Both the position numbers and the translations under genes were made by a program. A stretch of 64,000 bases of DNA, taken from the sequence record OP172792, one strand, 5' to 3'. Below the pieces are notes generated by a model. The model was given only the letters and a program-made list of their open reading frames with translations, made no database searches and was not told the origin of the DNA. Source of the DNA: Escherichia phage ECO340P2. Of the stretch, positions 1 through 64,000 are shown piece after piece (position 1 is the first letter of the stretch; each line of letters opens with the position of its first letter).

Positions 1-34
1 TTTATTTACGTTTAAAAGAAGATGCTCAACATTC

Positions 35-47
35 CCGCCTGTGGCGG
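35..47. repeat. short GC hairpin CCGCC-tgt-GGCGG in non-coding left end
   Basis: inverted repeat read directly. Confidence 0.4.
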
Positions 48-171
48 TAACATTTCGCCCCCAAAAGTATTGACTTTTATTCTATTATGTGCATAGTGTG
101 CAATGTATCGGAATGATGATAATCATCCTCCCATTGCCCCCAATAATTATTGCCATGCTAATGATTTCATA

Positions 172-329
172 TTGTAACCATTACAATGATTATTGTTATT
201 GCGCTAATGCTATGATCTTGGTAATTACATATAATGCTAATAATAAGCCAGCGCAATGAGTGTAAGCGTCATTACGCTTGCAATCATTGCAAGCTACGCA
301 GTAACAAGAAATAACCATCACCGATGGTT
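172..329. repeat. cluster of perfect palindromes (TTGTAAccaTTACAA 172-186; AAGCGTcattACGCTT 264-279; GCTTGCAATcATTGCAAGC 276-294; AACCATCaccGATGGTT 313-329)
   Basis: inverted repeats read directly; region has no credible ORF. Confidence 0.6.
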
Positions 330-910
330 ATGATTGTTGGGGTGTAGTTGGCTTATTATTAGCTCGCTATGTGTCCGGCATAGCGTGCTAATGATGATCC
401 TGGGAATGATTCATTTTGTAATTATTTCATTCAGTCACTATTATGGCAATAGTTATTATTTTAATGGTTTCGTTTGTTATTGTTCGTTAGTTGGTTGTTT
501 TGTCGTGTTATCGTTATCTTGCTTACTATTTATCATGGTTTGATTGTTTGTCGTTATCAATCATCTTGCTATTATTCCTTTGATTATGATTAGTTTGCTT
601 ATTGTTTTAGGTTGTTTGTTGGTTAGTTGTTGCGAACTATTATCAACATTATAATTATGCGCTTATACTGCATAGATAATCATTGATAGATGATAATGGT
701 TATCATTGCACTAACCAGGAAGGAAAACAGTGTTTTTGATGGTTTGTTGTTGGTTGTTGATCGATTTTAACCGTTCTAAATAGCTCTCTAACAGCCTGTT
801 TCCCTGGGAGGTATGGTTATTCGTTTAATGGTTGATTAGCTCGATACCGCGATTTATTCAATTTTGTTCTGTGTCGGTTTTTCATAGGCGAAAGCTATCA
901 ACATTGTTCG

Positions 911-950
911 GGCAAAAAGAAAGGGCGCTTGGTGCGCCCCTTGTTTTGTT
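911..950 (-). terminator. intrinsic terminator (GGGCGCttggtGCGCCC + T-run) downstream of first early gene
   Basis: GC stem followed by TTTCTTTTT on minus strand. Confidence 0.6.
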
Positions 951-955
951 GTCGC

Positions 956-1375
956 TTATAACGCTTCATAGATTGAGTAGATCCGGTTTGCCAGGTCGTT
1001 ACGAAAGCGGAATTTTTCATCACGTTTGATCATCAGATCCTTAAAACCGCATTCTTTCAGTGCTTCATTAACTTTATGGCGGCAAACGTTCATATTATCC
1101 TGCGCGTCACCAATAAACTTATTGCTGTGATGCATTGCTTTGATCTCTTCCTCTAATACCAGGGCAACTACACGGATCGGATCAAGCTGATATGCGGTAA
1201 CATCCATGCGGCATTGTAGACGGCTTTTAACATCGTTTACCGGATATACTGCAACCTCTTCCCCGTCAACGTTCACAATAACCAATTTACCATCGATTTC
1301 GAAGCCTTTGGCGGCGCTACCGTGACAAAAAGCGTTATCGAAGGAGTAAGCTGGATTATTTGATTTAATGTTCAT
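956..1375 (-). CDS. hypothetical early protein
   Basis: ORF track 956..1459 trimmed to internal ATG at 1375 with AAAGGAT RBS; the upstream part overlaps its own promoter. Confidence 0.5.
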   Translation of the reverse strand: MNIKSNNPAYSFDNAFCHGSAAKGFEIDGKLVIVNVDGEEVAVYPVNDVKSRLQCRMDVTAYQLDPIRVVALVLEEEIKAMHHSNKFIGDAQDNMNVCRHKVNEALKECGFKDLMIKRDEKFRFRNDLANRIYSIYEAL

Positions 1376-1415
1376 AGTGTTATCCTTTGTTTCGTTGTTT
1401 GCTGCCAGTGAATTA

Positions 1416-1444
1416 AATATAATATAACGCCGATCCCCTGTCAA
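1416..1444 (-). promoter_or_regulatory. sigma70-like promoter TTGACA-N17-TATATT
   Basis: hexamers read on minus strand; -35 flanked by CCCCT/AGGGG inverted repeat. Confidence 0.55.
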
Positions 1445-1469
1445 TAGGGGATAGCGCATTATTTACATT

Positions 1470-1500
1470 TCTTTACGTTAAAGGGCGCTTAGTGCGCCCT
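1470..1500 (-). terminator. terminator-like hairpin GGGCGCttagtGCGCCC
   Basis: same hairpin family as 911-950 and 6544-6571; weak T-run. Confidence 0.4.
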
Positions 1501-1509
1501 TGTATAATC

Positions 1510-1878
1510 TTACTTTGTGCTGTTGTAAACGTTATCGCGTTCAACCATCACGGCAAGGCGGATCAGTTGATCAGTTGTATCGCGTAAATTGTCGGGCCAT
1601 GTTTTACTGTTCCAGCTATCCAGGTTTGATTGTATATAGGTTTCAATGGCTTGATCCATATTATCAAACAAGTTTTCCTCCAGGCTCTCGGCTGTTTCAC
1701 ACTGGAAAGCATTAGCGACACTATTAATCAATAAGCAAGCCAGTAAATCAGCATTACGCCAATTTTTACGGATAGTTTCATCTGTCAAATAACCAACGAG
1801 ATTAACCTTTGCGCCAGTGGTTGACGTTGCGATCACTTCTTGTGCTTTTTCAAGTGCTTTAATTGCTGATTTGCTCAT
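1510..1878 (-). CDS. hypothetical early protein
   Basis: ORF with AAGAGGAAAAG RBS. Confidence 0.55.
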   Translation of the reverse strand: MSKSAIKALEKAQEVIATSTTGAKVNLVGYLTDETIRKNWRNADLLACLLINSVANAFQCETAESLEENLFDNMDQAIETYIQSNLDSWNSKTWPDNLRDTTDQLIRLAVMVERDNVYNSTK

Positions 1879-1892
1879 CTTCTTTTCCTCTT

Positions 1893-1955
1893 TGTGGGCT
1901 TGCTGTATTGCTCGCCCTACGCAATAACTATAAGTTAACAGGAGAAATAAAGCAA
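1893..1955 (-). promoter_or_regulatory. early promoter (TTGCTT-N17-TATAGT) with degenerate leader hairpin
   Basis: promoter-like hexamers and cgtagggcg leader motif. Confidence 0.4.
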
Positions 1956-1956
1956 G

Positions 1957-2190
1957 CTATTTTTTATAAAATTTTTCTGCTGTGATATTCTTCCCAGTAG
2001 GCTTAACCACTTGCAAGATCTTATCATGTGCCGAACGTCCAAAAGAGTAAGATCCGTACACGGTAAACCAATAATCCCCGTTCGGTTGAACGGTTACGGC
2101 GGCGTACGGTGTACCTCTTTCATTATCCCCGATAAAGTGAGAAACATTACCGTTAACATTTGGTTTAGTGCTTTTAATTTGTTCGATCAT
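1957..2190 (-). CDS. hypothetical early protein
   Basis: ORF with TAGGAGT RBS. Confidence 0.55.
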   Translation of the reverse strand: MIEQIKSTKPNVNGNVSHFIGDNERGTPYAAVTVQPNGDYWFTVYGSYSFGRSAHDKILQVVKPTGKNITAEKFYKK

Positions 2191-2208
2191 GATATGACTC
2201 CTAAATCA

Positions 2209-2267
2209 GGCGGGAAACATTCCCGCCCTACGTGATAAATGATAATGTAAGCGTGATCCGGTGTCAA
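2209..2267 (-). promoter_or_regulatory. early promoter + leader hairpin unit (TTGACA-N17-TATCAT; hairpin GGCGGGAAacaTTCCCGCC 2209-2227)
   Basis: read on minus strand; member of repeated module. Confidence 0.6.
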
Positions 2268-2579
2268 TAGGTAGGATTGTAAAGATTTGATAGTTTATCT
2301 CTTTGATGTTTTGTTGTTTGATAGATGTTAGCTATCAATATATAGCGGGGTCGTCCGGTGATTATCTTCCCCTGCTCCCAGGTGCCGCCCGTTCAATAAG
2401 TATAACAAAAAACAGGACAAAAACAAGCCCTGTTTATTTATCTTAAAACCAGTTGCCAACCGTTTCCAATAGGTCACTGACTACCAGGACAACATTAATC
2501 AGCACATATTCAACCAGGAAGGGAATAAGCGCCAGCGTTGCTACTACGATCCCCATTGTGATGATTACCTTTCTCATGG

Positions 2580-2864
2580 TTAGCGGCTTATGTAGGCTTT
2601 ACCGTTTACGGTCATCGGTATGGCTTCAAGGTCGGGATCTTCTTTAAGGTCGCGTGCAAGCTCACCGCACCGGATACCCTCGAAGCCGTGATATTCTGTC
2701 TCGCCATCCTTGAAAGTTTTAGCGGCAAGGCATAGGCGGTAATTAACGCCGATCCGGTTTACTGCGTTAATGTCGGTTAGTGTGATAGATTCCGGCAACT
2801 CTTTAGCCACTACAGGCGCGTTAATACCAACAACCAGGGCAACTACTGCGATCATCTTTTTCAT
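2580..2864 (-). CDS. small secreted protein (signal peptide)
   Basis: N-terminal MKKMIAVVALVVGINAPVVA; RBS GGAAGAGGA. Confidence 0.55.
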   Translation of the reverse strand: MKKMIAVVALVVGINAPVVAKELPESITLTDINAVNRIGVNYRLCLAAKTFKDGETEYHGFEGIRCGELARDLKEDPDLEAIPMTVNGKAYISR

Positions 2865-2896
2865 GCTGTCTATCCTCTTCCTATTGCGTTTAATGG

Positions 2897-2910
2897 GGGC
2901 GTTACCGCCC
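2897..2910 (-). promoter_or_regulatory. leader hairpin GGGCGttacCGCCC (promoter overlaps upstream gene end)
   Basis: hairpin of the repeated family immediately upstream of RBS. Confidence 0.45.
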
Positions 2911-2920
2911 TGCTTATGGT

Positions 2921-3157
2921 TTATTGATTGATGTTATGATGAAAGTTATTTTCTTCAATAGCTTTTAAAATAAAAGCCGTGATCGCTTTCGTGTCTACTT
3001 GTTCGAACGTATCAGAATAACACCAATAATAATCATCCCCTACTTTAGGCGGGTAAACTTGGACAAGGAGATCGCCACCTGGTTGATCTATAAGCTCAAC
3101 ATGCAAGCCGGATGATTCGGCGGTTTTAACGGCGTGTAATACTGTTGCTATACTCAT
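2921..3157 (-). CDS. hypothetical early protein
   Basis: ORF with AAAGGGAAAG RBS. Confidence 0.55.
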   Translation of the reverse strand: MSIATVLHAVKTAESSGLHVELIDQPGGDLLVQVYPPKVGDDYYWCYSDTFEQVDTKAITAFILKAIEENNFHHNINQ

Positions 3158-3177
3158 AATCTTTCCCTTTCTGATGT

Positions 3178-3193
3178 GGGGCGTTGCCGCCCC
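3178..3193 (-). promoter_or_regulatory. leader hairpin GGGGCGttgcCGCCCC
   Basis: hairpin of repeated family. Confidence 0.45.
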
Positions 3194-3201
3194 TTTGTTG
3201 A

Positions 3202-3501
3202 TTAGATCGCTGTTTCCAGTAGTTCGGCTAACGTTTTACCGCCTGATAGTTGGTCTAATGTTTGCTCTTCTGGCAAGAAATTAGCGGACACTAAACCTAC
3301 TTGATCCCCTTTGTGCCAATTAGCCTGGCGGGTGATGCCATCCTTCAAAGATTTTATCGCCATAGTGCAACCATCGCCAAATGATTCATTTTTATGATCC
3401 ATCACTTCATAAGCGCCCAGCTTGCTACTGTTAGGTACCATTAACATAAATACATCACCAACAATCAGTTTTTCTACGGTAATAATAGCGATAGTTTCCA
3501 T
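3202..3501 (-). CDS. hypothetical early protein
   Basis: ORF with GAGGAAAG RBS. Confidence 0.55.
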   Translation of the reverse strand: METIAIITVEKLIVGDVFMLMVPNSSKLGAYEVMDHKNESFGDGCTMAIKSLKDGITRQANWHKGDQVGLVSANFLPEEQTLDQLSGGKTLAELLETAI

Positions 3502-3519
3502 TTTACTTTCCTCATTATC

Positions 3520-3576
3520 GGCGGCACCATTGCCGCCCTACGTGGTAAATATTAGCACACTGGCGATCTGTGTCAA
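3520..3576 (-). promoter_or_regulatory. early promoter + leader hairpin unit (TTGACA-N16-TAATAT; hairpin GGCGGCAccatTGCCGCC 3520-3537)
   Basis: canonical copy of the module. Confidence 0.65.
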
Positions 3577-3582
3577 TACTTT

Positions 3583-3969
3583 TTATTCAATATAAATCAA
3601 ATTATCTTCACCAATGTAAGCCGACACGTTCGGCATAAACTTAGCTGCATTGGTTAGGCGGTTGGCTGTGTTAGTGGTGTATATTTCAGGGCGATCCCAA
3701 AAGCCTACGCCGTGACCGTTACGGGTAAAATGTAAATCATTCCCGATCTGGTTGGCTGTTGCGCCGTCGCTCATTGCCTCAGAGATAGCGGCAAGATTAG
3801 CATTAATAAAGGCTGTTACATCCTGGGCGATCCGTTGATCTGCGCTAGGAGAAAAATCATAATCGTCTAAGTTATCAATAAAATTACCTTCATGATCCCT
3901 TGCTGATTCAGCAAAAATAAAGGCTTCTTTATAGCCGTTGATGATTTCAATAATGATTTCTGTTTTCAT
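3583..3969 (-). CDS. hypothetical early protein
   Basis: ORF; start overlaps stop of upstream gene (translational coupling). Confidence 0.55.
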   Translation of the reverse strand: MKTEIIIEIINGYKEAFIFAESARDHEGNFIDNLDDYDFSPSADQRIAQDVTAFINANLAAISEAMSDGATANQIGNDLHFTRNGHGVGFWDRPEIYTTNTANRLTNAAKFMPNVSAYIGEDNLIYIE

Positions 3970-4181
3970 GCTGTACGCTCGACAATAATAATAGTTTGCG
4001 GGATCTCGTTTTCTACTACTAACAAGGCTTTTTTCTGTGTGATAGATATTTTAACACGTTGTAAAGTAGCGGTAAAATCTTTCATTTCATTATGCGCGGA
4101 TTTAGTACAATGCCAGATCTCAGGCTTACCAACTTGTAAGCCGCGTAAAAATTCCGTTTTGCCTGTTTTGTTCGTGATCAT
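3966..4181 (-). CDS. hypothetical early protein
   Basis: ORF; ATG at 4181 with TAAGGTGA RBS (track uses GTG at 4190). Confidence 0.5.
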   Translation of the reverse strand: MITNKTGKTEFLRGLQVGKPEIWHCTKSAHNEMKDFTATLQRVKISITQKKALLVVENEIPQTIIIVERTA

Positions 4182-4191
4182 TTGTTTCACC

Positions 4192-4296
4192 TTAACCGAT
4201 ACCGTGGGAAGATAGGATCATATTAGCCATAGTTGCAACTACTCCAACCGATAACGCCAGGCCAACCACTGCAACCGTGAAAATTTTCTCTAACAT
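4192..4296 (-). CDS. small hydrophobic membrane peptide (34 aa)
   Basis: track ORF 4192..4395 trimmed; its upstream part runs through the leader hairpin and promoter; hydrophobic sequence. Confidence 0.4.
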   Translation of the reverse strand: MLEKIFTVAVVGLALSVGVVATMANMILSSHGIG

Positions 4297-4314
4297 GATT
4301 CTACCCTCATTAAT

Positions 4315-4377
4315 GGGCGTTGCACCATTGCCCCGCCCTACGTAATACACTTTACTAGATAACAAATTATTGTCAAG
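4315..4377 (-). promoter_or_regulatory. early promoter + irregular leader hairpin unit
   Basis: TGTCAA at 4372-4377 (minus-strand TTGACA); hairpin with enlarged loop containing caccattgcc. Confidence 0.5.
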
Positions 4378-4379
4378 CT

Positions 4380-4517
4380 TTATTTTACTTCCCAAACGGA
4401 AAATTCGCTGCCTGTTGGGATCATTTTTTTAATCTTGTTTGCTGCCGCTACCAGGTCAACGGCTTGTACTGTAATAATATAACCAATTGTCGAGGCTGTT
4501 GCGTTGAAAGTTTTCAT
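4380..4517 (-). CDS. hypothetical small early protein (45 aa)
   Basis: hand-translated ORF below track size cut-off, sits in a gap between genes. Confidence 0.4.
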   Translation of the reverse strand: MKTFNATASTIGYIITVQAVDLVAAANKIKKMIPTGSEFSVWEVK

Positions 4518-4536
4518 TATATTGCCCTTTAATACA

Positions 4537-4554
4537 GGCGGGATTAATCCCGCC
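4537..4554 (-). promoter_or_regulatory. leader hairpin GGCGGGAttaaTCCCGCC
   Basis: perfect palindrome 7 nt after stop of upstream gene. Confidence 0.45.
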
Positions 4555-4561
4555 TTTTTGA

Positions 4562-4732
4562 TTACTCTTCATTATCGCCGTTATAGTATTCAATGCCGTT
4601 TTCATCGGTTACGGTGATGTTAACGCCACCGATAGCAACACGATCACGGGCAAACGTCATAGCTTCATTTAAATCTTCAGACCAAAAAATATTGTGACCT
4701 TTGCGCGATACATAAAACATAGTCGGGATCAT
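4562..4732 (-). CDS. hypothetical small early protein (56 aa)
   Basis: track ORF 4562..4816 trimmed to ATG after leader hairpin. Confidence 0.5.
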   Translation of the reverse strand: MIPTMFYVSRKGHNIFWSEDLNEAMTFARDRVAIGGVNITVTDENGIEYYNGDNEE

Positions 4733-4755
4733 GATTTGTTTCTCTTCTGTTATGA

Positions 4756-4816
4756 GCGGTGGACCATTCCGCCGCCCTATGTGGTAAACTTTACTACGTT
4801 GTTTGCCTGCTGTCAA
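4756..4816 (-). promoter_or_regulatory. early promoter + leader hairpin unit (variant hairpin GGCGGtGGACCAttCCGCCGCC)
   Basis: TGTCAA at 4811-4816; hairpin variant. Confidence 0.5.
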
Positions 4817-4817
4817 A

Positions 4818-5102
4818 CTATTTTTTAATGTTTTGCCCTACAAAATCGATCACTTCCTTAAGCTGTCTCTCTGTCATGATCGTACCTGGTAACTCTTCTT
4901 TAATTTCTTCCGGTAAATAGATATTACCGCGCCAGGTTAACAAACAACCGTTTTGATCTTCGCAGATAGAATAAGAAAACATCCACTCGCAATCATTTTC
5001 AAGCTCCCAAAAACACAAAAAGTCTTCTTTCCCTAAGTTTTCAACGGTTAAACATAATCCGCGACGTGCTGCATAATTAGTTAGGCTTTTTGTGATTTTC
5101 AT
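4818..5102 (-). CDS. hypothetical early protein
   Basis: track ORF trimmed to ATG 5102 with AGAAGAGAGAAAAA RBS. Confidence 0.5.
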   Translation of the reverse strand: MKITKSLTNYAARRGLCLTVENLGKEDFLCFWELENDCEWMFSYSICEDQNGCLLTWRGNIYLPEEIKEELPGTIMTERQLKEVIDFVGQNIKK

Positions 5103-5123
5103 GATTTTTCTCTCTTCTTGTGA

Positions 5124-5179
5124 GCGGCACCATTGCCGCCCTACAAGATACATATTACCAGATTAAGCGGACTTGTCAA
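5124..5179 (-). promoter_or_regulatory. early promoter + leader hairpin unit (hairpin GCGGCAccatTGCCGC)
   Basis: TGTCAA 5174-5179. Confidence 0.6.
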
Positions 5180-5300
5180 ACTATTTTTTCTTTTTCTTTG
5201 CTTTCAATCGTCTAAGGTTACGGCTGGACTTATTGCGCAAGGCGCTTAGATCGTCGTACCCTTTCCATGCTTGCATATCTTTCGGATTCATGTTATCCCC

Positions 5301-5462
5301 TTACTTGTTAGCCGGATCATATACCAGGACCGCGCCGCTTGCTTTCACGCTTTCCGCTTCATAGTTGCGCAGATCGTTTTCTGTAAGATTGAGCGCGATC
5401 ACTTCCTCGATCTCAACGCCAGCGGCAAGGGCGATCTCTTTGATAATATCTGTTGTTTTCAT
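5301..5462 (-). CDS. hypothetical small early protein
   Basis: track ORF trimmed to ATG 5462 with AAGGTG RBS. Confidence 0.45.
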   Translation of the reverse strand: MKTTDIIKEIALAAGVEIEEVIALNLTENDLRNYEAESVKASGAVLVYDPANK

Positions 5463-5472
5463 GGTGTGCACC

Positions 5473-5592
5473 TTATAAGATGATTGATAAGATAGTGACA
5501 ACGAAAGCGATTATACTGATGGCAAATGTCATCTTTTTACCTTCGGATACTGCCGGATTTTCTACCGTGTATTCTACTGTGTACTTGCTCAT
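5473..5592 (-). CDS. small hydrophobic membrane peptide (39 aa)
   Basis: hand-translated ORF below track size cut-off; hydrophobic C-terminal half. Confidence 0.4.
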   Translation of the reverse strand: MSKYTVEYTVENPAVSEGKKMTFAISIIAFVVTILSIIL

Positions 5593-5614
5593 CGTGTAAT
5601 CCTCTCGTTTGCTT

Positions 5615-5677
5615 TGGGAACTATTCCCGCCGCCCTATGAATTAAATATACACTATCTCAAAATGATTGCAAGCCTT
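5615..5677 (-). promoter_or_regulatory. early promoter (TTGCAA-N16-TATATT) + leader hairpin GGGAActaTTCCC
   Basis: read on minus strand. Confidence 0.5.
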
Positions 5678-5690
5678 TTTCTAAATTATT

Positions 5691-5975
5691 TTATTCAGTA
5701 AACAAACCATCATTTACAACGGCGGCGATGATCTCCCGTGCCATTGATTCAGGGAAAGGGGCGCTATAGTCCTGGCTTGTCTCATCGGTATCGGTGATCC
5801 AATGATAAGCTAACGAGTAAAAGCCTTTACTAACTGTTTTCAGTGAGATGATGATCACTCGGTCAAGCTTATTGGTGAATGTTGCCGTTAATGTGTTACC
5901 CTCCTGCGTCATGTTGGACAAGTAAGCGAGATCATTAATCAGGGAAAACATTAGCACGGTGTTAGCTTTACTCAT
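5691..5975 (-). CDS. hypothetical early protein
   Basis: track ORF trimmed to ATG 5975 with GAGGA RBS. Confidence 0.5.
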   Translation of the reverse strand: MSKANTVLMFSLINDLAYLSNMTQEGNTLTATFTNKLDRVIIISLKTVSKGFYSLAYHWITDTDETSQDYSAPFPESMAREIIAAVVNDGLFTE

Positions 5976-6005
5976 GATTGCATCCTCAAAGGGGCGCGGC
6001 ACCAT

Positions 6006-6060
6006 TGCCGCCCTACACGATAACTATAACACAATGTAAAACAGGGTCAACCTTTATTTT
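6006..6060 (-). promoter_or_regulatory. early promoter (TTGACC-N16-TATAGT) + leader hairpin
   Basis: read on minus strand. Confidence 0.55.
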
Positions 6061-6253
6061 TCCACGGTGTCAGCTTGTTAATCATTGGTGATAAATAGCG
6101 TTTACCAACGTAAAACAGTACGCCAACTGATGCAACGGCGGCGACCTCATGCATAGCCGACGGGAAACGGGTATCATAATAAGATCCAATAATAGCAATA
6201 GCGGCAACGGCTGCAACGTCGATAATGATTTTCTCTTGTTTTGCGGTGATCAT
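6047..6253 (-). CDS. small membrane protein
   Basis: hydrophobic segment AAVAAIAIIGSYY; RBS AAAAGG. Confidence 0.5.
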   Translation of the reverse strand: MITAKQEKIIIDVAAVAAIAIIGSYYDTRFPSAMHEVAAVASVGVLFYVGKRYLSPMINKLTPWKNKG

Positions 6254-6275
6254 AGTATTTACCTTTTTGTATGGT

Positions 6276-6332
6276 GGGGAACTATTCCCCGCCTGATGTA
6301 ATACAGTTTAACAGGTCCGGTTATGGTGTCAA
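6276..6332 (-). promoter_or_regulatory. early promoter + leader hairpin unit (GGGGAActaTTCCCC)
   Basis: TGTCAA 6327-6332. Confidence 0.55.
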
Positions 6333-6338
6333 CCACTT

Positions 6339-6524
6339 TTAAAGATATTTTATGCTAATGACGTTTTCAGGTTTTACCTTGTTATGATGTGCATCAACAT
6401 AGATCAAACCATCGTCAGAAAAGCCCAGGATCACGCCCTGCGCGATAAAACCGTACTCGTCACGGTAACGCACGGCTATTTTTAATGTTGCGTTGTAGGC
6501 TGTTTTAAGCTCGTTTAAAGTCAT
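6339..6524 (-). CDS. hypothetical small early protein
   Basis: ORF with GAGGATAAACAAAA RBS. Confidence 0.5.
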   Translation of the reverse strand: MTLNELKTAYNATLKIAVRYRDEYGFIAQGVILGFSDDGLIYVDAHHNKVKPENVISIKYL

Positions 6525-6543
6525 TTTTGTTTATCCTCTACAT

Positions 6544-6571
6544 GTAAAAAGAAAGGGCGCTTGATGCGCCC
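6544..6571 (-). terminator. intrinsic terminator/attenuator (GGGCGCatcaaGCGCCC + TTTCTTTTT) between two co-directional early genes
   Basis: GC stem plus T-run on minus strand. Confidence 0.55.
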
Positions 6572-6579
6572 TTGTTATG

Positions 6580-6726
6580 TTAATCCTCTAAATCCATCCA
6601 ATTATATTTGTCACTCTTCCCGCGCTTTGTTTTATTACGCTTGTCACCTTTGCGGATCACTTCCTCGTTCCAGGCCTTGCGGATCTTGGAAGATTGAATT
6701 TTTTCTGCGCGATTAGATGTATTCAT
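6580..6726 (-). CDS. small basic protein (48 aa)
   Basis: hand-translated ORF; Lys/Arg-rich. Confidence 0.4.
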   Translation of the reverse strand: MNTSNRAEKIQSSKIRKAWNEEVIRKGDKRNKTKRGKSDKYNWMDLED

Positions 6727-6746
6727 TTTGTTTCCTCTTTATATGA

Positions 6747-6799
6747 GCGGCACCATTGCCGCTATATTGTTAATTTAAACTGTTTTGTAAAATTGTCAA
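6747..6799 (-). promoter_or_regulatory. early promoter (TTGACA-N16-TAAATT) + leader hairpin
   Basis: read on minus strand. Confidence 0.6.
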
Positions 6800-6805
6800 G
6801 GTTTA

Positions 6806-7159
6806 TCATTCATAAGAGCAAGCAAGGATCACGCCTGCAATATAAAGCCAATAATTTTCCCTTTCTCGTTGGATTTTATCATCGCTGCTATTCTCTTTAA
6901 TGTATCCCCAGGATGTTAACAGGCGATCAATTTCCCAATATTCGAAAGCGATATTGATATCTGATGGCAAACCTTGTAACCATGATGCAAGTGCTTTAAC
7001 AATACTATAATTAAAACGTGATTGGTTATCAGGGTACCAGTACTCGGAATTAAAACGGCGCATCAATTCCGCGATCTTCTCTTTTTCGGTTGTAATACCA
7101 TAATCATTAAAATCGATAGCGGCAAGGATGTACTCTTTAATTGCATTTTGTGCTTTCAT
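6806..7159 (-). CDS. hypothetical early protein
   Basis: ORF with AAAGAGAGAAAGACC RBS. Confidence 0.55.
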   Translation of the reverse strand: MKAQNAIKEYILAAIDFNDYGITTEKEKIAELMRRFNSEYWYPDNQSRFNYSIVKALASWLQGLPSDINIAFEYWEIDRLLTSWGYIKENSSDDKIQRERENYWLYIAGVILACSYE

Positions 7160-7178
7160 GGTCTTTCTCTCTTTTTGA

Positions 7179-7235
7179 GCGGGAACTATTCCCGCCCTAC
7201 GTGTAACAGTTTACTGAAAATTAAATCCGTGTCAA
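7179..7235 (-). promoter_or_regulatory. early promoter (TTGACA-N16-TAAACT) + leader hairpin GCGGGAActaTTCCCGC
   Basis: read on minus strand. Confidence 0.6.
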
Positions 7236-7238
7236 GCT

Positions 7239-7460
7239 TTATTTTGTTACTACCATTTGGTACCCTGTTTCAATGTTAGTAAATACTGTTATCCCGTCCT
7301 GGCGTTCACTCATTAGCATACAAGGCGCTAACATCCTTTCTACTGCCTTGCACTCATTGTAAACGGCGGTTATGTCTCCTGCGGCCTTGTCTTCTGTGGT
7401 GAATGTATCGTTTACGTAAACCTGACCAGCGACAACGGTGACAATAGCGAAAGTGATCAT
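7239..7460 (-). CDS. hypothetical small early protein
   Basis: ORF; shares RBS and first 5 codons (MITFA) with gene 7535..7702. Confidence 0.5.
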   Translation of the reverse strand: MITFAIVTVVAGQVYVNDTFTTEDKAAGDITAVYNECKAVERMLAPCMLMSERQDGITVFTNIETGYQMVVTK

Positions 7461-7493
7461 GGTGTTTCCTTGTTAGTAGTGGTTTCTCTTCTC

Positions 7494-7532
7494 TATAGCG
7501 CCCATTGTAAGGCGCTATAACGAAAAGTCAAC
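7494..7532 (-). promoter_or_regulatory. promoter TTGACT-N16-TACAAT embedded in a hairpin (TATAGCGCC/GGCGCTATA)
   Basis: -10 lies in the loop of a 9-bp inverted repeat. Confidence 0.45.
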
Positions 7533-7534
7533 GA

Positions 7535-7702
7535 TTATTTTTTAAGGCTTAAAGTACCTAACTTGTCAGCATGACGCAGACCAGGGAAGATCCATTTGCC
7601 TGACTCATCTTTCACCGGGGCTTTAAGCGTAGCGCCCAGGTTGGCGGCGTTAACTTTACGTGCAACGTTGCGAGCGGCTTCACGGGTAGCGAAAGTGATC
7701 AT
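7535..7702 (-). CDS. hypothetical small early protein (55 aa)
   Basis: hand-translated ORF below track size cut-off. Confidence 0.4.
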   Translation of the reverse strand: MITFATREAARNVARKVNAANLGATLKAPVKDESGKWIFPGLRHADKLGTLSLKK

Positions 7703-7726
7703 GGTGTTTTCCTCTTCTCTTTGTTA

Positions 7727-7788
7727 GGCGGTGGACCATTCCGCCGCCTTGATGTAATACAGTTTACTTTATTTTATTAAGATTGCAA
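7727..7788 (-). promoter_or_regulatory. early promoter (TTGCAA) + variant leader hairpin
   Basis: same hairpin variant as 4756-4776. Confidence 0.5.
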
Positions 7789-7794
7789 GCGGTT

Positions 7795-8010
7795 TTATGA
7801 AATAATTGTCAAAGTAAAATCATAAGACTGATTTAATTTATATTGTACTTTATTGCCGTAGTAGTCACCTTTACGTAAAGATCCGCGAATACCTATCACA
7901 TCCTTTACATCTTTAAGACTTTTTACGCCTGTAATGTCTTTATTGAAATACTCGTCATCTGAAAATAAAACTTGACTTGCATTTTTTAACAGTGTGCGGA
8001 TATTAGCCAT
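7795..8010 (-). CDS. hypothetical small early protein
   Basis: track ORF trimmed to ATG 8010. Confidence 0.5.
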   Translation of the reverse strand: MANIRTLLKNASQVLFSDDEYFNKDITGVKSLKDVKDVIGIRGSLRKGDYYGNKVQYKLNQSYDFTLTIIS

Positions 8011-8031
8011 CGTGATAATCTCTCTTCTTGT

Positions 8032-8089
8032 TGGCGGCACCATTGCCGCCCTACGTAATACAGTTTACTCTTTTTCTTTCCAGTGTCAA
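8032..8089 (-). promoter_or_regulatory. early promoter (TTGACA-N16-TAAACT) + leader hairpin GGCGGCAccatTGCCGCC
   Basis: canonical copy. Confidence 0.65.
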
Positions 8090-8098
8090 CAATCTTTT

Positions 8099-8326
8099 TC
8101 AGATTATTTCATCCAGGCATAACAGGCGATCAACGTTGAGATCGGTTAGGCTGATGGTTGGCACCTGGTAGGATTCGATGTACTCAACACTAGCCCATTG
8201 CCCGAAATTAGCGACCGCCCAGCTATTCAAGGAAGATTGCAGATCATCCCCTTTCTTCTCGGTGATAACTGCTACTGTCTGGAAGTTGCCAACGGTGCCG
8301 GATACGCGAACAATAATGATAGCCAT
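8099..8326 (-). CDS. hypothetical small early protein
   Basis: ORF with AGAAGAGAGAAA RBS. Confidence 0.55.
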   Translation of the reverse strand: MAIIIVRVSGTVGNFQTVAVITEKKGDDLQSSLNSWAVANFGQWASVEYIESYQVPTISLTDLNVDRLLCLDEII

Positions 8327-8350
8327 GATGATTTCTCTCTTCTGTTAGGC

Positions 8351-8405
8351 GGGGCGCTTGTCGCCCCTATGTGATACATTTTACACTAATTTAAAACGTT
8401 GTCAA
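8351..8405 (-). promoter_or_regulatory. early promoter + leader hairpin GGGGCGcttgtCGCCCC
   Basis: TGTCAA 8400-8405. Confidence 0.55.
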
Positions 8406-8414
8406 CTGCTTTTA

Positions 8415-8654
8415 TTACATTCCAACCATTGCGGCGCGGATACTGGATTTACTGAACTTGTAACCGTCTGGCGTTTTATCTTGTCCAGTTTGTTCCAGAA
8501 ATAACATCATATGACGGGCTGCATCATTACGATTAGTATTAGCGTCGATAAACTCTTTCGCCAACCGATATAATGACTCATCGTTATTAATCCAAAGGCT
8601 TACATTCCAATGAGTTTTATTTTTGTGACCTAAGAACATTTTTGATTTAGCCAT
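8415..8654 (-). CDS. hypothetical early protein
   Basis: track ORF trimmed to ATG 8654 downstream of leader hairpin. Confidence 0.5.
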   Translation of the reverse strand: MAKSKMFLGHKNKTHWNVSLWINNDESLYRLAKEFIDANTNRNDAARHMMLFLEQTGQDKTPDGYKFSKSSIRAAMVGM

Positions 8655-8688
8655 GATGTTAATCTCTTTTTCAGTGAGGCGGGAACTA

Positions 8689-8747
8689 TTCCCGCTCTCG
8701 ATGTAAAACATTTTACGCTTTTTCTTTCTGTTGTCAATGCTTTTTAT
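8689..8747 (-). promoter_or_regulatory. early promoter + leader hairpin GCGGGAActaTTCCCGC
   Basis: TGTCAA 8742-8747. Confidence 0.55.
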
Positions 8748-9109
8748 AAATCTTTTTTACGTTTAACATCGCTTGCATGACTGTATACAGTGATCCCATT
8801 GTCACGGCAAAAACGGGAAAGATATGTGCCGCGTGAAAACTCCTTGCCTTCAAGGTTGATAACCTTGCTAAATTCTTCCAGGGCGACGGTATCAAAATGA
8901 TCACCATAACCATATTGAAACGGAACGTTAACCACTTGAATCAATTTACCGCCGATCTCAACGTCAACCATTAAAGAAAAATATGTGTTACCGTAGGACT
9001 GTTGAAACCAGCGACGGGCGCTAATATGCACCGCCTCAATGCTGGATAGTTCAATTTTAGCAGTATTAGCCAAGGTAGCATAAGCGGAAACATTGATATT
9101 AATAGCCAT
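8744..9109 (-). CDS. hypothetical early protein
   Basis: ORF with AAAAGG RBS. Confidence 0.55.
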   Translation of the reverse strand: MAININVSAYATLANTAKIELSSIEAVHISARRWFQQSYGNTYFSLMVDVEIGGKLIQVVNVPFQYGYGDHFDTVALEEFSKVINLEGKEFSRGTYLSRFCRDNGITVYSHASDVKRKKDL

Positions 9110-9129
9110 GATGATAACCTTTTATTGTT

Positions 9130-9186
9130 GGCGGCACCATTGCCGCCCTACGTGATAAACTATACCAGAATTTTAAATAGTGTCAA
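9130..9186 (-). promoter_or_regulatory. early promoter + leader hairpin GGCGGCAccatTGCCGCC
   Basis: TGTCAA 9181-9186. Confidence 0.65.
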
Positions 9187-9192
9187 ATGTTT

Positions 9193-9555
9193 TTATTCGT
9201 AAATTTTGCCGCTTTCTACCCATACCGTAACACGGCGCATATTATCCCAAGTGTCTTGATCCAAGTTTAAGCCGTGCAACTCTTCGGTACTTCCCAGACC
9301 AGGTACCGCCTTGTTGTAAGTTGCATATAAGCGCCCTTGATACTCATACGCCAGGGTGAGATCCGTTTGAATCATCTTTTTAAGCATAGCGTTAAGCATC
9401 ATATTAGCGGCATGTTGATCACGTTTTAGCGGTAACATGTCAATAAGGGCGCGATAAGCTGAAATATGAATATCAACCGTTTCACGTGGTAAATTTTTCA
9501 TATCATCGCGGAAAGATACCAGATTAAACATGATAGTATTGATTTGCTTGCTCAT
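9193..9555 (-). CDS. hypothetical early protein
   Basis: ORF with AAAAAGGG RBS. Confidence 0.55.
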   Translation of the reverse strand: MSKQINTIMFNLVSFRDDMKNLPRETVDIHISAYRALIDMLPLKRDQHAANMMLNAMLKKMIQTDLTLAYEYQGRLYATYNKAVPGLGSTEELHGLNLDQDTWDNMRRVTVWVESGKIYE

Positions 9556-9566
9556 TGTGTTACCCT

Positions 9567-9627
9567 TTTTTGTTTTGGCGGGGAAGTATTCCGCCGCCCT
9601 ATGTGATACATCTTATCAGATTAAAAA
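9567..9627 (-). promoter_or_regulatory. early promoter (TTGACA-N16-TAAGAT) + leader hairpin
   Basis: read on minus strand. Confidence 0.6.
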
Positions 9628-9658
9628 ACGTTGTCAAGAATATTTTTAAAAATAATTT

Positions 9659-9940
9659 TTAGCTATATGATCCGCACCGCTCGCAATAGTGATCATCGTC
9701 GTCATCTGCCACCTGGCTGATAAAGTGATCAACCTTCATTTTCAGGTTATTATAATTGTTTTCAACTTCTTTTAATCTTTCTTGGTAGTATTCCAGGGCT
9801 TCAACATATGCCGCCTCAGCCGTTTTTTCACGCATAGCTAAATTCATGCCGCGCGTATCATCGTACAGCCAAAAACCATCAGTGCATTCACTCATTGAAA
9901 GCGTAGGGCTTAACTCTTTATGACTAATTACCTTGCTCAT
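9659..9940 (-). CDS. hypothetical early protein (C-terminal CxxC)
   Basis: track ORF trimmed to ATG 9940. Confidence 0.45.
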   Translation of the reverse strand: MSKVISHKELSPTLSMSECTDGFWLYDDTRGMNLAMREKTAEAAYVEALEYYQERLKEVENNYNNLKMKVDHFISQVADDDDDHYCERCGSYS

Positions 9941-9950
9941 AGTGTGCGCC

Positions 9951-10055
9951 TTATAGAAGGATTGAAATAACAATTGCTACAGTGATCCACACTGGAACGG
10001 CTAGAATGATAGCGTTAATCGTTCCAACCGTCAAGCTATTTTCTTTATTAATCAT
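9951..10055 (-). CDS. small hydrophobic membrane peptide (34 aa)
   Basis: hand-translated ORF directly after leader hairpin. Confidence 0.4.
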   Translation of the reverse strand: MINKENSLTVGTINAIILAVPVWITVAIVISILL

Positions 10056-10084
10056 TGTAAACCTTTTATATAATTTCACTATGA

Positions 10085-10141
10085 GCGGCACCATTGCCGC
10101 CCTACGTGGTAAATATTATGCTAGTGGCGGCGATATGTCAA
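10085..10141 (-). promoter_or_regulatory. early promoter (TTGACA-N17-TAATAT) + leader hairpin
   Basis: read on minus strand. Confidence 0.6.
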
Positions 10142-10695
10142 AGGCTATTTTCAAAGTTTTCTAGCGCGATCCTTTTTTCTTCCTCTGTCGGCTGATAATC
10201 AGGAAAAGCATCAATACACAACAACGGCGGGATCTCTTCGTACTCTTCCTCTTCCGTTGTCTCCTCGTCTTCCTCCTGGGCTATGGCTGCAATTTTGGCT
10301 AATTTTCTTTCAGCTTGAATCAGTTTACCATCAAGTACATTTTTTGCCATGTTGTAAGCGGTCCAGGTGATGCGCTTATTTTCCAGGGCTTCATCAAGCG
10401 CCGCTATCTTGCTGGGATATTCATCAAGGACACGAAAAGCCGGATCAACCTTGTACAAAGGATTATCTTTCGCGCCGTCGCTAGGATCTTCCGCACTGGA
10501 TAAATCAGCGTTACCATTTGCCAGCCAACCAGGGCGCACATGACGCGCTTTTACGTTGCCGTTACTACGTGCTAACCTGTTACCTATTTGCTCACCACTA
10601 TAGCCCGTTGATTCATCGACAAGATGATCGGGAATGATGCGCGGATCATCTGCCTCATGCTTTACCCAAGACTGGATCACATATTCACGCCCCAT
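10138..10695 (-). CDS. hypothetical early protein with acidic stretch
   Basis: ORF; ATG 10695 with AAGGTGG RBS; EEDEETTEEEEYEE run. Confidence 0.55.
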   Translation of the reverse strand: MGREYVIQSWVKHEADDPRIIPDHLVDESTGYSGEQIGNRLARSNGNVKARHVRPGWLANGNADLSSAEDPSDGAKDNPLYKVDPAFRVLDEYPSKIAALDEALENKRITWTAYNMAKNVLDGKLIQAERKLAKIAAIAQEEDEETTEEEEYEEIPPLLCIDAFPDYQPTEEEKRIALENFENSL

Positions 10696-10696
10696 A

Positions 10697-10954
10697 TTAA
10701 CCACCTTTTTTCAACAATTGACATACTTTAAAAAGACTTGCGGAATCCTTGCAAGGGTAGAAAGATGTACGATAGTCACGTACGCCAACCTTGCGGATCT
10801 CGATGTTCTCGCATGTTGTTTGATCAAAGATATTTATTTCATCACGCCCCCTTATATAAACATAGTGAGGATGGATCAAAGCATACTTAGCTAATCTGTA
10901 AAAAGCGTTATCTTTGAACGCGATCACGTGACCTTTTAACTTGATGTAAAACAT
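10697..10954 (-). CDS. hypothetical early protein
   Basis: ORF with TAAGGTGA RBS. Confidence 0.55.
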   Translation of the reverse strand: MFYIKLKGHVIAFKDNAFYRLAKYALIHPHYVYIRGRDEINIFDQTTCENIEIRKVGVRDYRTSFYPCKDSASLFKVCQLLKKGG

Positions 10955-10978
10955 TTTGTCACCTTACAAATAGCGGGA

Positions 10979-11034
10979 ACTATTCCCGCCTTATGCAACA
11001 TATTAGTAAATTATTCGCTAATGTCAAGCCTTAA
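10979..11034 (-). promoter_or_regulatory. early promoter + leader hairpin GCGGGAActaTTCCCGC
   Basis: TGTCAA 11029-11034. Confidence 0.55.
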
Positions 11035-11303
11035 AGCAAAAATGCTACATCTTGCGCTTTTAGTGTAGTGTCAACCATTTTCGGGCTTTTATAATCAACA
11101 AACCGCGCGGTTTTTTCAATAGCGAAACCTAAATAATCTTGCTTGTTGAAATTACATTCTTTCTTAAATGTTTCCCGCGCCACGGCGATCGCTGCGTCCA
11201 GGGATAAACGACCATCAATATTAATATTAGCGAAAGATCCGCCACCGCTCATAGGTTTACCAGTGGTGCCAGTTACAATCATTGTTGCGCTATATGATGC
11301 CAT
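11031..11303 (-). CDS. hypothetical early protein
   Basis: ORF with AGAAGAGAGAAAAA RBS. Confidence 0.55.
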   Translation of the reverse strand: MASYSATMIVTGTTGKPMSGGGSFANINIDGRLSLDAAIAVARETFKKECNFNKQDYLGFAIEKTARFVDYKSPKMVDTTLKAQDVAFLL

Positions 11304-11326
11304 GATTTTTCTCTCTTCTGTTAGGC

Positions 11327-11382
11327 GGGGCGCTTGTCGCCCCTATGTGATACATCTTATCAGGTTGTTGCCTGTTGTCAAT
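11327..11382 (-). promoter_or_regulatory. early promoter + leader hairpin GGGGCGcttgtCGCCCC
   Basis: TGTCAA 11377-11382. Confidence 0.55.
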
Positions 11383-11387
11383 ACTTT

Positions 11388-11585
11388 TTATTCAAGCCCT
11401 ACGATATGCAAAACACGGCGATCAGCAATAGCGTGCTGGTCTTCTGTTATAACGCACATTTCTACCAGTGAATCAAGAAAGGAAAGCACAGTAATATATT
11501 CGTCATCGGGTACACTCATTTCATTAGTACCGTTTACCATTACGTTGATTTGTCCTGCTTTCGCTACAATGTGCAATGTTGCCAT
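11388..11585 (-). CDS. hypothetical small early protein
   Basis: ORF with GGAG RBS. Confidence 0.5.
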   Translation of the reverse strand: MATLHIVAKAGQINVMVNGTNEMSVPDDEYITVLSFLDSLVEMCVITEDQHAIADRRVLHIVGLE

Positions 11586-11780
11586 GATCTTAACTCCAGG
11601 TGATAAATGATGTTTTTGTTTGTTGACGGTGGATTATGGAGATCCTCACCTTTGCCCGTCCTACATTGCACCCTCCTGTTGTTTATTGTCGTTGTGCCTC
11701 GCCCCCCTCGACAAGATGAATACTACGCTACCCCCTGGCGAACGTCAATCACTTTTCAATCTTTTTCATTTCTTTTTTGC

Positions 11781-11809
11781 TTGCTATCTATAAAGGAAAG
11801 GGCTATTAT
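11781..11809 (+). promoter_or_regulatory. sigma70-like promoter TTGCTA-N17-TATTAT
   Basis: hexamers read directly. Confidence 0.45.
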
Positions 11810-11856
11810 CTTTCTACCGCGCCAACCAGGGCGCACAACAAAGAAAGGGCGACACC

Positions 11857-12120
11857 ATGACTACTACATTACATCTTATGCACTCGTTAGGCTGGCAAGG
11901 CGGCACGGTGCACCAAGTAGCAAGCGCAACGGGCTTAAAGGTTGAAACCGTGCTTACCCTGGGCGATCATAAGGTGGAAGAGATAGACCATTTTGATCCG
12001 TTTGCTGATGGTTATTTGTGGGCGCTCAGTGGCGGCGGGGAAAGCAAGATCCCGCCAGGGGCGCGGGGCGATATGTATTTTTGGTTAGGTGTCCTCTCCT
12101 GGCAAGAAAACAAAAAATAA
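11857..12120 (+). CDS. hypothetical protein in GC-rich island (possible moron)
   Basis: 87-aa ORF with AAAGGG RBS; local GC clearly above flanking DNA. Confidence 0.35.
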   Translation: MTTTLHLMHSLGWQGGTVHQVASATGLKVETVLTLGDHKVEEIDHFDPFADGYLWALSGGGESKIPPGARGDMYFWLGVLSWQENKK

Positions 12121-12122
12121 TC

Positions 12123-12151
12123 TTGACAAGCCCAGGGATCGGGCTTATACT
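12123..12151 (+). promoter_or_regulatory. sigma70-like promoter TTGACA-N17-TATACT
   Basis: near-consensus hexamers; no credible ORF downstream. Confidence 0.55.
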
Positions 12152-12378
12152 GCTTTACATACAGAAGAGGAAGCGCCACCCCACGGCGTAAAGGCGGGGC
12201 TAACATACCAGGGCGCTGGTTGGAAGGTTGATCGCCGGGAGGCTGGACGCTATACATTTGTAAAGAAATGTAAAGACTAAAATAATTGCTTGCTTTCCAG
12301 GGTAGATCTGTTATTCTTATTACATGGCGAGGGGACACGGGAGCGCGAGACAAACACCACTCCTGCGCGTCATTCCCT

Positions 12379-12541
12379 AAATGAGAATGATTATCATTTA
12401 CCTTCTTAAATAAGAATCAATCTCATTTGAGTAGTTGAATGAGAATCATTCCTATTCGCAAAGTGAGAATAAGTCTCATTTACAACATTAAATGCGAATC
12501 AATCTCATTTGCATTTACATATGAGAATTGTTCTCATTCTC
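12379..12541. repeat. six palindromic iteron/operator-like sites (approx. AAATGAGAAT-N3-5-TCTCATTT)
   Basis: sites at about 12379, 12409, 12437, 12460, 12488, 12519; the last (ATGAGAAttgTTCTCAT) is a perfect palindrome. Confidence 0.6.
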
Positions 12542-12560
12542 ACCTGCATAAAAATTTTTG

Positions 12561-12600
12561 TAAACTTTAAATTTTGCTTTTGTACTTTCATTTTTGTAAA
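12561..12600. repeat. AT-rich 40-bp direct repeat, copy 1
   Basis: about 35/40 identity with 12700-12739. Confidence 0.55.
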
Positions 12601-12699
12601 AGCAAAAAAACTTTAAATACTGTGGGCGCGCAAAATTTTTAAAATTTTCCTTGACTTTTAAGTCTTATTCTTGTATGTAACATTTTAAGATAATTTTCC

Positions 12700-12739
12700 T
12701 AAACTTTAAATTTTGGTTTTCAACTTTCACTTTTGTAAA
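12700..12739. repeat. AT-rich 40-bp direct repeat, copy 2
   Basis: about 35/40 identity with 12561-12600. Confidence 0.55.
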
Positions 12740-12888
12740 TTCTTAAAAAGTTTAAATAATTTGAGGAATTTTTGAGATAACAGATAGTGAGAATTTGAGA
12801 TAACCTTTAATCTTGTTGGTAAACCTTCAGGAACCCATCTAGATCAAATCCTAGCGATGCAAACTGAAAAGATAAGTGTTCGTATAGG

Positions 12889-12933
12889 ACAAAATAATAG
12901 GCTCTCTACAGTGCTGTAGGAGCCTTATTTCTG
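12889..12933. terminator. bidirectional intrinsic terminator (AGGCTCtCTACAG-tg-CTGTAGGAGCCT flanked by T-runs)
   Basis: 12-bp stem with T-rich tracts on both strands; downstream of the leftward operon ending at 12990. Confidence 0.6.
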
Positions 12934-12989
12934 TGCTACAAAGTGACACCTTTGTTTTAAAAATGAAAAAAGTTAAAATATCACAAATA

Positions 12990-13523
12990 TCATCTTTGCG
13001 GTATTTTGTCTGGGAAAAGTATTTCTATCAGCTTGTTATGATATTTACCTAAAAGATTCTGCCCTTTCCAGGTGGCAGGGTTTAGCACCCCTGGTTCATA
13101 CATCCCCATTCCAATTCCGTATACCTTATCGTAAGGACTTGCTTCAACAAATGTTTTGTATTGATATAGACGTAAATCGGCATACAAGTCTGGATTCTGT
13201 ACATACTTCAAGCATAAGCCTCGCATTACAATACGCTCACGATTCTCTTCCCATACTTTGTTATCGAAGCCAGCTACTGCCCTACCCATACGTTTGTAAT
13301 AAGCTTGTATCTTCTCATCTTCTCGTTTTAAACTATGAGTCAGAATAGCCTGTGCAGTGCTGTGGTCATTAAAAAGCAAAGCTTTACGCCACATCATATA
13401 TTGTTCTACACAGTTAAATGTTTCATTGTATCCTAGCTCCGTCTCTGTAAATGGTGCAAGATACCAATTACTAAACACATCTTTATGTGAAAAGAAGAAT
13501 ACATATTCATCAGTTATTCTCAT
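12990..13523 (-). CDS. NADAR (YbiA-like, DUF1768) domain protein; putative ADP-ribosyl/N-glycoside hydrolase
   Basis: recalled YbiA-family pattern: FFFS..FSNWY..PF, EQYMMWRKALLF, YYKRMGRAV, C-terminal LGKYHNKL; AGGAGG RBS. Confidence 0.7.
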   Translation of the reverse strand: MRITDEYVFFFSHKDVFSNWYLAPFTETELGYNETFNCVEQYMMWRKALLFNDHSTAQAILTHSLKREDEKIQAYYKRMGRAVAGFDNKVWEENRERIVMRGLCLKYVQNPDLYADLRLYQYKTFVEASPYDKVYGIGMGMYEPGVLNPATWKGQNLLGKYHNKLIEILFPDKIPQR

Positions 13524-13698
13524 TTTTCATACCTCCTAAGACTTCAGCTTGCCCGTCTTGAAAAGCTTTCATCAGAACTATCTTAAGATTGACTTCCAAA
13601 CGTTCTTCATCCTTTCTATAACAATCCAACACTGCCTTAAGTTCATCATAGTGGTTCAGGATAGGTTTAAAGATTTCATGATCTGCTAAACGTGCCAT
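13510..13698 (-). CDS. hypothetical protein
   Basis: ORF in operon. Confidence 0.5.
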   Translation of the reverse strand: MARLADHEIFKPILNHYDELKAVLDCYRKDEERLEVNLKIVLMKAFQDGQAEVLGGMKNENN

Positions 13699-13711
13699 AG
13701 TTCCTCCTTTG

Positions 13712-14077
13712 TTAGTCCATCCACCAGTAGCCGTAAACCGCGTCTGCGTCGATGAGTTTGTGTTTGTTGTTCCGCATGTAGTCTAAGATAAGTAGACGTT
13801 TATTGTATCTGGAGAGATTATGACCCTCTTTTCCGCCATAGTCAAAATATTTTGCAAGATCTTTACATTCAAACAAAATTAGTTCAGGAGTTTCCTCACA
13901 CTGGTCTGTCTGGTACACTTGACGAATGATCATGTATACATCATCGTCTTCCGCTAAATGCTCTACTGGTCCACATCCAGCAGGAACAAATTCATAATCC
14001 CATCGAATCAGATGTGTCTCTACTGCTTCAAAGAAGTCCATTCTTTCGTTGCGCATAATTTGAACGTCAACTAACAT
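13712..14077 (-). CDS. hypothetical protein
   Basis: ORF in operon. Confidence 0.5.
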   Translation of the reverse strand: MLVDVQIMRNERMDFFEAVETHLIRWDYEFVPAGCGPVEHLAEDDDVYMIIRQVYQTDQCEETPELILFECKDLAKYFDYGGKEGHNLSRYNKRLLILDYMRNNKHKLIDADAVYGYWWMD

Positions 14078-15279
14078 GTTTCCTCCTGTAATGTTCCACC
14101 ATAAAGTTTATAAATATTTTGTATTGATGCCATGCAAGATAACTCCACTGTCTCTGTGTAGCCATCTGGCATAGAATATTTGCTCACTGCTTCCGTGTGA
14201 AGGACACGCTTACAACGCTTTTCTGCATCTTTGCATTGCTTCACAGTAGGGAAGTGCCACACTTGGCTCTGTTTCATAGTAAACACATTACGACTATTTT
14301 GTTCTTTGATACGGCGATTACTATTATTAGCAATACCAAACTTCAGTGCACAGATAATATCTTGCTCATCGTAAATATAATTAATGTAGGCTTGTTGTTG
14401 ATTCATACCTGCACAACCAGGGCAACCACACCCCTTATTTAACCAATTGTTAGCACTACACACATGTTTCCCATGATCCTTGCAACCATATTCAAAATCC
14501 CCAAGTATAGAAGCTTTCCCGATCCACCCCAACCACACGTACCCTCTACGTTCTACGTCACTTTTTGCTCTAAATGTCACCTCTTCTTCAGAATATTTGT
14601 AACTGGCAGAACAACGACAAGGGCGCATACCCTGTTTTAATGAACTACCTCTACCGATAAAATATCCCGTTCCTACCCCAGCTTTGGAAAACTCATCTAT
14701 AGCACAGATAGGGCAAAATACACTCCAAAGTATTTCGCTCCTCCCAGCTTTTTCCCCTGTATTAGTGAAGGTAGTGCCTTCGGGAAACACACCCGTACTC
14801 ATGAAATCTTGTATGTGCTGATCGTCTGAAAGCTTATTGTGTTTACCTATACCCTCTAAACGACAAACTGGACAACCTTGTTTATTATTCTTAAAGTTGT
14901 CTATGGTAGATGTGTTAAACTCGTGACCCCTATCACAACGTAAGATTACTCGTGTCTTTTTAGCTTTCAGCCATTCTCCGTAGATACCCAAGAAGCGCCA
15001 ACCTCTTTTTAACGCTTCTTCTTCACACTCTTTCTCTTGGTCCTCTCTGCTCTTCGTTCTCTTCTCCCTTTTTGTTAATTCACCACAAGAAGGGCAAGAC
15101 TTCCCACTTTTAAAGTTAGATATTTTACAAGTATCCCATACACCGTGCACAGGACATTCTATCAGGAGTTTAGTCTCACACCCTTTCCATTCTTTATGGC
15201 CTAAAATTTTATATCCTTTAGAGAGAGCTATGATCTCGCATTCTGCTTTATATTCTTCCCAACTTTTAGCTTTACTCAT
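14071..15279 (-). CDS. Cys-rich protein with three tandem zinc-ribbon-like repeats
   Basis: three repeats of C-x-x-HG-x-[WF]...NF...G-x-x-CP-x-C (CPVHGVW..CPSCG; CDRGHEF..CPVCR; CKDHGKH..CPGC). Confidence 0.55.
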   Translation of the reverse strand: MSKAKSWEEYKAECEIIALSKGYKILGHKEWKGCETKLLIECPVHGVWDTCKISNFKSGKSCPSCGELTKREKRTKSREDQEKECEEEALKRGWRFLGIYGEWLKAKKTRVILRCDRGHEFNTSTIDNFKNNKQGCPVCRLEGIGKHNKLSDDQHIQDFMSTGVFPEGTTFTNTGEKAGRSEILWSVFCPICAIDEFSKAGVGTGYFIGRGSSLKQGMRPCRCSASYKYSEEEVTFRAKSDVERRGYVWLGWIGKASILGDFEYGCKDHGKHVCSANNWLNKGCGCPGCAGMNQQQAYINYIYDEQDIICALKFGIANNSNRRIKEQNSRNVFTMKQSQVWHFPTVKQCKDAEKRCKRVLHTEAVSKYSMPDGYTETVELSCMASIQNIYKLYGGTLQEETC

Positions 15280-15320
15280 GATTTCATCCTATAAGAAATG
15301 CCCCTTGCGGGGCATCTTTA

Positions 15321-16460
15321 TTAGAACACGCTACCCAGTGTGGTGGAACGTTGTGTTACAGGCTCCAGCACCACTCGCAGAGTGTTTCCTGGCGTAGTGC
15401 TCATAACCAGAATCTTACCACCTTCAATCAGATCACAAGTTAGACCATCAGCCGTTGCACATAGATCAATATGTGGATCACCATCTTCATCTAGGATAAC
15501 ATAACTATTGGTTTCCATTGCTTCCACTTCATCATCTTTCAAGCTTTGTAGATAGATGTTCAGGGAACAAGCACCCGACAAAAACTTAGTAGGGGTAAAG
15601 TCGTGCCAGTTATTGATCCAATTCACCTTCAGGGTTTTGCCATTAGCTACGATAGAAGCCACATTCCATTTAGCATCGTTGCCTAAAGAAATACCCATCA
15701 TTTCAAGACATTCTTTAAAAGTCATTTTTGGATAGAAATTCAATTCTTCTACAATGCCTTGAATAACATCGAAAGACAACTCTGTGCTAACATCCCATAA
15801 ACGTTGGAAGTTATCTACGTGCTTTTTATTTACCAAGTTCTTATCTAAGTAATCTAACATAGTTTCACTAGACAGTTTATCGTAATTGAAACTGTAATAG
15901 ATACGACTAGGACGGTTTACAAAATATTCCGAGATATAACCACTATTTTTAGTGAGGATGTAAAGTTTATTCCCACTTCCTGTTCCATCCAACAAGGTCA
16001 ACAGTGCTTCCTGATCTTCTTTCTTAGCGTACACTTTATCAAATTCGTCAAATAAAACAACAGCACGATCTGTAATTTTACTCATAAATTCTAAGAAGCC
16101 AGCATCTGTGTAAGGCTGTGTAACCAAAATGGTTGGAATACCTAAACCTTCTGTGGACATTAGAGACATGCTAATTAGTTTAGCTAACATCGTCTTACCA
16201 CTGCCTTTTGTCCCTGTCAGTAACACTCCAGTATTTTTACCTTCTTTACTACGACGAGCAAATGTTTTAATAACATGTGCGGCGCGGTCTTTAGTTTCCC
16301 CATAAAGAGTGTTCGGAAGAGAGAAACTTTCACCACGCACTAAAGAGTAGTTACCGTGCGGATCGCAGTTGACAACCCAAACTCCAGCAGGAAGTTTATT
16401 AGCTTCAACGCCATATTCCTTATTTACAACAGCGACATCTCCAAAAATAGTGTATTTCAT
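15321..16460 (-). CDS. AAA-type ATPase
   Basis: Walker A LLTGTKGSGKTMLAKL and Walker B VVLFDEFDK. Confidence 0.7.
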   Translation of the reverse strand: MKYTIFGDVAVVNKEYGVEANKLPAGVWVVNCDPHGNYSLVRGESFSLPNTLYGETKDRAAHVIKTFARRSKEGKNTGVLLTGTKGSGKTMLAKLISMSLMSTEGLGIPTILVTQPYTDAGFLEFMSKITDRAVVLFDEFDKVYAKKEDQEALLTLLDGTGSGNKLYILTKNSGYISEYFVNRPSRIYYSFNYDKLSSETMLDYLDKNLVNKKHVDNFQRLWDVSTELSFDVIQGIVEELNFYPKMTFKECLEMMGISLGNDAKWNVASIVANGKTLKVNWINNWHDFTPTKFLSGACSLNIYLQSLKDDEVEAMETNSYVILDEDGDPHIDLCATADGLTCDLIEGGKILVMSTTPGNTLRVVLEPVTQRSTTLGSVF

Positions 16461-16816
16461 TAGAACGTTTCTCCTTTTAAAATAATTACTGTAAACTTTG
16501 CAGTTTTTTCACTCTTAATATTCTTGACTAATAAGTATTCTCCTCCAGGGGCATCTTTGTATTGTTTAATAGCTACTATTTCATTTTTGCAAGTAGCTAT
16601 AATCGAATAAAAAGGACGTTCCGTGTTATCTTCTTTTCCTGTATATGCCTCAACATCTTTGCACTCTTCTAGAACACCATTCCCAGGTGTATAGTAAAAC
16701 TTGTTGCCTGTGATCACAACATCTTTACCAATATCTGTTTTAACTGCTACAAATTTTTGAGCGTAAGTGGTGAAGCTTACGGTAGCCAGCAATGTGGCTA
16801 AGATTAGTTTTTTCAT
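16460..16816 (-). CDS. secreted protein (signal peptide)
   Basis: MKKLILATLLATVSFTTYA after trimming track ORF to ATG 16816. Confidence 0.55.
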   Translation of the reverse strand: MKKLILATLLATVSFTTYAQKFVAVKTDIGKDVVITGNKFYYTPGNGVLEECKDVEAYTGKEDNTERPFYSIIATCKNEIVAIKQYKDAPGGEYLLVKNIKSEKTAKFTVIILKGETF

Positions 16817-16827
16817 AAACTTCCCTC

Positions 16828-16992
16828 CTATTCCCACAACATACAAATCGCAGCGACAAACATATTAGCAATAGCCGCACCAAGAACTATAAACATCGCC
16901 AGTTCAGAACAATATTCACCAACCAGAGGGGATACTATTGCACAGAGTAATCCCAATGTCAAACACAAGTTGATGATGAAGTTTAAAATCAT
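16828..16992 (-). CDS. small membrane protein (54 aa)
   Basis: hand-translated hydrophobic ORF in gap. Confidence 0.4.
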   Translation of the reverse strand: MILNFIINLCLTLGLLCAIVSPLVGEYCSELAMFIVLGAAIANMFVAAICMLWE

Positions 16993-17001
16993 ACTCTCTC
17001 C

Positions 17002-17193
17002 TTACAACCAACCTTTTGCCTGATAGCCTTTAGAAAATCCATCTTCCCATTCTTCGAATTCCTTTTTGTGTGTCATTGGACAGTATGGATTTACTTTATT
17101 AAACATACCAAACTTGAATCCTGCTGTATACCCTTTCTTAAAAGCTGTTGATTCTAAAGAGATCATATTCTTTCTCCTCTTAGAACTCGACAA
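17002..17193 (-). CDS. hypothetical protein
   Basis: ORF in operon. Confidence 0.5.
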   Translation of the reverse strand: MSSSKRRKNMISLESTAFKKGYTAGFKFGMFNKVNPYCPMTHKKEFEEWEDGFSKGYQAKGWL

Positions 17194-17431
17194 TAGTTTT
17201 GTCTAAATGTTCTGCTTCGACTTGGGATAATGTTAACACCTGCACCAAACCTCTGTCAATACCAATTTTAATGACTTGCAAATAATCACCAAAAAGATCT
17301 GATAAAGAAATAGCATGTTCCGTAACTACAATAACTTCATTACCTTTAGTGTATTCTTTCCACACCCGACCACATTTATAAATGTAATCTTTCTGATCTT
17401 CAGTAATCATTTTAGGTTTGATACTTAACAT
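17180..17431 (-). CDS. hypothetical protein
   Basis: ORF in operon. Confidence 0.5.
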   Translation of the reverse strand: MLSIKPKMITEDQKDYIYKCGRVWKEYTKGNEVIVVTEHAISLSDLFGDYLQVIKIGIDRGLVQVLTLSQVEAEHLDKTIVEF

Positions 17432-17775
17432 TACATACTCCCGTATTCTGGTTCAATATTATGTTTACGACAAATAGTATCCCAACGTTCATTACCAAAA
17501 CCAAAACTTCTTCCATGTAGAGCGTTAAATGCGAAATGCTCTGCCAACCACAATACTACATCATCAGGATCTGTGTCAAGAGGAATTCTAAACTCTCGGT
17601 CATAACGCATACGCAGAATAAAATCCTTATCATCTTCAAGGAGATACATGTAACTTTTAGCCCGTGATGCCAAATCAAAGAAAGGAGGCTCATCTTTCCA
17701 AACGTGACGCTCAACTTCAACACCATGATCAACTACCAAAGTGGCAATTACATCTCTCATCTCTTTACTAAACAT
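17431..17775 (-). CDS. hypothetical protein
   Basis: ORF in operon. Confidence 0.5.
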   Translation of the reverse strand: MFSKEMRDVIATLVVDHGVEVERHVWKDEPPFFDLASRAKSYMYLLEDDKDFILRMRYDREFRIPLDTDPDDVVLWLAEHFAFNALHGRSFGFGNERWDTICRKHNIEPEYGSM

Positions 17776-17784
17776 ATTTCCTCC

Positions 17785-17973
17785 TCAACTAATCAGTTCG
17801 GCTGCTTTACACAGGTACACAACTAACGGATTCAAAGCAAAACCAATCCCAGCTAAAATCTTAACTTTATTACTTTCTGCTTGCATTAACGAAACAGCAA
17901 ACCCAACTACAGTAACAATCATGAATATCATTAAGAACATATAAGTGATTTCACCAGACATATTTAGCTCCAA
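17785..17973 (-). CDS. small membrane protein (two hydrophobic segments)
   Basis: hydrophobic helices; overlaps next gene start. Confidence 0.5.
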   Translation of the reverse strand: MELNMSGEITYMFLMIFMIVTVVGFAVSLMQAESNKVKILAGIGFALNPLVVYLCKAAELIS

Positions 17974-18323
17974 AGATTATCAAAATAGCGAGCAAATAAA
18001 AGACGACCTTGTAATCGTGCTTCTCGTTCCTCTTCAGTATACACGATTTCTGGATGACCACAATCAATAAATGCATTTTCCATAGCTTCCAGAATGTCCA
18101 ACCATTCCTTTTTCCCTTTGGCTTCTTCCTCATCTGTATATGGTGCACTTTTGTTTGGACATACATTGTGCATCACTTTGGTCGGAATCATGACAAACGT
18201 GCTTTTGTTTGCCTTCTCACGGAAGGCTTTAAGCCCTTTGTAAATCACCTCGCCCAAGGCTGCATCTAAATCCATGAGATCATTTTCTTCTATTTGAATT
18301 TCATCATGTACAATTTTCATCAC
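17964..18323 (-). CDS. hypothetical protein
   Basis: ORF in operon. Confidence 0.5.
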   Translation of the reverse strand: MMKIVHDEIQIEENDLMDLDAALGEVIYKGLKAFREKANKSTFVMIPTKVMHNVCPNKSAPYTDEEEAKGKKEWLDILEAMENAFIDCGHPEIVYTEEEREARLQGRLLFARYFDNLWS

Positions 18324-18604
18324 ACCTTCTCCCGCTCTGCGTCCAATTTCAACAAGAAGGCGGCATACTCTTCTGAACCTTGATGCAAGAACATACGATA
18401 AGAACTTACCAGTTTCTTCGTCGTTGTATAACGTTCCATTTCACCAACAACTCCAGTACCAAGAGTGTAGAGCACAACACCTTCGACTCCAACATGGGTT
18501 ACTACTTCAACCAAATCTGTGTTATCCCAATGGTAGTTAGGTGACACAATAAGATCGCCCACTGCCAGTTTAATGTTTGCTGCTTCGTCTTGTGAATAAT
18601 ACAT
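18320..18604 (-). CDS. hypothetical protein
   Basis: ORF in operon. Confidence 0.5.
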   Translation of the reverse strand: MYYSQDEAANIKLAVGDLIVSPNYHWDNTDLVEVVTHVGVEGVVLYTLGTGVVGEMERYTTTKKLVSSYRMFLHQGSEEYAAFLLKLDAEREKV

Positions 18605-18616
18605 TTGGTTCTCCTC

Positions 18617-18910
18617 TCACATTAAGACACGTTTTGTGTTGATGGGAGCATTATCAAACATGTTAAGAACATTGTCAAGCAGTTTTACTAATTCATTTGT
18701 AATTTGTTCTTTTGAACGGGAGGAAGTGAGCACTTTGCTTTCACCAACGATATGCATAACTTTTATAGGAGCATCTAAAATAATGTTGTGCTGACGATCC
18801 TCTTCAAAAGAAGCCAACCATTTCTCGTTGTTACCGTGTAAGGCTACAATCACACCAAAACCGTTAATTGTTTCAGAAATATTCTTAGTTGCTAAAGTAA
18901 TGTTCATCAT
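18617..18910 (-). CDS. hypothetical protein (first gene of leftward operon)
   Basis: ORF with AAGAGAGGTAG RBS. Confidence 0.55.
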   Translation of the reverse strand: MMNITLATKNISETINGFGVIVALHGNNEKWLASFEEDRQHNIILDAPIKVMHIVGESKVLTSSRSKEQITNELVKLLDNVLNMFDNAPINTKRVLM

Positions 18911-18935
18911 CTACCTCTCTTGTTAATGTTCATAC

Positions 18936-18963
18936 ATGATACCTGAAAATAATTTCAGATCAA
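18936..18963 (-). promoter_or_regulatory. leftward promoter TTGATC-N16-TATCAT
   Basis: hexamers on minus strand; back-to-back with rightward promoter. Confidence 0.5.
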
Positions 18964-18966
18964 GTA

Positions 18967-18994
18967 TTGACATGCTTTTTAGTCCTGTTAAGAT
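18967..18994 (+). promoter_or_regulatory. rightward promoter TTGACA-N16-TAAGAT
   Basis: hexamers read directly; 30 nt upstream of gene at 19025. Confidence 0.6.
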
Positions 18995-19024
18995 CAACTC
19001 ATACAAAACGAGAGGAGAAAACAA

Positions 19025-19459
19025 ATGCAAAACATCAAACTAACTTGGACCGAAGCTAAAGAAGCAATGAAGGAAGGTAGACGTGTTGAGCACAGCTATT
19101 TTTGCGGTGGCGAATGGTTTGAGATGCGAGATGGTGTTATTCTCGACGAACACGGTTATAACATGGAAACTTGGTTCAGAGGGGAAGCTTGGCAAGAAAA
19201 TGATTGGTCGGTAATTGAAAAAGAAGACAGTAAGGAAGAAGGGGTGTTGTCTAATGTAGAACGCGAGATGAGGGAAACAAAGATGCCTGCTTTGGATTTT
19301 GTATACCTGGAAGAACTTGTGGCAGCCTCTTTTGTAGCAGGGCATCTTTGGAAGACACCTGTTAGCCGACTGGAGAACCAAAATAACCCGTCTGCTCGTA
19401 ATCACAAGCTTTATAAGGGTAAAGGTCACAACAAATTAAAGAAAGGAAAGAAGAAATGA
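19025..19459 (+). CDS. DUF2829-like (Tad2-like) domain protein with Lys-rich C-terminus
   Basis: N-terminal KLTWTEAKEAMKEGRRV...W...EAWQENDWSVIE resembles DUF2829 pattern from memory. Confidence 0.5.
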   Translation: MQNIKLTWTEAKEAMKEGRRVEHSYFCGGEWFEMRDGVILDEHGYNMETWFRGEAWQENDWSVIEKEDSKEEGVLSNVEREMRETKMPALDFVYLEELVAASFVAGHLWKTPVSRLENQNNPSARNHKLYKGKGHNKLKKGKKK

Positions 19460-19602
19460 TCTACAAAAACAAGTTCACTGGTTGTCTCCGTAAATTTATC
19501 GATAAGAAAGGGTATGTTTCTCTTGACAACGGGGTTACATGGACAGAGAATGGCACTTCAGAACAGTTGATCAAAGCTTTGTCTTACTACGAGGAGGTTT
19601 AA
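19456..19602 (+). CDS. hypothetical small protein (48 aa)
   Basis: hand-translated ORF filling gap; ATGA overlap with upstream stop. Confidence 0.45.
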   Translation: MIYKNKFTGCLRKFIDKKGYVSLDNGVTWTENGTSEQLIKALSYYEEV

Positions 19603-19926
19603 ATGTCAAACAGTCTGTTTAGCGTGTCAATTGCACCACGTGTCAATATCCGTTGTCAGTTTGTTACTTTACCTGGTGTAACGCATATCGCATTAGAATA
19701 CGATCCCCGCTCACGAGACAACCCAATCACAGGGAAAATTGATTGTGCTTATGGGAACTTTGTTATGGATCACCAAACCCTCTTATGCTGTGTGCAACGC
19801 TTACAGGCAGGATCTTTATACATCTTTAAGAAAACGGTGTTCCAAGAGATTGCTCAAGCAGTTGAAAGTGGTATGGAGACTCTTAACGCTATGATTGAAG
19901 CAGCCAACAAGAAGGAGGTTTTATGA
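19603..19926 (+). CDS. hypothetical protein
   Basis: ORF with GGAGG RBS. Confidence 0.55.
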   Translation: MSNSLFSVSIAPRVNIRCQFVTLPGVTHIALEYDPRSRDNPITGKIDCAYGNFVMDHQTLLCCVQRLQAGSLYIFKKTVFQEIAQAVESGMETLNAMIEAANKKEVL

Positions 19927-20183
19927 CACTTTATCACGTAACTACAGAAGGCGACTGTGAAGGCCGCACTACAAAAGATTTGGGGTATGTTGAAGCAGAT
20001 TCACCTGAACATGCTATCAAATACCTGCATTCCATCGGGAAGTATGCGGGTTATGAGTATACTATCTATGAGGTTGAAATTATTAACCTTATACAAGTGG
20101 CAACTCCTATGGCAGAGTTGAAACATCTTAAGGCAAAAGTAAGACCTGGTATAGTGTCCGATTACAAAGGGGAAGTAAAGTGA
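19923..20183 (+). CDS. hypothetical protein
   Basis: ORF with AAGGAGG RBS. Confidence 0.55.
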   Translation: MTLYHVTTEGDCEGRTTKDLGYVEADSPEHAIKYLHSIGKYAGYEYTIYEVEIINLIQVATPMAELKHLKAKVRPGIVSDYKGEVK

Positions 20184-20392
20184 GTGGATGGATTAAAGTA
20201 TCTGGTACCGAGGATGTTCCTATCGGAGAGTGGCTTGTAATCATGGCAAACGGCAAGAAGGGATTCTGTGAAGTTAACAAAACACGCAATGGCACGATAG
20301 CTGTTATCAATGGTCATTTTTATTTTGACTTGGCACCTGTGATCGCATATCATGCACTACCAACATATGAAGAGGAGATTAACAATGGCTAA
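20180..20392 (+). CDS. hypothetical protein
   Basis: ORF, translationally coupled. Confidence 0.5.
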   Translation: MSGWIKVSGTEDVPIGEWLVIMANGKKGFCEVNKTRNGTIAVINGHFYFDLAPVIAYHALPTYEEEINNG

Positions 20393-20708
20393 CAAAGGAC
20401 CACATGTATATACTGCACTGGTAAAGCACTTGAACAAAGAACGTAACAGGATCATTGCAGATTATCGTAAATTTAAACGTAGTAGTCTAAATCGTAAATA
20501 CATGCCACATGCAGCTTTTGACGCTACACGTGCAGTATTTCGTGCAAAGATTGCGGAAATGGATAATCTGCTTAAGCTTGCACGATTATCTATTCATGCA
20601 TCCAAAGTAACAGGAGTCACTCACTTCTTTGACTTCGATACTAAAGCACTATATGCACCAGAAGCAGGTGAACAATTGATTTATCTGCTTACCAAAAATA
20701 AGTGTTGA
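20385..20708 (+). CDS. hypothetical basic protein
   Basis: track ORF trimmed to ATG 20385 with GGAG RBS. Confidence 0.5.
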   Translation: MANKGPHVYTALVKHLNKERNRIIADYRKFKRSSLNRKYMPHAAFDATRAVFRAKIAEMDNLLKLARLSIHASKVTGVTHFFDFDTKALYAPEAGEQLIYLLTKNKC

Positions 20709-20733
20709 CTTTTTTCAAAAAATATGCTACCCT
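20705..20733 (+). promoter_or_regulatory. possible promoter (TTGACT; -10 ambiguous)
   Basis: TTGACT at 20705; weak -10. Confidence 0.3.
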
Positions 20734-20780
20734 AACCCCGAAGGGTCGAGCGATAGCGAGTATAGATTATGTAATAGATT

Positions 20781-20860
20781 AATCTCTATCGTTAGATGTT
20801 CGAAGAACAGAGATTTAAGTACTTGTTCTTATCGGTAGATGATCGTAAGATCAAGAACAA
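20781..20860 (+). promoter_or_regulatory. two tandem stem-loops with near-identical loops in 5' UTR
   Basis: AATCTCT...AGAGATT (20781-20815) and TTGTTCTTATC...GATcAAGAACAA (20823-20860); loops share ATCG(T/G)TAGATG(T/A)TCG(A/T)AAG. Confidence 0.5.
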
Positions 20861-20877
20861 TAATAGGAGAGTGTGTT

Positions 20878-21075
20878 ATGTTAGTCAGTGGGACACTACC
20901 TGATTCTAACGGTAATCAGATCACTATTGATTGGTTTCCTGGTACGGGTACACTAGATCTAACTGCTGAATGGTCTGGTGATATTTATGGAGAAGGTGTA
21001 CTATCATTGTCTACAGAACAAATGATCATCCTTCGTGACTTCTTAATTAGTTTAGATCTAGGAGAAAACAAATGA
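20878..21075 (+). CDS. hypothetical protein
   Basis: track ORF trimmed to ATG 20878 with AGGAGAG RBS. Confidence 0.5.
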   Translation: MLVSGTLPDSNGNQITIDWFPGTGTLDLTAEWSGDIYGEGVLSLSTEQMIILRDFLISLDLGENK

Positions 21076-21341
21076 GTAAAACTTCTGTCGAGTTTATCGA
21101 GAAATCCCCTATTCCAAAGCTATACCGTTTAGCTGAAATTGAACCTATGTCTGTTTTCTACTACTACATTGCAGAAGTAGATGAACAAGAACGGGAATAC
21201 TATTTGGCTACAGACACAGGTGCAGTGTGCTTAACAGGCTCTCGTGCAGGAGAATACATTGTAAACAGTCGTTTTAATGAAGCAGACTCTTGTTGGGCTA
21301 AGGTTGAAACTAAGATTGTCATCAACATCACCAATCATTAA
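21072..21341 (+). CDS. hypothetical protein
   Basis: ORF with GGAGAAAA RBS. Confidence 0.55.
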   Translation: MSKTSVEFIEKSPIPKLYRLAEIEPMSVFYYYIAEVDEQEREYYLATDTGAVCLTGSRAGEYIVNSRFNEADSCWAKVETKIVINITNH

Positions 21342-21363
21342 GACTAATCTGACAAAGAGTTAC

Positions 21364-21393
21364 TTGACATGTGCAAAGCTCTTTGTGTAGAAT
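21364..21393 (+). promoter_or_regulatory. promoter TTGACA-N18-TAGAAT
   Basis: hexamers read directly; -35 flanked by CAAAGAG/CTCTTTG inverted repeat. Confidence 0.55.
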
Positions 21394-21423
21394 AAAGATT
21401 CACTTACTAAGGAGATTTTATAA

Positions 21424-21621
21424 ATGGCTACAAAGAAACAGAAAATGAAATGTCTTACTCTTACTGAACTGGGTCAAGCTTCCAACTGCATCACTGTTGG
21501 TAAGATTTATTCTACAGTTCTTGATAAAGACAACAACAGTTTTACTTTCAAAGATGATAACGGAAACCCTCAAGTTGGAATCTACCCTTCCTGTGCTTTT
21601 GGTACTTGGGAAAAAGTGTAA
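21424..21621 (+). CDS. hypothetical protein
   Basis: ORF with AAGGAG RBS. Confidence 0.55.
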   Translation: MATKKQKMKCLTLTELGQASNCITVGKIYSTVLDKDNNSFTFKDDNGNPQVGIYPSCAFGTWEKV

Positions 21622-21664
21622 CTAATTAGAGGGTATACTTGTAAACAAGATTAAGGAGGCATTT

Positions 21665-21838
21665 ATGGGAGATAAACAAAGTAACATCCGTTACGCGCTT
21701 TATGGAAGAATGGGTGCAGATTGTGAATGGATGCTTCTGTCGCAACGTATACCCTCTTACAAAGAGGCTCTTGAAAAAAGAGACTATTATAAACAAACAT
21801 GGCGTTTTGTCATTTGTAAACACTATTTGGAGGCGTGA
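21665..21838 (+). CDS. hypothetical small protein (57 aa)
   Basis: hand-translated ORF with AAGGAGG RBS. Confidence 0.45.
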   Translation: MGDKQSNIRYALYGRMGADCEWMLLSQRIPSYKEALEKRDYYKQTWRFVICKHYLEA

Positions 21839-22146
21839 TGAGCACATTATCATTAGCGGTTACGGTACATCAATATTATGAAGAGGCTGTGAAAGATTCA
21901 GAAAACCCTTCTACATTGGTGTTTGAAGATCGGACTGGTCTTAAATGGGTAGAATCTTGTGGTGAACTTTACTTTTGGTATCCACAAGGTTGCACAAGTA
22001 ATTCTAATTTGTACAGTTACGAATTGGAGTATCGTGCGCCTGTAGACGAAGATGATAATTATATCATGTATTACGTTAATAATGGTTGCGGTGAAATGTT
22101 TAATGTAGTATTCTCTAAAGCCTTGAAGTCCGACGAGGAGATGTGA
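21838..22146 (+). CDS. hypothetical protein
   Basis: ORF; ATG 21838 overlaps upstream stop. Confidence 0.5.
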   Translation: MSTLSLAVTVHQYYEEAVKDSENPSTLVFEDRTGLKWVESCGELYFWYPQGCTSNSNLYSYELEYRAPVDEDDNYIMYYVNNGCGEMFNVVFSKALKSDEEM

Positions 22147-22505
22147 TGAGAAAAGTGCTGCTTGCCTTGATGTTATTAGCCTCTGCTGGTGTTTTTGCTC
22201 GTGACGGCTTTAAGGTTGGGGCAGATCGCACTAAATTCTTCACATGGTTCGGAGGTGAAGCACTTTACCAAGATGGTAAAGATAAAATAAAATGTAAGTA
22301 TGTAGAAACATTAAAAGGTGTAGATGATTGGGGTGATGCTTATCAAGCAACAGGCTTCTCTTGTAAGAAACACCTTTACATTGTAGTAAAAGAGTTTCAA
22401 GATATAAATAAACAACTTTTTATTTTAGTAGATCCTAGTAAATTTGATGAACGGACAGCTTATGAAGTTGACATGTTCTTAGAATACAAGAAGGAGGAAA
22501 AATGA
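22143..22505 (+). CDS. secreted protein (signal peptide)
   Basis: MMRKVLLALMLLASAGVFA; GAGGAG RBS. Confidence 0.55.
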   Translation: MMRKVLLALMLLASAGVFARDGFKVGADRTKFFTWFGGEALYQDGKDKIKCKYVETLKGVDDWGDAYQATGFSCKKHLYIVVKEFQDINKQLFILVDPSKFDERTAYEVDMFLEYKKEEK

Positions 22506-22864
22506 GAGAAACGATTGTAGATGTTGTTATTAATGGTCAACGTTATGTGCCTGTGGTAGAGAAAGCTGAACCAGATGCTTTAGATGTTGTCTTTGAAGAT
22601 GATGATCTTGGTACTGTCACTGTGCGTGAATATTTCAGACGACTACTATCTACACTTTGGGAAGAAGAAGATAGTTTCAGTGGAAAGCGTCCTTTCGGTA
22701 ACTCTTGCTGGCAGTTCGATTTGATTATTGGTTTGATCGATGCTGGCTACCTGGAGGGTAAAGTTTATCGTGACGAAGATGGTGGCATAGAAGATACCGA
22801 CTATGATCGGGAAGAAGCAGATAAACTCATCCAAGGTCTGATCGCACGTATGTGTTTAGGTTAA
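22502..22864 (+). CDS. hypothetical acidic protein
   Basis: ORF with AAGGAGG RBS. Confidence 0.55.
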   Translation: MRETIVDVVINGQRYVPVVEKAEPDALDVVFEDDDLGTVTVREYFRRLLSTLWEEEDSFSGKRPFGNSCWQFDLIIGLIDAGYLEGKVYRDEDGGIEDTDYDREEADKLIQGLIARMCLG

Positions 22865-22865
22865 T

Positions 22866-23234
22866 ATGAAGGTATTAAACTTTTACCATTTAGGCAAAAC
22901 AATCCCAGAAGGTGCTATTTATATTGGTAGAGCAATGCCACACATGGGACTAAAAGCCTCCAAGTTTGCAAACCCTTTTAAGTTAAAAGATGATGAACCA
23001 CGAGGATCAACTATACAAAAGTATAAAGAGTGGTTGTGGGAGCAAATTCGTTGTGGTAAGATCACTCTTGAAGATTTATTAGAATTAGAAGGGAAAGATT
23101 TAGTTTGCTTCTGCTCACCTCAACCCTGTCATGGAGATGTATTGGTAGCAGCCGTGGCTTGGGCTAGAAAAGAGTGGGACAAAAGGCATCCTACTTATGT
23201 AGACAACTATTGGATTTGGGAGGAGAATTTTTGA
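22866..23234 (+). CDS. conserved hypothetical protein (possibly DUF4326-like, PCHGD motif)
   Basis: YHLGK...IYIGR...FANPF...CFCSPQPCHGDVL; family assignment from memory, uncertain. Confidence 0.4.
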   Translation: MKVLNFYHLGKTIPEGAIYIGRAMPHMGLKASKFANPFKLKDDEPRGSTIQKYKEWLWEQIRCGKITLEDLLELEGKDLVCFCSPQPCHGDVLVAAVAWARKEWDKRHPTYVDNYWIWEENF

Positions 23235-23584
23235 AAAATATTATTGATGTAGATGTGTTTGGTATCACAGCACTACAAGACAAACAAGCAACATTGTATT
23301 ATCATAAAAAAGAAGACCAAGCTTATATCTACATCGGGGCAGAAAAGTTTGGTGTCGGAGACATGGCTTTAAATGTCGAAGGAGATCTTCCTTTAGAACA
23401 AAAGTTGAAAGTTTTTCGTTTCACAGGAGATATTAAACTGGATGGCGTTATTGCAATCCTACAAGAAGAGCATTATTATATGGTAACTTTCGTTACTCCT
23501 GCTTTCTCTGGCCTTAATGGAGAAGAAGCTCTTAACGATGTTATTATCTTAAAGATTGGTAATGCTTTAAACGATGTAAATTAA
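23231..23584 (+). CDS. hypothetical protein
   Basis: ORF; probable TTG start after GGAGGAG RBS. Confidence 0.45.
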   Translation: MKNIIDVDVFGITALQDKQATLYYHKKEDQAYIYIGAEKFGVGDMALNVEGDLPLEQKLKVFRFTGDIKLDGVIAILQEEHYYMVTFVTPAFSGLNGEEALNDVIILKIGNALNDVN

Positions 23585-23598
23585 AGGAGGGAGTGAGT

Positions 23599-24108
23599 AT
23601 GTTCTTTGATGCAAATTCTCTTTTTGTATCTACAGCAGGGCAGTCTGCTGTTAATGCAGAATTTGAGGAAAGAGAAGAATGGATCGATAATCACAACTAT
23701 GATCCAAGTAATCTAAACTGGTGCAGTTTGGATGTTGGTAATCTTAGTCGAGATAATGCACTTAGAGCATACTACTCTGTATACACTGTTGACAATCTTT
23801 ACCAATACTACGTGTTTCGTAGTCTTATTGTTAATCTTAACTTAGCTGGACGTTTAAAGAACAATAAGGCATTCACATTAGGACATTATATTCCCTTCCG
23901 TAAAGGTGGTGTGCATTTTCCATGTAATTGGATTATTCAAACACGAAAAGAAAACAGTTTAGCAGGAGATACCATGCCAAGATTTAAAGATAAGTGGACA
24001 TGGGAAAAACAAATGGGATACATTAATGCACATTTGCCACCTAATCTAAAAGAACCTTACGCCAGCAGAGCTAAGGAAATGATGAGGATTGTCAAGAGTT
24101 TTTATTAA
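23599..24108 (+). CDS. hypothetical protein
   Basis: ORF with AAAGGAGGGAG RBS. Confidence 0.55.
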   Translation: MFFDANSLFVSTAGQSAVNAEFEEREEWIDNHNYDPSNLNWCSLDVGNLSRDNALRAYYSVYTVDNLYQYYVFRSLIVNLNLAGRLKNNKAFTLGHYIPFRKGGVHFPCNWIIQTRKENSLAGDTMPRFKDKWTWEKQMGYINAHLPPNLKEPYASRAKEMMRIVKSFY

Positions 24109-24122
24109 GAGAGGAGAAATAC

Positions 24123-25715
24123 GTGTCTACACAATTGAGTTTTACACCTACCGATGAACAATATGCTATTGAAAGCGGGTATAAAGAAAATCGTTTCGTT
24201 ACAATTCAAGCTAAATCTGGATCAGGTAAAACGTCAACACTGTATATGTTGGCTAATGGCACAAATGACAGTATTCTATACCTGGCATTTAATAAAAGTA
24301 TGGCAGAGGAAGCTCGACGTAAAATGCCGCCTAACGTTATGTGCCGAACACTACATTCAATCTGTTACCAACGTCTTCCACAAAACCTTCGACACAAGTT
24401 GTCTCGTCCAGAAGGTCAGTATGTTAACGTAGCTGGAACGGGTAGTGAGATTGCCAAGAAATTCAAGATTCAGAACTTGATCGATAAGAATGGTAAAGTG
24501 CTGCTGACTCGTGCAATGATCGGGTTAATGGTAAAACAAACTTTAGCTAAATATGAGTTTTCTGACGATGAACATATTGGACATAAACATTTTCCTAAAG
24601 TGCACATGTCAGACCTAAAACGTAAAAACATCAACGAACAAAAACTTATTAACGAAGTTGTTAAATATGCCAAGCAACTTTGGCGTGAGCGTATTGATCC
24701 TAAATCAGAAACCATTATGACTCATGATACCTATGTGAAACTCTTTGAATTGAGTAAAGAAGATTTAGGGTATGATATTATTTTCGGAGATGAATTCCAG
24801 GATGTTAACCCTGCATTTCTGTCTATCCTTCGCAATGCTAAATCGGCTAAACGTATTGTTGTTGTGGGTGATGAATTTCAGAGTATTTATCAGTTCCGTG
24901 GAAGCCAGAATATGATGAAGCAAACGGCTACATATGGGGTCGAGTTGCCTCTGACAGCTTGTTTTCGCTTTGGTCCTAAAGTTGCGGACATTGCCAATGC
25001 GATCCTTTCTGATCGCTCACCTCTGAAGCATCCGCTGGTAGGCAAAGGTTATGATACTGTCACCGGAAGTTTTCATTCTGATGTGGTAGATTATAGTAAA
25101 CCTTACACCATTATTTTCCGTAAGAATTTGACTTTGTTGCTCGAAGCTATGGACCGAATTGCTAACGGAGAAGAAATTATTATTAACGTAGATACCAAAG
25201 ACTTCATTTCTATGGTTGACAGTGTTAATGCTTTACGTAGAGGGGATTTGGACAAAGTTAAACATGAGACAGTTCTACCTTACACTTCTTGGGAAGAGTT
25301 TGTAGAGTGTGCAGAATCAGATCCTGATGCAAAACGACTTTTAAACATTGTTGTCTCTGGTAAAGCTAATAATATTGCATACACTTTACGTATGCATCGT
25401 AACTCGCCAACGGCTAAAGTTACTTTAACTACAGCCCATAAATCAAAAGGTTTGGAGTGGGATCAGGTTATTGTTGCAAATGACTTCCCTTCCAACTATG
25501 ATAAGAAGGGTGAGTGGGTAGGTCTTGAAGAGTCAGAACGAAATCTTCTGTATGTTGCACATACACGTTGTATTAAATGTCTGCAATGGAACCGGACTGT
25601 TCAAGAAATTTTAGACATGCATCGTTTAGGTAAGAGCACGGCTCCTGTATCCGAAGAAGATAAGCTTATAGCTGCCCTTGCTCGTAAGATTAATCAAATC
25701 AGAGAGGATCGTTAA
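24123..25715 (+). CDS. UvrD/Rep-family (superfamily 1) DNA helicase
   Basis: Walker A QAKSGSGKTST; GDEFQDVNP; VVVGDEFQSIYQFRG. Confidence 0.75.
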   Translation: MSTQLSFTPTDEQYAIESGYKENRFVTIQAKSGSGKTSTLYMLANGTNDSILYLAFNKSMAEEARRKMPPNVMCRTLHSICYQRLPQNLRHKLSRPEGQYVNVAGTGSEIAKKFKIQNLIDKNGKVLLTRAMIGLMVKQTLAKYEFSDDEHIGHKHFPKVHMSDLKRKNINEQKLINEVVKYAKQLWRERIDPKSETIMTHDTYVKLFELSKEDLGYDIIFGDEFQDVNPAFLSILRNAKSAKRIVVVGDEFQSIYQFRGSQNMMKQTATYGVELPLTACFRFGPKVADIANAILSDRSPLKHPLVGKGYDTVTGSFHSDVVDYSKPYTIIFRKNLTLLLEAMDRIANGEEIIINVDTKDFISMVDSVNALRRGDLDKVKHETVLPYTSWEEFVECAESDPDAKRLLNIVVSGKANNIAYTLRMHRNSPTAKVTLTTAHKSKGLEWDQVIVANDFPSNYDKKGEWVGLEESERNLLYVAHTRCIKCLQWNRTVQEILDMHRLGKSTAPVSEEDKLIAALARKINQIREDR

Positions 25716-25967
25716 ATGGCAGGGTATCACATAATAAACATTAAGAAACAACCTTATGGAAGCATAGAAAAGATTAAAGAGGAAGTAGAAGAACTTTTTG
25801 ATGCTGTTGAACAGGATTGTAAAATAATGCAACTTGTTGAATTATCAGATATCATAGGTGCTGTCGAGGGCGTTTTAGAACAACAGTTCCCAGATATGAC
25901 TTTACAAGATCTGATCATTATGTCAAACATTACTAAACGTGCTTTCCGCACAGGAGGGAGGTCATGA
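25716..25967 (+). CDS. possible MazG-like nucleotide pyrophosphohydrolase
   Basis: EEVEELFDA...ELSDIIGAVEGVLEQ resembles MazG EExGE/ExxD pattern; weak. Confidence 0.35.
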   Translation: MAGYHIINIKKQPYGSIEKIKEEVEELFDAVEQDCKIMQLVELSDIIGAVEGVLEQQFPDMTLQDLIIMSNITKRAFRTGGRS

Positions 25968-26518
25968 ACGTAGCTGTTATTGCTCAAGCTATTGATTACT
26001 ATGGGCGATTTGCGGAGATGTTGGAAGTCCCTTATCTTGTAGATGCGGATATCCTTGCATATACATTACCAGAAGGTAAAGAGGATCGACCCTTGGGGCA
26101 TCTTAATGGTAAGTTCTACGTAGCCAGTGCAGAGCAGTCTTTCCTCCAGATGGAGAAAGATGGGTTTGAATTTTCAACAGATCATCCTTATATGGCTCTA
26201 ACACCTTGCTACCGAACAGAGGAAGAATTGGATGATGTTCATTTTAACATTTTCTTAAAATTGGAAATTATTGAGTTTTATCCAGGAGCATCCGTCAAAG
26301 AATATGCTGAAACTATGCGCTATTTCTTTTGGACGTATTACAAAGTTCAAACTCAAATCATAGAGACAGATATTGGTCTTGACGTGGAAGATATGTATGG
26401 GTTAGAATTAGGTTCGTTTGGGATGAGAACTTCTCCACAAGGTCATCCATATTTATACGCCACTGGTATCGCAGAGCCTAGGGCATCTATTGCAATAAAA
26501 CGAGGAGGATTATTATGA
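25964..26518 (+). CDS. hypothetical protein
   Basis: ORF in operon. Confidence 0.5.
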   Translation: MNVAVIAQAIDYYGRFAEMLEVPYLVDADILAYTLPEGKEDRPLGHLNGKFYVASAEQSFLQMEKDGFEFSTDHPYMALTPCYRTEEELDDVHFNIFLKLEIIEFYPGASVKEYAETMRYFFWTYYKVQTQIIETDIGLDVEDMYGLELGSFGMRTSPQGHPYLYATGIAEPRASIAIKRGGLL

Positions 26519-27858
26519 ATGTATATGCACATAAGCAAGATTTGGTAACAGCGGCAAACAATCGTGGCTTGTTTGATAGTCTTTGCAAAGCTATTGAGAT
26601 TGCATATGGTTGGACCAAAGAGACAGATCCTAAACTTACAGGAAAGTATGCTCTTTTACACGGTTGCACAAATTTTCCATACATCTGTCACACAGTTGGG
26701 ACCGATGAATTTACTGGAGATCCGACAGTAGGAGATAATGAACTGCGTTTTACAGGAGATGCAATGCTAGATTTAATTCTTAAGAAAACTAAAATGCTAA
26801 AAATTGAAGATGTTTACACAGACACTAGTAACCTTTCCGAAGAAGAAATTGAAGAAATGATTACTACTTTCAATAATACAACAGGGAAGAGTTTTTGGAC
26901 TAAAAGCGACGCTTCCCGTCTTAAACGAGTAGACCCTGCTATTCCAGAAGACGGTAAGAAGTATCGAAAAGTTATCTTTTACGATAAAATGGCAGGTCTG
27001 GATGCTCTACATCTTGAGTGTGGAAGCCTTGTGCCTCCGACTGTTAGAGAACATGAGTTTGCAGTTGAGGTTGAAGCACAGGAGTTTAAAGATATGTTTT
27101 ATACTAAGCATGTAAGAAAAGTAGAAGATGTGGAACAACAAAAAGAGACTTTTGAACCAGAAGACACAGAGCCTACCTATATTCCTAATACAGGTATTCA
27201 ACCTTGTGAGGACTTTGTTCAAGTCCGTTACAAAAATGGTGTTTTAGAAGTATGCAAAGCCAACCACTTTGAATGGGAGAAATACGATAGTGAATGGCAA
27301 ATTGAAGAATATTTTGTTCTCCCAAGAACAGCAAAATACCAAGCCCATATTGGAGGTAGACGTCCTTGTGATGGTCCTGTTAATGTTCTTTTTCGAAATG
27401 GTGATAAAGGGAAAGGTTTGGCAGAGACATTTTATTGGAGCCACTCTGGAGATGGATCAGATATTGTAGGCTATATTAAACTTAACCCATCTCCACGTTA
27501 CCGCAAGCGTCGTCAGAAGCCGCCAGTAGGTAAGAAGAGTGTCGTTCGTGTCCTCTACACTACACAACAGACATACACATTTAAAAACGTTGTTGATGTG
27601 CAAGTAACCGAAGAGCGGGTTTATATCCAGTATGATCGTGAAGTTACAGAGGGTATCAAAGAATCGGTTACTACCGAAATTGAAAATAAACTTGTTATGG
27701 CGATCATTGTGGAAGAAAGTAAAGTAGAGAACGGTAGAGCCTATACTATTCGTGATAGCTTCTTACGTAATATCGACGGAACTTGGGATTATAATGGACA
27801 CGATGGGACCGCTGTAAAGAACGGTAAGATCATGGGAAGACAATTCCTCTCCAAATGA
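26515..27858 (+). CDS. hypothetical protein (447 aa)
   Basis: ORF with GAGGAGG RBS. Confidence 0.55.
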   Translation: MNVYAHKQDLVTAANNRGLFDSLCKAIEIAYGWTKETDPKLTGKYALLHGCTNFPYICHTVGTDEFTGDPTVGDNELRFTGDAMLDLILKKTKMLKIEDVYTDTSNLSEEEIEEMITTFNNTTGKSFWTKSDASRLKRVDPAIPEDGKKYRKVIFYDKMAGLDALHLECGSLVPPTVREHEFAVEVEAQEFKDMFYTKHVRKVEDVEQQKETFEPEDTEPTYIPNTGIQPCEDFVQVRYKNGVLEVCKANHFEWEKYDSEWQIEEYFVLPRTAKYQAHIGGRRPCDGPVNVLFRNGDKGKGLAETFYWSHSGDGSDIVGYIKLNPSPRYRKRRQKPPVGKKSVVRVLYTTQQTYTFKNVVDVQVTEERVYIQYDREVTEGIKESVTTEIENKLVMAIIVEESKVENGRAYTIRDSFLRNIDGTWDYNGHDGTAVKNGKIMGRQFLSK

Positions 27859-27866
27859 TAAAACTT

Positions 27867-27891
27867 AAAGGCGCACTTTGCGCCTTTTTTG
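27867..27891 (+). terminator. intrinsic terminator GGCGCActtTGCGCC + TTTTTT
   Basis: GC stem followed by T6. Confidence 0.7.
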
Positions 27892-27961
27892 ATTTCCCTC
27901 AAAGCTTTTTTCGGTTGGAAGAGGTAGAATAATAGTTCTACTCACAAAATAAGGATTAATA

Positions 27962-29776
27962 ATGAAAGATTTGTACCAAGATGTTTTTTCTTTTTTAGAT
28001 CGCACTTCAGAAACATACACTAGAGAGAATGCAAACAAACCTTCCCACCTCGTTAACACGCACAGGGATCTCTTGGCTGGGATTTTAAGCAAACATATGG
28101 CAATGACCCAGATACTGCCAAAAAGCTTGTCAGAATGGCATACAGAAGGTTTTGGACATATTCACGACTTGGATTATCTACTCTCCCCTCTTACAAACTG
28201 TTGTCTTGTTAATTATCAAGATATGTTAGAGAATGGTTTTAAGATCGGTGCTGCACAGATAGAAAAACCAAAATCTATTGGAGTAGCTACTACAGTGCTA
28301 ACTCAAATCATCCAAGCTGTTGCCTCCAGTCAGTACGGAGGTCAGACGTGTGCACACATTGACAAGGGTCTTAGCCCTTATGTTGAAGCTAGTTTCCTTA
28401 AAAACATGGAGATAACCAAACGTCGCTACGGTTGTTATGCAAGGAAAGAAGCCCTGGAAATGACCGAACAAGATGTATATGATGCTATGCAAACTCTCTT
28501 GTATCAGGTTAATACTTTAATGAGTGTTAATGGACAATCTCCTTTTATTACAATCAGCATGGGTCTGGACACTTCTGTTTTCGGCAGAATGATTACAGCT
28601 AACTATCTTAAAGTGCATAGTAACGGTCTAGGCAAAGATCATGTAACGCCTGTATTCCCTAAAGTTATTTTCTTTTTACAAGAAGGTGTTAACATGAAAC
28701 CTGGTGATCCTAATTACGACCTTAAGCAACAAGCTTTGGCATGTTGTGCTGATCGTATTTATCCAGATTTTATTTCTGTTCCTTTGAACAAAGAAGTTAC
28801 AGGATCAGCAGATGGTACCGTTACGAGTATGGGTTGTCGTTCCTTTTTGTCGTACTATGCCACCGAACAAGGAGAAAAATATGATGGACGATTCAACCTT
28901 GGAGTAGTTTCTATCAACTTGCCTCTGATTGCTGCGGAAGCGAGAAGTAAAGGAGAATCTTTCACCGATCTTCTTAATAAACATATGGAGATAGCCTACG
29001 ATGCTCACATGCTACGTGTAAACCGTATTAGACATACCAAAGCATCTGAAAACCCTATTCTTTTCATGGAAGGGGCTTTAGCTCGTTTAAATGCCAACGA
29101 TGAAATTGGTGTTTTGTTTGAAGGTGGTTATGCTTCTATTAGTATAGGTTATGTAGGTCTTGCCGAAGCTTTGGAAATCCTTTATCCAGAAGAAAAAGAT
29201 AAAAAGGAATTGGGTAAAAACATTCTGCAACATATGAAAGATGTGTGTGCTGTGTTTAAAGAACGATCTAAGCTGGCGTTTAGTCTCTATGGAACTCCAG
29301 CAGAATCCTTGTGCTATAAATTTGCAACAGCTTTAAATGAAAAATATCCAGGGCTGGTAGAAAGAGACTATCTTACTAATTCTTTTCATCAACCTGTGTG
29401 GTTGGTAACAAATCCTTTTGAAAAATGGGATTATGAAGCAGGTTTTGCACAGATTAGTAATGGTGGTAACATAAGTTATGTCGAAACACCAAACTTAAAG
29501 AATAACTTAGAAGCTTTGGAGACTTTAGTAGACTACGCTTATGAACATATTCACTACTTTGGTATTAATCAGCCCGTGGATCAATGCTTTAAATGTGGTT
29601 TTCATGGAGAATTTAAGGCAACGGCTAAAGGGTTTGAGTGTCCTGATTGTGGCAACCATGAAGAAGAAACTATTTCTGTAGTTAGACGTGTATCAGGGTA
29701 TCTTTCTGCCCCTAATTCACGACCTTACAATAAAGGTAAAATGCAGGAAGTTTTGCAAAGGGAGAAACATCTTTGA
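27962..29776 (+). CDS. nrdD: anaerobic ribonucleoside-triphosphate reductase
   Basis: C-terminal zinc ribbon CFKCG...CPDCG and glycyl-radical motif RRVSGY. Confidence 0.8.
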   Translation: MKDLYQDVFSFLDRTSETYTRENANKPSHLVNTHRDLLAGILSKHMAMTQILPKSLSEWHTEGFGHIHDLDYLLSPLTNCCLVNYQDMLENGFKIGAAQIEKPKSIGVATTVLTQIIQAVASSQYGGQTCAHIDKGLSPYVEASFLKNMEITKRRYGCYARKEALEMTEQDVYDAMQTLLYQVNTLMSVNGQSPFITISMGLDTSVFGRMITANYLKVHSNGLGKDHVTPVFPKVIFFLQEGVNMKPGDPNYDLKQQALACCADRIYPDFISVPLNKEVTGSADGTVTSMGCRSFLSYYATEQGEKYDGRFNLGVVSINLPLIAAEARSKGESFTDLLNKHMEIAYDAHMLRVNRIRHTKASENPILFMEGALARLNANDEIGVLFEGGYASISIGYVGLAEALEILYPEEKDKKELGKNILQHMKDVCAVFKERSKLAFSLYGTPAESLCYKFATALNEKYPGLVERDYLTNSFHQPVWLVTNPFEKWDYEAGFAQISNGGNISYVETPNLKNNLEALETLVDYAYEHIHYFGINQPVDQCFKCGFHGEFKATAKGFECPDCGNHEEETISVVRRVSGYLSAPNSRPYNKGKMQEVLQREKHL

Positions 29777-30243
29777 ATTTTGCGGGATACGAACCTGTAG
29801 ATCTTATTAATGGTGAGGGAGTTAGGTGCTCCCTCTGGGTTAGTGGTTGTAGCCACGGTTGTCGTGGCTGTTTTAACCAGAAAGCCTGGTCTTATTCTTA
29901 TGGGAAACCGTTCACTCACGAAAATGTAGAGCAAGTTTTAAAAGATTTGTCAAGACCGTTTGTAAAAGGTTTAACAATTTTAGGAGGAGAACCATTAGAT
30001 CCGCAGAATATTGACAATGTTCAAAACCTTATAGAAAAGGTTAGAGACGTCTATGGGTCAAGCAAAGATATAATGGTGTATACAGGATATACTTTTGAGG
30101 AAGTGCCTTTGTATATTAAAAATCTTGTTGACATTATTGTAGACGGAAAGTATGAAATAAACAATCCAACTACAAAACCTTTCAGAGGGTCAGATAATCA
30201 AAGATTATGGACCAAAACGGCAAGTGGTTGGCAATCAGATTAA
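29773..30243 (+). CDS. nrdG: anaerobic RNR activating protein (radical SAM)
   Basis: CSHGCRGC radical-SAM cysteine triad; directly downstream of nrdD; TTG start. Confidence 0.75.
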   Translation: MNFAGYEPVDLINGEGVRCSLWVSGCSHGCRGCFNQKAWSYSYGKPFTHENVEQVLKDLSRPFVKGLTILGGEPLDPQNIDNVQNLIEKVRDVYGSSKDIMVYTGYTFEEVPLYIKNLVDIIVDGKYEINNPTTKPFRGSDNQRLWTKTASGWQSD

Positions 30244-30256
30244 CTTAGGAGGTTTT

Positions 30257-30448
30257 ATGGTTACATACTTTGCTGTAGGAGATAAAGTAGGGACGGCAGG
30301 AGAACTTTTGAAGAACAGTGATCGGGACGTTAAGGACATTCTTGCAACCCTTGTAGATATTTTACAAAGAAAAGAGTTGCTTTCTGATCGAGATGTTGCT
30401 AAATTACTTGATATCGGAGGAGATGAACTTCAAAGACTTCCATTTTAA
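30257..30448 (+). CDS. hypothetical small protein
   Basis: track ORF trimmed to ATG 30257 with AGGAGG RBS. Confidence 0.5.
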   Translation: MVTYFAVGDKVGTAGELLKNSDRDVKDILATLVDILQRKELLSDRDVAKLLDIGGDELQRLPF

Positions 30449-30463
30449 GTGAGGAGATAAGTA

Positions 30464-31069
30464 ATGCAACATAGTGTAGTAGTTAACATGCCAAATAACG
30501 GGGATAAATCTTTTGGTATCCCTGCTAAAAAAGTGTGGAAAGCCCATTTTCATCTTACTTTATCTAACGTTAGTTCTGAAGAGTTGATGGAAGCAGCTAA
30601 GATCATTGGTGCCAAATGCACAACAATTGATTTACATCGGGATACAAAGTCTCAACGTGATCGTATGCTAACAAAGTATCAAAGCGATCTCGACACTACT
30701 TTAATGTTGCAGTGTGTAGAAAAACTTGAGAATGCAGGTTTCAATGTTGTTCGTTACAAACTGGAACGAATGTTTAAACATGTTGCCTGTGTTCTTTTCA
30801 TGGATCTAAGTAAAGAAAATTATGGAGAAGTTCACATTAAGACTTCAGCAAGTGATCCTGAAGTAGAAACAAACTTCTTCCGTATTTCTTCTAATGTTGA
30901 AGAAATTGACTACCGATTTTATAATGCTCGCTTATATTCCGCAGAAGATAAGTTGCGTTTCAATGAAGCATATGATATGCTCTTGAACAGCGGGATACAG
31001 ATAAAAGGCTACCACATAGAACAAGTTGTGGTAGACAGTAACTTAAATCTTGATGCATGGTGGGCCTAA
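30464..31069 (+). CDS. hypothetical protein (weak 2H-phosphoesterase-like HxTx motif)
   Basis: single HLTL motif near N-terminus; second motif not canonical. Confidence 0.45.
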   Translation: MQHSVVVNMPNNGDKSFGIPAKKVWKAHFHLTLSNVSSEELMEAAKIIGAKCTTIDLHRDTKSQRDRMLTKYQSDLDTTLMLQCVEKLENAGFNVVRYKLERMFKHVACVLFMDLSKENYGEVHIKTSASDPEVETNFFRISSNVEEIDYRFYNARLYSAEDKLRFNEAYDMLLNSGIQIKGYHIEQVVVDSNLNLDAWWA

Positions 31070-31070
31070 T

Positions 31071-31727
31071 ATGACAATAAAACATATCTCTTTTGATGTA
31101 TGGAACACTCTTATTTCTACCAATCAAAACTATGCAGATGCACGTACGCATACTATCGCCACTTATGGTAGAATGTCTGAACGTGCAGCCAAAGAAGCAT
31201 ACAAAGATGCCAAAGAAATCATGGATAATGCTGCACTAAATGGGTGTGCAGAGGGTGTAGCATATGCATGGAATATGTTGGGAAGAAAGATAGGTTTAAC
31301 CCCTGTAGAATCTGCACAAATGCGTTTTGAGTGTGAACAATGGTTTCTTAAATTTCCTCCACATATTGCCTTAGATTTGCCAGTTTGTTTGCTATATTTG
31401 TCTGGTAAATATGACCTTAGTATTAAAAGCAATACTAATTTTATATCTGGGGATATTTTGCGTCGTGCTTGTATGTTTGACAGTTGGAATTGTTTTGAAT
31501 TTATGCATTTTTCAGACGAACATCTGTTGTGTAAACCAGATCCTAGATTCTTTGTTAGGACAGCCACATATTCAAGCATTCCTTTGAGGGCTGAAGAGAT
31601 TTTACATGTTGGGGACAGCGAAGAATTTGATGGTAAATGTGTTGACATAGGGATTAACTTCTGTCATATTAAGAACCCTAACGACTTACTAGAGAAACTT
31701 AAAAGAGGAGAAATTGTAAATGCGTAA
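31071..31727 (+). CDS. HAD-superfamily hydrolase (phosphatase-like)
   Basis: HAD motifs: FDVWNTL (I), SIKSN (II), KPDP (III), VGDSEEFD (IV). Confidence 0.65.
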   Translation: MTIKHISFDVWNTLISTNQNYADARTHTIATYGRMSERAAKEAYKDAKEIMDNAALNGCAEGVAYAWNMLGRKIGLTPVESAQMRFECEQWFLKFPPHIALDLPVCLLYLSGKYDLSIKSNTNFISGDILRRACMFDSWNCFEFMHFSDEHLLCKPDPRFFVRTATYSSIPLRAEEILHVGDSEEFDGKCVDIGINFCHIKNPNDLLEKLKRGEIVNA

Positions 31728-32547
31728 TCAAACTCAAATTTTTGCAAACAAATTTGATGATCTGGAAACTGCTACTTTTGATATCAAAGACTATTCAAAA
31801 TTGAAATTTGGTAGTAACCAGGCTGCGCGTCGTATGGGTAAAGAATTGGCCCTTCAGTTTTTTGCTCAAGTAGCAATGAAACATATTGGGGAACAATTTG
31901 TTATCATCCCTTCTCCTTATAACCATGTGCATAATGCTGCAACAATGATGACAGATCATTTTATTAATTACTTTAATATGTTGCAAGCACAATATGATCA
32001 AGGTCGTTCAGCAGAACTGGATATTATTCATCGTAAAGTTAGCTATATCAACGATTATGGTTTCTTGGATAAAGCTAGTCGTAAGAAACTTATTGATGGG
32101 GATACATTCTACTGCAACAAAGAATTCTGGGGTGATAAGAAGCTTGTGTTCATTGATGATGTAAATATCACTGGAACTCATGAAGACAAACTGATTGAGA
32201 TCCTTGATGAAAATCAAGTTAAAAATGATGTTTACTTCTTGTATTTTGCAAAATATGAAGGTAATCAAGCAGATACCGAAGCTAAACTGAATTTTAACTA
32301 TATTAATACACCAGAAGCATTTGTTAAAATGATTAATGAAGAACGTGATGCACAGTGTCTTGTTCGTCCTATTAAGTATCTTATGGGTCAAAATCACGAA
32401 GACTTCAAAATCATTCTTAGCCAATTGCCACACTACTATGTAGAGCAGCTTTTCTTCGGATGTTTGGGAGAAGGTTACAACCGAATTGCAAAGTATGCTG
32501 AAAACTTTGAGTTCTTGGATCGTTACACAAAACAACATATTCTGTGA
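31720..32547 (+). CDS. type I phosphoribosyltransferase-fold protein
   Basis: PRPP-binding loop KLVFIDDVNITGTHEDK. Confidence 0.6.
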   Translation: MRNQTQIFANKFDDLETATFDIKDYSKLKFGSNQAARRMGKELALQFFAQVAMKHIGEQFVIIPSPYNHVHNAATMMTDHFINYFNMLQAQYDQGRSAELDIIHRKVSYINDYGFLDKASRKKLIDGDTFYCNKEFWGDKKLVFIDDVNITGTHEDKLIEILDENQVKNDVYFLYFAKYEGNQADTEAKLNFNYINTPEAFVKMINEERDAQCLVRPIKYLMGQNHEDFKIILSQLPHYYVEQLFFGCLGEGYNRIAKYAENFEFLDRYTKQHIL

Positions 32548-32560
32548 TAAGGATCTAAAA

Positions 32561-33046
32561 ATGCTTAAAATGAAAACAGGTAATCTTATTGATGCCGCTA
32601 AAGCAGGGGAAGTAACGGTTATTGCTCATTGTTGTAATTGTATGTGTAACATGGGGGCAGGTATTGCCCCACAAATAAAATATGCGTTTCCATATGCATA
32701 CGAAGCAGATTTAGCTACAGGAGCAGGAAACCAGAAAAAGCTTGGTTCTTTTAGTTTAGGAGAACCAGAAGATTATCCTAATCCTATGGTATACAACCTT
32801 TATGGACAATATCGTTATGGATATAATAGTAAAGGTCGTCAATTAGATTATGATGCACTGTATGATGCTCTTGCAGCTATGGCAATGGACTTACACAATT
32901 ACGATAAAGGAGATCAACCAGCACATAAGATTGGTCTACCTATGATAGGTGCAGGTCATGCTGGAGGTAATTGGGCTATCATTGAAGTCATGATCAAAGA
33001 AACTTTAGTAAAAGCTGGTCACGATGTGACTATTTATAAACTTTAA
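32561..33046 (+). CDS. macro-domain protein (TARG1/Poa1p/DarG-like)
   Basis: VIAHCCNCMCNMGAGIAPQIKYAF matches recalled TARG1-type macro signature (hC.s.d..MGaGIA..F). Confidence 0.65.
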   Translation: MLKMKTGNLIDAAKAGEVTVIAHCCNCMCNMGAGIAPQIKYAFPYAYEADLATGAGNQKKLGSFSLGEPEDYPNPMVYNLYGQYRYGYNSKGRQLDYDALYDALAAMAMDLHNYDKGDQPAHKIGLPMIGAGHAGGNWAIIEVMIKETLVKAGHDVTIYKL

Positions 33047-33058
33047 GAGGAGATTAGT

Positions 33059-33280
33059 ATGGGTGTTTTTGCAGGTATTGTTGCGGTGGTAGGGTTTTTT
33101 GTTATTGCTTTTATGCTTAGTTTGATCCCAGCTTGGTTACTGTTGCTGGCTTACAACTATGTTGCTGAAGTTATGGGTCATGCAGATATCACTGTTCCAG
33201 TAACCTTCTGGACCGTGGTTTGTGTTTCGTTTATTCTGGCTGTATTACGAGGAATCTTTTCCTCTAGTTCTTCTAAGTAA
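33059..33280 (+). CDS. small membrane protein
   Basis: two hydrophobic helices; GAGGAG RBS. Confidence 0.55.
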   Translation: MGVFAGIVAVVGFFVIAFMLSLIPAWLLLLAYNYVAEVMGHADITVPVTFWTVVCVSFILAVLRGIFSSSSSK

Positions 33281-33300
33281 ATTTAAAACAGATGGAGGGC

Positions 33301-33525
33301 ATGATGAAAGTAGCTGTAGTAGAAACGGATACAGACTATCATGGAGCTTATGTTGACACCAAGATAATGGAATTCCCTTCTATGTTGGAGGCTGAAACCT
33401 GGTGTGATACAAGGTCTAGTAAAGGAAGTGCTTATTTTATCGACAAAAGCTTAACCAAAGCTTTGAACGAAGAGGAAAAGCCTAAGAAAGAGCCAGAAAA
33501 TAATATCAGCTTATCTTGGTATTAA
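33301..33525 (+). CDS. hypothetical protein
   Basis: ORF with GGAGGG RBS. Confidence 0.5.
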   Translation: MMKVAVVETDTDYHGAYVDTKIMEFPSMLEAETWCDTRSSKGSAYFIDKSLTKALNEEEKPKKEPENNISLSWY

Positions 33526-33528
33526 CTG

Positions 33529-33587
33529 TTGACAAGCTTTTTAAAAAGAGTAAGATATATCACATGAAGCGGGGAATAGTTCCCCGC
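33529..33587 (+). promoter_or_regulatory. promoter TTGACA-N16-TAAGAT + leader hairpin GCGGGGAAtagTTCCCCGC (same module as early genes, plus strand)
   Basis: hexamers and hairpin read directly; 18 nt upstream of terC RBS. Confidence 0.6.
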
Positions 33588-33604
33588 AAAGAGAGGAGAA
33601 AAGA

Positions 33605-34579
33605 ATGCAACTTGGTTTCCCAATTATTGATGTAGTTGTTTTAGTTGGTATTTTAGCATTGTCTATTGGTATCGATTTCTTTGGTCATAAAGAAAATAAA
33701 GAAATTGGAATCAAATCTGCTTTGCTTTGGTCTGTTTTTTGGATTGCTTTAGCTTTAGGGTATTACGCATTCATTTGGGTAGAACATGGTAAAGAATTTG
33801 CCGCGCTTTTCCTAAGTGGTTATGTGTTGGAAAAGAGTCTTTCTGTAGATAACCTAATGGTGTTCATGGCAATTTTTGCAAGCTTTGGAATTAAAAGCAC
33901 ACATCTCCAACATAAGATCTTACTTTGGGGGATTGCAGGAGCCATTGTCTTCCGAGGTATTTTTGTTGCAGCAGGCACCGCTTTGTTTAACCTTCATTGG
34001 TCGGTCCAAGTGTTGTTTGGTCTGATTGTAGCTTGGTCTGCCGTTGCTATTATCAAAGGGGGTGACGAAGAAGAGGATATTGATTACTCTAAACATTGGG
34101 CTGTTCGTTTAGTAGGTAAAGTTCTGCCTATGCACAATGCACTGGATGGTGAAAAGTTCATTACTATTAAGAATAGTATTAAATATGCAACCCCTGCTCT
34201 TCTTTGTGTGTTTGTTATTGAGCTTACAGATATTGTCTTCTCTTTTGATTCAGTTCCGGCTGTGATTGGTGTGACACAAGAACCTCTGCTAGTTTATTCT
34301 GCAATGCTGATGGCTGTTCTTGGCCTACGTGCACTTTTCTTTGTGTTAAGTGTAGCTGTGAAATATTTGGTTCACTTAGAGAAAGCTGTTGCTGTGGTTC
34401 TGGTGTTTGTTGGTGCTAAACTTATGTATCACCCGTTCGGTGAAACACTTCATGCCAAGTGGTCATTCCTCCCGCATGATATCTCTCCTAACGTAAGTTT
34501 AATGATTGTTCTAGGCACATTAGCTCTTGGTGTTATTGCAAGCTTTATCTTTCCTGAAAAAGAAGAAGCCACTGTTTAA
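33605..34579 (+). CDS. terC: TerC-family integral membrane protein
   Basis: multiple TM helices; SLSVDNLMVF and ELTDIVFSFDSVPAVIGVT signatures. Confidence 0.8.
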   Translation: MQLGFPIIDVVVLVGILALSIGIDFFGHKENKEIGIKSALLWSVFWIALALGYYAFIWVEHGKEFAALFLSGYVLEKSLSVDNLMVFMAIFASFGIKSTHLQHKILLWGIAGAIVFRGIFVAAGTALFNLHWSVQVLFGLIVAWSAVAIIKGGDEEEDIDYSKHWAVRLVGKVLPMHNALDGEKFITIKNSIKYATPALLCVFVIELTDIVFSFDSVPAVIGVTQEPLLVYSAMLMAVLGLRALFFVLSVAVKYLVHLEKAVAVVLVFVGAKLMYHPFGETLHAKWSFLPHDISPNVSLMIVLGTLALGVIASFIFPEKEEATV

Positions 34580-34584
34580 TAGAT

Positions 34585-34610
34585 GAGCCTCCTTCGGGAG
34601 GCTATTTTAT
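34585..34610 (+). terminator. intrinsic terminator AGCCTCCttcgGGAGGCT + T-run
   Basis: 7-bp GC stem, tetraloop, ATTTTAT. Confidence 0.65.
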
Positions 34611-34621
34611 AGGAGAGACTT

Positions 34622-34972
34622 ATGAGTAATTTTGATGAAATTCAAGAACTTGTTTGGGATTTATGTGGTGATGTGGATTACGTTTCGGACTATCTTTCAA
34701 AAGTTTACCCTGGGGTAAGCGTTATGATTGTGACAAAAGATCCAATTAACTTACCTCCTAATGTGGTAGCTTGTTGTGGAAGTGGTTCAGGAGAAGTGGA
34801 GCCTGTATCTCGTTGGGAATTAACTAAAGCCGTTTCAAAACGAAACGGTGAAGTTTTGAATATTGATATCGAGCAAATATGGACTTCTCCAGCAGCCAAA
34901 TGGAATGATCCAAATGGTTGGGATTTGTTCTTTTGGGATAATGAAACTGATGATGAGGTATTTTTAAAATGA
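34622..34972 (+). CDS. hypothetical protein
   Basis: ORF with GGAGAG RBS. Confidence 0.55.
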   Translation: MSNFDEIQELVWDLCGDVDYVSDYLSKVYPGVSVMIVTKDPINLPPNVVACCGSGSGEVEPVSRWELTKAVSKRNGEVLNIDIEQIWTSPAAKWNDPNGWDLFFWDNETDDEVFLK

Positions 34973-35155
34973 AATACTTGTTGGTTGTGTTTGAAAATAT
35001 TTGTTTTGCAATAGGTTTGTTTGTTGTAATTTTTGTATTGACAAGCGTAATCAACGGCAGTAAAGTGAGTTTATACCGAGATGGAGAGCAGCTTTATTGC
35101 TTCTCTGGAGATTTCAAACACAGATGTATTAATAGTCAAAACGAGGAAAGCAAAT

Positions 35156-35593
35156 ATGAAAAAACTAGCCCTGATTTTAATTGGTTGTATCTTTTTAACA
35201 GCTTGCGAGGATGAAACAAATCCTGCACAATACCAACAACCTCCTCAACAATACGCTCAACAAGGATCTGACGGAGATACAACTATTATCAACAATGGTG
35301 GCGGCTCTAGTAGTAGCGGTGTTGGGGAGTTTGCTACAGGTATGTTGTTAGGGCATATGATGAGCGGTGGTAGTAATCGTGGTGGCGGAGATTATAACGA
35401 TAACAGAACGATTATTAATAAACATTATAACACACCTAAACCAAAGACTAATTTTTATGGTAAACCTAAACAAGAGACAAAAACTTATGAAAAGCCGAGA
35501 CAAACTTTTAAAACAAATAGTAGCTATACAACTCGTAAATCTTACAGTAGCCCTTTAAGTAAAAAGAGTTCATCTCGTAGCAAGCGACGTTAA
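35156..35593 (+). CDS. lipoprotein with Gly/Ser-rich and basic C-terminal regions
   Basis: MKKLALILIGCIFLTAC lipobox after trimming to ATG 35156. Confidence 0.6.
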   Translation: MKKLALILIGCIFLTACEDETNPAQYQQPPQQYAQQGSDGDTTIINNGGGSSSSGVGEFATGMLLGHMMSGGSNRGGGDYNDNRTIINKHYNTPKPKTNFYGKPKQETKTYEKPRQTFKTNSSYTTRKSYSSPLSKKSSSRSKRR

Positions 35594-35607
35594 TAAGGAG
35601 AAAAACA

Positions 35608-36201
35608 ATGACAATTTCTATTCGTACTTCCATCGTAGGTGTTAAAAGGTTGCCTAATGCTTTGCAAATCACACGTGCTTTGAGGGATACGTTCTCTGCT
35701 GTGGATGAGCATAAAATGCTTGATAATCTCTCAAATTGGCCCTATTTTCATTATTTTAAAAATGAAGATGACGAGTTTATAGATGCTGTTTCTTATGGTT
35801 ATGATTTCGGTAAGGAGGTTTCTCCTGAAGAATTTGTAGCTACGGTATTCCCAAATGGTTTTCCTACTCGCAGCAAACGTAAAAAAGGACCAAAAAACAA
35901 GAAACGTGCTATTAATAAAGCTACCATTTTCTTTACTGATGGGACACAGTATACGATTAAAGATTTTGAAGAAGTATCTTATACAGCAGGTGGAAATCTT
36001 TCTTTCTACACCATCAAAAAACAAAACGCTACGTTCAGCCATGTTTCTAACATGATTGAAATGTTAGTAGAAGATATTGAAAGCGTGGCTGTGTTAGGTA
36101 TGCATAAAAGCTTTTTAATTACAAATATTTCAGATTTCAGTGCACGTTTATCTAGCCCTGATTTTGAAGCCACGACCACGCATTTCACTTTTAAGGTGTA
36201 A
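35608..36201 (+). CDS. hypothetical protein
   Basis: ORF with AAGGAG RBS. Confidence 0.55.
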   Translation: MTISIRTSIVGVKRLPNALQITRALRDTFSAVDEHKMLDNLSNWPYFHYFKNEDDEFIDAVSYGYDFGKEVSPEEFVATVFPNGFPTRSKRKKGPKNKKRAINKATIFFTDGTQYTIKDFEEVSYTAGGNLSFYTIKKQNATFSHVSNMIEMLVEDIESVAVLGMHKSFLITNISDFSARLSSPDFEATTTHFTFKV

Positions 36202-36204
36202 GTT

Positions 36205-36795
36205 ATGTATACCGAGAGAGACTTGCAACTCTTGTGGTGGGAAGTGATGCAGGAAATAAAAGAAGATTTTCCTGTTTACTACAACATGTTACGTGAAGCA
36301 GGATATAAAGCTTGCGTTAGAAACAAAGTGAATAACTCTTTTGGTTGGTGCAACTACCGAGATAAAATTGTTGTTGTAAATTGGCACTTGCATAAGAACT
36401 CTACAAGAGATATGATCGTGGATACAATGAAGCATGAAATTGCTCATGCTATTGATGGTTGTATGGGTAAGTTTAGTAGGCACGGTGCTCATTGGCAAAA
36501 ACTGGCAGCAGAATTAGGGGCTAATCCTAAAGCCACTTCCAAAGAGCCGTTGAACCACGAATATAAATATGTTCTTGTTCTGGTAGATAGGTTTGCGACA
36601 AGGTGTGTTAGAGGTTATAATCGTAAACCTAATCGCATGTACCCAGGTAAGCAACCTAATATGTGGTTGAAATCAGATAAAGAAGGGACCGAAGGAAAAT
36701 TATGGTTGTATAAATGGGACGATTGGGTTAAAGTAGCTAAAGAGTACGGTGTTTCACCATATATAAGAGATGCAGAAGAGGAGAATGAAGAATGA
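36205..36795 (+). CDS. SprT-like zinc metallopeptidase-domain protein
   Basis: HEIAHAIDG (HExxH) followed by HGAHW. Confidence 0.55.
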   Translation: MYTERDLQLLWWEVMQEIKEDFPVYYNMLREAGYKACVRNKVNNSFGWCNYRDKIVVVNWHLHKNSTRDMIVDTMKHEIAHAIDGCMGKFSRHGAHWQKLAAELGANPKATSKEPLNHEYKYVLVLVDRFATRCVRGYNRKPNRMYPGKQPNMWLKSDKEGTEGKLWLYKWDDWVKVAKEYGVSPYIRDAEEENEE

Positions 36796-37904
36796 CAAGT
36801 CCATTTTTAAAAGCAGCTACTGGTGGTCAGAAGAAGTCTGAAATGAGTGTATTCGCTGCAACAACAGATGCAAGTAAATCTGTATTCGCGCCAAGCGTGT
36901 TAGATGCCAGTCCTGTTTATGCACCAGCCGCACCGCAAGAAGTCCCAGTTTTGCCTTCTATGACCCGACAAGAGATCGAAGAGATTGGGGCAGAGGCAGG
37001 AACAACCTTGCGTTCCTTGAATGCCGAGGTATTAAAACATCAACGTAGTAATCAAGGCGATCAGATGAGTGAACGACTCACAGCTTTGATTAAACAGGCA
37101 AAACAACTTGATCCAAACTCTATTAAACAAAGCAAGGGTATTACTAAACTCATTAAAAAGGTCATGGGTATGAAAGAAGACCTGTTCGGGGAGTTTGATA
37201 ATGTTAATAACCGTATTGAAGAGTTAGTAAAGAACCTTCAAATGGATATTCGCAAAGAAGAAGATTCCTTAGTATATCTTGAAAAACTACATCAAGCTAT
37301 TGGACAATATGCTGCAAGTTTGAACCGAGATATGCAGCTTCTAACAGCAACCTATGAAAAAGAAGAGCAAGCTTTGGCTGCTCTTCCAGAAGATGCAGTA
37401 GAACAGCGACAAGTGATCCGAGATACTTTGGATCTTCTGGAGATTCGTATTGCGGATTTAAAAGCATTGCGCCTACTGTGTGTCCAAATGGGACCACGTG
37501 TACAAGGTATGCAAAAAGTTTCTGCAAGCTTAATGCGATCTGCGCGTAACATAGTAAATAATGTTATCCCTGCTTACTCTGCTAACTTCTCAATGTATAT
37601 TGAGAGCTTACGTCAAATGAAAGCCGCAGAAACACAGAATAACGTTCTTGATGAATTTAACCTGGCAATTAAATTAGGTAGTGATTTGGCTACACAAAAT
37701 CAGATTGAAGCCGCAGCATTGGCTAACCGTCAAGTGTTAGATATTGATACTCTGCGACACGATCAGGAAAACTTAGTTAAAATGCTGGAAGAAACAAATC
37801 GCATCAATACAGAAGCCCGTGCTGCTCGTGTTGATTATATTAATGAAGTTCAATCTCTGGAAGACGGGATGGTAGCTGCTGTAAAACGAGGACTTGGTAA
37901 ATGA
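36792..37904 (+). CDS. helical protein, possibly TelA/KlaA-like toxic-anion-resistance family
   Basis: 370-aa largely helical protein within Ter-like cluster; family call from context and composition only. Confidence 0.35.
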   Translation: MTSPFLKAATGGQKKSEMSVFAATTDASKSVFAPSVLDASPVYAPAAPQEVPVLPSMTRQEIEEIGAEAGTTLRSLNAEVLKHQRSNQGDQMSERLTALIKQAKQLDPNSIKQSKGITKLIKKVMGMKEDLFGEFDNVNNRIEELVKNLQMDIRKEEDSLVYLEKLHQAIGQYAASLNRDMQLLTATYEKEEQALAALPEDAVEQRQVIRDTLDLLEIRIADLKALRLLCVQMGPRVQGMQKVSASLMRSARNIVNNVIPAYSANFSMYIESLRQMKAAETQNNVLDEFNLAIKLGSDLATQNQIEAAALANRQVLDIDTLRHDQENLVKMLEETNRINTEARAARVDYINEVQSLEDGMVAAVKRGLGK

Positions 37905-38095
37905 GAATCCGTGTTTATATGATTGATGATAGCTTTGGTGTCCGTTATGATGACGAAAAACGATTCGCGCCGATTAGCGGCATACATCCCCTAAGTGTTT
38001 TGGCAGCTTGTCGTGATAAATATCTCTATGAAGCTTGTAATCATTTTGGTTTTGAGCTTCTTTCAGATGTAGAGTTTAATGAGGAGGAAGGATGA
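37901..38095 (+). CDS. hypothetical small protein
   Basis: ORF, coupled. Confidence 0.5.
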   Translation: MRIRVYMIDDSFGVRYDDEKRFAPISGIHPLSVLAACRDKYLYEACNHFGFELLSDVEFNEEEG

Positions 38096-38265
38096 AAATA
38101 TTACGCGTGAATATTGAAACCGCTTGGTGCGGATGTAATGAGGTTGTGGATATTGAAATTGAAGATGATATGTCTAAAGAGGATATAGAAGATCTTGCAC
38201 ACGAAACCTTTCAGGACTATTGTAGCTATGGGTTCCATATTTTAGAGGAGGAAGAAGATGTATAA
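38092..38265 (+). CDS. hypothetical small acidic protein (57 aa)
   Basis: hand-translated ORF with GAGGAGGAAGG RBS. Confidence 0.45.
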   Translation: MKILRVNIETAWCGCNEVVDIEIEDDMSKEDIEDLAHETFQDYCSYGFHILEEEEDV

Positions 38266-38656
38266 TCCAACAGGTATTCTTTTAAAACTCACAGTAACAG
38301 ATCCTACTCTTTTCACCAAGTTAGTCAGTGGTGAAGTCTATGAAGTAATGAAAGATGACGACGGTTGGTGTTATCTTTGTGGCTACTACCTCTGTGATGC
38401 AGAAGAGTTAGAATCCATTACAACTAAAGGTTTTTATGAAGAACCAGGCTTCCGTGTGGAAACTACACAGAAACCTGATACCATTACGTTGACTCGACAG
38501 GAACTGATCACAATCATTGAAGATGCTTTTATTGATGGTTGGAATACACAAGATAATGATTGGGGTGGACCTGAAGCTTTTCTAGAACATCATAAAGCTT
38601 ACGGAGAATTTTGTGAAACCACTGTAGCTCTTGATAATCTGAAGGAGGGTTTGTAA
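38258..38656 (+). CDS. hypothetical protein
   Basis: ORF with GGAGGAAG RBS. Confidence 0.55.
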   Translation: MYNPTGILLKLTVTDPTLFTKLVSGEVYEVMKDDDGWCYLCGYYLCDAEELESITTKGFYEEPGFRVETTQKPDTITLTRQELITIIEDAFIDGWNTQDNDWGGPEAFLEHHKAYGEFCETTVALDNLKEGL

Positions 38657-39219
38657 TGGGTTGTTTTAGCTTTTTGTGTAAGGAATCGGGCAAAGCTGCC
38701 CTTTCTACTTCTTTCGACGGATCGCCTTGCTATCTCTTTCTTTTGAAAGATGGTGTTGTTATTGAAGAGATGTATGGCAACTACGATAGTTATGGTTGTG
38801 TTTTCTCTGGAAAGGAGGACGAAAATGGCGTTCGTGAACGGTTTGATTGGGTTATGGATTGGAGTAAGGTTTGTGATTTGATGCATTCCTCAAATCCAAG
38901 GGACGGTATCGCTATGGTGCTGGAAGAGTACTTTACAGGTGAAATCCCTACAGAACAATCTGACAGAGATCCTAACCAAGGTTGGGGTGATGGTGAAGAA
39001 GATCCAGATTGTTTTTTCAGCACAGAAAAGAATAAGTTTAAACGTGTTGACAACCCTTATCACAAAGTGCATAATACTCTCATTGAAACAGAAGATGACA
39101 AGATGGAAATTGAAGAAGATGATCCTCTTGTAACACTTCCTATAAGCGAGTTACAAAAGATTACTAAAGAAGCTTACGATTTGGGCTTCAAAATTGGTAG
39201 AGGAGGTATGCGTGTTTAG
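38656..39219 (+). CDS. hypothetical acidic protein
   Basis: ORF with GGAGGG RBS. Confidence 0.55.
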   Translation: MGCFSFLCKESGKAALSTSFDGSPCYLFLLKDGVVIEEMYGNYDSYGCVFSGKEDENGVRERFDWVMDWSKVCDLMHSSNPRDGIAMVLEEYFTGEIPTEQSDRDPNQGWGDGEEDPDCFFSTEKNKFKRVDNPYHKVHNTLIETEDDKMEIEEDDPLVTLPISELQKITKEAYDLGFKIGRGGMRV

Positions 39220-39484
39220 ATTCAATATTCAAGAAGAAAAGTATAAGGATTTACCTGTTCCTTTCGAAGATCTTGACGTAGGGGATACATTCATGTATTA
39301 TGCTGCCTATGAAGATGCAGGGTTGGATACTTACATTAATTTGGTGTTCATTAAAAGTTCTCCAAACAGCGCAATCTGCATCAGTGGATCGCAACGAGGT
39401 TATACACATTGTATCCCGCCAGATACAAATATGGTGGAAGTAGATTTAGAAGTTACCAATATCACACTTAAGAAGGAGAAATAA
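39194..39484 (+). CDS. hypothetical protein, paralog of 40506..40775
   Basis: shared DLDVGDTF motif and C-terminal ..VT(N/G)ITLK. Confidence 0.55.
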   Translation: MVEEVCVFRFNIQEEKYKDLPVPFEDLDVGDTFMYYAAYEDAGLDTYINLVFIKSSPNSAICISGSQRGYTHCIPPDTNMVEVDLEVTNITLKKEK

Positions 39485-39485
39485 T

Positions 39486-40280
39486 ATGTCCGAGAAAATC
39501 AGCCTGAAAAAACGTCAAGAAAACCTTGCTTTCTCTCTGAAAAAGAATAAGAACCTGAATGAAGGTAAGATTGTTCTTCGTGTAGCATGTGCTCTAGATA
39601 TTTCTGGTAGTATGCATGGTCTATATGCTCGTGGAGTAGTGAGTGATTTTGTAGGTAAACTGCTCCCTTTTGGTATGCTGTTCGACGATAATGAACAAAT
39701 TGATATGTGGGCCTTCAATACAAGTTCTCAAGAGCTTACTCCAGCAACAGCAGACGTTTACGATGATTATGTTGGTAAATGTATGCGTAATGTTCGTATC
39801 GGAGGTGGAACAAATTACGCCCCTGTAATGGCAGATATCTACGATGAGTATTTTGGCACTGTTACCAAATATATTACCACTAAACAAGTGGTACAAGAGG
39901 AGGCTCCAAAGAAAGGCTTCTTTAATCGTCTGCTTGGTAAAACTGAAACAGTATCTGTAGAGCGTGAAAAGGTTGTAGCTGTATCTGAACCAGGTGCTGA
40001 CGTTACCCCTGGTGTTGTATTCTTCCAGACGGATGGTGAGAATGGTGATCCTAGTGCTGTTCGTCGTCTTATTGAAGAGAATAAGAATAAACCTATTTAT
40101 TGGTTCATGGTTGGCGTCGGTAATGAGAAGTTTGGCTTCCTGAAAGAACTGGCAAATGCTTATGATAATGTTGGTTTTATTGGCATTAAAGATTTAGACT
40201 TGACAGATTCAGAGCTTTATGACAAACTCTTATCTGAAGAGTTCGGAGAGTGGGTTGTTAAAGTAGGTGCTAAAAAATGA
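39486..40280 (+). CDS. von Willebrand factor A (vWA) domain protein, TerY-like
   Basis: MIDAS motif ALDISGSMHG; N-terminal KISLKK shared with TerD gene. Confidence 0.65.
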   Translation: MSEKISLKKRQENLAFSLKKNKNLNEGKIVLRVACALDISGSMHGLYARGVVSDFVGKLLPFGMLFDDNEQIDMWAFNTSSQELTPATADVYDDYVGKCMRNVRIGGGTNYAPVMADIYDEYFGTVTKYITTKQVVQEEAPKKGFFNRLLGKTETVSVEREKVVAVSEPGADVTPGVVFFQTDGENGDPSAVRRLIEENKNKPIYWFMVGVGNEKFGFLKELANAYDNVGFIGIKDLDLTDSELYDKLLSEEFGEWVVKVGAKK

Positions 40281-40525
40281 TCGACGAGCTTGCCTCTCAA
40301 GTCGTAGAAAATTATTGGCGCGAGAGAGAAGCTTTCATTATGCGCAGTCTCAAAGAATATTTCATTGGGACTGTGCGGATGGAAGATATTGTAAGTAGAG
40401 TAGAGATTCATGTATGGCCTGATTATGAAGAATGGGTTGACAAAGAAAATGAAAATGCTATAATTCTTCGTATATACAAACCGGAGATAACATTAGGAGG
40501 AAGAAGTGTTAAACTTCGAAATTGA
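40277..40525 (+). CDS. hypothetical protein
   Basis: ORF, coupled. Confidence 0.5.
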   Translation: MIDELASQVVENYWREREAFIMRSLKEYFIGTVRMEDIVSRVEIHVWPDYEEWVDKENENAIILRIYKPEITLGGRSVKLRN

Positions 40526-40775
40526 TGAGCAAAAAATAAATAAACGATGCCTTACCATTAAAGATTTGGATGTAGGAGATACTTTCGTCTATGAAAATGC
40601 ATTTGACGAAAATGGTTTAGACCTTAGTGAAGTCATTGTTTATTTAAAAGTAGATGATGGGGAAAATGATTATTCTGCTGTAGAATTAAACCATCATGCA
40701 CAATTAGTAGCAATCCAAAACACATCTAAGCTTTTGGAAGTAGAATTGACTGTAACTGGTATTACACTTAAATAA
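40506..40775 (+). CDS. hypothetical protein, paralog of 39194..39484
   Basis: DLDVGDTF motif. Confidence 0.55.
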   Translation: MLNFEIDEQKINKRCLTIKDLDVGDTFVYENAFDENGLDLSEVIVYLKVDDGENDYSAVELNHHAQLVAIQNTSKLLEVELTVTGITLK

Positions 40776-40790
40776 TAGAGGAGACAAAAG

Positions 40791-41393
40791 ATGACTGATA
40801 AAATTTCCCTGAAAAAAGGCTCTAGCGAAAAAATTTCCCTGAAGAAAGTTGCTCCGGCTCTGAAAGAACTGCGCCTGGAATTCTCTTGGAAATCTGATTC
40901 TAAACTGGATCTGGATGTAAGTGCACTGGTTTGTCGTCATAATGCCGCTGGCAATCCTGAAATGCTGTCTGCACGTCATCTGGTTTGCTATGCTAACAAG
41001 TTTGATCCTGAACGTTCTACCTTTGCTGGTGACGATGTTCGTGATGGGACTGGCAGCATGGAGCAGATTGATATTACTCTGGCTAAAATCTCTCCCGATG
41101 CACAAGAGATTGCCTTTGTTCTGACCATTGATGATGATACAGGTCTGAAACGTTTTGGTCATGCTTCTGAAGGTATGCTTAAAATCTTCGACTCCGAGTG
41201 TAATGTGGAAATTCTGGATTTTGACTTCCTGGCTCCTGAAGTAGCTGGCAACACAATCTGCCACGTGGCTTCCTTGGTTCGTGAAGATGGTGAATGGAAG
41301 CTGAAAGCATATGGTGTAGGTAAAGCTGGTCTGGATATTTGTGATGTGGTGATGGCCTTCGGTGGTAAAAAAGAATGGTATGAATGTCCATAA
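40791..41393 (+). CDS. terD: TerD-domain stress protein
   Basis: KISLKKG...ISLKK, DLDVSAL, GDDVRDGTG, MLKIFDSE, C-terminal WK..A.G.G.AGL. Confidence 0.75.
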   Translation: MTDKISLKKGSSEKISLKKVAPALKELRLEFSWKSDSKLDLDVSALVCRHNAAGNPEMLSARHLVCYANKFDPERSTFAGDDVRDGTGSMEQIDITLAKISPDAQEIAFVLTIDDDTGLKRFGHASEGMLKIFDSECNVEILDFDFLAPEVAGNTICHVASLVREDGEWKLKAYGVGKAGLDICDVVMAFGGKKEWYECP

Positions 41394-41411
41394 TAATTAA
41401 CAAATGATTTT

Positions 41412-41435
41412 GAGGGGGGAGAAATCCCCCTCTTG
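41412..41435 (+). terminator. hairpin GAGGGGGgagaaatCCCCCTC after terD
   Basis: 7-bp G/C stem; weak T-run. Confidence 0.5.
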
Positions 41436-41461
41436 CAATAAAGCCTCTATCGTGTTATACT
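41433..41461 (+). promoter_or_regulatory. promoter TTGCAA-N17-TATACT
   Basis: hexamers read directly. Confidence 0.5.
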
Positions 41462-41493
41462 AGAAGTTCGTTAACTTAAAAAGGAGGCAAAAT

Positions 41494-42015
41494 TTGCTGA
41501 TAAAAAACTTTGTAACAGTTGCGTTACTATCCTTAACTGCTTTTACATTTACACCTGTTGTGGCGAAAGCCGAAGCTGCAAACGTAAAAACCGCTAAAGT
41601 AGTTCACAAATGTACAAAGCAATATAATGATAAAATTCTATTAGCTTGTGCAATTTACGCAGAAGGTCGCGGTCTGGGTAAAAAAGGAATGAATGCCGTT
41701 GGGAATGTGGTAATCAATAGAAGAAATGATGCCTACTTTCCTAACACAGTCAGAGGAGTCTTGTTCCAGAAAGGACAATTTTCATATGCGAAAACTTTTA
41801 ACGTAACAGAGAAAGATAAGTGGCAGGAAGCAAAAGCAATAGCGGAGCGTTTACTTTATTTAGAGAAACATTTTCCTGAATTGCGATCTGTTTTAGATGT
41901 TACTAAAGGTGCTCTATACTTCAAGAAACGGAATATAAGGACACACTGGGAACGCGATATGCGTCTTGTTTATCGAGATAAAGTGCATGGTTTCTATCTA
42001 CCAAAGGAGAGTTAA
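41494..42015 (+). CDS. secreted cell-wall hydrolase, SleB/CwlJ-like (Hydrolase_2)
   Basis: signal peptide; CAIYAEGRG...GNVVINR...VRGVLFQKGQFS; TTG start after AGGAGG. Confidence 0.6.
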   Translation: MLIKNFVTVALLSLTAFTFTPVVAKAEAANVKTAKVVHKCTKQYNDKILLACAIYAEGRGLGKKGMNAVGNVVINRRNDAYFPNTVRGVLFQKGQFSYAKTFNVTEKDKWQEAKAIAERLLYLEKHFPELRSVLDVTKGALYFKKRNIRTHWERDMRLVYRDKVHGFYLPKES

Positions 42016-42016
42016 A

Positions 42017-42301
42017 ATGCAAGAAGATAATACTGTTGTTGTAGCAAGTTACCTGGTTGTCGGTCTTACCGAAGAGGATGTATACTACACCCGTAAACAT
42101 TTGGAAGCATACGCTACTTTGTTTATGGAAGATGAAAAGGATGTAGATAAATATAGCATTGATATGATCAACGACAGTATTTATCCTTGTATGGTTCTTA
42201 AAGTAGATGCTGTGTTGTGGGAGCGTTTTGCAAGGACTCATGATGCTGTAGAATGCTCCGCAGTAATGTCTCAAAACAACATTTTAGGGGAGATTCACTG
42301 A
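42017..42301 (+). CDS. hypothetical protein
   Basis: track ORF trimmed to ATG 42017. Confidence 0.5.
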   Translation: MQEDNTVVVASYLVVGLTEEDVYYTRKHLEAYATLFMEDEKDVDKYSIDMINDSIYPCMVLKVDAVLWERFARTHDAVECSAVMSQNNILGEIH

Positions 42302-42531
42302 TGGGAGAAGTCATTGAAGTCAATTTTCGCACTAAACAAAAAGTGCAAAAGTATGTCGTTATTAAAAACATTTGCGTTGTCTGCTTCAATACAGTAATAT
42401 ACGACTCACGACGCGGAGAAAACGAAAATGAACCTTACATTGAAATTTCTAAGAACAAAGGTCAATGTATTTGTAAGAACTGTGCAGTAGCTATTAAGGA
42501 GGTTGTAAATGAAAACGCTTGGGACCAATGA
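42301..42531 (+). CDS. hypothetical Cys-containing small protein
   Basis: CVVC...CKNC pairs; ATG 42301. Confidence 0.5.
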   Translation: MGEVIEVNFRTKQKVQKYVVIKNICVVCFNTVIYDSRRGENENEPYIEISKNKGQCICKNCAVAIKEVVNENAWDQ

Positions 42532-42700
42532 AACTGGCGAGATCTCTCTTCAAGAAGTGACAAACGACAAACTGATTAAACTACGAGATGTAGCTCGTGA
42601 CCATCTTCAAGAATCTTTTAAAGAATATATGGAAGCACGAGATCGTGTAATCCAGATCCAACAGGAAATGATTAAACGTGGGATTGTAGCCGACAGTTAA
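42509..42700 (+). CDS. hypothetical small protein
   Basis: ORF with GGAGG RBS. Confidence 0.5.
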   Translation: MKTLGTNETGEISLQEVTNDKLIKLRDVARDHLQESFKEYMEARDRVIQIQQEMIKRGIVADS

Positions 42701-42718
42701 TATAACGGAGGGGGGAGA

Positions 42719-43282
42719 ATGATTTATTATATTACTCCCTATCTGACAGGAAATATCGGCAAGGCTATTAATGAAGCCATTGCCGTTCTTCCAGATGATA
42801 GTTGGGTGTGTTTAAGAGATACTGATACAATGTTCCTTCTGCCTGATCAACCATCTATGTTGGAAGATCTTGTTATGTCAAACCCACCTTTTGATGTAAT
42901 AGGTGCAACTTGTAATAGACTAGGTAGTGGTTATCAGCTTTTCTCTAACCAAATTAATGATGACCCAGACATTCTAAACCATATAGAATATGCTAAAATT
43001 GCACGGGAATATCATAAAACAAACGTTGAAGAAGTTCCTTTTGGAACACCTTTAGCTGGTTTCTTTTTGCTTTTTAGAAAATCATTGTGGAATGAGATTC
43101 CTTTCGAAGAAAAATCTATCCAATTTGACTTAATTTTCTCTCGCACTTTACATGAAAAAGGAAAGAGGTTAGGATTGATGCGGGGAATGTATCTGTTCCA
43201 CATTTATAGGTTAGGTCAAACAAATCCTCAACGGTCTATAAACCATTTATTACACTGTCACGATCACAGTAAAACTATTTAG
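42719..43282 (+). CDS. possible glycosyltransferase (DxD-like DTD motif)
   Basis: LRDTDTMF motif; adjacent to other GT genes; weak. Confidence 0.35.
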   Translation: MIYYITPYLTGNIGKAINEAIAVLPDDSWVCLRDTDTMFLLPDQPSMLEDLVMSNPPFDVIGATCNRLGSGYQLFSNQINDDPDILNHIEYAKIAREYHKTNVEEVPFGTPLAGFFLLFRKSLWNEIPFEEKSIQFDLIFSRTLHEKGKRLGLMRGMYLFHIYRLGQTNPQRSINHLLHCHDHSKTI

Positions 43283-43290
43283 GAGAGAAA

Positions 43291-43974
43291 ATGGAAAATA
43301 TTAAAATCGGAGTAGGTGTTATCACTGTAGGTGTCCGTCCACTTAAAGATTACCTTGTAACAGATCCACGTGCAGATTTTCGAGTATTCAACGATCCAGA
43401 TCGTAAAGGTGTAGCTTATGCCAGGAATGAACTTATGCACCAGTTCTATGAAGAAGGTTATGATTATTGGTTTATTTTTGACGATGATTGTTACCCAGTT
43501 ATGGAGGGATGGGAAACATATTTTGTAGACCAAGCTATTTCTGGAAGATGGGATTTCTTTGGTATGCCGGAGTATTTCAAAGATAAAGTTGTCGGAAGCA
43601 AAGGAGAAGTTATTCTCTGGGAACTTGCAATGTGTCAATTTGCAATGTATTCTCGTGCCGTTGTTGAGAAGATGGGTTATTTCCGCCCTTACACTCACGG
43701 TTATGGTTTTGAAGATGCCGAATGGGGACACCGTTTGAAAGCTGCTGGTTTGAATCATGGTATTCAGGCAACACCTTGTCCACTTCGCATTATGGCTTAT
43801 ATTCACCCAGACGATGTTTTTGGAAACAATCCTATGCCTTTTGCTAATCTGACTAAAGAAGAGAAAGAAGCCGCTATTGGGATTAACTGGGAAGAATATA
43901 AAGCGTCTTTAGAGGATATTAAAAATGGGAAAATCCGACTTTCCTATGAGGAGGCAATGGCACATGTCAAATAA
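43291..43974 (+). CDS. GT-A fold (family 2-like) glycosyltransferase
   Basis: FIFDDDCYP and GYGFEDAEWGHRL. Confidence 0.55.
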   Translation: MENIKIGVGVITVGVRPLKDYLVTDPRADFRVFNDPDRKGVAYARNELMHQFYEEGYDYWFIFDDDCYPVMEGWETYFVDQAISGRWDFFGMPEYFKDKVVGSKGEVILWELAMCQFAMYSRAVVEKMGYFRPYTHGYGFEDAEWGHRLKAAGLNHGIQATPCPLRIMAYIHPDDVFGNNPMPFANLTKEEKEAAIGINWEEYKASLEDIKNGKIRLSYEEAMAHVK

Positions 43975-44911
43975 AAAATGGTCTAAACTAAAAATTGATG
44001 CAAAACCTCACAGCGGTTGTGATTATCATCGTATTGTTATGCCATTTGACAACAATAATTTTCAACCTAAAAAAGATATTGTTGTGTTTAACCGTATTCA
44101 CTCTAAAGGAGCAGAATACGTTCTGTCTTTGAAACGTCAAGGTGTTAAGATTGTTGTAGATTTAGATGATTTCTACCAACTTAATCCAGAACACTATTTA
44201 GCAAGTTTATATGAGTCAAACACCCATGCTATTGTAGCTATGGTTAAGCTTGCAGATGTGGTTATTGTGACTACGGAATACTTGGCATATAAAATCCGAC
44301 ATTTAAATAGAAATGTTGTTGTGATCCGAAATGCACTTCCTTTTGATAGTGGACAGTTCACTTTGTCAAATGATCGTTCGTCCGGTACCCCTGTTGTATG
44401 GGCTGGCGGCGCTAGTCATGAACCTGATTTACGACTGGTTTCTAATACTTTTGATGATGAACTTCTTACTATTGCAGGATATGAAGCTTCACAGAGCATC
44501 ACAGGGCAAGAATGGATTAAGATCCGTAGAAATTTACCAAATGCTAAATATAAAGCTGCCGTAAAAGATTTAGATAATTACATGAGTGTTTATGAGAGTC
44601 ATGCTATTGCTATAGCTCCTTTGGTAGATAATGATTTTAATAATTGTAAAAGTAATCTCAAAATCCTGGAAGCTGGAGCAAAAGGTATTCCGATTGTTTG
44701 TTCTAAGGTGTTACCTTATTTTAACCCTGTAGATGCTCGCGCTGTTGCTTATGCAGAGAATAAAGCAGAGTGGCATTACGAAATTGTTAAGCTTCTTCGC
44801 AATCCAAACTATCGGGAAGATCGTGGTTTGTTCTTGGCGGAACATGTTCGAACACATTATAATCTGGCAGATGCAAACGAGTTGCGACGCCAGGTTATTG
44901 AAAGTTTGTAG
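43964..44911 (+). CDS. GT-B fold glycosyltransferase (paralog 1)
   Basis: NCKSNLKILEAGAKGIPIVCS resembles GT4 E..G.P motif; paralogous to next gene. Confidence 0.55.
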   Translation: MSNKKWSKLKIDAKPHSGCDYHRIVMPFDNNNFQPKKDIVVFNRIHSKGAEYVLSLKRQGVKIVVDLDDFYQLNPEHYLASLYESNTHAIVAMVKLADVVIVTTEYLAYKIRHLNRNVVVIRNALPFDSGQFTLSNDRSSGTPVVWAGGASHEPDLRLVSNTFDDELLTIAGYEASQSITGQEWIKIRRNLPNAKYKAAVKDLDNYMSVYESHAIAIAPLVDNDFNNCKSNLKILEAGAKGIPIVCSKVLPYFNPVDARAVAYAENKAEWHYEIVKLLRNPNYREDRGLFLAEHVRTHYNLADANELRRQVIESL

Positions 44912-44918
44912 GTGAAGT

Positions 44919-45863
44919 ATGGGACAAATAATTCTTGACAATCGTAACGGAATCAATTATAGTGTCTGCGATTTCCATAGGGTAGTGCTGCCTTACTCAA
45001 GGCAGTTCTCTTCACAACCTAAACACAACGTTTTCGTTTTTAACGGAGTGCCAACAAAAGGTAAAGAGGGCTTTTTAGCCCTTAAAAACCTAGGCTTTAA
45101 AATGGTTATGGATTTGGATGACTCTTTAGTTATTCCAAAAGGACACATGTTAGAAGGTATTTTTGAATCAGGTATTCGTGAACATTTAAAATGGTTTTTA
45201 GAGCACAGTGACCTTGTTACAACTACGACACCTGCCTTGCAAGTTGAACTTTCACAATACAATGATAATGTGCACATAATCCCTAATGGACTTCCTTACG
45301 ATGAAGGTCAATTTGTGTTGACCCGTGATCGCTACTCCAAATCTCCTTTGGTCTGGGCTGGAAGTGAAACACATAAACAAGATTTGGCTATCTTGCCTGA
45401 TTTTGGTAAAGATCTTACAATATGTGGTTTTCGTAGGGATTCTGAAGTTTTAAGTAGTCGTGAATGGTCTGTAATCAGAGAAAATGTAGCACCAACTTGT
45501 GTTTATGAAGGTGTAAGACCATATTCCAACTACATGGAATCTTACGATGGTCATCAAATCAGTCTTGCACCATTAATCGATAACGTGTTTAATAATGCAA
45601 AAAGCAATCTTAAAATTCTTGAGGCAGGTGCTAAAGGTTTACCTTTAATCTGTTCTCCTCGTGAGAACTATCATACACAAGAGTTTAAAGATTTGTTATT
45701 CTTTGCTGAAACACCTTCCGAGTGGAAAGATATTACGGAATACTTATTAAGTGCTCCCGATGTTTGCATGGAGAAAGGATTAGCATTAGCTAAGTATGTC
45801 AGGACTCATTATCACATTGATGTGTTGAATGAGCGTCGTAGACTTTTATTTGAGGAGCTATAA
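44919..45863 (+). CDS. GT-B fold glycosyltransferase (paralog 2)
   Basis: NAKSNLKILEAGAKGLPLICS; N-terminal CDFHRVVLPY parallels CDYHRIVMPF. Confidence 0.55.
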   Translation: MGQIILDNRNGINYSVCDFHRVVLPYSRQFSSQPKHNVFVFNGVPTKGKEGFLALKNLGFKMVMDLDDSLVIPKGHMLEGIFESGIREHLKWFLEHSDLVTTTTPALQVELSQYNDNVHIIPNGLPYDEGQFVLTRDRYSKSPLVWAGSETHKQDLAILPDFGKDLTICGFRRDSEVLSSREWSVIRENVAPTCVYEGVRPYSNYMESYDGHQISLAPLIDNVFNNAKSNLKILEAGAKGLPLICSPRENYHTQEFKDLLFFAETPSEWKDITEYLLSAPDVCMEKGLALAKYVRTHYHIDVLNERRRLLFEEL

Positions 45864-46141
45864 TGATTAACACTTTTGATTTTGAATACACCACTCGTAA
45901 TGGGAAAACTTTAGTCGTGGAGGTGGATTACTATTATGAAGAACCTAATCCACTTTCTCGTGAAAGCGATTGGGACTACCACGGAGGGCTTTTAATTGAC
46001 GGTATTCGTTTTTATGAAGGATCTACAGAAGTTTTTGAAAAAGATTTAAATGTAACTGTGGCAGAAATTGCTTTTCAATTTAGAAAGCACATGGAAGAAC
46101 TAGAAGCAGAATATATGATGGAGACTAACGAACCATTTTAA
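45863..46141 (+). CDS. hypothetical protein
   Basis: ORF, coupled. Confidence 0.5.
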   Translation: MINTFDFEYTTRNGKTLVVEVDYYYEEPNPLSRESDWDYHGGLLIDGIRFYEGSTEVFEKDLNVTVAEIAFQFRKHMEELEAEYMMETNEPF

Positions 46142-46153
46142 CAGGAGAACAAA

Positions 46154-47932
46154 GTGTCGCACATTATAACTAAATATGGATTTGATGTTGATCTTAGCAA
46201 GGAAGGACATACAGGTTGTCCGCGCTGCATGAAAAATGGCAAGGATCGCTCTCGTAATAACCTGATGGTTTATGGATTAGATTCTAATGGAGAGCATAAA
46301 GGTGCTAAGTGCTTTGCGTGTGAATACACTATTCCTAGCGTAGAATGGTTACGAGAAAATGGTGAAGTTTTAGAAGAAGAGGAGGAGATTGTGGGTTCGG
46401 AATTTAATAAACAGATTCATCGTAAAATTGTTCAAGAAACATCAACCAACCCACGTGGTTATCGAGGCATTAAAGAAAAAGTTTCATCTTTCTATGGTGT
46501 TCGTTATGAATACCGTCAGGAAGGGGATCAGATGGTAGTAGAAAGCTGTTTATATCCAACTACTATCGGTAAAGAATTGGTTGGTTTCAAGCGTCGTATT
46601 CATCCTAAAGACTTCAGTAAGCCTATTGGTCAAGTAGGTAAAGATGTAGATCTTTTTGGACAAATTCGTTTTGCAGACCGTTCTCATACTGTTGTAATTA
46701 CAGGTGGTGAACACGATGCTCTGGCAGCTTATCAAATGCTGTCTGAAAACTTGGATAGTAAATATGAGCTTCCAGCAGTAGTAAGTGGCACAACTGGTGA
46801 AACCAGTATGTATAAACAAGTTCAGGCACAATATCCTTTCTTTGAAAAATTTAAGAAAATTATTGTTTGCATGGATAATGACAAAGCAGGTAATGAAGCA
46901 TTTGAAAATATTGTTAAGGTGCTGCCTCGTAACAAAGTATACCGTATGCAGATGGACCTTAAAGATGCCAATCAGTATCTGGAAGAAGGTCGTGCAAAAG
47001 ATTTCGTAAAAGCTTTTTGGAGTGCTCGTCTGTACACACCAGCAGGTGTTTATGCTTCCAACGTCTTGTATGAAGCTGCATTAGAATGCTTGGAATCCAA
47101 GATGATTACCTTGCCTCCTTTTATGCGTGTTGCTGCAAATATGCTGGGTGGTGGTTTAGTAGAAGAAGAGATTACAGTTATCCTGGCAAAGACTAGTATC
47201 GGTAAAACTTTGATGGTGAATGAGATCACCAAACATATTATCGTTGCGCACCCAGAACATACCCTAGGTATTCTGTCCTTGGAAGCAACTTATAAGAAAT
47301 ATTCTCGTAACCTGTTGTCCTCTTTCCTACACATTCCTCTACACAGGAAAACACCTGAAGAGAAATTTCAAATCTTGGAAGAGAATAAAGAAAAAATCCT
47401 AGATTTTTACGAAAGAGAAGATGGATCACCACGTTTTTATGTGTGTGATGATCGTGGAGCAGATGTGGAGTCTATCAAAGAAAAAGTTTTGGAGATGATC
47501 ATCTATTTTGGAGTAACAATTCTTGTTATCGACCCTTATTCTGATTTGCTTTCTGGTATGGATGTTCAAGCCCAGGAAGAGTTAGCAACATGGTTGAAGC
47601 GTATCATGAAAGAATATGCTATAACTATTATCGTCATCTCACACGTTAAGAAATCAGCTAATGGTGGCAATGAACACTTAACAGAAGACGATGCAATGGG
47701 TAGTAGTTTCTTGGCTAAAGGTGCTGGTATTACATTGGCTTTGGAACGAGATAAAGCTGCTGAAGACCCTGTAGAACGCAATACAACTCATTGCTTTATC
47801 CTAAAAAACCGTGAGTTCTCGGAAACTGGTCCGGCAGGGCAGTTTTACTATGACATTAGAACTGCAACTCTGCACGACAAAGAGCAGTATTTCAACAATC
47901 CTGCTAATTTGCCTACGGATAGCAACTACTAA
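46154..47932 (+). CDS. primase-helicase (Zn-ribbon + Toprim-like + DnaB-like helicase)
   Basis: N-terminal CPRC...CFAC; VVITGGEHDALAAY; Walker A KTSIGKT. Confidence 0.7.
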   Translation: MSHIITKYGFDVDLSKEGHTGCPRCMKNGKDRSRNNLMVYGLDSNGEHKGAKCFACEYTIPSVEWLRENGEVLEEEEEIVGSEFNKQIHRKIVQETSTNPRGYRGIKEKVSSFYGVRYEYRQEGDQMVVESCLYPTTIGKELVGFKRRIHPKDFSKPIGQVGKDVDLFGQIRFADRSHTVVITGGEHDALAAYQMLSENLDSKYELPAVVSGTTGETSMYKQVQAQYPFFEKFKKIIVCMDNDKAGNEAFENIVKVLPRNKVYRMQMDLKDANQYLEEGRAKDFVKAFWSARLYTPAGVYASNVLYEAALECLESKMITLPPFMRVAANMLGGGLVEEEITVILAKTSIGKTLMVNEITKHIIVAHPEHTLGILSLEATYKKYSRNLLSSFLHIPLHRKTPEEKFQILEENKEKILDFYEREDGSPRFYVCDDRGADVESIKEKVLEMIIYFGVTILVIDPYSDLLSGMDVQAQEELATWLKRIMKEYAITIIVISHVKKSANGGNEHLTEDDAMGSSFLAKGAGITLALERDKAAEDPVERNTTHCFILKNREFSETGPAGQFYYDIRTATLHDKEQYFNNPANLPTDSNY

Positions 47933-47950
47933 GGGCTTCGGCCCTTTTAT
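47931..47950 (+). terminator. intrinsic terminator AAGGGCttcgGCCCTT + TTTATT
   Basis: GC stem, tetraloop, T-run. Confidence 0.65.
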
Positions 47951-47951
47951 T

Positions 47952-47980
47952 AAAATACCTGTTGACAACTGTGCGGAAGG
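47952..47980 (+). promoter_or_regulatory. promoter TTGACA-N17-TATACT
   Basis: near-consensus hexamers. Confidence 0.6.
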
Positions 47981-48023
47981 GATTTATACTTGTCTCATCA
48001 ACCAAACAAGAGGAGAAGTAAAA

Positions 48024-48455
48024 ATGCGTATGACAATCGATCTGAATGCAAAAGTTAAAGCTGCTGGTGCTCTGGGTGCTGGTGTTATTAAACATAAACA
48101 AGCGTTGGCGTTTGCCATCCCACATATGATTGTTGAGGATCATCCTGAAGAGTTTGCTGTAAAAGTTGTTGAGAACAATGTCTCTGTTATTGAACATATC
48201 CCAACTGGACGTTCTTACCGTGTTGTTTCTTCTAAAGGTTTCCGTTTCGATGTAAGCCCTTCTTTCACAAAAGGGGCTGGTCGTAGTAAAGTAGGTATTC
48301 TTTCTTACAAATATTACATCAATAAAGTTGCAGATGGTGTTGCATTCTGTCGTGTAAGTGAGGGTAAAGTAGATATCATCTTTAAAAATACCAAAAACAT
48401 GGTTATTTCTGATGATGGTAAAGTTGACCTCACTATTGAGTTCGCTAACAACTAA
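48024..48455 (+). CDS. hypothetical protein
   Basis: track ORF 47811..48455 trimmed to ATG 48024 downstream of promoter, AGAGGAGAAG RBS. Confidence 0.55.
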   Translation: MRMTIDLNAKVKAAGALGAGVIKHKQALAFAIPHMIVEDHPEEFAVKVVENNVSVIEHIPTGRSYRVVSSKGFRFDVSPSFTKGAGRSKVGILSYKYYINKVADGVAFCRVSEGKVDIIFKNTKNMVISDDGKVDLTIEFANN

Positions 48456-48464
48456 GGAGGACTA

Positions 48465-49259
48465 TTGAGCAAGTTGAACACACTTGATCAATATTACACT
48501 AACCCCGCTTATGCGGGGTTCTTATGTGATAAGATCAAAGAAATTTTTGGAGAGGAAGCTAACTACGTAGAACCATCTGCGGGAGAAGGAGCTTTCTCTT
48601 CTTGTTTTAAAAACATAACTTCTTTTGATATTGACCCTAAGTTTGAAGATTGTATTGAGGCAGATTTTTTAGCCCAATCTGTTGAGTCTGTTGGTAGTGT
48701 AACTGCTTTTGTCGGTAATCCTCCATTTGGAAAAAATGCTAGTCTTGCCATTAAATTCTTTAACCATTGTGCTGAAATGCTAGATAACGAAGGTGGTATT
48801 TGTTTTATCTTGCCTCGCACATTTCAAAAAATCTTTTTTGCACACAAACTAAATCCCCACATGCATCTTCTTTACGAAGAAGAATGTCCAAAAGGATCTT
48901 TTATTCTTCATGGAGAACCTTGGGATGTTCCTTGTGTATTCCAGATATGGATTAAACGCAACGAGAAGCGTTCTCCCGTTGTTTTAGGAGAAAATCGACT
49001 ATTTGTATTAGGCAACAGTAAAGACTACGACATAGCCGTTAGGAGAGCGGGAGCAAGTGCAGGTAAAGTGTTATCAGAAGAAGATTCTTTATCTGAAGCG
49101 TCTACCTATTTTTTAAAAGCCTTGACTTCTGATCTTAAAACGCGTATCATTGAGGCTTACCCGTTACTTAAAGCTGAAGCTAGTAAAACTGCGGGAGTAA
49201 GAAGTTTAAGTTTAAAAGAACTTCAGTGGGTTCTGGAGAACATTAGAAAGGAGGAATAG
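48465..49259 (+). CDS. DNA N6-adenine methyltransferase (orphan)
   Basis: QYYTNP, EPSAGEGAF (motif I), VGNPPFGK (motif IV); TTG start; no adjacent endonuclease. Confidence 0.7.
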   Translation: MSKLNTLDQYYTNPAYAGFLCDKIKEIFGEEANYVEPSAGEGAFSSCFKNITSFDIDPKFEDCIEADFLAQSVESVGSVTAFVGNPPFGKNASLAIKFFNHCAEMLDNEGGICFILPRTFQKIFFAHKLNPHMHLLYEEECPKGSFILHGEPWDVPCVFQIWIKRNEKRSPVVLGENRLFVLGNSKDYDIAVRRAGASAGKVLSEEDSLSEASTYFLKALTSDLKTRIIEAYPLLKAEASKTAGVRSLSLKELQWVLENIRKEE

Positions 49260-52200
49260 TGAGTAAGTTTACATGGGATATTGAAGCAAACGGATTGTTG
49301 AATAATGACACTATTGATTATTTGGCTAGTCCTTATCGTCTCAAAGACACATTTCAAATGCACTGTATTGTCTTAGAGAACCATGAAACAGGAGAAATAG
49401 TAGCTTTCCACGATGGCCCTAAATACATTTTTGATGGGCGTCCTTATGAAGAATCAGATGGTAAATACACGTATGTTCTTAAAGAGTATGTGGCGCAAGA
49501 TTACACACATTTTCAACTAAAAGATTTCCCAGACTTTATTAATCATGAAGGTTATTTTCAAGACAAGCCGGAATATCTGGTTGAAATGGCTGTGGCACAT
49601 AACGGTATCAACTACGACTGGTTGGCTACAAAACTGTTTTACGGATTGGATTACAGTGTTAAATATAATACATGGGGTAAAAGCAAGGTAAAACTTATTG
49701 ACTCCTTGATTTTGAGTAAAGTGTTGAACCCAGATCGAAAGATTGAGGGCAAATCAGGACATAGCTTGGCAGCACTTTCTCGAAAGGCAGGTGGTGATGT
49801 AAAAATAGATTTCCGTAAAGAGATTCCAGAAGAAGATCGATTTAAGACTTTTGCTGCGGATATGCTTTATTACTGTATCTATGACAACAAAGCCAATACG
49901 AGCGTATATAATTACCTTATGGAAGAATGGGGTGATTATGATAAATGGGAAGGTCCGTTTGAACTTGAACAACGTGTAGCAGACATTATTACACGCCAGG
50001 AACACCGTGGGTTTGCTTTTAACATGAAGCAAGCAGAAGAGAACCTTGCTTTTTTGGATGCCGAAATGGAGCGTCTTCGTTTACTCGTTGAGCCTATTTT
50101 GCCACCTAAGCCAGCAACAAAAGGTTATCTTAAGGCTTTTATCCCACCTAAGTTGCAAATTAAAAAGAACTTAGAACCAACTAACCATATGATCAATTTT
50201 GCTAAGAAACATGATGGTCATTTGGAAGAGAGAGATGGGGACTGGTGGTTAGTTATGTTGGGGAAAGAGTGGAAACTGCCAGTTGCAGCAGACGAACCTT
50301 TATGTGATCCTCATATCCCTGCAACATTGAATGATACAACCCATATTAAAAACTGGCTTGTAGGTTTAGGTTGGGTACCATCAGAATATAAAGATAAAGA
50401 CTTGACTCTTAAATCTGGCACCAAGATTAAAAAGAGTGAGGAAGAACTTCAGAAAGGTATTCGAGCTTACGTTGAGCAAACTCTATCTTCTAATTTTTGT
50501 CAGGATCGTTGTGATCACCTTGAGTGCACACCGGAAACCTTAGAAAGGAAAATTCAAGAGCGTATAGCAAAAGGTAAAGGTCGCGGTCTTAAAGTGTTGA
50601 CTAACCCATGTTTTACCAAAGGTCAGGAAAAAGAAATTTGTCCTAACCTGCAAGCTTTGGGTGAGAAATTTCCTTATGCTACACAGATTGTAGAATACTT
50701 AACGTATAAACATCGTAGGAACTCTATTTTAGGTGGTGGTGCTGATTGGGAAGAAGACGAAGAAGATCAAGAATACGATAAAGGTTTCTTAGCCGCAGTA
50801 AGGGCGGATGGTCGTATTCCTACCCCAGCCGCTACATGTGATGCTGCAACCTCTCGTATGAAGCATAGGTCTGTCGCTAATATTCCTCGTGTTACATCTT
50901 TGTTTGGATGGGAGATGCGTAACCTGTTTGGTGTGGAGGTTCCTAAATACTTCCAGATCGGCTACGACTTCGACTCTTTGGAAGCAAAAATTGAATCACA
51001 CTACTGTGTGCCGATGGATGCTCAAGCTTTGACTCGTAAAGGTTGGGTAGGATATCACGACCTGAAGGAAGGGGATGAGATTTTAGGGTACAATGCTGAA
51101 ACAGGTCTGAAAGAATGGACTAAAGTAAAAGGTAAGGTCTTCTATAAAAATAGTAAGACGTTTGAGATTAAAGGGAAATCACACACTTACCGTGCAACAG
51201 CAGATCACCGTTGGTATGTTAATACCCGTAGTAAAGGGAATACTTATGTGCCTAAAGTCAGAACAACTGCCGAGCTTTGCACAGGAGATAACATTATTTG
51301 TAATGCTCCATTTAATATGGAACAAGATCAGGTAAATAGTTTAACTTCTGTTCAACAAGGTAAATGGGATGTTCCGTGGGTAGAACGTGTAGTTAATATG
51401 TCTCATGCCGAGCGTGTAGCTTTCTTGGAAGGTTTCTTGATTGCAGATGGTTACTGGCACGAACATAAACAAAAACCTGTTTGGCGTTGGGCGCAGAACC
51501 CAGGTGAACTTTTTGAAGCAGCTTTAACTGCCTCGTACCTGGTGCATGGAGGCAATATCTCTGTAGCTTTCAATACAAAAGAGCAGAAAGTAAAAGTGGC
51601 AACATTGACTAACCGCTCTCACATTCCTGTTCAAAGTTTGACTATTGAAGAGTGGGGTGTAGAGGATGTTTGGTGTCCACAAACAGAACTTGGTACGTGG
51701 GTCATGCGTCAGAAAGACTGCATTACCATCACAGGAAACTGTTGGCGGTACGAGCCGGAGCCACACGAGTATTGTAACGCTCTGTTGTTAGAGAAACCTA
51801 ATGATGTTCACACAATGATGGCAAAACGTATCACTGAAACTATCGGACGTAAATTTGAACGTAGTCCTGCTAAATCTGTTAAGTATGGTATTACCTATGG
51901 TGCACAAGCCGACAAGGTTGCTAAAACAATTGGTAGCGATAAGTTTACAGGTCAATTAGTGTTTGATGCTTTCTGGGAAGCTGCATTCCCATTGGCGCGT
52001 CTTAAAGAACGTTTAAACGATTTCTGGGTTAAGACTGGTAAACAATATGTTTTGGGTATTGACGGTCGTAAGGTTCCTACTCGTTCTGCTCACGCGATTC
52101 TTAACTCTCTGTTCCAAAGTGGTGGGGTTATCTGTGCTAAACGTGCAATGGTTATTTATGACGACATGATCGAAGAAGAAGGACTAAGTGTTGACTTCTT

Positions 52201-52591
52201 TAAAGATGACTGGAAGAATAAAGACTTCGTGCAACAAATGATTGCATATCACGATGAAGCCCAGCTTGAAGTTTCTCGTAACCTTGTAGAATTTAAATGG
52301 TTTTCACCTGAATCATTAGGTTGGAAGAAAGTAGACGATCCTGAAGAACAAAAGAAAATTGATAAAGAATGCCTTGCTAAAGTTGAAGAATGGAAGCATA
52401 ATAAGGAAAAAGAGACGGGACAAATTTGGGCTAACATTCATGAATCTCCCAAAGGTGGATGGTTTACAGCCTATAGTCGGGCAGGTGAACTTGCTGCCTT
52501 AGCTGTTACTAAGGCTGGAGAATTTTACAATCTTAATGTTCAGCTTACTGCCGGATATGATGTGGGTAATTCTTGGGCGTCCTGTCACTGA
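49259..52591 (+). CDS. family A DNA polymerase with 3'-5' exonuclease domain, interrupted by putative intein
   Basis: Exo I FTWDIEANGL; motif A-like GYDFDSLEAKI; motif B-like RSPAKSVKYGITYGAQ; 245-aa insertion between them; GTG start. Confidence 0.75.
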   Translation: MSKFTWDIEANGLLNNDTIDYLASPYRLKDTFQMHCIVLENHETGEIVAFHDGPKYIFDGRPYEESDGKYTYVLKEYVAQDYTHFQLKDFPDFINHEGYFQDKPEYLVEMAVAHNGINYDWLATKLFYGLDYSVKYNTWGKSKVKLIDSLILSKVLNPDRKIEGKSGHSLAALSRKAGGDVKIDFRKEIPEEDRFKTFAADMLYYCIYDNKANTSVYNYLMEEWGDYDKWEGPFELEQRVADIITRQEHRGFAFNMKQAEENLAFLDAEMERLRLLVEPILPPKPATKGYLKAFIPPKLQIKKNLEPTNHMINFAKKHDGHLEERDGDWWLVMLGKEWKLPVAADEPLCDPHIPATLNDTTHIKNWLVGLGWVPSEYKDKDLTLKSGTKIKKSEEELQKGIRAYVEQTLSSNFCQDRCDHLECTPETLERKIQERIAKGKGRGLKVLTNPCFTKGQEKEICPNLQALGEKFPYATQIVEYLTYKHRRNSILGGGADWEEDEEDQEYDKGFLAAVRADGRIPTPAATCDAATSRMKHRSVANIPRVTSLFGWEMRNLFGVEVPKYFQIGYDFDSLEAKIESHYCVPMDAQALTRKGWVGYHDLKEGDEILGYNAETGLKEWTKVKGKVFYKNSKTFEIKGKSHTYRATADHRWYVNTRSKGNTYVPKVRTTAELCTGDNIICNAPFNMEQDQVNSLTSVQQGKWDVPWVERVVNMSHAERVAFLEGFLIADGYWHEHKQKPVWRWAQNPGELFEAALTASYLVHGGNISVAFNTKEQKVKVATLTNRSHIPVQSLTIEEWGVEDVWCPQTELGTWVMRQKDCITITGNCWRYEPEPHEYCNALLLEKPNDVHTMMAKRITETIGRKFERSPAKSVKYGITYGAQADKVAKTIGSDKFTGQLVFDAFWEAAFPLARLKERLNDFWVKTGKQYVLGIDGRKVPTRSAHAILNSLFQSGGVICAKRAMVIYDDMIEEEGLSVDFFKDDWKNKDFVQQMIAYHDEAQLEVSRNLVEFKWFSPESLGWKKVDDPEEQKKIDKECLAKVEEWKHNKEKETGQIWANIHESPKGGWFTAYSRAGELAALAVTKAGEFYNLNVQLTAGYDVGNSWASCH
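51005..51739 (+). mobile_element. putative intein (245 aa) with LAGLIDADG-like motif inside the polymerase
   Basis: begins with Cys after motif A, TADH block, LEGFLIADGYW, ends ..ITGN followed by Cys; removal restores normal A-to-B spacing. Confidence 0.5.
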
Positions 52592-52609
52592 TCTAACATA
52601 TTGTTTTAT

Positions 52610-52630
52610 AAGGGGCTTCTGCCCCTTTAT
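52610..52630 (+). terminator. intrinsic terminator GGGGCttctGCCCC + TTTAT
   Basis: GC stem, tetraloop. Confidence 0.6.
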
Positions 52631-52640
52631 AGGAGGAGAT

Positions 52641-52832
52641 ATGCATTACGATTTAGATTGTCTTGGTATGCCTTACCTACCAGATGAATTCGAAGGTGAA
52701 GAAGAACGTGAATGGGACGATGGGGATATCCGTTGTTGGTCTTGTGGTAAAGATATGTCTTATGAACAACATATGCACAATGATGGTTTCTGCATACATT
52801 GTTATAATGAAATTGATCTGGAGGAAGATTAA
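52641..52832 (+). CDS. small zinc-ribbon protein
   Basis: CWSCG...CIHC; trimmed to ATG 52641 after GGAGGAG. Confidence 0.5.
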   Translation: MHYDLDCLGMPYLPDEFEGEEEREWDDGDIRCWSCGKDMSYEQHMHNDGFCIHCYNEIDLEED

Positions 52833-52999
52833 TGGGAAATGGTATCATGATTTGCTATAAAATTGTGCGTATTGTCGGAGACGAAGTTACCACTCGGTAT
52901 TTTATGATAGAGTCTCAAGCCGATGAGGTTTACAATGACTGGCTTGAAAAAGGTGGATACGATTTTGTATCTAAAGAAACTTTCCGTTTAGAAGTATAA
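52832..52999 (+). CDS. hypothetical small protein (55 aa)
   Basis: hand-translated ORF with GGAGGAAG RBS. Confidence 0.45.
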   Translation: MGNGIMICYKIVRIVGDEVTTRYFMIESQADEVYNDWLEKGGYDFVSKETFRLEV

Positions 53000-53009
53000 G
53001 GAGAAAACA

Positions 53010-53228
53010 ATGCGTAAATTAGTGAGCTTTAATGTTTCAATTCTTGTTGATGAACAAAATGAAGATGTTATTAAAGGTCTTGCAAATAAGATTGCAGGTG
53101 GAATGACGGAAGCTGAAGTGTGGGAAGAATGTGCTCGACTTTATGAGGAAGGTGTTATTGAGGTCTTAGGGGATGAGATTAATATGGACGATGTTGTAAA
53201 AGTAACTGTGGAGCGTATCAATGACTAA
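53010..53228 (+). CDS. hypothetical small protein
   Basis: ORF with AAGGAG RBS. Confidence 0.5.
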   Translation: MRKLVSFNVSILVDEQNEDVIKGLANKIAGGMTEAEVWEECARLYEEGVIEVLGDEINMDDVVKVTVERIND

Positions 53229-53814
53229 ATCAAAACAAATCAATATTGCCAAAGAAATTCTTACCATATTAAAGATCGCTGATCCTAATTCTGTCTTGGC
53301 TGGCGGTGCTGTTCGTGATTGGCGTATTCTTGATATTGCTGGACGTGATCTGGATTTCTATACATCCCTTCCTGCACATCGGACTGAAGAACAAATACAA
53401 GGATTAATTGCATCTGCTTTAATGGGAACCAATATTCGTAAACTAGGAAACAAAGAGGCTTCTGACAATTATGAAGGTGTTACTGGTCTTAAACACGTTT
53501 TTGAGTTTGAACGTGATGGTCAGCTTTGCAACCTTATGATTATGGAACCAAGCGTAATGACAACCTTTCTAAATGAGTTCGATCTGTCCATCTGCCAGGC
53601 TGCATTTGATGGGAAGGACTGTTATTATTCTAAAGATTTTGAAACAACCTTGGAAACAGGGATCTGCTTCTTGCACAAAGATGTTAGAGAAGATGCCAAA
53701 CATGTTATTAAAATTGCTACACGTTTCCCATATCTTCGTTTTGTGAAAGAGGTTAAGGTTCCACGTCCACCTCAAGTAGATACCAGATTGGAAGAAGATG
53801 ATATTCCTTGGTAA
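53221..53814 (+). CDS. minimal nucleotidyltransferase of CCA-adding/poly(A) polymerase head-domain type
   Basis: LAGGAVRDWRILDIAGRDLDFY matches GGxVRD...D.D signature; only 197 aa. Confidence 0.5.
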   Translation: MTKSKQINIAKEILTILKIADPNSVLAGGAVRDWRILDIAGRDLDFYTSLPAHRTEEQIQGLIASALMGTNIRKLGNKEASDNYEGVTGLKHVFEFERDGQLCNLMIMEPSVMTTFLNEFDLSICQAAFDGKDCYYSKDFETTLETGICFLHKDVREDAKHVIKIATRFPYLRFVKEVKVPRPPQVDTRLEEDDIPW

Positions 53815-53821
53815 TTAAAGC

Positions 53822-53851
53822 TTGACAATATTAAACATTTTATGATAGGAT
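53822..53851 (+). promoter_or_regulatory. promoter TTGACA-N18-TAGGAT
   Basis: hexamers read directly; ATG of next gene about 9 nt after -10. Confidence 0.45.
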
Positions 53852-53859
53852 AGCATTCA

Positions 53860-54252
53860 ATGACTGAACGTTCTAAGATAGCTGTTGAAACTGTTTATGG
53901 AAACTATACCAGTTTGACACTAGTTGAGAAAAATGTTGTAGGTCTTGACAACTCTTTTTATTTTCAAATTTTGGTTATTCAAGGTGGAAACAAGAAGCTA
54001 ACTGCTCGTGTCGAAACATCTGAAATAATTGAAACCACTGTTACAAACAAAGAATTCATTTCACTGCAAGATACAATCCGAAACGTTATAGACGAAGAAG
54101 GCAAAGCTGCCACAATTAAACTCGGAGGTTTCCCAGTGCAAATAGTTCATTTTCCTAATGGTGAAATTGGAGTTGGAATAGGTAAAGGTAAATACCTGTT
54201 AGAGCAAGATGATATGGAAAGACTCCGCTCTTTCTGTGCAAAATTAATGTAA
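53860..54252 (+). CDS. hypothetical protein
   Basis: ORF; no obvious RBS. Confidence 0.5.
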   Translation: MTERSKIAVETVYGNYTSLTLVEKNVVGLDNSFYFQILVIQGGNKKLTARVETSEIIETTVTNKEFISLQDTIRNVIDEEGKAATIKLGGFPVQIVHFPNGEIGVGIGKGKYLLEQDDMERLRSFCAKLM

Positions 54253-54268
54253 TGTAGAGGAGATAATA

Positions 54269-55201
54269 ATGTCCGTAATTAATACTGAAACTGATCGTAA
54301 AGGCAAAACCGTAACTTATGCAACTGGTATCGTAGACTACGTTAAACTGGATAAATTCGCTGAACCTAAAACTTTCCATTGGGAAGGAAAAACGATTGTT
54401 TCAACTCACCGAGCTTCTCTTGTTCTGAAAGAGAAAGGTGCTAAACCAGATGAGAAAGGTGTTTGGATTTCTCTTGGTGACATTGAACTGAAAGAAGGTT
54501 ATGAAAACCTGCAAGTCAAAGAAGGTGATAATTGGATCACTATTGAAAAAGGTGTAGAAGTAAGTATTGATATTGATCGCGTTGATAATAAAGGCGGTAA
54601 AACTTACTACAATACTAAAAAATCTCGTATTACAGTATTGTCTACCGAGGGTGTTCAGAAGTCTAACAAATCTTCTGGCAATAAAGGTTCCAACGATGCT
54701 GCTCCTAAGCAATCCTATAAAAAACGTGATACTGTAGGTCTGGAAACTGGTCACGCAGTAAATGGTGCACTGGAACTGATTCGTAATGGTGTTAAAGGCG
54801 ATGCTTTCGATATCGCTGGGGTTGTTCAATCTGCAACTGTCACGCTGAAATCGGAAATTGCTGAATCTCGTGGCGTTGATATTAATGATTATGATCTTGG
54901 GGCATCTGTTGGTCACGCTATCCTCAATGCTTGTAAAGACCATACCATTAAGACTGTATCTGTAGAAGATTTGATTGACTCTGCTCGTAAAGTTCTAGCT
55001 TTGTCTGATAAAGTTGCTGCTGCCATTCGTGGTTCCGTAGAACAACCTAAGAAAGAAGAGAAGAAAGAAGTTAAAAAGCCTGAACCACAACCAGAACCAA
55101 CTCCAAGCAATCAAGAAGAACCTCCAATGGACTTCGATGATGATATTCCATTTGCTCCTATTGGACTGCAATATGGTCGAAACTTCCTGCATTGCTTCTA
55201 A
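54269..55201 (+). CDS. SSB-like protein with acidic DDDIPF motif
   Basis: C-terminal region PMDFDDDIPF resembles SSB acidic tail, followed by 15 more residues. Confidence 0.45.
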   Translation: MSVINTETDRKGKTVTYATGIVDYVKLDKFAEPKTFHWEGKTIVSTHRASLVLKEKGAKPDEKGVWISLGDIELKEGYENLQVKEGDNWITIEKGVEVSIDIDRVDNKGGKTYYNTKKSRITVLSTEGVQKSNKSSGNKGSNDAAPKQSYKKRDTVGLETGHAVNGALELIRNGVKGDAFDIAGVVQSATVTLKSEIAESRGVDINDYDLGASVGHAILNACKDHTIKTVSVEDLIDSARKVLALSDKVAAAIRGSVEQPKKEEKKEVKKPEPQPEPTPSNQEEPPMDFDDDIPFAPIGLQYGRNFLHCF

Positions 55202-55235
55202 GGTTTGTTTCAAGTGCGTGAGGTTGAATGCTGAA

Positions 55236-55267
55236 TAAAAGAAAGGAGCCAAATGGCTCCTTTTCTT
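55236..55267. terminator. bidirectional terminator GGAGCCaaatGGCTCC between convergent operons
   Basis: 6-bp stem with T-runs on both strands. Confidence 0.7.
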
Positions 55268-57938
55268 ATTTATAACCCGAAGGAATATTATTATAATCAG
55301 AAAGTTTTGTGCAATACCTGAATAGGTAACTATTAGCTACTCCGCCTAATGTATTTGTTAATGTTGTTCCTGTTCCTGTAAGATTTGTGCATCCACTAAA
55401 GAAAGAAGATAATGCTCCACGTTTACCACAAACAGTTAACCCTGGGTTGTCATTAAAGATTTTATTAAAATCTGTAAGTGCTAAACAACCTTGGAATGTA
55501 GCTGTTAAAGAGGTCACTTTCGTTGGAATATTATCAAACATTCCTGCTGGAACTTCTGCAAGAGAGGTGCAATCTTTAAAGGTGTAAGAATATCTTGTAA
55601 CTTTTGATAGATTCTTAAATAAATCTGAAGGAATAGATGTTAAAGATGTACAACCTTCAAACGTGCTTGACATTGTTGTCATTGAAGGAAATAAAGCATC
55701 ACTGAATAATCCTTCAGGGATAGCTGTCAAACTTGTGCAGCCAGAGAAGATACCGCTTATAGATGTTCCGGTGTAAGATGTGTTACTAAAACAATCAGAA
55801 GTTATTCGTCTTAAGTTAGCACAACCTTTTAAGAATTGTGAGGCTGGGCTTGTAGAATAACCAATTCTGTTGCCGCCCCATAATTCTAAAAGATTTGGAT
55901 TTGCTTCCATAGACACATCAACACTATTCACTACTGAAGCACTTGCAAATTCAATAGCCAGTCTATATTCTCCTGCTGGATAACTATCCACTGTAGAGAA
56001 AGCTTTATTTCTAAATATTACTTTATTTGAAGGTATTACAACGTCATCCACTTTAACTACAAAGTTAGCTGGTGTGACAGTACCCGATAAAATTGGGAAC
56101 GTAATTGCCCCATCTGCCGAGTGGTTGAAATATCCGTTTAGAACCGTTAAACTACTACTCGGAGATGGAGCTAACTCCTTTCCCGCAACAGCATTCACCG
56201 TTAAATAAGAACTATCGGAAGCGGTAACAACACCTTGATACGTAGCTGTGCAACCAATCCTACAACCACCATCACCAACACCAGTTATTACACCAGTTGT
56301 AGGATCTACTGTAGCAACACTAGAATCTGTAGTTGTATATTCAACAACCATGCCAGGTAAGCTTGCTGCCCCTGTTGGCGTTATTTCTGCTACCATTGTT
56401 TGTGTTGTTCCTACATCCATCGCAGATAAGCTAGGGGTGTAAACACTCAATGTTGAAGCATATCCTCCAGAGGTATCTGATAAAGTTGTTCCTTCAGCGT
56501 TTAAGGCTGTCATACCTGCATCAAAACCACCTTCTGCATGGAAAGTCATTAAACCAGTAGATGATATTGTCATGTTTGCAGGGGCAGAAGAAGTGTATTT
56601 AATATTGAAAAGTTTACCTCCTTCTGGGCTAACAGAATGTGTCAACTGTTTAGTTCCACCTACAATACAAACTCCTAAAGAATCTGTAGTTAAGCTAGTT
56701 GCCAGCACATCTCCCGTAATCACAGAGCTTGCTATCGGTGTGAATTTATTATAATTTAGACCACTGTTGAACAGATACGAGGCTTTCCCATCTTTCCAAA
56801 TACCGGAATAATACATATCCCCGTTATAAACGAAAAAGGTTCCTTGATAACCTAATTGGTTAGTAATATCCATATTCAGCGTATGAACGCTTGTGAGCTT
56901 GTTTATATCCCAAGAACCCACTCCTTCAGGTTTAACTGGTTTTCCCACTTGGAGTGGATCTCCGCTCGCAGAATCATACCCCAAACCTAAGTTTGCAGTG
57001 TAGTTCTTACCAATAGCCCACAAGGAATTGTTGATCCCAACGAAAAAAGAGTGGCGGCTTGGTGGAAATTTCCATGTTGAGAAACCTGCTGCAAAGGTAT
57101 CCAGTTTAGTGTAGGTTGTTTCTGTATTAGACCTGACATATAAGTAGTTTACCGTGCCCGTACCACCAGAGGTGTCTCCTACAACTATTGTCTGGGAAAC
57201 TGTATTGATGTAATCTTTGACATACACTGTTTCAGTAGTGGATATCGTGGCATTGACAAAAGCGGTTGTTGTGTTATTATTACCTGCTAAACCTTTACTA
57301 GCTCCACAAACACGCAAGGTTCCCACATTGTTGACATAAGAGCATTGGTTGTAACCTGCATCAAAAGCAACTGCTGAACTTGTTATCTGACGAGGAGTAG
57401 AAACTTCGTTAGTAGTGCTTGCACCTAAACTACCTACTGTGTTTTGACCCGATCCATAAAGAACACCGCTATTCATTAACCAGAGAGTATTGTTATACCC
57501 TCCTTTAACCTCTTTAAGATTGGCTAAAGAAATAGTCCCTGTTATTACAGATGGAAAGCTGGTCCAAGTAGTTACACATGCATCCGTACCACCTGCTGCT
57601 ATAGATCCTACCAACCCTGCTGTCAATCCTGAATATTGCCATCCCCCACTGTTAGTTTTAATAACAAAACAACGATCTGCGGTAAACACATCCGCTACTA
57701 CAGTAGAAGCTAAGTGGAAATTATTGAATCGTGCACTACGAGTTCCATCTGCAATCTCACCAAAGAGGTTTGCGCCTTGAGTAAACAATCTACCATCATT
57801 AAGCAAAATTGCTAAACTGTTGTTAGAATTACCAGCGTTATCTGGGTAATCTAAAGTGATTACTTTTTTAACAATACCTGCTGGCAGAGGAACGACACCA
57901 GTGCTGGTCATAATAGTAAATATTGGAATTGGAAACAT
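55266..57938 (-). CDS. tail fibre / receptor-binding protein with C-terminal BspA-type leucine-rich repeats
   Basis: repeats F.GCTSLT.IP..LF near C-terminus; Gly/Thr/Ser-rich body. Confidence 0.5.
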   Translation of the reverse strand: MFPIPIFTIMTSTGVVPLPAGIVKKVITLDYPDNAGNSNNSLAILLNDGRLFTQGANLFGEIADGTRSARFNNFHLASTVVADVFTADRCFVIKTNSGGWQYSGLTAGLVGSIAAGGTDACVTTWTSFPSVITGTISLANLKEVKGGYNNTLWLMNSGVLYGSGQNTVGSLGASTTNEVSTPRQITSSAVAFDAGYNQCSYVNNVGTLRVCGASKGLAGNNNTTTAFVNATISTTETVYVKDYINTVSQTIVVGDTSGGTGTVNYLYVRSNTETTYTKLDTFAAGFSTWKFPPSRHSFFVGINNSLWAIGKNYTANLGLGYDSASGDPLQVGKPVKPEGVGSWDINKLTSVHTLNMDITNQLGYQGTFFVYNGDMYYSGIWKDGKASYLFNSGLNYNKFTPIASSVITGDVLATSLTTDSLGVCIVGGTKQLTHSVSPEGGKLFNIKYTSSAPANMTISSTGLMTFHAEGGFDAGMTALNAEGTTLSDTSGGYASTLSVYTPSLSAMDVGTTQTMVAEITPTGAASLPGMVVEYTTTDSSVATVDPTTGVITGVGDGGCRIGCTATYQGVVTASDSSYLTVNAVAGKELAPSPSSSLTVLNGYFNHSADGAITFPILSGTVTPANFVVKVDDVVIPSNKVIFRNKAFSTVDSYPAGEYRLAIEFASASVVNSVDVSMEANPNLLELWGGNRIGYSTSPASQFLKGCANLRRITSDCFSNTSYTGTSISGIFSGCTSLTAIPEGLFSDALFPSMTTMSSTFEGCTSLTSIPSDLFKNLSKVTRYSYTFKDCTSLAEVPAGMFDNIPTKVTSLTATFQGCLALTDFNKIFNDNPGLTVCGKRGALSSFFSGCTNLTGTGTTLTNTLGGVANSYLFRYCTKLSDYNNIPSGYK

Positions 57939-57949
57939 TTAAACCCTCC

Positions 57950-57975
57950 ATAAAAAGAAAGCCCCTTTCGGGGCT
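57950..57975 (-). terminator. intrinsic terminator GCCCCgaaaGGGGC + TTTCTTTTT
   Basis: GC stem plus T-run on minus strand. Confidence 0.7.
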
Positions 57976-57979
57976 TCTG

Positions 57980-60004
57980 TTATCGTGTTACAACAACCAT
58001 GTCCACGACATTACCCACACCAGGATACGTTAATTGCAAAATTGTTACTGCGTTAGCAGTAGTTGCTATTTCTGTATCATTCAGTGCTCCATAAGACGCA
58101 TCTAGTGTAACCGTGTGTCCCGTTGTATCTTGAATCAAATAAATCATTGCTGAAAACGCTTTAGGCTTTGTAGAGCCAGTGACACCAGGCCATGCTCCAA
58201 CTGTCAGAGCGTCAGTTACTGTAACAACATACATATTGGAAGTTCCAGAAGGAGTCCAAGATGCTCCAGAGTTGGCAGTAGTTGTTTCAAGTTCCATGAA
58301 ACCTGCTGTAACTTTAGTTGGTGTTATAGCTTCTGTAGGATCTGATCCTGATATTTCGATCCAGTTTCCATCAGAACGACCATACGTCAAGCCATCTTGA
58401 GGGGCTTCTGGTATACTAGGAAGAGTGCCTATAAGTATCCACGTAGAAGAATCTGTTTTCTTAAACACTGCTCCAGTGTTAGTATTGAAGGCGTAATCAT
58501 TGATAACACCGTCTCCTGCGACTGGATTAGTTGTTGCTACAAACCACTGTGCGCCGTCCTTACCGTTGGTCCCATCAGTACCATTGGTTCCGTTTGTTCC
58601 AGGATCACCCTTATCTCCTTTATCCCCTTTTTCACCTTTGTCACCTTTAATACTTCCCATGTCAACAAAAGATGCGGAATTAGTGTCTTGATCGTAGGTA
58701 TAGATGTAAAGATTACTAGTGTCTTCAGTTAAATAGGCATCACCATAGTTATTATAAACAGGGAGAGCTTCACTGTTCGGAACATGACCTTTAGCTGTAA
58801 TTGATGTTCCTCCAAGACTGCCAACATTCATCCATTCCGTAGCATCTTGAATCCAAACATACAAATCATTATTAATTTTATATGCATCACCTACTTCTCC
58901 AGTAGGAGGAAGTTCAGCTTCACTGTTCAGAACCCCGATAATCTCTAAGCCTGATCCTGTTGCACCCACTGGTCCTTGTGGACCTAGTTCACCTTGTGGA
59001 CCTCGCTCTCCTTGATCACCCTTGTCTCCTTTTGGACCTTTAAGTGAGGCAATAAAATCTACTTCTGTCCCTTCATTACCAGCATCCAGCCAACTTTGAT
59101 ATGCAGATTTCCCTTCATCTCCATCTGTTCCATCAAGACCGTCTTTACCTGCCTCACCTTGTGGACCTTGAGGACCAACAATATTACCCATGTTGACCCA
59201 AGCTGTCCCATTAGAGACATAAAGATTACCATTGATAGAATAAGCTTGGCTTACGTTTTCAGAGTTAGGTTGTGGTAAGTTACTTGTAGAAGGCAAATCC
59301 CCACGATAATCAAAACCGTTGGCGTTAACACCAGGTGCTCCCTGTGGCCCTGTAGGACCAACATCACCTTTATCACCTTTTATAGAGGTAAGAAAATCAT
59401 AAACAGATCCTGTATTACCATCTGCCAACCATACCTCGTAAGCTGATTTACCTTCTGGCCCAAGAGAAGAAATAAGTTTCCAAACAGAACCATCCCAAGC
59501 GTAGATTACATCACCTACGATATAACCATCCCCTGCAACGTTACCTGTGGATGGTAGTTCACTAGTGCTTGCTAATGATCCTTTAATATTAAGTTGAGCA
59601 CCAGTATCCCCTTTCAAAGAAGCAAGCCATTGTGCTTCTGTTCCAACAAAACCATTATCAAGTGCGATCTGATAAGCCGATTTACCAGCTTCAGGTATTG
59701 TTTCCGACAGATCATCAATTTGTTGCTGCATTGCCGTAAACTTGGCATTGATAATTGCTATATCATCAGCGGTCCCAACACTTTGCCATGCAAGGGAAGA
59801 AATACCACCTGTGGTGGCTGGCGTAGAGTTTGCTGGAACTACTTTAGGAAAAGTTCCTTTCCATTGGTAATAATTCCCTTCTGCTGCTAACAGCAAAACT
59901 TCACGGGAATTACGTAATGTAAAACCTGCCTCAAAGCTGCGACGTTTTCGATAAGTAGCTTCTACCAGATCGGCTATCGCACTATTAGGTCTTGTTAAAT
60001 TCAT
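57980..60004 (-). CDS. collagen-like tail fibre protein
   Basis: multiple G-X-Y runs (GDKGDQGERGPQGELGPQGPVGATG) and repeated KSAY(E/Q)..WL..G modules. Confidence 0.6.
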   Translation of the reverse strand: MNLTRPNSAIADLVEATYRKRRSFEAGFTLRNSREVLLLAAEGNYYQWKGTFPKVVPANSTPATTGGISSLAWQSVGTADDIAIINAKFTAMQQQIDDLSETIPEAGKSAYQIALDNGFVGTEAQWLASLKGDTGAQLNIKGSLASTSELPSTGNVAGDGYIVGDVIYAWDGSVWKLISSLGPEGKSAYEVWLADGNTGSVYDFLTSIKGDKGDVGPTGPQGAPGVNANGFDYRGDLPSTSNLPQPNSENVSQAYSINGNLYVSNGTAWVNMGNIVGPQGPQGEAGKDGLDGTDGDEGKSAYQSWLDAGNEGTEVDFIASLKGPKGDKGDQGERGPQGELGPQGPVGATGSGLEIIGVLNSEAELPPTGEVGDAYKINNDLYVWIQDATEWMNVGSLGGTSITAKGHVPNSEALPVYNNYGDAYLTEDTSNLYIYTYDQDTNSASFVDMGSIKGDKGEKGDKGDKGDPGTNGTNGTDGTNGKDGAQWFVATTNPVAGDGVINDYAFNTNTGAVFKKTDSSTWILIGTLPSIPEAPQDGLTYGRSDGNWIEISGSDPTEAITPTKVTAGFMELETTTANSGASWTPSGTSNMYVVTVTDALTVGAWPGVTGSTKPKAFSAMIYLIQDTTGHTVTLDASYGALNDTEIATTANAVTILQLTYPGVGNVVDMVVVTR

Positions 60005-60040
60005 TTATCTCTCCTATCATTAGACCATTCTATTGGAAGA

Positions 60041-60060
60041 AGAGGGGGGATTCCCCCTCT
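60041..60060 (-). terminator. possible terminator hairpin GAGGGGGGAttCCCCCTC
   Basis: GC stem; weak T-run. Confidence 0.4.
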
Positions 60061-60066
60061 ATTCCA

Positions 60067-63000
60067 TTAGGTTGTTGGCACATCTACTACTGGCGTTGGG
60101 CGAATAACCGCAGTATTACCTACAGAAACATTACTGGAATCATTAGGTATGGTTTTAATTCTAACTCCAGCACTTGTAGGCGTTACAATGGGATCTGCAA
60201 TGTCTATTTTAACTGGGTTAGTCCACGTATCATTATCTTGATAAGGTGCACGAGTAATAACTGTGTCCAAATCTGCTCCACCTACGCCAGCACCAGGAAT
60301 ACGGATACGTGTCCCTGCTGACAGAGGGTAATGATACAACCAAGAAGCATTTGTTGCTGTCCCGTTAGGAGTCAAGTTCTGTGTCAGGAAGGTATCTCCT
60401 GCTTGTGTAGCTCGAATACCGAAAGCTGGGATATCTGGAATATATGCCCCACTTGTTGTTACAAGGAAGAACGTATTATCCGCCTTGACTATCATATCAC
60501 CTTTGTCAAACTCTTTCCCTGTTGGGAAATGCATTCCATCAATGTTTCGACTAGGATTAGGCTCTAAGTAATAAACTTTGCCCGTTGTCCCTACAATAGC
60601 TCCAATACCACCTGCGATATTGGTATACATATTAGCTTCAACATTACAGTTGACACGATGAATATCCGAGTAACGGCAACGGCTCCACTGTGGACGACCA
60701 GTAACCATCGTCTTGCCATCTGGGTAACAGTTTACGTTAACCATTTCAAGAACAGATTTTTCTCTACGGAAGAATCCATCATAAAATGTCCCTGGACCAG
60801 ATTCAGGTTGACCAACACAATCGAAGATATTACAGGTGATGTTAGACATTGAAAGCCAAGAAGCTATACCGAACAACTGCAATGCAGCGCAACGAATATT
60901 TTCAAAGCTAACTCTGTTTTCATAACCTGGCCCAGCGGAAACTCCCGCAAAAACACGCCCAGTTTTGGTGTGAATGTTACGAACAGAATAGTTAAAGCAT
61001 GGGTTTGAAGGTCTACCCTGTGCCGGAACTACCGGATTACCCTCTTCGTCCAGAACTGCGTTAGTTCCCCACTCCAAATAAATCATACGGATATTACTTG
61101 CAAGTGTGCTACCGTCTGTTTTAGGCTCTCCATAAACACCGTCAATCGTAAAATCTTTACTTCCATACATTACAACTGCGCCAGTTGCCAAACCTGTCCC
61201 AACAGATACAGTCTGGTCTGGATCGCCATGAATGTTTTCGATAGAGATATTACGACCAACTTCTACGTGGACAATCTGACGACAACGTTTTGCAAAAACG
61301 TTACGAATTGTAATATTCTTGCAATATTGATCATCAGGGATTCCGTAACCATATGGTCCTTTACCAGCTACACCGATACCGATACCCCAGTTGGACAGAG
61401 GAATAGGAGCGTTAGTCCCATCGATATTAGACAGGTAAATATTCTCAATCACACAACCATCGTCATAATGTTTATTGATGACGTTCAGTTCTATTGCATC
61501 ACCTTGCATGTCCATGAAGGTAAGGTTACGGAAGACACCACGTGTTACTGGTTCCCCTGTTCCTTGTTGAAGGATGCCGTACAACCCGTTTTTAAAAGTA
61601 CAGTTATCAATTTCAAAAGTACCTGATATTGGGTTGCCTTGGAATACCAAGCTACCAACTTGACCTGGGCGAGGAGCACCGTCCCACAAACAATCGAACA
61701 TGCGCACAGCACCACCCCAATACATAACACGAGAGTTACGGAAAGTTGTGCCTTCTACTGTAGCATTCTGCACACGATAGTCGCGTTGACCACGGAACAC
61801 ACCACCACGCAAAGTGATATCTTGAATATCAAAAGAGCTTGTCGTGAAAGTCATATCGCAACCGTAAGCATCGAGAATCTTACTTTTCGAAGCTTTTGCT
61901 GCTAACAGTGCCGCCTGGAAAGCTGCTTCTGGTGTGGTATAGGTAGTTGTATTGTTAGCAAATTCGGACAAGTAAACAACATCGAATAAATCGTTGTATG
62001 TTCCACCACGAGGGGTTAACAGTCCTTCTGTATTAGTTAAAACCCATGCATTTGGACCTAATCCACCGCTTGTCTCCAATGTATCGGAGGCCAAAATACT
62101 TTTTGGTAAACTTCCAGCCCAACGATAACGACCAGCACCACGTCCAATCGTCTGATTTTTAGCTGTCAGAGTTACGTTGTTACCAAAGCTTGTAGGCAAA
62201 TGAACAAACTGTCCACGTTCAACAGCTAGTGCAGAAAGATCTACAGACCCCCCAGAATAAGTCATTACTCCAGAAACAGACAAGGATGTTAAAGTTCCTG
62301 TGATGTTAGGAGGTAATGTGTAGGAAGACTGTGCTACTGGATCATACAGAGCTTTAATCCCTGTTAACGATTGACCTGCTGTTGCGTAAGCCACCTCATC
62401 ATCTAACAAACCATATTTACGAGCAATAGTTTGCAGAGGGACTTTATCCATGCTTTCTGTTAGTTCTTCCGTTTTTGTTTCTAAACTAACAAGACGGTTC
62501 TCTAGATTAGGATCTGTATCTGCTGAAGCTACGATTTTACCAATATAAGCAAAAAGCTTGTTTGGCAGTCCTGTTGCAGGATCGTGTCCCAAAGGTTCAG
62601 ATAAGATGATCTTACTATCTTCTATACGGAAAGCTTCCCCCAGAACCTGAATAACACCATTGATCGTAACAATAGCACTATCAAAGATGTAAGGAGGACT
62701 AATTACTGTTTCATAACCAGTTGCACCAGAATATACCCAAGGGGTGACTTCTGTTGCCAATTGTTCTGTCTTCAGTCCCCACAATACCCAGTTGTTATCT
62801 CCTACTGGAGTCCCTTGCATAGGGATAGGGTTAACCAATGTAGCGTTAGGAGCATAGTAATAACCGCTCAATACTCCATTCTGGAAATAACGAAGTTGGT
62901 TAAAAACCGTTTCATTTGTGCCTTGCGCCCAATCCAATGGGCTTTTAAAGAAAAAGTTATCAACAAGGGCTTTTCTCAGGGTTGGTATCAATCCTGATTC

Positions 63001-63120
63001 TGTCTCAATACTTTCTGTCGCACTTCCATTAATAACATCATGAAGTTGATTGGACGAGAAAATAACCAGATCTACGCCCTGTTCAAGAGACGTTGCTGGA
63101 TACGTTGGGAATGTTGCCAT
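60067..63120 (-). CDS. tail fibre/tailspike protein, probable right-handed beta-helix
   Basis: 1017 aa; Asn/Gly/Thr-rich repeats such as NITIRNVFAKRCRQIVHVEVGRNISIENIH. Confidence 0.5.
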   Translation of the reverse strand: MATFPTYPATSLEQGVDLVIFSSNQLHDVINGSATESIETESGLIPTLRKALVDNFFFKSPLDWAQGTNETVFNQLRYFQNGVLSGYYYAPNATLVNPIPMQGTPVGDNNWVLWGLKTEQLATEVTPWVYSGATGYETVISPPYIFDSAIVTINGVIQVLGEAFRIEDSKIILSEPLGHDPATGLPNKLFAYIGKIVASADTDPNLENRLVSLETKTEELTESMDKVPLQTIARKYGLLDDEVAYATAGQSLTGIKALYDPVAQSSYTLPPNITGTLTSLSVSGVMTYSGGSVDLSALAVERGQFVHLPTSFGNNVTLTAKNQTIGRGAGRYRWAGSLPKSILASDTLETSGGLGPNAWVLTNTEGLLTPRGGTYNDLFDVVYLSEFANNTTTYTTPEAAFQAALLAAKASKSKILDAYGCDMTFTTSSFDIQDITLRGGVFRGQRDYRVQNATVEGTTFRNSRVMYWGGAVRMFDCLWDGAPRPGQVGSLVFQGNPISGTFEIDNCTFKNGLYGILQQGTGEPVTRGVFRNLTFMDMQGDAIELNVINKHYDDGCVIENIYLSNIDGTNAPIPLSNWGIGIGVAGKGPYGYGIPDDQYCKNITIRNVFAKRCRQIVHVEVGRNISIENIHGDPDQTVSVGTGLATGAVVMYGSKDFTIDGVYGEPKTDGSTLASNIRMIYLEWGTNAVLDEEGNPVVPAQGRPSNPCFNYSVRNIHTKTGRVFAGVSAGPGYENRVSFENIRCAALQLFGIASWLSMSNITCNIFDCVGQPESGPGTFYDGFFRREKSVLEMVNVNCYPDGKTMVTGRPQWSRCRYSDIHRVNCNVEANMYTNIAGGIGAIVGTTGKVYYLEPNPSRNIDGMHFPTGKEFDKGDMIVKADNTFFLVTTSGAYIPDIPAFGIRATQAGDTFLTQNLTPNGTATNASWLYHYPLSAGTRIRIPGAGVGGADLDTVITRAPYQDNDTWTNPVKIDIADPIVTPTSAGVRIKTIPNDSSNVSVGNTAVIRPTPVVDVPTT

Positions 63121-63123
63121 TAA

Positions 63124-63459
63124 TTACCCCTTATTCTGTGTACGTTTAACTATGTCATCTAGCATCATTTGGATAGTCGCATTCTTGAGGTCCATAATCT
63201 TTTCAATTTTTTGCTCAAGAGTGTTATTATTTGCCATTAATGTAGAGTTAATTTGATTTAGCATCTGGGTAAGTTCGGCTTTAGTTGCATAAGTTGATTC
63301 AACAAAGACCAACTTCTTCTCTAGCTCTCGACTTTTCTCCTCCATTTCCTCAAGATCAGAGCCGAATTTATCCATTTTTTGTTTGAAAAAGAACCAGATG
63401 ACTCCGATTAAAGGGATTATTGCATCCTTTGCAAGTCCCCATGCTTCTTGAAATTCCAT
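63124..63459 (-). CDS. membrane-anchored coiled-coil protein
   Basis: N-terminal TM segment then charged helical region. Confidence 0.5.
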   Translation of the reverse strand: MEFQEAWGLAKDAIIPLIGVIWFFFKQKMDKFGSDLEEMEEKSRELEKKLVFVESTYATKAELTQMLNQINSTLMANNNTLEQKIEKIMDLKNATIQMMLDDIVKRTQNKG

Positions 63460-63468
63460 AATGATCCC

Positions 63469-63960
63469 TTATTCCGTTGGTAATGTAGGCCAATCTATAG
63501 TGTAAGGATAGTCTTTTTGAAGCGGAACACGGTTTAGTTTAACCACATAAACTTGAAGATTTTTAAGATAAGCTAATTCATCTTCAGTAGCCATTTCTAA
63601 ATCTTTAGCATACTGTAAAGGTGTTATAAGTGCTACCGCTGTTTCTTGTAAAGAGCGAATTTTTGCACTAGCTTGTGTCATCAACTCTTCACGGGAATAC
63701 TCTTTATCCTTAAGAGTCAAAGTTTCTAAATCCAGAACCTTGTTTCTAATATCCTCAAAAGTGTCTATATTAAAGTCCACTTGTGCTATAGAAAGATCTT
63801 CAGGGCAAAGTAATGTAGGATCAGTGTTCCAAAACACAATACGATTTTGATCGTCAAAAACGACTTTCATTTTATCGTTATTGAATTCTGTGCTACGTAA
63901 ATCATACCAATCGTAACCTTGATCGCAACGAAGAAAAAGAATGTTCTCTACTTCTACCAA
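63469..63960 (-). CDS. hypothetical protein
   Basis: ORF upstream of tail-fibre genes. Confidence 0.5.
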   Translation of the reverse strand: MVEVENILFLRCDQGYDWYDLRSTEFNNDKMKVVFDDQNRIVFWNTDPTLLCPEDLSIAQVDFNIDTFEDIRNKVLDLETLTLKDKEYSREELMTQASAKIRSLQETAVALITPLQYAKDLEMATEDELAYLKNLQVYVVKLNRVPLQKDYPYTIDWPTLPTE

Positions 63961-64000
63961 TTCTTTTAGTTCGGGATCTTCGGGAATATATCTTTTAAAA

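Follow-up and report, generated by a model that had tools for sequence, protein, structure and literature searches.

A Probable Zinc-Finger-Guided T5orf172 Endonuclease Encoded by a phAPEC8-Like Coliphage

The 402-aa protein described here is probably a homing-type endonuclease, free-standing and specific for particular DNA sequences, in which an N-terminal array of zinc fingers would guide a C-terminal nuclease domain of the T5orf172 type (GIY-YIG superfamily). The protein was assigned to the T5orf172/CapR class because of its domain architecture, its fold, its conserved residues, and its direct homology to ICP1 proteins. The gene is located in a 64-kb stretch of DNA (the window, meaning the whole stretch that was analyzed). 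The window belongs to a Phapecoctavirus genome, that of a phAPEC8/ESCO5-like coliphage. The DNA around the gene (3.6 kb) shares 97.4% identity with Escherichia phage ESCO5, and the same region matches 70 phage records, nearly all of which are from phAPEC8-like coliphages (Phapecoctavirus, Stephanstirmvirinae). The gene is the following feature.

14071..15279, minus strand, CapR/DUF723 zinc-finger array joined to a T5orf172/GIY-YIG-type nuclease, 402 aa (list of open reading frames)

An earlier note, made from the sequence alone, gave the position of this ORF exactly and interpreted the product as a modular nucleic-acid- or protein-binding array. The array is predicted to be nucleic-acid-binding in kind, as judged from the CapR family, and a protein-binding role found no support. 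The earlier interpretation is only partly right because the nuclease domain and a fourth finger module were missed. The C-terminal nuclease domain defines the function of the protein as more than that of a binding array.

The ORF is the orthologue of gp152 of ESCO5 (NC_047776), with a DNA identity of 99.7%, and gp152 is named "endonuclease" in RefSeq. The whole protein falls in PHROG 681 (phrog_681, "endonuclease") with an E-value of 5e-75. Matches to the protein were obtained by tblastn in 495 phage records, and in a set of 1.84 billion proteins the family accounts for 2884 representative clusters (E ≤ 1e-3). In BFVD, 195 structures resemble the protein at E ≤ 1e-3; the neighbors that carry names are CapR-homology, zinc-ribbon, GIY-YIG, or homing endonuclease proteins. 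No paralogue was found when the whole 64 kb was searched by tblastn, where the gene matched only itself. The protein has no match in PADLOC or NCBIfam, and a sequence search of the solved structures with the full-length and C-terminal profiles returned nothing meaningful. The gene is an ordinary member of a described class of phage genes whose homing-nuclease type of architecture is widespread among large phages, and GenBank already contains near-identical copies of it. According to the earlier note, its proposal would fall if the protein matched an enzyme that is already known and has a single domain. The enzyme family that is matched is known but multidomain, and the finding is therefore not new.

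Zinc-Finger Modules R1–R4

The N-terminal 292 residues are divided into four modules.

15064..15279, minus strand, module R1 (aa 1–72), CHCC finger of the DUF723/DUF4379-like subtype (Pfam, hhalign, AF2)
14836..15063, minus strand, module R2 (aa 73–148), CHCC finger of the same subtype as R1 (DUF4379 at E = 1.1e-3, hhalign)
14602..14835, minus strand, module R3 (aa 149–226), CapR-type CCCC finger (Pfam CapR, conserved Cys)
14404..14601, minus strand, module R4 (aa 227–292), CHCC finger (Pfam CapR at E = 1.3e-3, hhalign)

The array belongs to the CapR-domain family. Comparison with the Pfam CapR homology domain (PF21817) gave an E-value of 7.4e-23 and 80.9 bits, against a gathering score of 24.2. 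The matches cover four stretches of the 402-aa protein, or three at a stricter cut-off, and 72 of the 76 homologues match CapR as well. The strongest stretch is aa 157–224 within R3, at E = 6e-10 (39.6 bits when isolated, above 24.2). Isolated R1 matches CapR at E = 6e-8 (33.2 bits, above the cut-off of 24.2) and DUF723 at E = 2.4e-3. Isolated R4 scores 19.3 bits for CapR, below the cut-off of 24.2, and isolated R2 has no Pfam CapR match. The Pfam matches of the array to DUF723 and DUF4379 ("treble clef zinc finger") are weak and below threshold.

The putative ligands of R3 are C189-x2-C192-x28-C221-x-C223, and all four cysteines are invariant among 31 homologues. R3 fits the two-pair CxxC...CxC motif of CapR, yet the spacing is 28 residues rather than the 24–26 of CapR. 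In place of this motif, modules R1, R2, and R4 carry a C-x2/3-H...C-x2-C variant. The corresponding residues are C42-x2-H45...C62-x2-C65 in R1, C115-x3-H119...C136-x2-C139 in R2, and C266-x2-H269...C286-x2-C289 in R4. Residues C115, C136, and C139 of R2 are invariant among the 31 homologues. The pattern proposed in the earlier note, C-x2-HG-x-[WF]...NF...G-x2-CP-x-C, approximates these units; it reads C-x2-GH-x-F in the second unit, and the third has NW and H in place of NF and W/F.

Three homologous repeats had been proposed, and they correspond to R1, R2, and R4. Smith–Waterman comparison against 1000 shuffles gave z-scores of 17 for R1–R2, 4.4 for R2–R4, and 2.6 for R1–R4. Alignment of the per-unit orthologue alignments with hhalign gave E-values of 3.6e-40 for R1–R2, 5.6e-11 for R1–R4, and 3.8e-11 for R2–R4. 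A chance origin of the repeats was ruled out by the shuffles together with the profile comparison. Module R3, located between the second and third repeats, had been overlooked, and hhalign gave no significant alignment of R3 with R1, R2, or R4. The length of about 55 aa given earlier describes the core of a repeat. The full period is 73–76 aa and consists of an N-terminal helix, a β-hairpin, and the finger. The acidic/aromatic segment that was said to precede each repeat was recovered as an acidic helix ahead of the finger in R1, R2, and R4. At the DNA level, a search for internal repeats in the gene, of a kind that might promote recombination, returned nothing beyond matches of 15–17 nt at the CPxC codons; the protein repeats are old at this level.

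The label "zinc-ribbon-like" was not retained for these repeats. In the AF2 model the second ligand pairs of R1, R2, and R4 (C62/C65, C136/C139, and C286/C289) start the helices H63–73, H137–147, and H287–290, respectively. The modeled CHCC modules thus adopt a treble-clef arrangement and not that of a zinc ribbon, in which both knuckles are on β-hairpins. This reading agrees with the weak DUF4379 "treble clef zinc finger" matches.

The three CHCC treble-clef units of the DUF723/DUF4379-like type and the single CCCC unit of the CapR type would make up a DNA-recognition array. The four putative zinc-binding modules of ~70 aa would fold independently as "beads on a string", and the array would place the C-terminal nuclease to cut nearby DNA. 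From the family precedents CapR and Odn, the 402-aa protein is predicted to bind zinc and DNA and to act as a nuclease. A zinc-ribbon or RING-like scaffold for protein–protein contacts, with no role on DNA, is scarcely credible. The sub-threshold Pfam matches of R2 to zf-RING_2 (E = 0.0094) and zf-rbx1 (E = 0.061) would fit such a scaffold, but all of the units belong to the CapR/DUF723/DUF4379 families and are fused to a nuclease fold. The structural neighbors in BFVD are likewise phage CapR-domain, GIY-YIG, and homing endonuclease proteins.

The C-Terminal Nuclease Domain

The array is followed by the last 110 residues of the protein.

14074..14403, minus strand, nuclease domain (aa 293–402), GIY-YIG-superfamily fold of the T5orf172 type

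The Pfam scores of this segment are 16.6–19.2 bits for T5orf172, against a threshold of 20, and 17.7–20.4 bits for MUG113, against a threshold of 22.3. T5orf172 is matched by 18 of the 76 homologues at E ≤ 1e-3, the best at 7.4e-5. The AF2 model of the 402-aa protein, obtained with 31 homologues, has a mean pLDDT of 86.5 and a pTM of 0.45. A low pTM combined with a high pLDDT is expected of well-folded domains on flexible linkers. The order of secondary structure elements in the modeled C-terminal domain is β-β-α-β-α, as in GIY-YIG nucleases.

The domain is kept in all 76 homologues, for which the overall identity is 21–65%. Residues Y298, K313, G315, R323, E353, G373, E376, and T377 are invariant in an alignment of 36 C-terminal sequences. 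In the alignment of the 76 homologues, seven of these eight remain invariant, and the conservation of Y298 is at least 90%. The (near-)invariance of the Y, K-G, R, E, and ET positions across this range of identity indicates selection on an active site. The catalytic arginine and glutamate of GIY-YIG nucleases are R27 and E75 in I-TevI. In the present domain R323 and E353 would be the catalytic residues, with Y298, K313, and E376 also conserved. Comparison of the C-terminal profile with I-TevI by hhalign, for which an approximate I-TevI sequence was used, returned no relation.

The tyrosines of the canonical GIY and YIG motifs are only partly retained. The motif reads YIN...KFG, and the position of the YIG tyrosine is occupied by K-F-G. 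These replacements could point to a nuclease-dead DNA-binding regulator, namely a transcriptional repressor that acts through its zinc fingers, like CapR of PLE or the autorepressing I-TevI. CapR, itself a repressor, descends from arrays of this kind (PMC8096241). The C-terminal domain is nevertheless present in every homologue with (near-)invariant active-site residues, and CapR has no such domain. Conservation of the putative active-site residues makes a nuclease-dead regulator quite improbable.

Residues K138, G140, R148, E180, and E202 of Odn line up with K313, G315, R323, E353, and E376, respectively, in a weak hhalign match (E = 0.035). Because of this weakness, R323 and E353 can be proposed only tentatively as the equivalents of R148 and E180 of Odn, and likewise of R27 and E75 of I-TevI. 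The below-threshold Pfam scores of the nuclease domain, the KFG replacement, the weak Odn alignment, and the negative I-TevI comparison count against the best explanation, that of a zinc-finger-guided endonuclease.

Comparison with ICP1 Proteins, CapR, and Odn

The founder of PF21817 is CapR, a capsid-operon repressor from the V. cholerae phage satellite PLE (PMC8096241). It was shown by EMSA to bind DNA sequence-specifically through four cysteines in the form of CxxC, 24–26 residues, and CxC (Netter 2021, PMC8096241). Module R3 is the best match to CapR in the present array. CapR differs in being a repressor that stands alone and lacks a nuclease domain; in the present protein, four modules are joined to such a domain. 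The origin of CapR lies in N-terminal domains of ICP1 proteins ending in T5orf172, which have been proposed to be homing endonucleases (PMC8096241).

The same architecture of array followed by nuclease is present in the putative ICP1 homing endonucleases of the T5orf172 type (gp121, gp130, gp165, gp174, and gp53; PMC8096241, PMC10448857). By BLASTP the array is shared with ORF121 of ICP1 (29% identity, E = 1e-18) and the nuclease domain with ORF130 (43% identity, E = 8e-23). As in the ICP1 proteins, the number and order of the modules vary and the modules recombine. Unlike ICP1, the host lineage here is that of Stephanstirmvirinae coliphages, and one copy is found in the 64-kb window in contrast to the multicopy expansion in ICP1. 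Its position is fixed, adjoining an AAA ATPase gene and not capsid or terminase genes as in ICP1.

Fingers of the CapR/DUF723/DUF4379 families were reported in 87% of 229 phage T5orf172 genes (Barth et al. 2023, PMC10448857, and its preprint PMC10055350). Repetition of the fingers as "beads on a string" is frequent in these genes, where recombination duplicates and shuffles the repeats (PMC10448857, PMC10055350). The protein class, the repeated zinc-finger architecture, and the shuffling of domains are thus already published.

The T5orf172 domain of Odn (ICP1 gp88) cleaves DNA in vitro, and cleavage is abolished by the E180A mutation (PMC8263062). Of the family members considered here, Odn alone has demonstrated divalent-metal-dependent cleavage of DNA (PMC8263062). 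The target of Odn is the replication origin of the satellite PLE (PMC8263062). The likeness to Odn lies in the T5orf172 domain, whose K-x-G, R, E, and ET motifs are conserved at corresponding positions in the alignment, although the sequence similarity is marginal. The GIY-YIG homing endonucleases of T4-like phages, I-TevI among them, have other DNA-binding modules and the reverse domain order; in I-TevI the nuclease is N-terminal, whereas it is C-terminal here. SLX1 and HIGLE, eukaryotic structure-specific repair nucleases with a RING/PHD partner domain, are related only at the level of the fold.

Reassortment of Modules at a Conserved Locus

The gene is flanked by the following features.

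15321..16460, minus strand, AAA-type ATPase directly upstream (Pfam AAA at E = 8.7e-7)
15298..15315, minus strand, GC-rich hairpin ATGCCCC-GCAA-GGGGCAT followed by TTCTTAT (consensus scan, sequence reading)
13712..14077, minus strand, downstream ORF of 121 aa (no Pfam match)

The hairpin sits between the stop codon of the ATPase gene and the RBS of the endonuclease gene (AGGA, 15287–15290). It resembles a terminator and may limit read-through into the nuclease gene. The 121-aa ORF has its start codon overlapping the stop of the nuclease gene (ATGTTAG) and its RBS (GGAGGAA) within the 3′ end of that gene. This translational embedding suggests long residence of the nuclease gene and not a recent invasion. 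The earlier note had placed the gene between NADAR and the AAA ATPase. The ATPase is indeed directly upstream, and two small ORFs of 121 and 62 aa precede NADAR. The order in Phapecoctavirus is ATPase, endonuclease, 121-aa ORF, 62-aa ORF, and NADAR; in Justusliebigvirus it is ATPase, endonuclease, and NADAR, with both small ORFs absent.

An endonuclease allele follows the ATPase in all but one of the 11 Stephanstirmvirinae-type loci that were examined. It is present at loci L001–L008 and L011–L014 and absent at L009 and at the distant L010; six of the ATPase loci were contributed by IMG/VR. At L009, an IMG/VR contig, the ATPase is followed by a DUF6939 ORF, with neither the endonuclease nor NADAR. 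No empty target site was found among the loci of the relatives. The sporadic presence and absence that marks homing endonuclease genes is thus not seen here: the allele varies and not its presence. For the ATPase protein, 62 phage records reach an identity of at least 99%. For the endonuclease, an identity of at least 95% is reached in only 7 records, which represent four phages, and it is mostly ~60% or less elsewhere.

The near-universal presence at one locus, the lack of an empty site, and the embedded downstream start and RBS are fitted equally well by a long-resident, possibly domesticated nuclease. Such a nuclease would be kept for the benefit of the phage, with the variable array aimed at the DNA of a coinfecting phage, a satellite, or the host. 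A locus that is fixed across Phapecoctavirus and Justusliebigvirus, a highly variable array beside a near-invariant ATPase, and the translationally coupled 121-aa ORF speak for domestication. Precedent is provided by Odn of ICP1 (PMC8263062), and Odn-like T5orf172 genes were reported in the Phapecoctavirus Mt1B1_P17 (PMC10055350). However, at this locus Mt1B1_P17 carries an ordinary three-module CapR allele, 61% identical, and not a RepA_N fusion. The present protein contains no target-derived domain and has no PADLOC match, and homing with turnover of alleles explains the pattern equally. Domestication is considered unlikely. The locus was also considered as the site of the Odn-like RepA_N-T5orf172 gene of Mt1B1_P17; this was rejected, and the allele found there encodes 335 aa.

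Comparison with phAPEC8 separates the two parts of the gene. The zinc-finger codons are 42–61% identical in DNA sequence, and the nuclease codons and flanking genes, namely the ATPase and the neighbors of NADAR, are 95–100% identical. The drop in identity has sharp edges near 14400 and 15300, and the zinc-finger part is a locally swapped cassette. Megablast matches of other relatives stop at gene positions 330–333 (aa 292/293, the junction of R4 and the nuclease) or at gene position 761 (~aa 148–149, the junction of R2 and R3). The nuclease of one homologue (P0002) is 97% identical and its R2 is 34% identical; for another (P0003), R1 and R2 are 80 and 90% identical, respectively, and the nuclease is 35% identical. 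Modules reassort between homologues. With module-specific HMMs, 77 proteins were resolved into 17 architectures of one to six finger modules, with the nuclease last every time.

For the probable zinc-finger-guided homing endonuclease, the rival genome would be cut during mixed infection and repaired from the nuclease-carrying genome. The allele and its flanks would spread in this way (homing or marker exclusion), and swapped or added finger modules would provide a new target. Active homing of the gene, as suggested by these sequence comparisons, is less certain than its assignment as an endonuclease. One bolder and rather unlikely proposal is a fixed nuclease for "allelic warfare", found at one locus in essentially all phages of the phAPEC8/Justusliebigvirus type, that benefits the phage and is not a selfish homing element. 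Its ~70-aa treble-clef modules would reassort to retarget rival phages or satellites. If true, the protein would be a natural modular zinc-finger nuclease, and the module-to-DNA code might be readable from natural alleles.

The discovery value of the gene itself is small, as RefSeq already labels near-identical copies "endonuclease". The locus offers a clean natural example in which, at one conserved site, the nuclease domain and the neighbors are near-invariant and the putative DNA-binding modules are swapped and re-counted. The allelic series is found in easily grown E. coli phages and is convenient for deriving the DNA-recognition rules of CapR/DUF723 fingers. The same series is suited to the question of homing versus domestication.

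The four phages that carry the same allele were compared in blocks of 200 nt. The gene is 98–100% identical per block and the flanks are mostly 90–98% identical in this small sample. Within these four phages no other stretch of the region is as well conserved as the gene. The sharp mosaic boundaries together with this identity peak are suggestive of, and compatible with, lateral spread.

Hairpin and overlapping reading frames around the endonuclease gene

The gap of 41 nt in the window between the stop codon of the ATPase gene and the ribosome-binding site and ATG of the endonuclease gene contains a GC-rich hairpin, which was read directly from the sequence:

15291-15320, minus strand, perfect hairpin, GC-rich, ATGCCCC-GCAA-GGGGCAT, then TTCTTAT

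This hairpin could be a terminator or an attenuator that limits expression of the nuclease. Comparable expression-limiting elements are known for some free-standing phage nuclease genes. At the other end of the endonuclease gene (14071-14095), the stop codon overlaps with the start codon of the 121-aa ORF in ATGTTAG, and the Shine-Dalgarno sequence of this ORF (GGAGGAA) lies inside the final endonuclease codons. Together, the overlap and the position of the Shine-Dalgarno sequence imply that the 121-aa ORF would be translationally coupled to the endonuclease. No Pfam match was obtained for the 121-aa ORF or for the 62-aa ORF, and the corresponding locus in Justusliebigvirus lacks both.

Nuclease domain and gene content in relatives

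The nuclease domain of the endonuclease is 43% identical to that of ORF130 from Vibrio phage ICP1:

29757-30944 of the ICP1 sequence (L015), ORF130, adjoining the large terminase gene

Several coliphage homologues are farther from the window domain than is ORF130 (35-49% versus 43%). The closeness of ORF130 would fit an exchange of nuclease domains among distant phage lineages. The only relative found with differing content at the ATPase/endonuclease locus is a Justusliebigvirus-like contig (L009, IMGVR_UViG_3300030441_000047), where the position following the ATPase (5168-6002) is occupied by a 229-aa DUF6939 protein (E = 1.3e-9) in place of the endonuclease and NADAR genes.

NADAR gene and other variable stretches

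12990-13523, minus strand, NADAR-domain protein gene (Pfam, E = 1.2e-35)

The NADAR-domain protein has a second match (E = 9e-36) in PADLOC, to the candidate defence family PDC-M42C. It is labeled as "GTP cyclohydrolase II" in several RefSeq phage records, probably a mis-annotation inherited from COG3236. The DNA identity of the gene is only 89-93% to ESCO5, phAPEC8, and BI-EHEC, and in parts somewhat lower to ukendt and anhysbys, whereas the adjoining genes are mostly 95-100% identical. Variation was also detected at these positions:

9659-9973, minus strand, 104-aa ORF in a stretch unaligned with the closest relatives
11400-11600, 12400-12600, and 17800-18200, low-identity patches (66-77%)

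The stretch of the 104-aa ORF did not align (coverage of 0.1-0.3) with ESCO5, ukendt, anhysbys, or iGC_PHA_EC001, which are the four closest relatives, and appears to be a small strain-specific insertion or replacement. The three patches, outside which the relatives are 93-99% identical, are further mosaic spots of the early-gene region with no connection to the endonuclease. No tRNA genes were detected by ARAGORN in the whole 64-kb window (1-64000). Near 18.9-19.0 kb, the transcription units diverge and both the GC skew and the coding strand switch; a second sign change of the GC skew appears near 56 kb.

What the first reader, a model, noticed from the sequence alone, without database searches (positions are those of the whole stretch)
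19025..19459. DUF2829 (Tad2-like) domain protein as first gene of the rightward operon
The N-terminal 65 residues resemble the DUF2829 fold used by Tad2, a phage protein that sequesters Thoeris signalling nucleotides. Here it is fused to a Lys-rich tail and placed right after the rightward promoter. It may be a sponge for host immune signalling molecules.
Basis: partly seen in the sequence, partly recalled or inferred. Interest (0 to 1): 0.55.

Follow-up and report, generated by a model that had tools for sequence, protein, structure and literature searches.

The report
Mini Tad2-fold phage protein, basic tail
This is a real early gene of a phAPEC8-like E. coli phage whose first 65 residues adopt a stripped-down version of the Tad2 (DUF2829) fold but lack Tad2's ligand-contact residues, and which ends in an invariant lysine-rich peptide of unknown target, so it is a plausible but unproven counter-defence or host-takeover protein.

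Summary
ORF 19025-19459 (+, 144 aa) is a conserved gene of Phapecoctavirus-like phages. It is the first gene after a near-consensus, conserved sigma-70 promoter at the genome's main divergent point.

- Pfam's Tad2-like model (PF11195) does not match the protein, even at E<=10. Close relatives score 15-19 bits against a cut-off of 25.
- A profile of the N-domain family aligns to a real DUF2829 profile (HHalign probability 93.8%).
- A high-confidence model (pLDDT 91.7) has Tad2 structures as its 13 best PDB matches (TM about 0.65-0.69).

It is therefore a "mini-Tad2" sister family. It lacks the beta2-beta3 insertion. Four of SPO1 Tad2's six gcADPR contact residues are replaced. The family conserves its own His/Glu/Glu/Phe/Trp set in the equivalent loops.

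The most conserved part is not the Tad2-like domain but the C-terminal peptide K[LI]xKG[KR]GHN[KR]L[QK]K[RG]KKK. Its dN/dS is 0.05 at normal dS. It has no homologue outside this lineage.

Sister proteins carry SEC-C knuckles or other basic tails at the same position.

Function remains untested. My best guess is a ligand- or partner-binding module tethered to a polyanionic host structure.

The parts
18967..18994 (+). Sigma-70-type early promoter: TTGACA, 16-nt spacer, extended -10 TGtTAAGAT
   Evidence: The consensus scan scores 10 of 12 with a TG. The TTGAC and TAAGAT/TATGAT elements are conserved in 8 relatives, including the distant L004. It is one of 7 such sites in the window, against 0.26 expected by chance.
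18995..19024 (+). Conserved 5' leader with the AGGAG Shine-Dalgarno at 19013-19017
   Evidence: The stretch CATAC-AAA-GAGAGGAGA-AAACA-ATG is nearly invariant across relatives. No Rfam family matches 18300-20000.
19025..19459 (+). Whole CDS, 144 aa (PHROG 22208)
   Evidence: dN/dS is below 1 in all segments.
19025..19219 (+). N-terminal mini-Tad2-fold domain (residues 1-65): helix 8-16, strands 20-23, 32-35, 38-41, short helix 55-58, strand 61-64
   Evidence: The model has pLDDT 91.7 and pTM 0.78. Its top 13 Foldseek PDB hits are all Tad2. HHalign against DUF2829 gives 93.8% probability. There is no PF11195 hit. The family-conserved residues are A11, G18, H23, F26, E30, E42, G44, W56 and W61.
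19220..19285 (+). Variable acidic linker (residues 66-87)
   Evidence: It is length-variable and has the highest dN/dS, 0.55. Model pLDDT is low here.
19286..19354 (+). Conserved D[FY]xxLE amphipathic helix segment (residues 88-110)
   Evidence: D91, L95 and E96 are conserved even in distant homologues. A helix is predicted at 92-104 with low confidence.
19355..19456 (+). Basic C-terminal tail (residues 111-144, net charge +10). The core motif K128-K144, KLYKGKGHNKLKKGKKK, spans 19406-19456.
   Evidence: The motif is invariant in 22 close homologues. It is retained as K[LI]xKG[KR]GHN[KR]L[QK]K[RG]KKK in distant ones. Residues 128-140 have dN/dS 0.05 at dS 0.68. Synonymous codon variation is visible.
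19456..19602 (+). Translationally coupled downstream 48-aa gene (ATGA overlap). Its Shine-Dalgarno lies inside the last Lys/Gly codons of the tail.
   Evidence: The 48-49-aa gene follows the homologue in most relatives.

Best explanation
This is an early, host-RNA-polymerase-transcribed accessory protein built from two modules.

Module 1 (residues 1-65) is a minimal Tad2-fold domain. It is a remote homologue of DUF2829 and belongs to a sister family of mostly stand-alone 60-70 aa phage proteins. It keeps the helix plus antiparallel sheet and the two aromatic pocket positions of Tad2. It has a different set of conserved polar residues (H23, E30, E42) in the loops that form Tad2's ligand pocket.

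I infer that module 1 binds a small, probably nucleotide-derived, ligand or a partner other than gcADPR.

Module 2 is the D[FY]xxLE helix plus the invariant polybasic peptide. I infer that it tethers the protein to a polyanionic host structure such as the ribosome, nucleic acid or an acidic protein.

Shown here: gene reality, early-promoter position, fold, remote homology, lack of Tad2 contact residues, and peptide-level selection on the tail.

Inferred: ligand binding, tethering and a counter-defence or host-takeover role.
For: Gene and promoter.

First-gene position is conserved in L001, L004, L008, L009, L010, L012 and L013. The gene is second in L011 and third in L005.

Fold and homology:
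- HHalign gives 93.8% probability and E 1.8e-7.
- Foldseek against the PDB returns Tad2 as the top 13 hits, with probability up to 0.99, TMq 0.64-0.69 (0.51 and 0.61 for the two ModTad2 chains) and rmsd 2.6-3.0 A for the best.
- BFVD returns DUF2829/Tad2-like annotated proteins at E 3.5e-4 to 4e-3.
- 17 of 134 family members give sub-threshold PF11195 hits.

Family-specific conserved residues H23, F26, E30, E42, G44, W56 and W61 fall in the beta1-beta2 loop, the beta3-beta4 turn and the short helix. These are the elements that build the Tad2 pocket.

Tail under protein-level selection.

The C-terminal module occurs once without the Tad2-like domain, in P0292 on L016, with its own SD.

Sister proteins end in SEC-C knuckles or other basic tails.

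The neighbourhood and relatives carry counter-defence-type genes: NADAR in the window, and Gad2 and NADAR in L005.
Against: - No experiment exists on any member of this mini family.
- Four of six Tad2 ligand contacts are not conserved, and the insertion that contributes to dimerisation and cyclic-dinucleotide binding is missing. A Tad2-like tetramer with an inter-subunit pocket may therefore not form.
- The alignment of the C-terminal half of the domain is low-confidence.
- Conserved F26, W56 and W61 could be purely structural.
- Known sponges (Tad1, Tad2, Acb2) are, to my knowledge, not described as needing a basic tail.
- The tail's target is unknown, and neither the PDB nor BLASTP gave any significant match for it.
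Confidence: 0.38

Rival explanations
1. The tail is the business end. In this reading the protein is a host-takeover factor whose invariant polybasic C-terminal peptide binds the ribosome (for example the empty mRNA channel, as the basic tails of ArfA, SmpB and ArfB do) or nucleic acid. The Tad2-fold domain would serve only as an oligomerisation or scaffold module.
For: - The tail is the most constrained segment, with dN/dS 0.05, and is kept in homologues whose N-domain is only about 34-45% identical.
- The C-module exists without the N-domain in L016.
- The tail begins with KGKG. ArfA's conserved KGKGS motif lies in its basic tail, which occupies the empty mRNA channel (PMC6299226; the ArfA sequence was verified).
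- Four sister proteins carry a SEC-C knuckle at the same position. SecA's SEC-C metal-binding domain binds 70S ribosomes (PMC6620043).
Against: - BLASTP finds no alignment between ArfA and this protein, and profile and phmmer searches of the PDB find nothing.
- KGKG is a short low-complexity string.
- The tail has no cysteines, so it is not a SEC-C knuckle.
- The N-domain is itself under purifying selection (dN/dS 0.21) with conserved polar loop residues. That is more than a scaffold would need.
Confidence: 0.27
2. It is a canonical Tad2: a tetrameric sponge that sequesters 1''-3'/1''-2' gcADPR and thereby blocks Thoeris.
For: Same fold and remote homology. Early expression suits an anti-defence role. 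The Tad2 family is broad and some members bind other ADPR-derived signals, for example the ModTad2-hisADPR structure 9eib listed.
Against: - No PF11195 hit, while positive controls score 67-89 bits.
- N26, S76, T78 and D79 equivalents are replaced, and W25 becomes F.
- The DUF2829-invariant R18, G23 and D76 are not kept.
- The beta2-beta3 insertion with helix alpha2, which forms one of the two tetramer interfaces, is absent.
Confidence: 0.08
3. The tail's conservation is a DNA-level artefact, caused by the Shine-Dalgarno and start of the overlapping downstream gene or by a recombination hotspot. Alternatively the ORF is not a functional gene.
For: The last four codons (GGA AAG AAG AAA, then TGA) contain the SD and overlap the ATG of the 48-aa gene.
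Against: - Codons 128-140 show ordinary synonymous divergence (dS 0.68 in the close set and about 2 in all sequences), with dN/dS 0.05.
- GGT/GGC/GGA, CAC/CAT, TTA/CTG/CTT and AAA/AAG/CGT alternate freely.
- The motif persists where the downstream gene differs (L004, L011).
- The gene has its own conserved promoter and SD and is kept in more than 100 phage genomes.
Confidence: 0.02
4. It is an anti-CRISPR of the AcrIIA7 type. AcrIIA7 is a DUF2829 protein reported to antagonise type II CRISPR-Cas.
For: AcrIIA7 and Tad2 are grouped as one family (PMC11724313; discussion).
Against: The AcrIIA7 activity itself was questioned by the Tad2 authors. From general knowledge, E. coli hosts of these phages do not carry type II CRISPR-Cas9 systems. 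The protein is not a PF11195 member.
Confidence: 0.02

Closest known systems
Tad2 / DUF2829 (Pfam PF11195, Thoeris anti-defence 2; SPO1 Tad2 PDB 8SME/8SMF/8WJE, SptTad2 8WJD, ModTad2 9EIB)
   Same: - N-terminal helix followed by an antiparallel sheet, a short helix and a final Trp-containing strand.
- Shared sequence pattern (M)xxxEAxxAhkxGkkV at the start and D/G-W-x-h-h at the end.
- The two aromatic pocket positions are retained (F26, W50).
- Phage-encoded, small and early.
- Fold match TM 0.62-0.69, HHalign 93.8%.
   Different: - Below the Pfam threshold: none for this protein, 15-19 bits for relatives against a cut-off of 25.
- About 25 residues shorter, with no beta2-beta3 insertion or helix alpha2.
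- GWNG becomes xYF(C/T), and the SQTD contact motif is lost.
- It has its own signature, H23/E30/E42/G44/W56.
- It is fused to an acidic linker, a conserved helix and an invariant polybasic tail that, to my knowledge, characterised Tad2 proteins lack.
Stand-alone 'mini-DUF2829' phage proteins (PHROG 3474; e.g. Shigella phage KPS64 A0A482JJB6, virus sp. ctML55 A0A8S5RI74, Klebsiella phage KpS110 A0A2K9VAK2)
   Same: These are direct homologues of residues 1-65. PHROG 3474 matches at E 1.3e-29. The profile search gave 192 hits. BFVD TM scores are 0.66-0.94.
   Different: They are the domain alone, at 60-70 aa, and lack the C-terminal helix and basic tail. None has a tested function.
SEC-C motif (PF02810) tails of SecA/YecA-type proteins, and of sister proteins P0098, P0111, P0113 and P0115
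   Same: A short, Lys-rich, Gly-x-Gly-containing C-terminal element placed after a flexible linker. It sits at the same position as the tail here in proteins with the same N-domain. The SecA version binds ribosomes (PMC6620043).
   Different: The tail has no Cys or His metal ligands in SEC-C spacing. There is no Pfam hit. The resemblance is positional and compositional only.
Basic C-terminal tails of ribosome-rescue factors (ArfA KGKGS motif; SmpB, ArfB, ArfT)
   Same: An unstructured Lys/Gly-rich C-terminal tail containing KGKG. In ArfA, this tail occupies the empty mRNA channel (PMC6299226).
   Different: There is no statistically detectable similarity. The rest of the protein is unrelated. 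This is a lead, not a test.

Membership tests
Pfam PF11195 Tad2-like (DUF2829) | Scores at or above the curated gathering threshold (25 bits) against the family HMM | tested here: not met
   No hit for the full protein at E<=1 or for residues 1-68 at E<=10. The controls BMBtp3 gp75 and gp74 score 89.2 and 67.4 bits. The relatives tested individually (P0026, P0027, P0056, P0072, P0081) score 14.8-18.6 bits, and across the family 17 of 134 members hit at E<=0.01.
Tad2 / DUF2829 superfamily (fold level) | [quoted passage not shown] | tested here: met
   The model has pLDDT 91.7 with helices at 8-16 and 55-58 and strands at 20-23, 32-35, 38-41 and 61-64. The top 13 PDB Foldseek hits are all Tad2, with TMq 0.64-0.69 (0.51 and 0.61 for the two ModTad2 chains) and probability up to 0.99. 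E-values are weak (0.15-1) because the domain is short.
Tad2 / DUF2829 superfamily (homology) | Significant profile-profile similarity to a bona fide DUF2829 alignment | tested here: met
   HHalign of A3 (80 sequences) against A4 (53 PF11195-annotated sequences) gives probability 93.8% and E 1.8e-7. The confident part covers 38 columns: helix, beta1 and beta2. The global alignment gives 80%.
Tad2 (functional: gcADPR sponge) | Conserved ligand contacts: SPO1 W25, N26, W73, S76, T78, D79 (HgmTad2 W21/N22, S90/T92/D93) | tested here: not met
   The mapping gives F26, C27, W50, G53, E54 and A55. Family-wide, position 27 is mostly T, and positions 53-55 are variable. The mapping of the last four positions rests on a low-confidence part of the alignment.
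Tad2 (functional: gcADPR sponge) | Homotetramer (dimer of V-shaped dimers through helix alpha2/strand beta2 and helix alpha1) with inter-subunit pockets | not testable with these tools
   No multimer prediction was available. The alpha2-bearing insertion is absent from the model, which argues against an identical assembly.
Tad2 (functional: cyclic-dinucleotide binding) | Insertion between beta2 and beta5 that forms the cyclic-dinucleotide pocket (HgmTad2 residues 32-72) | tested here: not met
   The domain is 65 residues long with no insertion. HHalign opens a 23-column gap there.
SEC-C motif (PF02810) | CxC...C[CH] metal-binding knuckle matching the Pfam model | tested here: not met
   No Pfam hit, and the tail has no cysteines. 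Four sister proteins do match, with best E 1.9e-8.
ArfA-type mRNA-channel-binding tail | Sequence similarity to the ArfA C-terminal tail, and ribosome binding | tested here: inconclusive
   Only the KGKG string is shared. BLASTP finds no alignment and a PDB phmmer search finds no hit. Ribosome binding cannot be tested here.

The most novel reading that the evidence does not exclude
The invariant C-terminal peptide K[LI]xKG[KR]GHN[KR]L[QK]K[RG]KKK may be a new short linear motif that docks a mini-Tad2 ligand-binding domain onto the ribosome or another polyanionic host machine. It would be functionally equivalent to the SEC-C knuckles carried at the same position by sister proteins, and reminiscent of the KGKGS mRNA-channel tail of ArfA. 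The protein would then be a 'tethered sponge' or a translation-directed takeover factor. It would use a ligand specificity different from every characterised Tad2, through a pocket of His23/Glu30/Glu42 plus two aromatics.
Probability: 0.12. Interest if true: 0.8.

Novelty: new variant of a known kind. Interest (0 to 1): 0.45.

Why it matters
Tad2 proteins are among the best-understood phage sponges for bacterial immune signals. Current detection relies on PF11195 or close HMMs.

This locus shows that a sizeable sister family lies just below that threshold. The profile search found 192 proteins among 50%-identity cluster representatives. They share the same fold but have a rewired pocket.

If these proteins bind signalling molecules, the catalogue of phage sponges and of the signals they target is incomplete.

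The absolutely conserved polybasic tail, exchangeable with SEC-C knuckles in sister proteins, suggests a localisation or second activity not, to my knowledge, described for the known sponges Tad1, Tad2 and Acb2. It also gives a simple handle for experiments, through tail deletion or peptide pull-down.

If the protein proves to be a plain host-takeover factor, the result still warns against reading 'Tad2-like fold' as 'Thoeris inhibitor'.

Tried and rejected
- Direct sequence searches of the full protein against Pfam, NCBIfam and the PDB gave no meaningful hit.
- The N-domain profile against PDB sequences gave only a non-significant SptTad2 match, E 0.45.
- Searching the window for paralogues of the N-domain found none.
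- Searches for the C-terminal module elsewhere:
  - The profile against 5.8 billion proteins returned only lineage members and a few short ORFs.
  - The PDB returned nothing.
  - A back-translated KGKGHNKL pattern in IMG/VR found only the family itself and one chance internal match in an unrelated 225-aa protein.
- The search for related loci with the wide alignment failed, and with the close alignment gave only two loci.
- ArfA similarity was rejected as statistical evidence, since BLASTP found no alignment.
- Atd1, an anti-TIR protein reported in Phapecoctavirus, was checked and is an unrelated MazG-like pyrophosphatase.
- The E 5e-8 hit to a 2489-aa eukaryotic repeat protein (P0052, 15 weak stretches) was judged a repeat-summed artefact.
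- No Rfam family matches in or around the gene.
- Two tool calls failed on parameter limits.

Full report
**1. The observation**

The ORF at 19025-19459 (+) is real and encodes 144 aa. An AGGAG Shine-Dalgarno lies at 19013-19017, 7 nt upstream of the start.

The window is a Phapecoctavirus-type (phAPEC8/ESCO13-like) coliphage. The 2.1-kb region around the gene matches 110 phage records, 69 of them over at least 80% of its length. The best matches are about 95-96% identical. In ESCO13 the gene is the hypothetical protein ESCO13_00250.

The gene sits at the main divergence point of this part of the genome. Essentially all genes from about 1 to 18910 are on the minus strand. Those from 19025 to about 55200 are on the plus strand.

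The 114-bp intergenic region carries TTGACA, a 16-nt spacer and TG-n-TAAGAT at 18967-18994. This promoter, the leader and the SD are more conserved than the coding sequence across eight relatives, including a distant one, L004. Seven such near-consensus sigma-70 sites occur in the window, against 0.26 expected by chance.

In relatives the homologue is the first rightward gene in seven loci. It is second in one and third in one. [quoted passage not shown] is therefore confirmed, and a host-polymerase (early) promoter is the natural reading.

**2. Is the N-terminus DUF2829/Tad2-like?**

The suggested Pfam test is negative.
- There is no PF11195 hit for the protein at E<=1, nor for residues 1-68 at E<=10.
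- Two genuine DUF2829 proteins from Bacillus phage BMBtp3 score 89 and 67 bits.
- NCBIfam and direct PDB sequence searches are also negative.

Three independent, more sensitive tests nevertheless agree on a remote relationship.

(a) A profile of the protein searched against 1.84 billion cluster representatives finds 192 proteins at E<=1e-3.
- Nearly all match only positions 5-65, and most are stand-alone 60-70 aa proteins.
- 17 of 134 of these give sub-threshold PF11195 hits, best E 5.8e-4. The five relatives tested individually score 14.8-18.6 bits against the 25-bit cut-off.

(b) I aligned 80 N-domains (A3) and 53 database proteins pre-annotated PF11195 (A4, obtained through).
- HHalign gives probability 93.8% and E 1.8e-7.
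- The confident alignment covers the helix and the first two strands.

(c) With the deeper alignment, AlphaFold gives a pLDDT-91.7, pTM-0.78 model of residues 1-68.
- Its 13 best Foldseek matches in the PDB are all Tad2 structures: SPO1 Tad2, SptTad2 and ModTad2.
- Probability reaches 0.99, TM normalised to the query is 0.64-0.69 (0.51 and 0.61 for the two ModTad2 chains), and rmsd is 2.6-3.0 A for the best.
- The E-values are weak (0.15-1), as expected for 65 residues.
- In the viral structure library, once its own family is passed, the best matches include proteins annotated DUF2829 or Tad2-like, at E 3.5e-4 to 4e-3.

The fold claim is therefore supported. The domain is a "mini-Tad2" sister family lying just outside the Pfam model.

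**3. Does it look like a gcADPR sponge?**

The relevant features of SPO1 Tad2 come from bioRxiv 10.1101/2023.05.01.538930.
- It is a tetramer.
- V-shaped dimers form through helix alpha2 and strand beta2, and these interlock along helix alpha1.
- Each pocket is built from loop beta1-beta2, loop beta3-beta4, strand beta4, loop beta4-alpha3 and helix alpha3.
- The ligand contacts are W25, N26, W73, S76, T78 and D79.

HgmTad2 mutants W21A/N22A and S90A/T92A/D93A lose binding, and the cyclic-dinucleotide pocket lies in the beta2-beta5 insertion (PMC10680739).

In my DUF2829 alignment the corresponding residues are invariant or nearly so (GWNG, GWLASQTD). In the global HHalign mapping they become F26, C27, W50, G53, E54 and A55.
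- The two aromatic walls are kept.
- All four polar contacts are lost.
- The mapping of the last four positions is low-confidence.

The roughly 25-residue insertion, including alpha2, is absent.

The mini family has its own strongly conserved set, counted out of 80 sequences: H23 (69), F26 (78), E30 (78), E42 (76), G44 (75), W56 (58, aromatic in 76) and W61 (76).
- H23, F26 and E30 lie at the end of beta1 and in the beta1-beta2 loop.
- E42 and G44 lie in the next hairpin turn.
- W56 lies in the short helix.

These are the elements that are homologous to the Tad2 pocket walls. This is what one expects of a related binding site with different chemistry. It is not proof of one, because some of these residues may be structural.

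**4. The C-terminal half**

In 22 close homologues the last 23 residues are essentially invariant. In distant homologues the N-domain is only about 34-45% identical and the middle is unalignable (P0022, P0023, P0030 and P0038). The end is still K[LI]xKG[KR]GHN[KR]L[QK]K[RG]KKK, preceded by a conserved D[FY]xxLE helix.

A codon-level analysis of 7 close and 10 total loci gives these dN/dS values:

| Segment | dN/dS |
|---|---|
| N-domain | 0.21 |
| Acidic linker | 0.55 |
| Helix | 0.27 |
| Tail | 0.14 |
| Residues 128-140 | 0.05 (at dS 0.68) |

Synonymous codons alternate freely in the tail. Selection therefore acts on the peptide. Only the last four codons double as the SD of the overlapping 48-aa gene.

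The module has no detectable relative outside this lineage. One 88-aa protein, P0292 on L016, carries the helix and tail behind an unrelated short N-terminus, with its own SD and a non-homologous upstream gene. The C-module thus appears autonomous.

The protein is electrostatically bipolar. The N-domain has net charge -7 and the tail +10.

Among other members of the N-domain family:
- Four end in a SEC-C zinc knuckle (best E 1.9e-8).
- Several others end in unrelated polybasic tails.

A basic C-terminal element is thus a recurrent, exchangeable partner of this domain.

SecA's SEC-C domain binds 70S ribosomes (PMC6620043). The basic tails of ArfA (conserved KGKGS), SmpB and ArfB bind the empty mRNA channel (PMC6299226). 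The tail here starts with KGKG, but BLASTP finds no alignment with ArfA. The ribosome is therefore a lead, not a finding.

**5. Context**

- The leftward arm carries a NADAR-domain gene (12993-13523), a CapR-homology-domain protein and an AAA ATPase.
- The rightward arm continues into a UvrD-type helicase and NrdD.
- A related phage has Gad2 and NADAR genes within 6 kb of the homologue.
- Atd1, an anti-TIR protein known from Phapecoctavirus, is an unrelated MazG-like enzyme.
- I found no paper that studies this protein or the mini family.

**6. Mechanism and ranking**

- Best supported (0.38): a two-module early accessory protein. The mini-Tad2 domain binds a ligand or partner other than gcADPR. 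The polybasic peptide tethers it to a polyanionic host structure.
- Main rival (0.27): the tail is the effector, binding the ribosome or nucleic acid, and the N-domain is a scaffold.
- A canonical Tad2 gcADPR sponge is unlikely (0.08).
- DNA-level artefact (0.02) and an AcrIIA7-type anti-CRISPR (0.02) are very unlikely.

**7. Novelty and verdict**

Membership in PF11195 is not met, while fold-level and profile-level kinship is met.

I rate this a new variant of a known kind, of moderate interest (0.45). Two things make it worth an experiment: the rewired pocket residues, and an invariant, lineage-specific basic peptide under very strong selection. Nothing here yet shows an immune-signal sponge.

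Noticed in passing
window 8378-8405(-), 8710-8737(-), 9610-9637(-), 11354-11381(-), 18967-18994(+), 33529-33556(+), 40437-40464(+): Seven near-consensus sigma-70 promoters (TTGACA, 15-17 nt, TAWRAT) against 0.26 expected by chance. They point leftward in the left arm and rightward in the right arm, which suggests several host-polymerase early transcription units.
   Followed up: partly
window 12993-13523 (-): A 177-aa NADAR-domain protein (PF08719, E 1.2e-35), an ADP-ribose-processing family. It is a possible counter-defence gene in the leftward early arm. A NADAR gene also lies near the homologue in the related contig L005.
   Followed up: no
window 14074-15279 (-) and 15324-16460 (-): A 402-aa protein with three CapR-homology-domain stretches (PF21817, E 7e-23), next to a 379-aa AAA/STAND-like ATPase. 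The ATPase is conserved at the same place in relatives.
   Followed up: no
window 19456-19602 (+): The translationally coupled 48-aa downstream protein (PHROG 2381) contains a perfect Asp-box, SLDNGVTW (S-x-D-x-G-x-T-W). It gives a weak BNR hit at E 0.013. A 48-49-aa gene sits at this position in most relatives.
   Followed up: no
L005 1-363 (related contig SRR23814683_8992): A Gad2-family (PF26128, anti-Gabija) gene lies about 5.6 kb from the homologue in a related large phage. This is consistent with the region holding counter-defence genes.
   Followed up: no
L004 4339-4914 and 5779-6111 (related contig SRR14865004_51484): In the most distant full-length homologue (221 aa, P0030), the overlapping downstream gene is a Trypsin_2 peptidase rather than the 48-aa protein. 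A Rap1a-family gene follows it.
   Followed up: no
L016 653-919: An 88-aa protein (P0292) carries the D/N-F-x-E-L-E helix and the KGRGHNKLQKRKKK tail without any Tad2-like domain. It has its own SD, and the upstream gene is an unrelated membrane-like protein. The C-terminal module therefore seems to exist on its own.
   Followed up: partly
protein P0052 (2489 aa, eukaryote-like): The family profile hits 15 tandem repeats of EGDRVEARYKGGSKYYKGKISRVNADGSYNIDYDDGD at a summed E of 5e-8. The per-repeat similarity to residues 9-48 (G-x-RVE..Y.GG....G.I...DG.YN) is curious, but I judged it a repeat-summed artefact.
   Followed up: partly
window 18617-18910 (-) and 18320-18604 (-): The first two leftward genes are a DUF7325 protein and a 'phage tudor' domain protein. 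DUF7325 sits opposite the homologue across the divergent promoter region in five relatives (L009, L010, L012, L013 and the ESCO13 match) and lies close by in L011.
   Followed up: no

Follow-up and report, generated by a model that had tools for sequence, protein, structure and literature searches.

Two tandem stem-loops, which we designated HP1 (positions 20781 to 20815) and HP2 (positions 20823 to 20860), lie in the leader of a small gene in the 64,000-nucleotide stretch of Escherichia phage ECO340P2 analyzed here (record OP172792; for simplicity this stretch is referred to as the window). An earlier note had placed two stem-loops at this site, and both were apparent on inspection of the sequence and in a search for repeats and inverted pairs. 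They appear to be paralogous copies of an RNA module of about 36 nt in an untranslated leader. It is possible, although we put this forward tentatively, that HP1 and HP2 act in cis within a regulatory leader, as two copies of an RNA site at which a sequence-specific factor docks. The conservation of their pairing, the promoter and box that precede them, and the recurrence of one of their mini-hairpins in other leaders are observations; activity of the promoter, action as RNA rather than DNA, and the binding of a factor are inferred.

The anatomy of the tandem pair is nonrandom. Tandem hairpins with interiors matching at 13 or more of 16 positions were encountered at a single place in the window, and none of 60 dinucleotide shuffles contained such a pair. 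The 19-nt motif pattern matched only the HP1 and HP2 sites when both strands of the 64 kb were searched, and a covariance model of the module recovered only these two copies in the window and likewise two in the complete 147.7-kb genome of phage phAPEC8. Single hairpins with 7-bp stems were unremarkable (68 in the window versus 63.5 in dinucleotide shuffles).

Judged by sequence identity, the window is that of a Phapecoctavirus (phAPEC8-like, subfamily Stephanstirmvirinae). Positions 20300 to 21400 were 95 to 99% identical to 67 phage records, almost all of them Escherichia phages of this genus, and positions 20700 to 20880 are the reverse complement of phAPEC8 positions 134375 to 134555, between genes 237 and 236. 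The genes near the leader are all small, are encoded on the plus strand, and have no functional assignment; the neighboring proteins had neither Pfam matches nor functional PHROG assignments. The leader occupies an intergenic gap of 169 nt, from the upstream stop codon (TGA, 20706 to 20708) to the ATG at 20878, and is in the sense orientation relative to both flanking genes. The list of open reading frames included no minus-strand frame of at least 30 amino acids overlapping the module site. The downstream gene (20878 to 21075, plus strand; phrog_25113) encodes 65 amino acids and has a good Shine-Dalgarno sequence, AGGAGAG at 20865 to 20871 (GGAG at 20866 to 20869), before its start codon (20878 to 20880). 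HP2 ends about 5 to 6 nt upstream of this ribosome-binding site.

The upstream gene (20385 to 20708, plus strand; phrog_14778) encodes a basic protein of 107 amino acids with the motif DxRxFKRxxxNR, which was found in Stephanstirmvirinae only. A homologue of this gene lies directly 5' of the promoter cassette described below in most of the genomes examined, the exception being Klebsiella phage 05F01. On the basis of this synteny across genera, it is possible to speculate that the upstream protein is a candidate partner of the modules. An AlphaFold model of the protein (pLDDT 76) is a long helical hairpin with a small beta element and had no significant structural match, the best PDB entry being DksA2 (E = 1.2). 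The protein was rejected as a recognizable nucleic acid binder, given the helical-hairpin model and the lack of significance of the match to DksA2, a protein of the RNA polymerase secondary-channel type.

The leader would be transcribed from a special sigma-70-type promoter cassette, which the earlier note had missed and which explains the context of the modules. The putative promoter (20705 to 20733, plus strand) consists of a -35 element, TTGACT (20705 to 20710), which overlaps the stop codon of the upstream gene, a 17-nt spacer, and an extended -10 element, TGcTACCCT (20725 to 20733). It is unannotated, and with only 3 of 6 consensus positions matched by TACCCT it was passed over in a consensus scan. 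If the promoter fires, transcription would be expected to start near G20740. Between the -10 element and the box lies a short palindrome, ACCCCGAAGGGT (20735 to 20746), whose sequence changes among relatives, often remaining palindromic, and which the terminator scan scored as terminator-like on the minus strand. With a start near 20740, only half of this palindrome would be transcribed. The conserved box, CGAGCGATAGCGAG (20747 to 20760, plus strand; consensus CGAGCG-N2-3-GCGAG), would occupy about +8 to +21 of the transcript and was found in every member of the cassette family, 12 to 16 nt after TACCCT. The modules would begin about 40 nt into the leader transcript. The only segment common to all members of the family is the 65 nt from the -35 element through the box.

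The promoter and box are present in three copies per phage genome, only one of which carries the modules. In phAPEC8 (JX561091), a cassette at 20,447 on the minus strand separates genes 58 and 60 and is oriented opposite to the two of them. Downstream of this cassette, two hairpins could be drawn, GUUUCAU..AUGAAAC, tipped by GAUA, and GGUAGAUA..UAUCUACC (positions 20,300 to 20,470; our locus L006), and no plausible open reading frame could be read in the sequence. The product is a candidate noncoding RNA, and gene 59 (39 amino acids, on the opposite strand) is probably spurious. A further cassette, at 57,882 on the plus strand, was located in a divergent region that precedes gene 140 and the tRNA cluster. 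This copy leads into GTACT/AGTAC repeats and a long AT-rich inverted repeat (57,860 to 58,160; positions 7860 to 8160 of locus L007), an arrangement that, as read from the sequence, looks like a transcription-activated replication origin.

The cassette that precedes the modules would serve a run of phage genes extending at least to a terminator-like site near 27,870. About 7 kb downstream, at 27867 to 27887, lies a hairpin, AAAGGCGCACTTTGCGCCTTT, that is flanked on each side by T runs and is strongly terminator-like in both directions. This hairpin is likely to be the end of the transcription unit that would start at the cassette.

Both modules are encoded on the plus strand and have the same plan. 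In HP1, the outer stem P1 pairs AATCTCT (20781 to 20787) with AGAGATT (20809 to 20815), enclosing two mini-hairpins, P2 (AUC-GUUA-GAU, 20788 to 20797) and P3 (GUUC-GAA-GAAC, 20798 to 20808). In HP2, TTGTTCTT (20823 to 20830) pairs with AAGAACAA (20853 to 20860) around P2 (AUC-GGUA-GAU, 20831 to 20840) and P3 (GAUC-GUAA-GAUC, 20841 to 20852). A 7-nt linker, TAAGTAC (20816 to 20822), separates the modules; it differs in phage KKP 3954 (C20822T) and in phage phiWec181. The earlier note held that the stems differ while the loops are conserved. This description was accurate in that the outer stems (7 to 8 bp) are unrelated to each other and the interiors, TATCG(T/G)TAGATG(T/A)TCG with a start-to-start distance of 43 nt, are near-identical; it has to be amended in that the conserved part is base-paired rather than an open loop. 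Because each "loop" contains two mini-hairpins, each module is a small three-way junction, in which the outer helix would close two stacked mini-hairpins, the first with the general form (U)AUC-GNYA-GAU(G). The stem of the first mini-hairpin, AUC-GNYA-GAU, is invariant between the two modules. The T/A difference in the motif belongs to a base pair that is compensated on its other side, U-A in HP1 and A-U in HP2. The P3 mini-hairpin of HP2 is a further ATCGNNAGAT unit. Upstream of the modules, a direct repeat, ATAGATTA (20762 to 20769 and 20774 to 20781, plus strand), supplies two of the four copies of TAGAT in the leader; one copy of this repeat is lost in phAPEC8 (G20777A). The four TAGAT copies on the plus strand, with none on the minus strand, compare with an expectation of 0.14; this comparison was made post hoc.

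Both modules have low thermodynamic stability. The minimum free energy structure of HP1 was the three-way junction of outer stem, AUC-GUUA-GAU, and GUUC-GAA-GAAC (-6.3 kcal/mol, z = -0.8). HP2 can adopt the same branched shape, but a competing single-hairpin register is more stable (-10.6 kcal/mol) and was preferred by RNAalifold. The leader as a whole folded slightly better than its shuffles (z = -1.55).

Natural variation is consistent with selection on the pairing. All 64 phAPEC8-type records contain the motif, as does the more distant phiWec181 lineage, and Klebsiella phages have one copy of it; thus, the absence from related genomes that would have counted against the earlier note was not observed. 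Within the phAPEC8-type phages, T20793C (phage 536P1) falls in the HP1 tetraloop, and both C20808T in HP1 (phage SKA64) and C20844T in HP2 (KKP 3954) convert a G-C pair to G.U on the plus strand, in contrast to the minus strand, where they would produce A.C mismatches. Two pairs of the HP1 outer stem are altered on both sides in phiWec181 with pairing retained (A-U to G-C and C-G to U-A), as RNAalifold recovered independently; this lineage also has an inserted U that extends the inner stem and GUUA in place of the GGUA loop of HP2. When seven distinct module variants were aligned, 99% of the cells could pair, versus 31 to 50% with the 3' partners slid by one to three columns, and both sides had changed at six pairs; the alignment was registered by hand to the model, which biases these counts toward it, and the underlying variation is shallow, comprising two lineages and four single-nucleotide variants. 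P2 had zero covariation among the variants, so its pairing is deduced from folding and from the Klebsiella phage version. The stem UAUC/GAU(R) is invariant across lineages, and the loop is GUUA, GGUA, GUCA, or GUA and the outer stems vary, a pattern that fits a sequence-specific site presented twice, as the earlier note had proposed. The preservation of base pairing by natural variants suggests that the structure is selected and that the leader probably contains a real regulatory RNA element.

The leader is more similar between the window and phiWec181 than its surroundings are. The modules are 90% identical over 82 nt, versus 41% identity for the upstream protein and an unrelated first downstream gene, which indicates either an island of conservation or a recent exchange. 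This contrast exists only in the comparison with phiWec181; among the phAPEC8-type phages the genes just upstream are as conserved as the leader, which has no extra conservation there.

The same variants bear on whether the sites might instead act as DNA, either as operators or iterons at which a DNA-binding protein would block or tune the transcription driven by the cassette or as marks of a replication origin, a reading that we consider doubtful. It would be consistent with the ATCGNNAGAT-like units at 20788, 20799 (degenerate), 20831, and 20842, which are spaced at 11, 32, and 11 bp and accompanied by TGTTC/GAACA inverted repeats, with the operator-like combination of invariant half-sites and a variable center, and with the origin-like GTACT repeats and AT-rich palindrome that follow the 57,882 cassette of phAPEC8. 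However, the spacer is 3 or 4 nt depending on the lineage, the outer stems covary, for which duplex DNA has no need, and both the substitutions that form G.U pairs and the TAGAT bias are strand specific. Furthermore, the search against Pfam found no DNA-binding domain in the neighboring genes. A constant stem with a 3- or 4-nt loop, as deduced from these sequences, fits an RNA hairpin read by sequence better than it fits a DNA operator with twofold symmetry. The modules would act in cis as RNA, not as DNA.

The genes that follow the leader are not constant. At the place of the gene at 20878, an unrelated gene is present in phiWec181, in phi92, in the Klebsiella phages, and in Citrobacter phage Tr1. 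In phage vB_Ec-G1 (locus L534, about positions 775 to 850), the homologue of the gene at 20878 to 21075 is missing; the leader is intact up to the Shine-Dalgarno sequence, and divergence begins at the start codon. The Shine-Dalgarno sequence of the window was unpaired with the modules in predicted folds of the leader. The suggestion in the earlier note of a translational operator was not supported for the gene at 20878, because the Shine-Dalgarno sequence is not occluded and because a leader that outlives the replacement or loss of its first gene is unlikely to be an operator dedicated to that gene. A protein bound at HP2 may nevertheless control the gene at 20878 sterically. The other proposals of that note, a target for antitermination and a small riboregulator, may also apply.

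A leader that persists while the next gene differs among lineages, or is absent as in vB_Ec-G1, might also be a passive structural one, a 5' stabilizer, an insulator of the ribosome-binding site, or a block for recombination that binds no ligand. PeSLs, the promoter-early stem-loops of T4-type phages, likewise mark junctions of gene exchange (PMC2839356, PMC4122927). In further agreement with a passive role, about 19 other cassettes of promoter and 5' hairpin are present in the same phage, some hairpin lies between the box and the ribosome-binding site in every genus, with differing sequences, and the low folding energy of the modules suggests nothing elaborate. We nonetheless regard a passive leader as rather unlikely. 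Covariation, as seen in the outer stems, would be expected of a helix with a purely structural role, but UAUC/GAU is invariant across both lineages and paralogues, and a passive role leaves the duplication and the TAGAT enrichment unexplained. In addition, the module is not repeated around the genome and is not terminator-like, unlike PeSLs.

The resemblance to PeSLs is nevertheless considerable. The stem-loops of PeSLs are rich in G+C, are mostly located within the promoter or before it, function as terminators, and number about 50 per genome (PMC2839356, PMC4122927). The leader shares with them the intergenic combination of a sigma-70-like promoter (here putative) and a stem-loop, with the Shine-Dalgarno sequence of the following gene at its 3' end, the position at junctions of gene replacement or loss between relatives, and the location in a region of small genes without assigned function. 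It lacks the many near-identical terminating copies per genome, the modules being confined to a single locus and not terminator-like. The modules also differ in that they are A+U-rich, lie downstream of the predicted start, and contain an invariant internal hairpin, and the Stephanstirmvirinae are not T4-like. The approximately 19 other cassettes of the window match the many-copies feature of PeSLs better than the modules do.

Termination at the modules themselves was rejected. There is no plus-strand terminator-like site between 20700 and 20880, the modules are weak (-6.3 and -10.6 kcal/mol), and neither HP1 nor HP2 has a U tract, HP2 being followed by UAAUAAUAGG. In the absence of a U tract, the "terminator" label attached to HP2 in phage ASO2A, which derives from a WebGeSTer prediction only, is unfounded.

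The Klebsiella phage homologue, unlike HP1 and HP2, does resemble an intrinsic terminator. After the box, the Klebsiella phages have a 46-nt hairpin (-29.6 kcal/mol, z = -8.9) followed by UUUUCUUUU. In Klebsiella phage KP2025 (locus L003, 1560 to 1625; also loci L535, L536, L537, and L155), this hairpin and U tract end the leader 12 nt before the next start codon. The terminator scan did not list the hairpin, perhaps because of its internal loop. The Klebsiella phage cassette should yield an RNA of about 95 nt unless the terminator is read through. The tip of the hairpin is CUAUC-GUUA-GAUAG, a single copy of the first mini-hairpin at the same relative place in the leader; an IMG/VR contig (L155) has a GUCA loop in a tip of the Klebsiella type.

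A strong hairpin and U tract about 95 nt from a putative start is the classic shape of a small RNA gene, and the cassette might accordingly produce a trans-acting small RNA with the box as its seed and the hairpins as its body or interaction surface, the downstream genes being read by leakage. The box is the most conserved part and lies at the 5' end, and the minus-strand phAPEC8 cassette at 20,447, antisense to its neighbors and with no plausible open reading frame after it, points in the same direction. This is improbable for the modules, however, since HP2 lacks a U tract, no plus-strand terminator-like site is present here, and a ribosome-binding site and gene follow about 5 to 6 nt past HP2. 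A variable length at the center of the box would be awkward for seed pairing, and no box-complementary target was found in phAPEC8 beyond chance expectation. A search for trans targets of the box was for the latter reason considered negative.

Known leader elements were also compared with the modules. Rfam (4,227 models at the gathering threshold) gave no matches in the window; at permissive settings, the best matches between 20650 and 20950 were unrelated eukaryotic RNAs with E values above 1 and about 15 bits, and at the sister loci only tRNAs were found. The guanidine-II riboswitch (mini-ykkC) resembles the modules in having two small tandem hairpins before a ribosome-binding site, with differing stems and conserved tips. 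It was rejected: there was no Rfam match, and the tips here are GUUA/GGUA and GAA/GUAA rather than ACGR. The ACGR tetraloops of guanidine-II pair mutually, in contrast to the branched architecture of the modules.

The nut sites of phage lambda are similar in that a linear conserved box is followed by one or more hairpins in a promoter-proximal phage leader, with more than one copy per genome. Lambda boxA is CGCUCUUA, and the box here, CGAGCGAUAGCGAG, is not a boxA. BoxB has a GNRA-like pentaloop, unlike the GNYA, GAA, and GUAA tips of the modules, and no N-like protein was found among the neighbors, which lack Pfam matches. The nut identity was therefore rejected.

With regard to antitermination, another possibility raised in the earlier note, the modules were compared with the put element of phage HK022, a double hairpin of about 65 nt after both early promoters that makes the RNA polymerase transcribing it read through terminators via the beta-prime zinc-binding domain (PMC8632103). 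Both elements are of phage origin and promoter-proximal, with two adjacent hairpins, and the modules would, like put, act in cis; the likeness is one of shape only. It is conceivable that the nascent double hairpin, about 80 nt here versus about 65 nt for put (PMC8632103), binds its own polymerase and confers resistance to downstream terminators, and plus-strand terminator-like sites are available downstream at 27867 to 27887 and 34586 to 34603. We consider such a mechanism very improbable. The modules have no sequence or Rfam similarity to a known element, their stems are short and weak, and the sister genera have other hairpins. Furthermore, put follows both early promoters, but the modules, which have no detectable sequence relation to it, follow one of three cassette copies only.

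Several other identities were tried and rejected. Attenuation through a leader peptide was rejected because the 35-amino-acid open reading frame that starts at 20796, inside HP1, has no Shine-Dalgarno sequence and its ATG is broken by the T insertion of phiWec181. A switch between the box and HP1 (CGAUAG with CUAUCG), seen in the leader fold, requires a complementarity that is absent in phiWec181 and the Klebsiella phages. A kissing interaction of the motif with a hairpin loop at 20905 to 20914 lies within the downstream gene, which is not conserved. The box matches the RfaH ops consensus at 9 of 12 positions, but its center varies among the other members of the family. Identities as a tRNA-like structure, a ribozyme, a CRISPR-repeat-like element, or a type III antitoxin were dropped on inspection of the sequence because the defining motifs are missing.

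The cassette extends to sister genera. It was found after homologues of the upstream gene in phi92, in Klebsiella phages KP2025, KP13-26, phi1_175008, and FKP3, and in Citrobacter phage Tr1. What follows the box differs: two modules in Phapecoctavirus, a single UGUUCCUG/CAGGAACA hairpin in phi92, the terminator-like hairpin in the Klebsiella phages, and a related hairpin without a U tract in Tr1. The different hairpins of phi92 and Tr1 indicate that the motif is not essential to the cassette.

In a scan of one genome per bacterial species, the promoter and box were also found in Citrobacter sp. OP27, Scandinavium, and Buttiauxella. All three bacterial cassettes follow the end of an open reading frame with similar C-terminal residues (..FLW), and the RNA after the bacterial box has a hairpin in common with the second phage cassette. 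In Citrobacter sp. OP27 (CP191518; locus L547, 3,300 to 5,332), the cassette directly follows a gene for a tyrosine integrase of 392 amino acids and precedes a noncoding stretch of about 800 nt, after which comes an island with endonuclease VII-like and primase-like genes. These findings suggest a regulatory cassette common to satellite-like islands and these phages, and the OP27 island may itself be a phage satellite under the same regulation as Stephanstirmvirinae. A search of complete E. coli genomes returned no match to the island leader. In another bacterial contig (L548), the mini-hairpin CUAUC-GUA-GAUAG occurs about 75 nt after the contig's own box. At loci L546 and L563, the cassette follows an open reading frame whose C-terminal residues are similar to those of the OP27 integrase, and the promoter and box are present at locus L560 as well.

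Our preferred reading, a duplicated docking site in RNA, would work as follows. A factor, most likely a protein encoded by the phage or by its host, would dock at the modules and decide the fate of the leader transcript, through read-through, stability, or access to the nearby ribosome-binding site. A bolder extension, which we regard as a long shot, is that a phage-made factor acting on the 65-nt cassette and the UAUCG..AGAU hairpins operates a switch common to virulent Stephanstirmvirinae and integrase-bearing islands, through which the islands would sense infection; the tandem modules would then be the RNA docking site of the phAPEC8 type. The proposed sharing of a cassette between island and phage can be likened to satellite P4, which shares late-promoter control with its helper phage P2.

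The modules are confined to a few related phages and are of a kind, the structured regulatory leader cassettes of phages, that is already known; the family of promoter and box is a more intriguing lead than the modules. Although members of the phAPEC8/phi92 group are widely isolated for therapy against E. coli and Klebsiella, the regulation of their genes is almost unstudied. The promoter and leader were not correctly annotated in any record examined. A module behind a promoter class with three members per genome provides a handle on the timing of middle or replication genes, and its presence beside integrases in islands of bacterial genomes is a hint that these phages and resident mobile elements communicate. 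Should a specific protein bind the module, the two would form a new pair of small RNA and protein. As a structural leader and nothing more, the module would be ordinary, yet it would still deserve correct annotation rather than that of a terminator.

Broad pattern scans of viral and metagenome contigs returned mostly chance matches and recovered only a handful of true relatives. One marine metagenome contig (Ga0224906_1018822, locus L414, about positions 745 to 830), which is otherwise unrelated, contains TTGACA..ATGCTACCCT followed by CGAGCGGTTAGCGAG, the latter forming part of a hairpin loop closed by a perfect 8-bp stem, TGTTCATT/AATGAACA. It is possible that the cassette reaches beyond enterobacterial phages.

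The approximately 19 other promoters of the window, between 2267 and 11381 on the minus strand and at 33529 on the plus strand, are near-consensus sigma-70 promoters (TTGACA-16/17-TAnnnT). No more than about 10 nt past each promoter comes a G+C-rich hairpin whose loop is conserved, for example, GGGCGGCAAUGGUGCCGCC, GCGGGAAUAGUUCCCGC, or GGGGCGACAAGCGCCCC, and then a ribosome-binding site. These units are probably the repeats annotated as "PHIRE" in phAPEC8, and by analogy they resemble the PeSL cassettes of T4-type phages.
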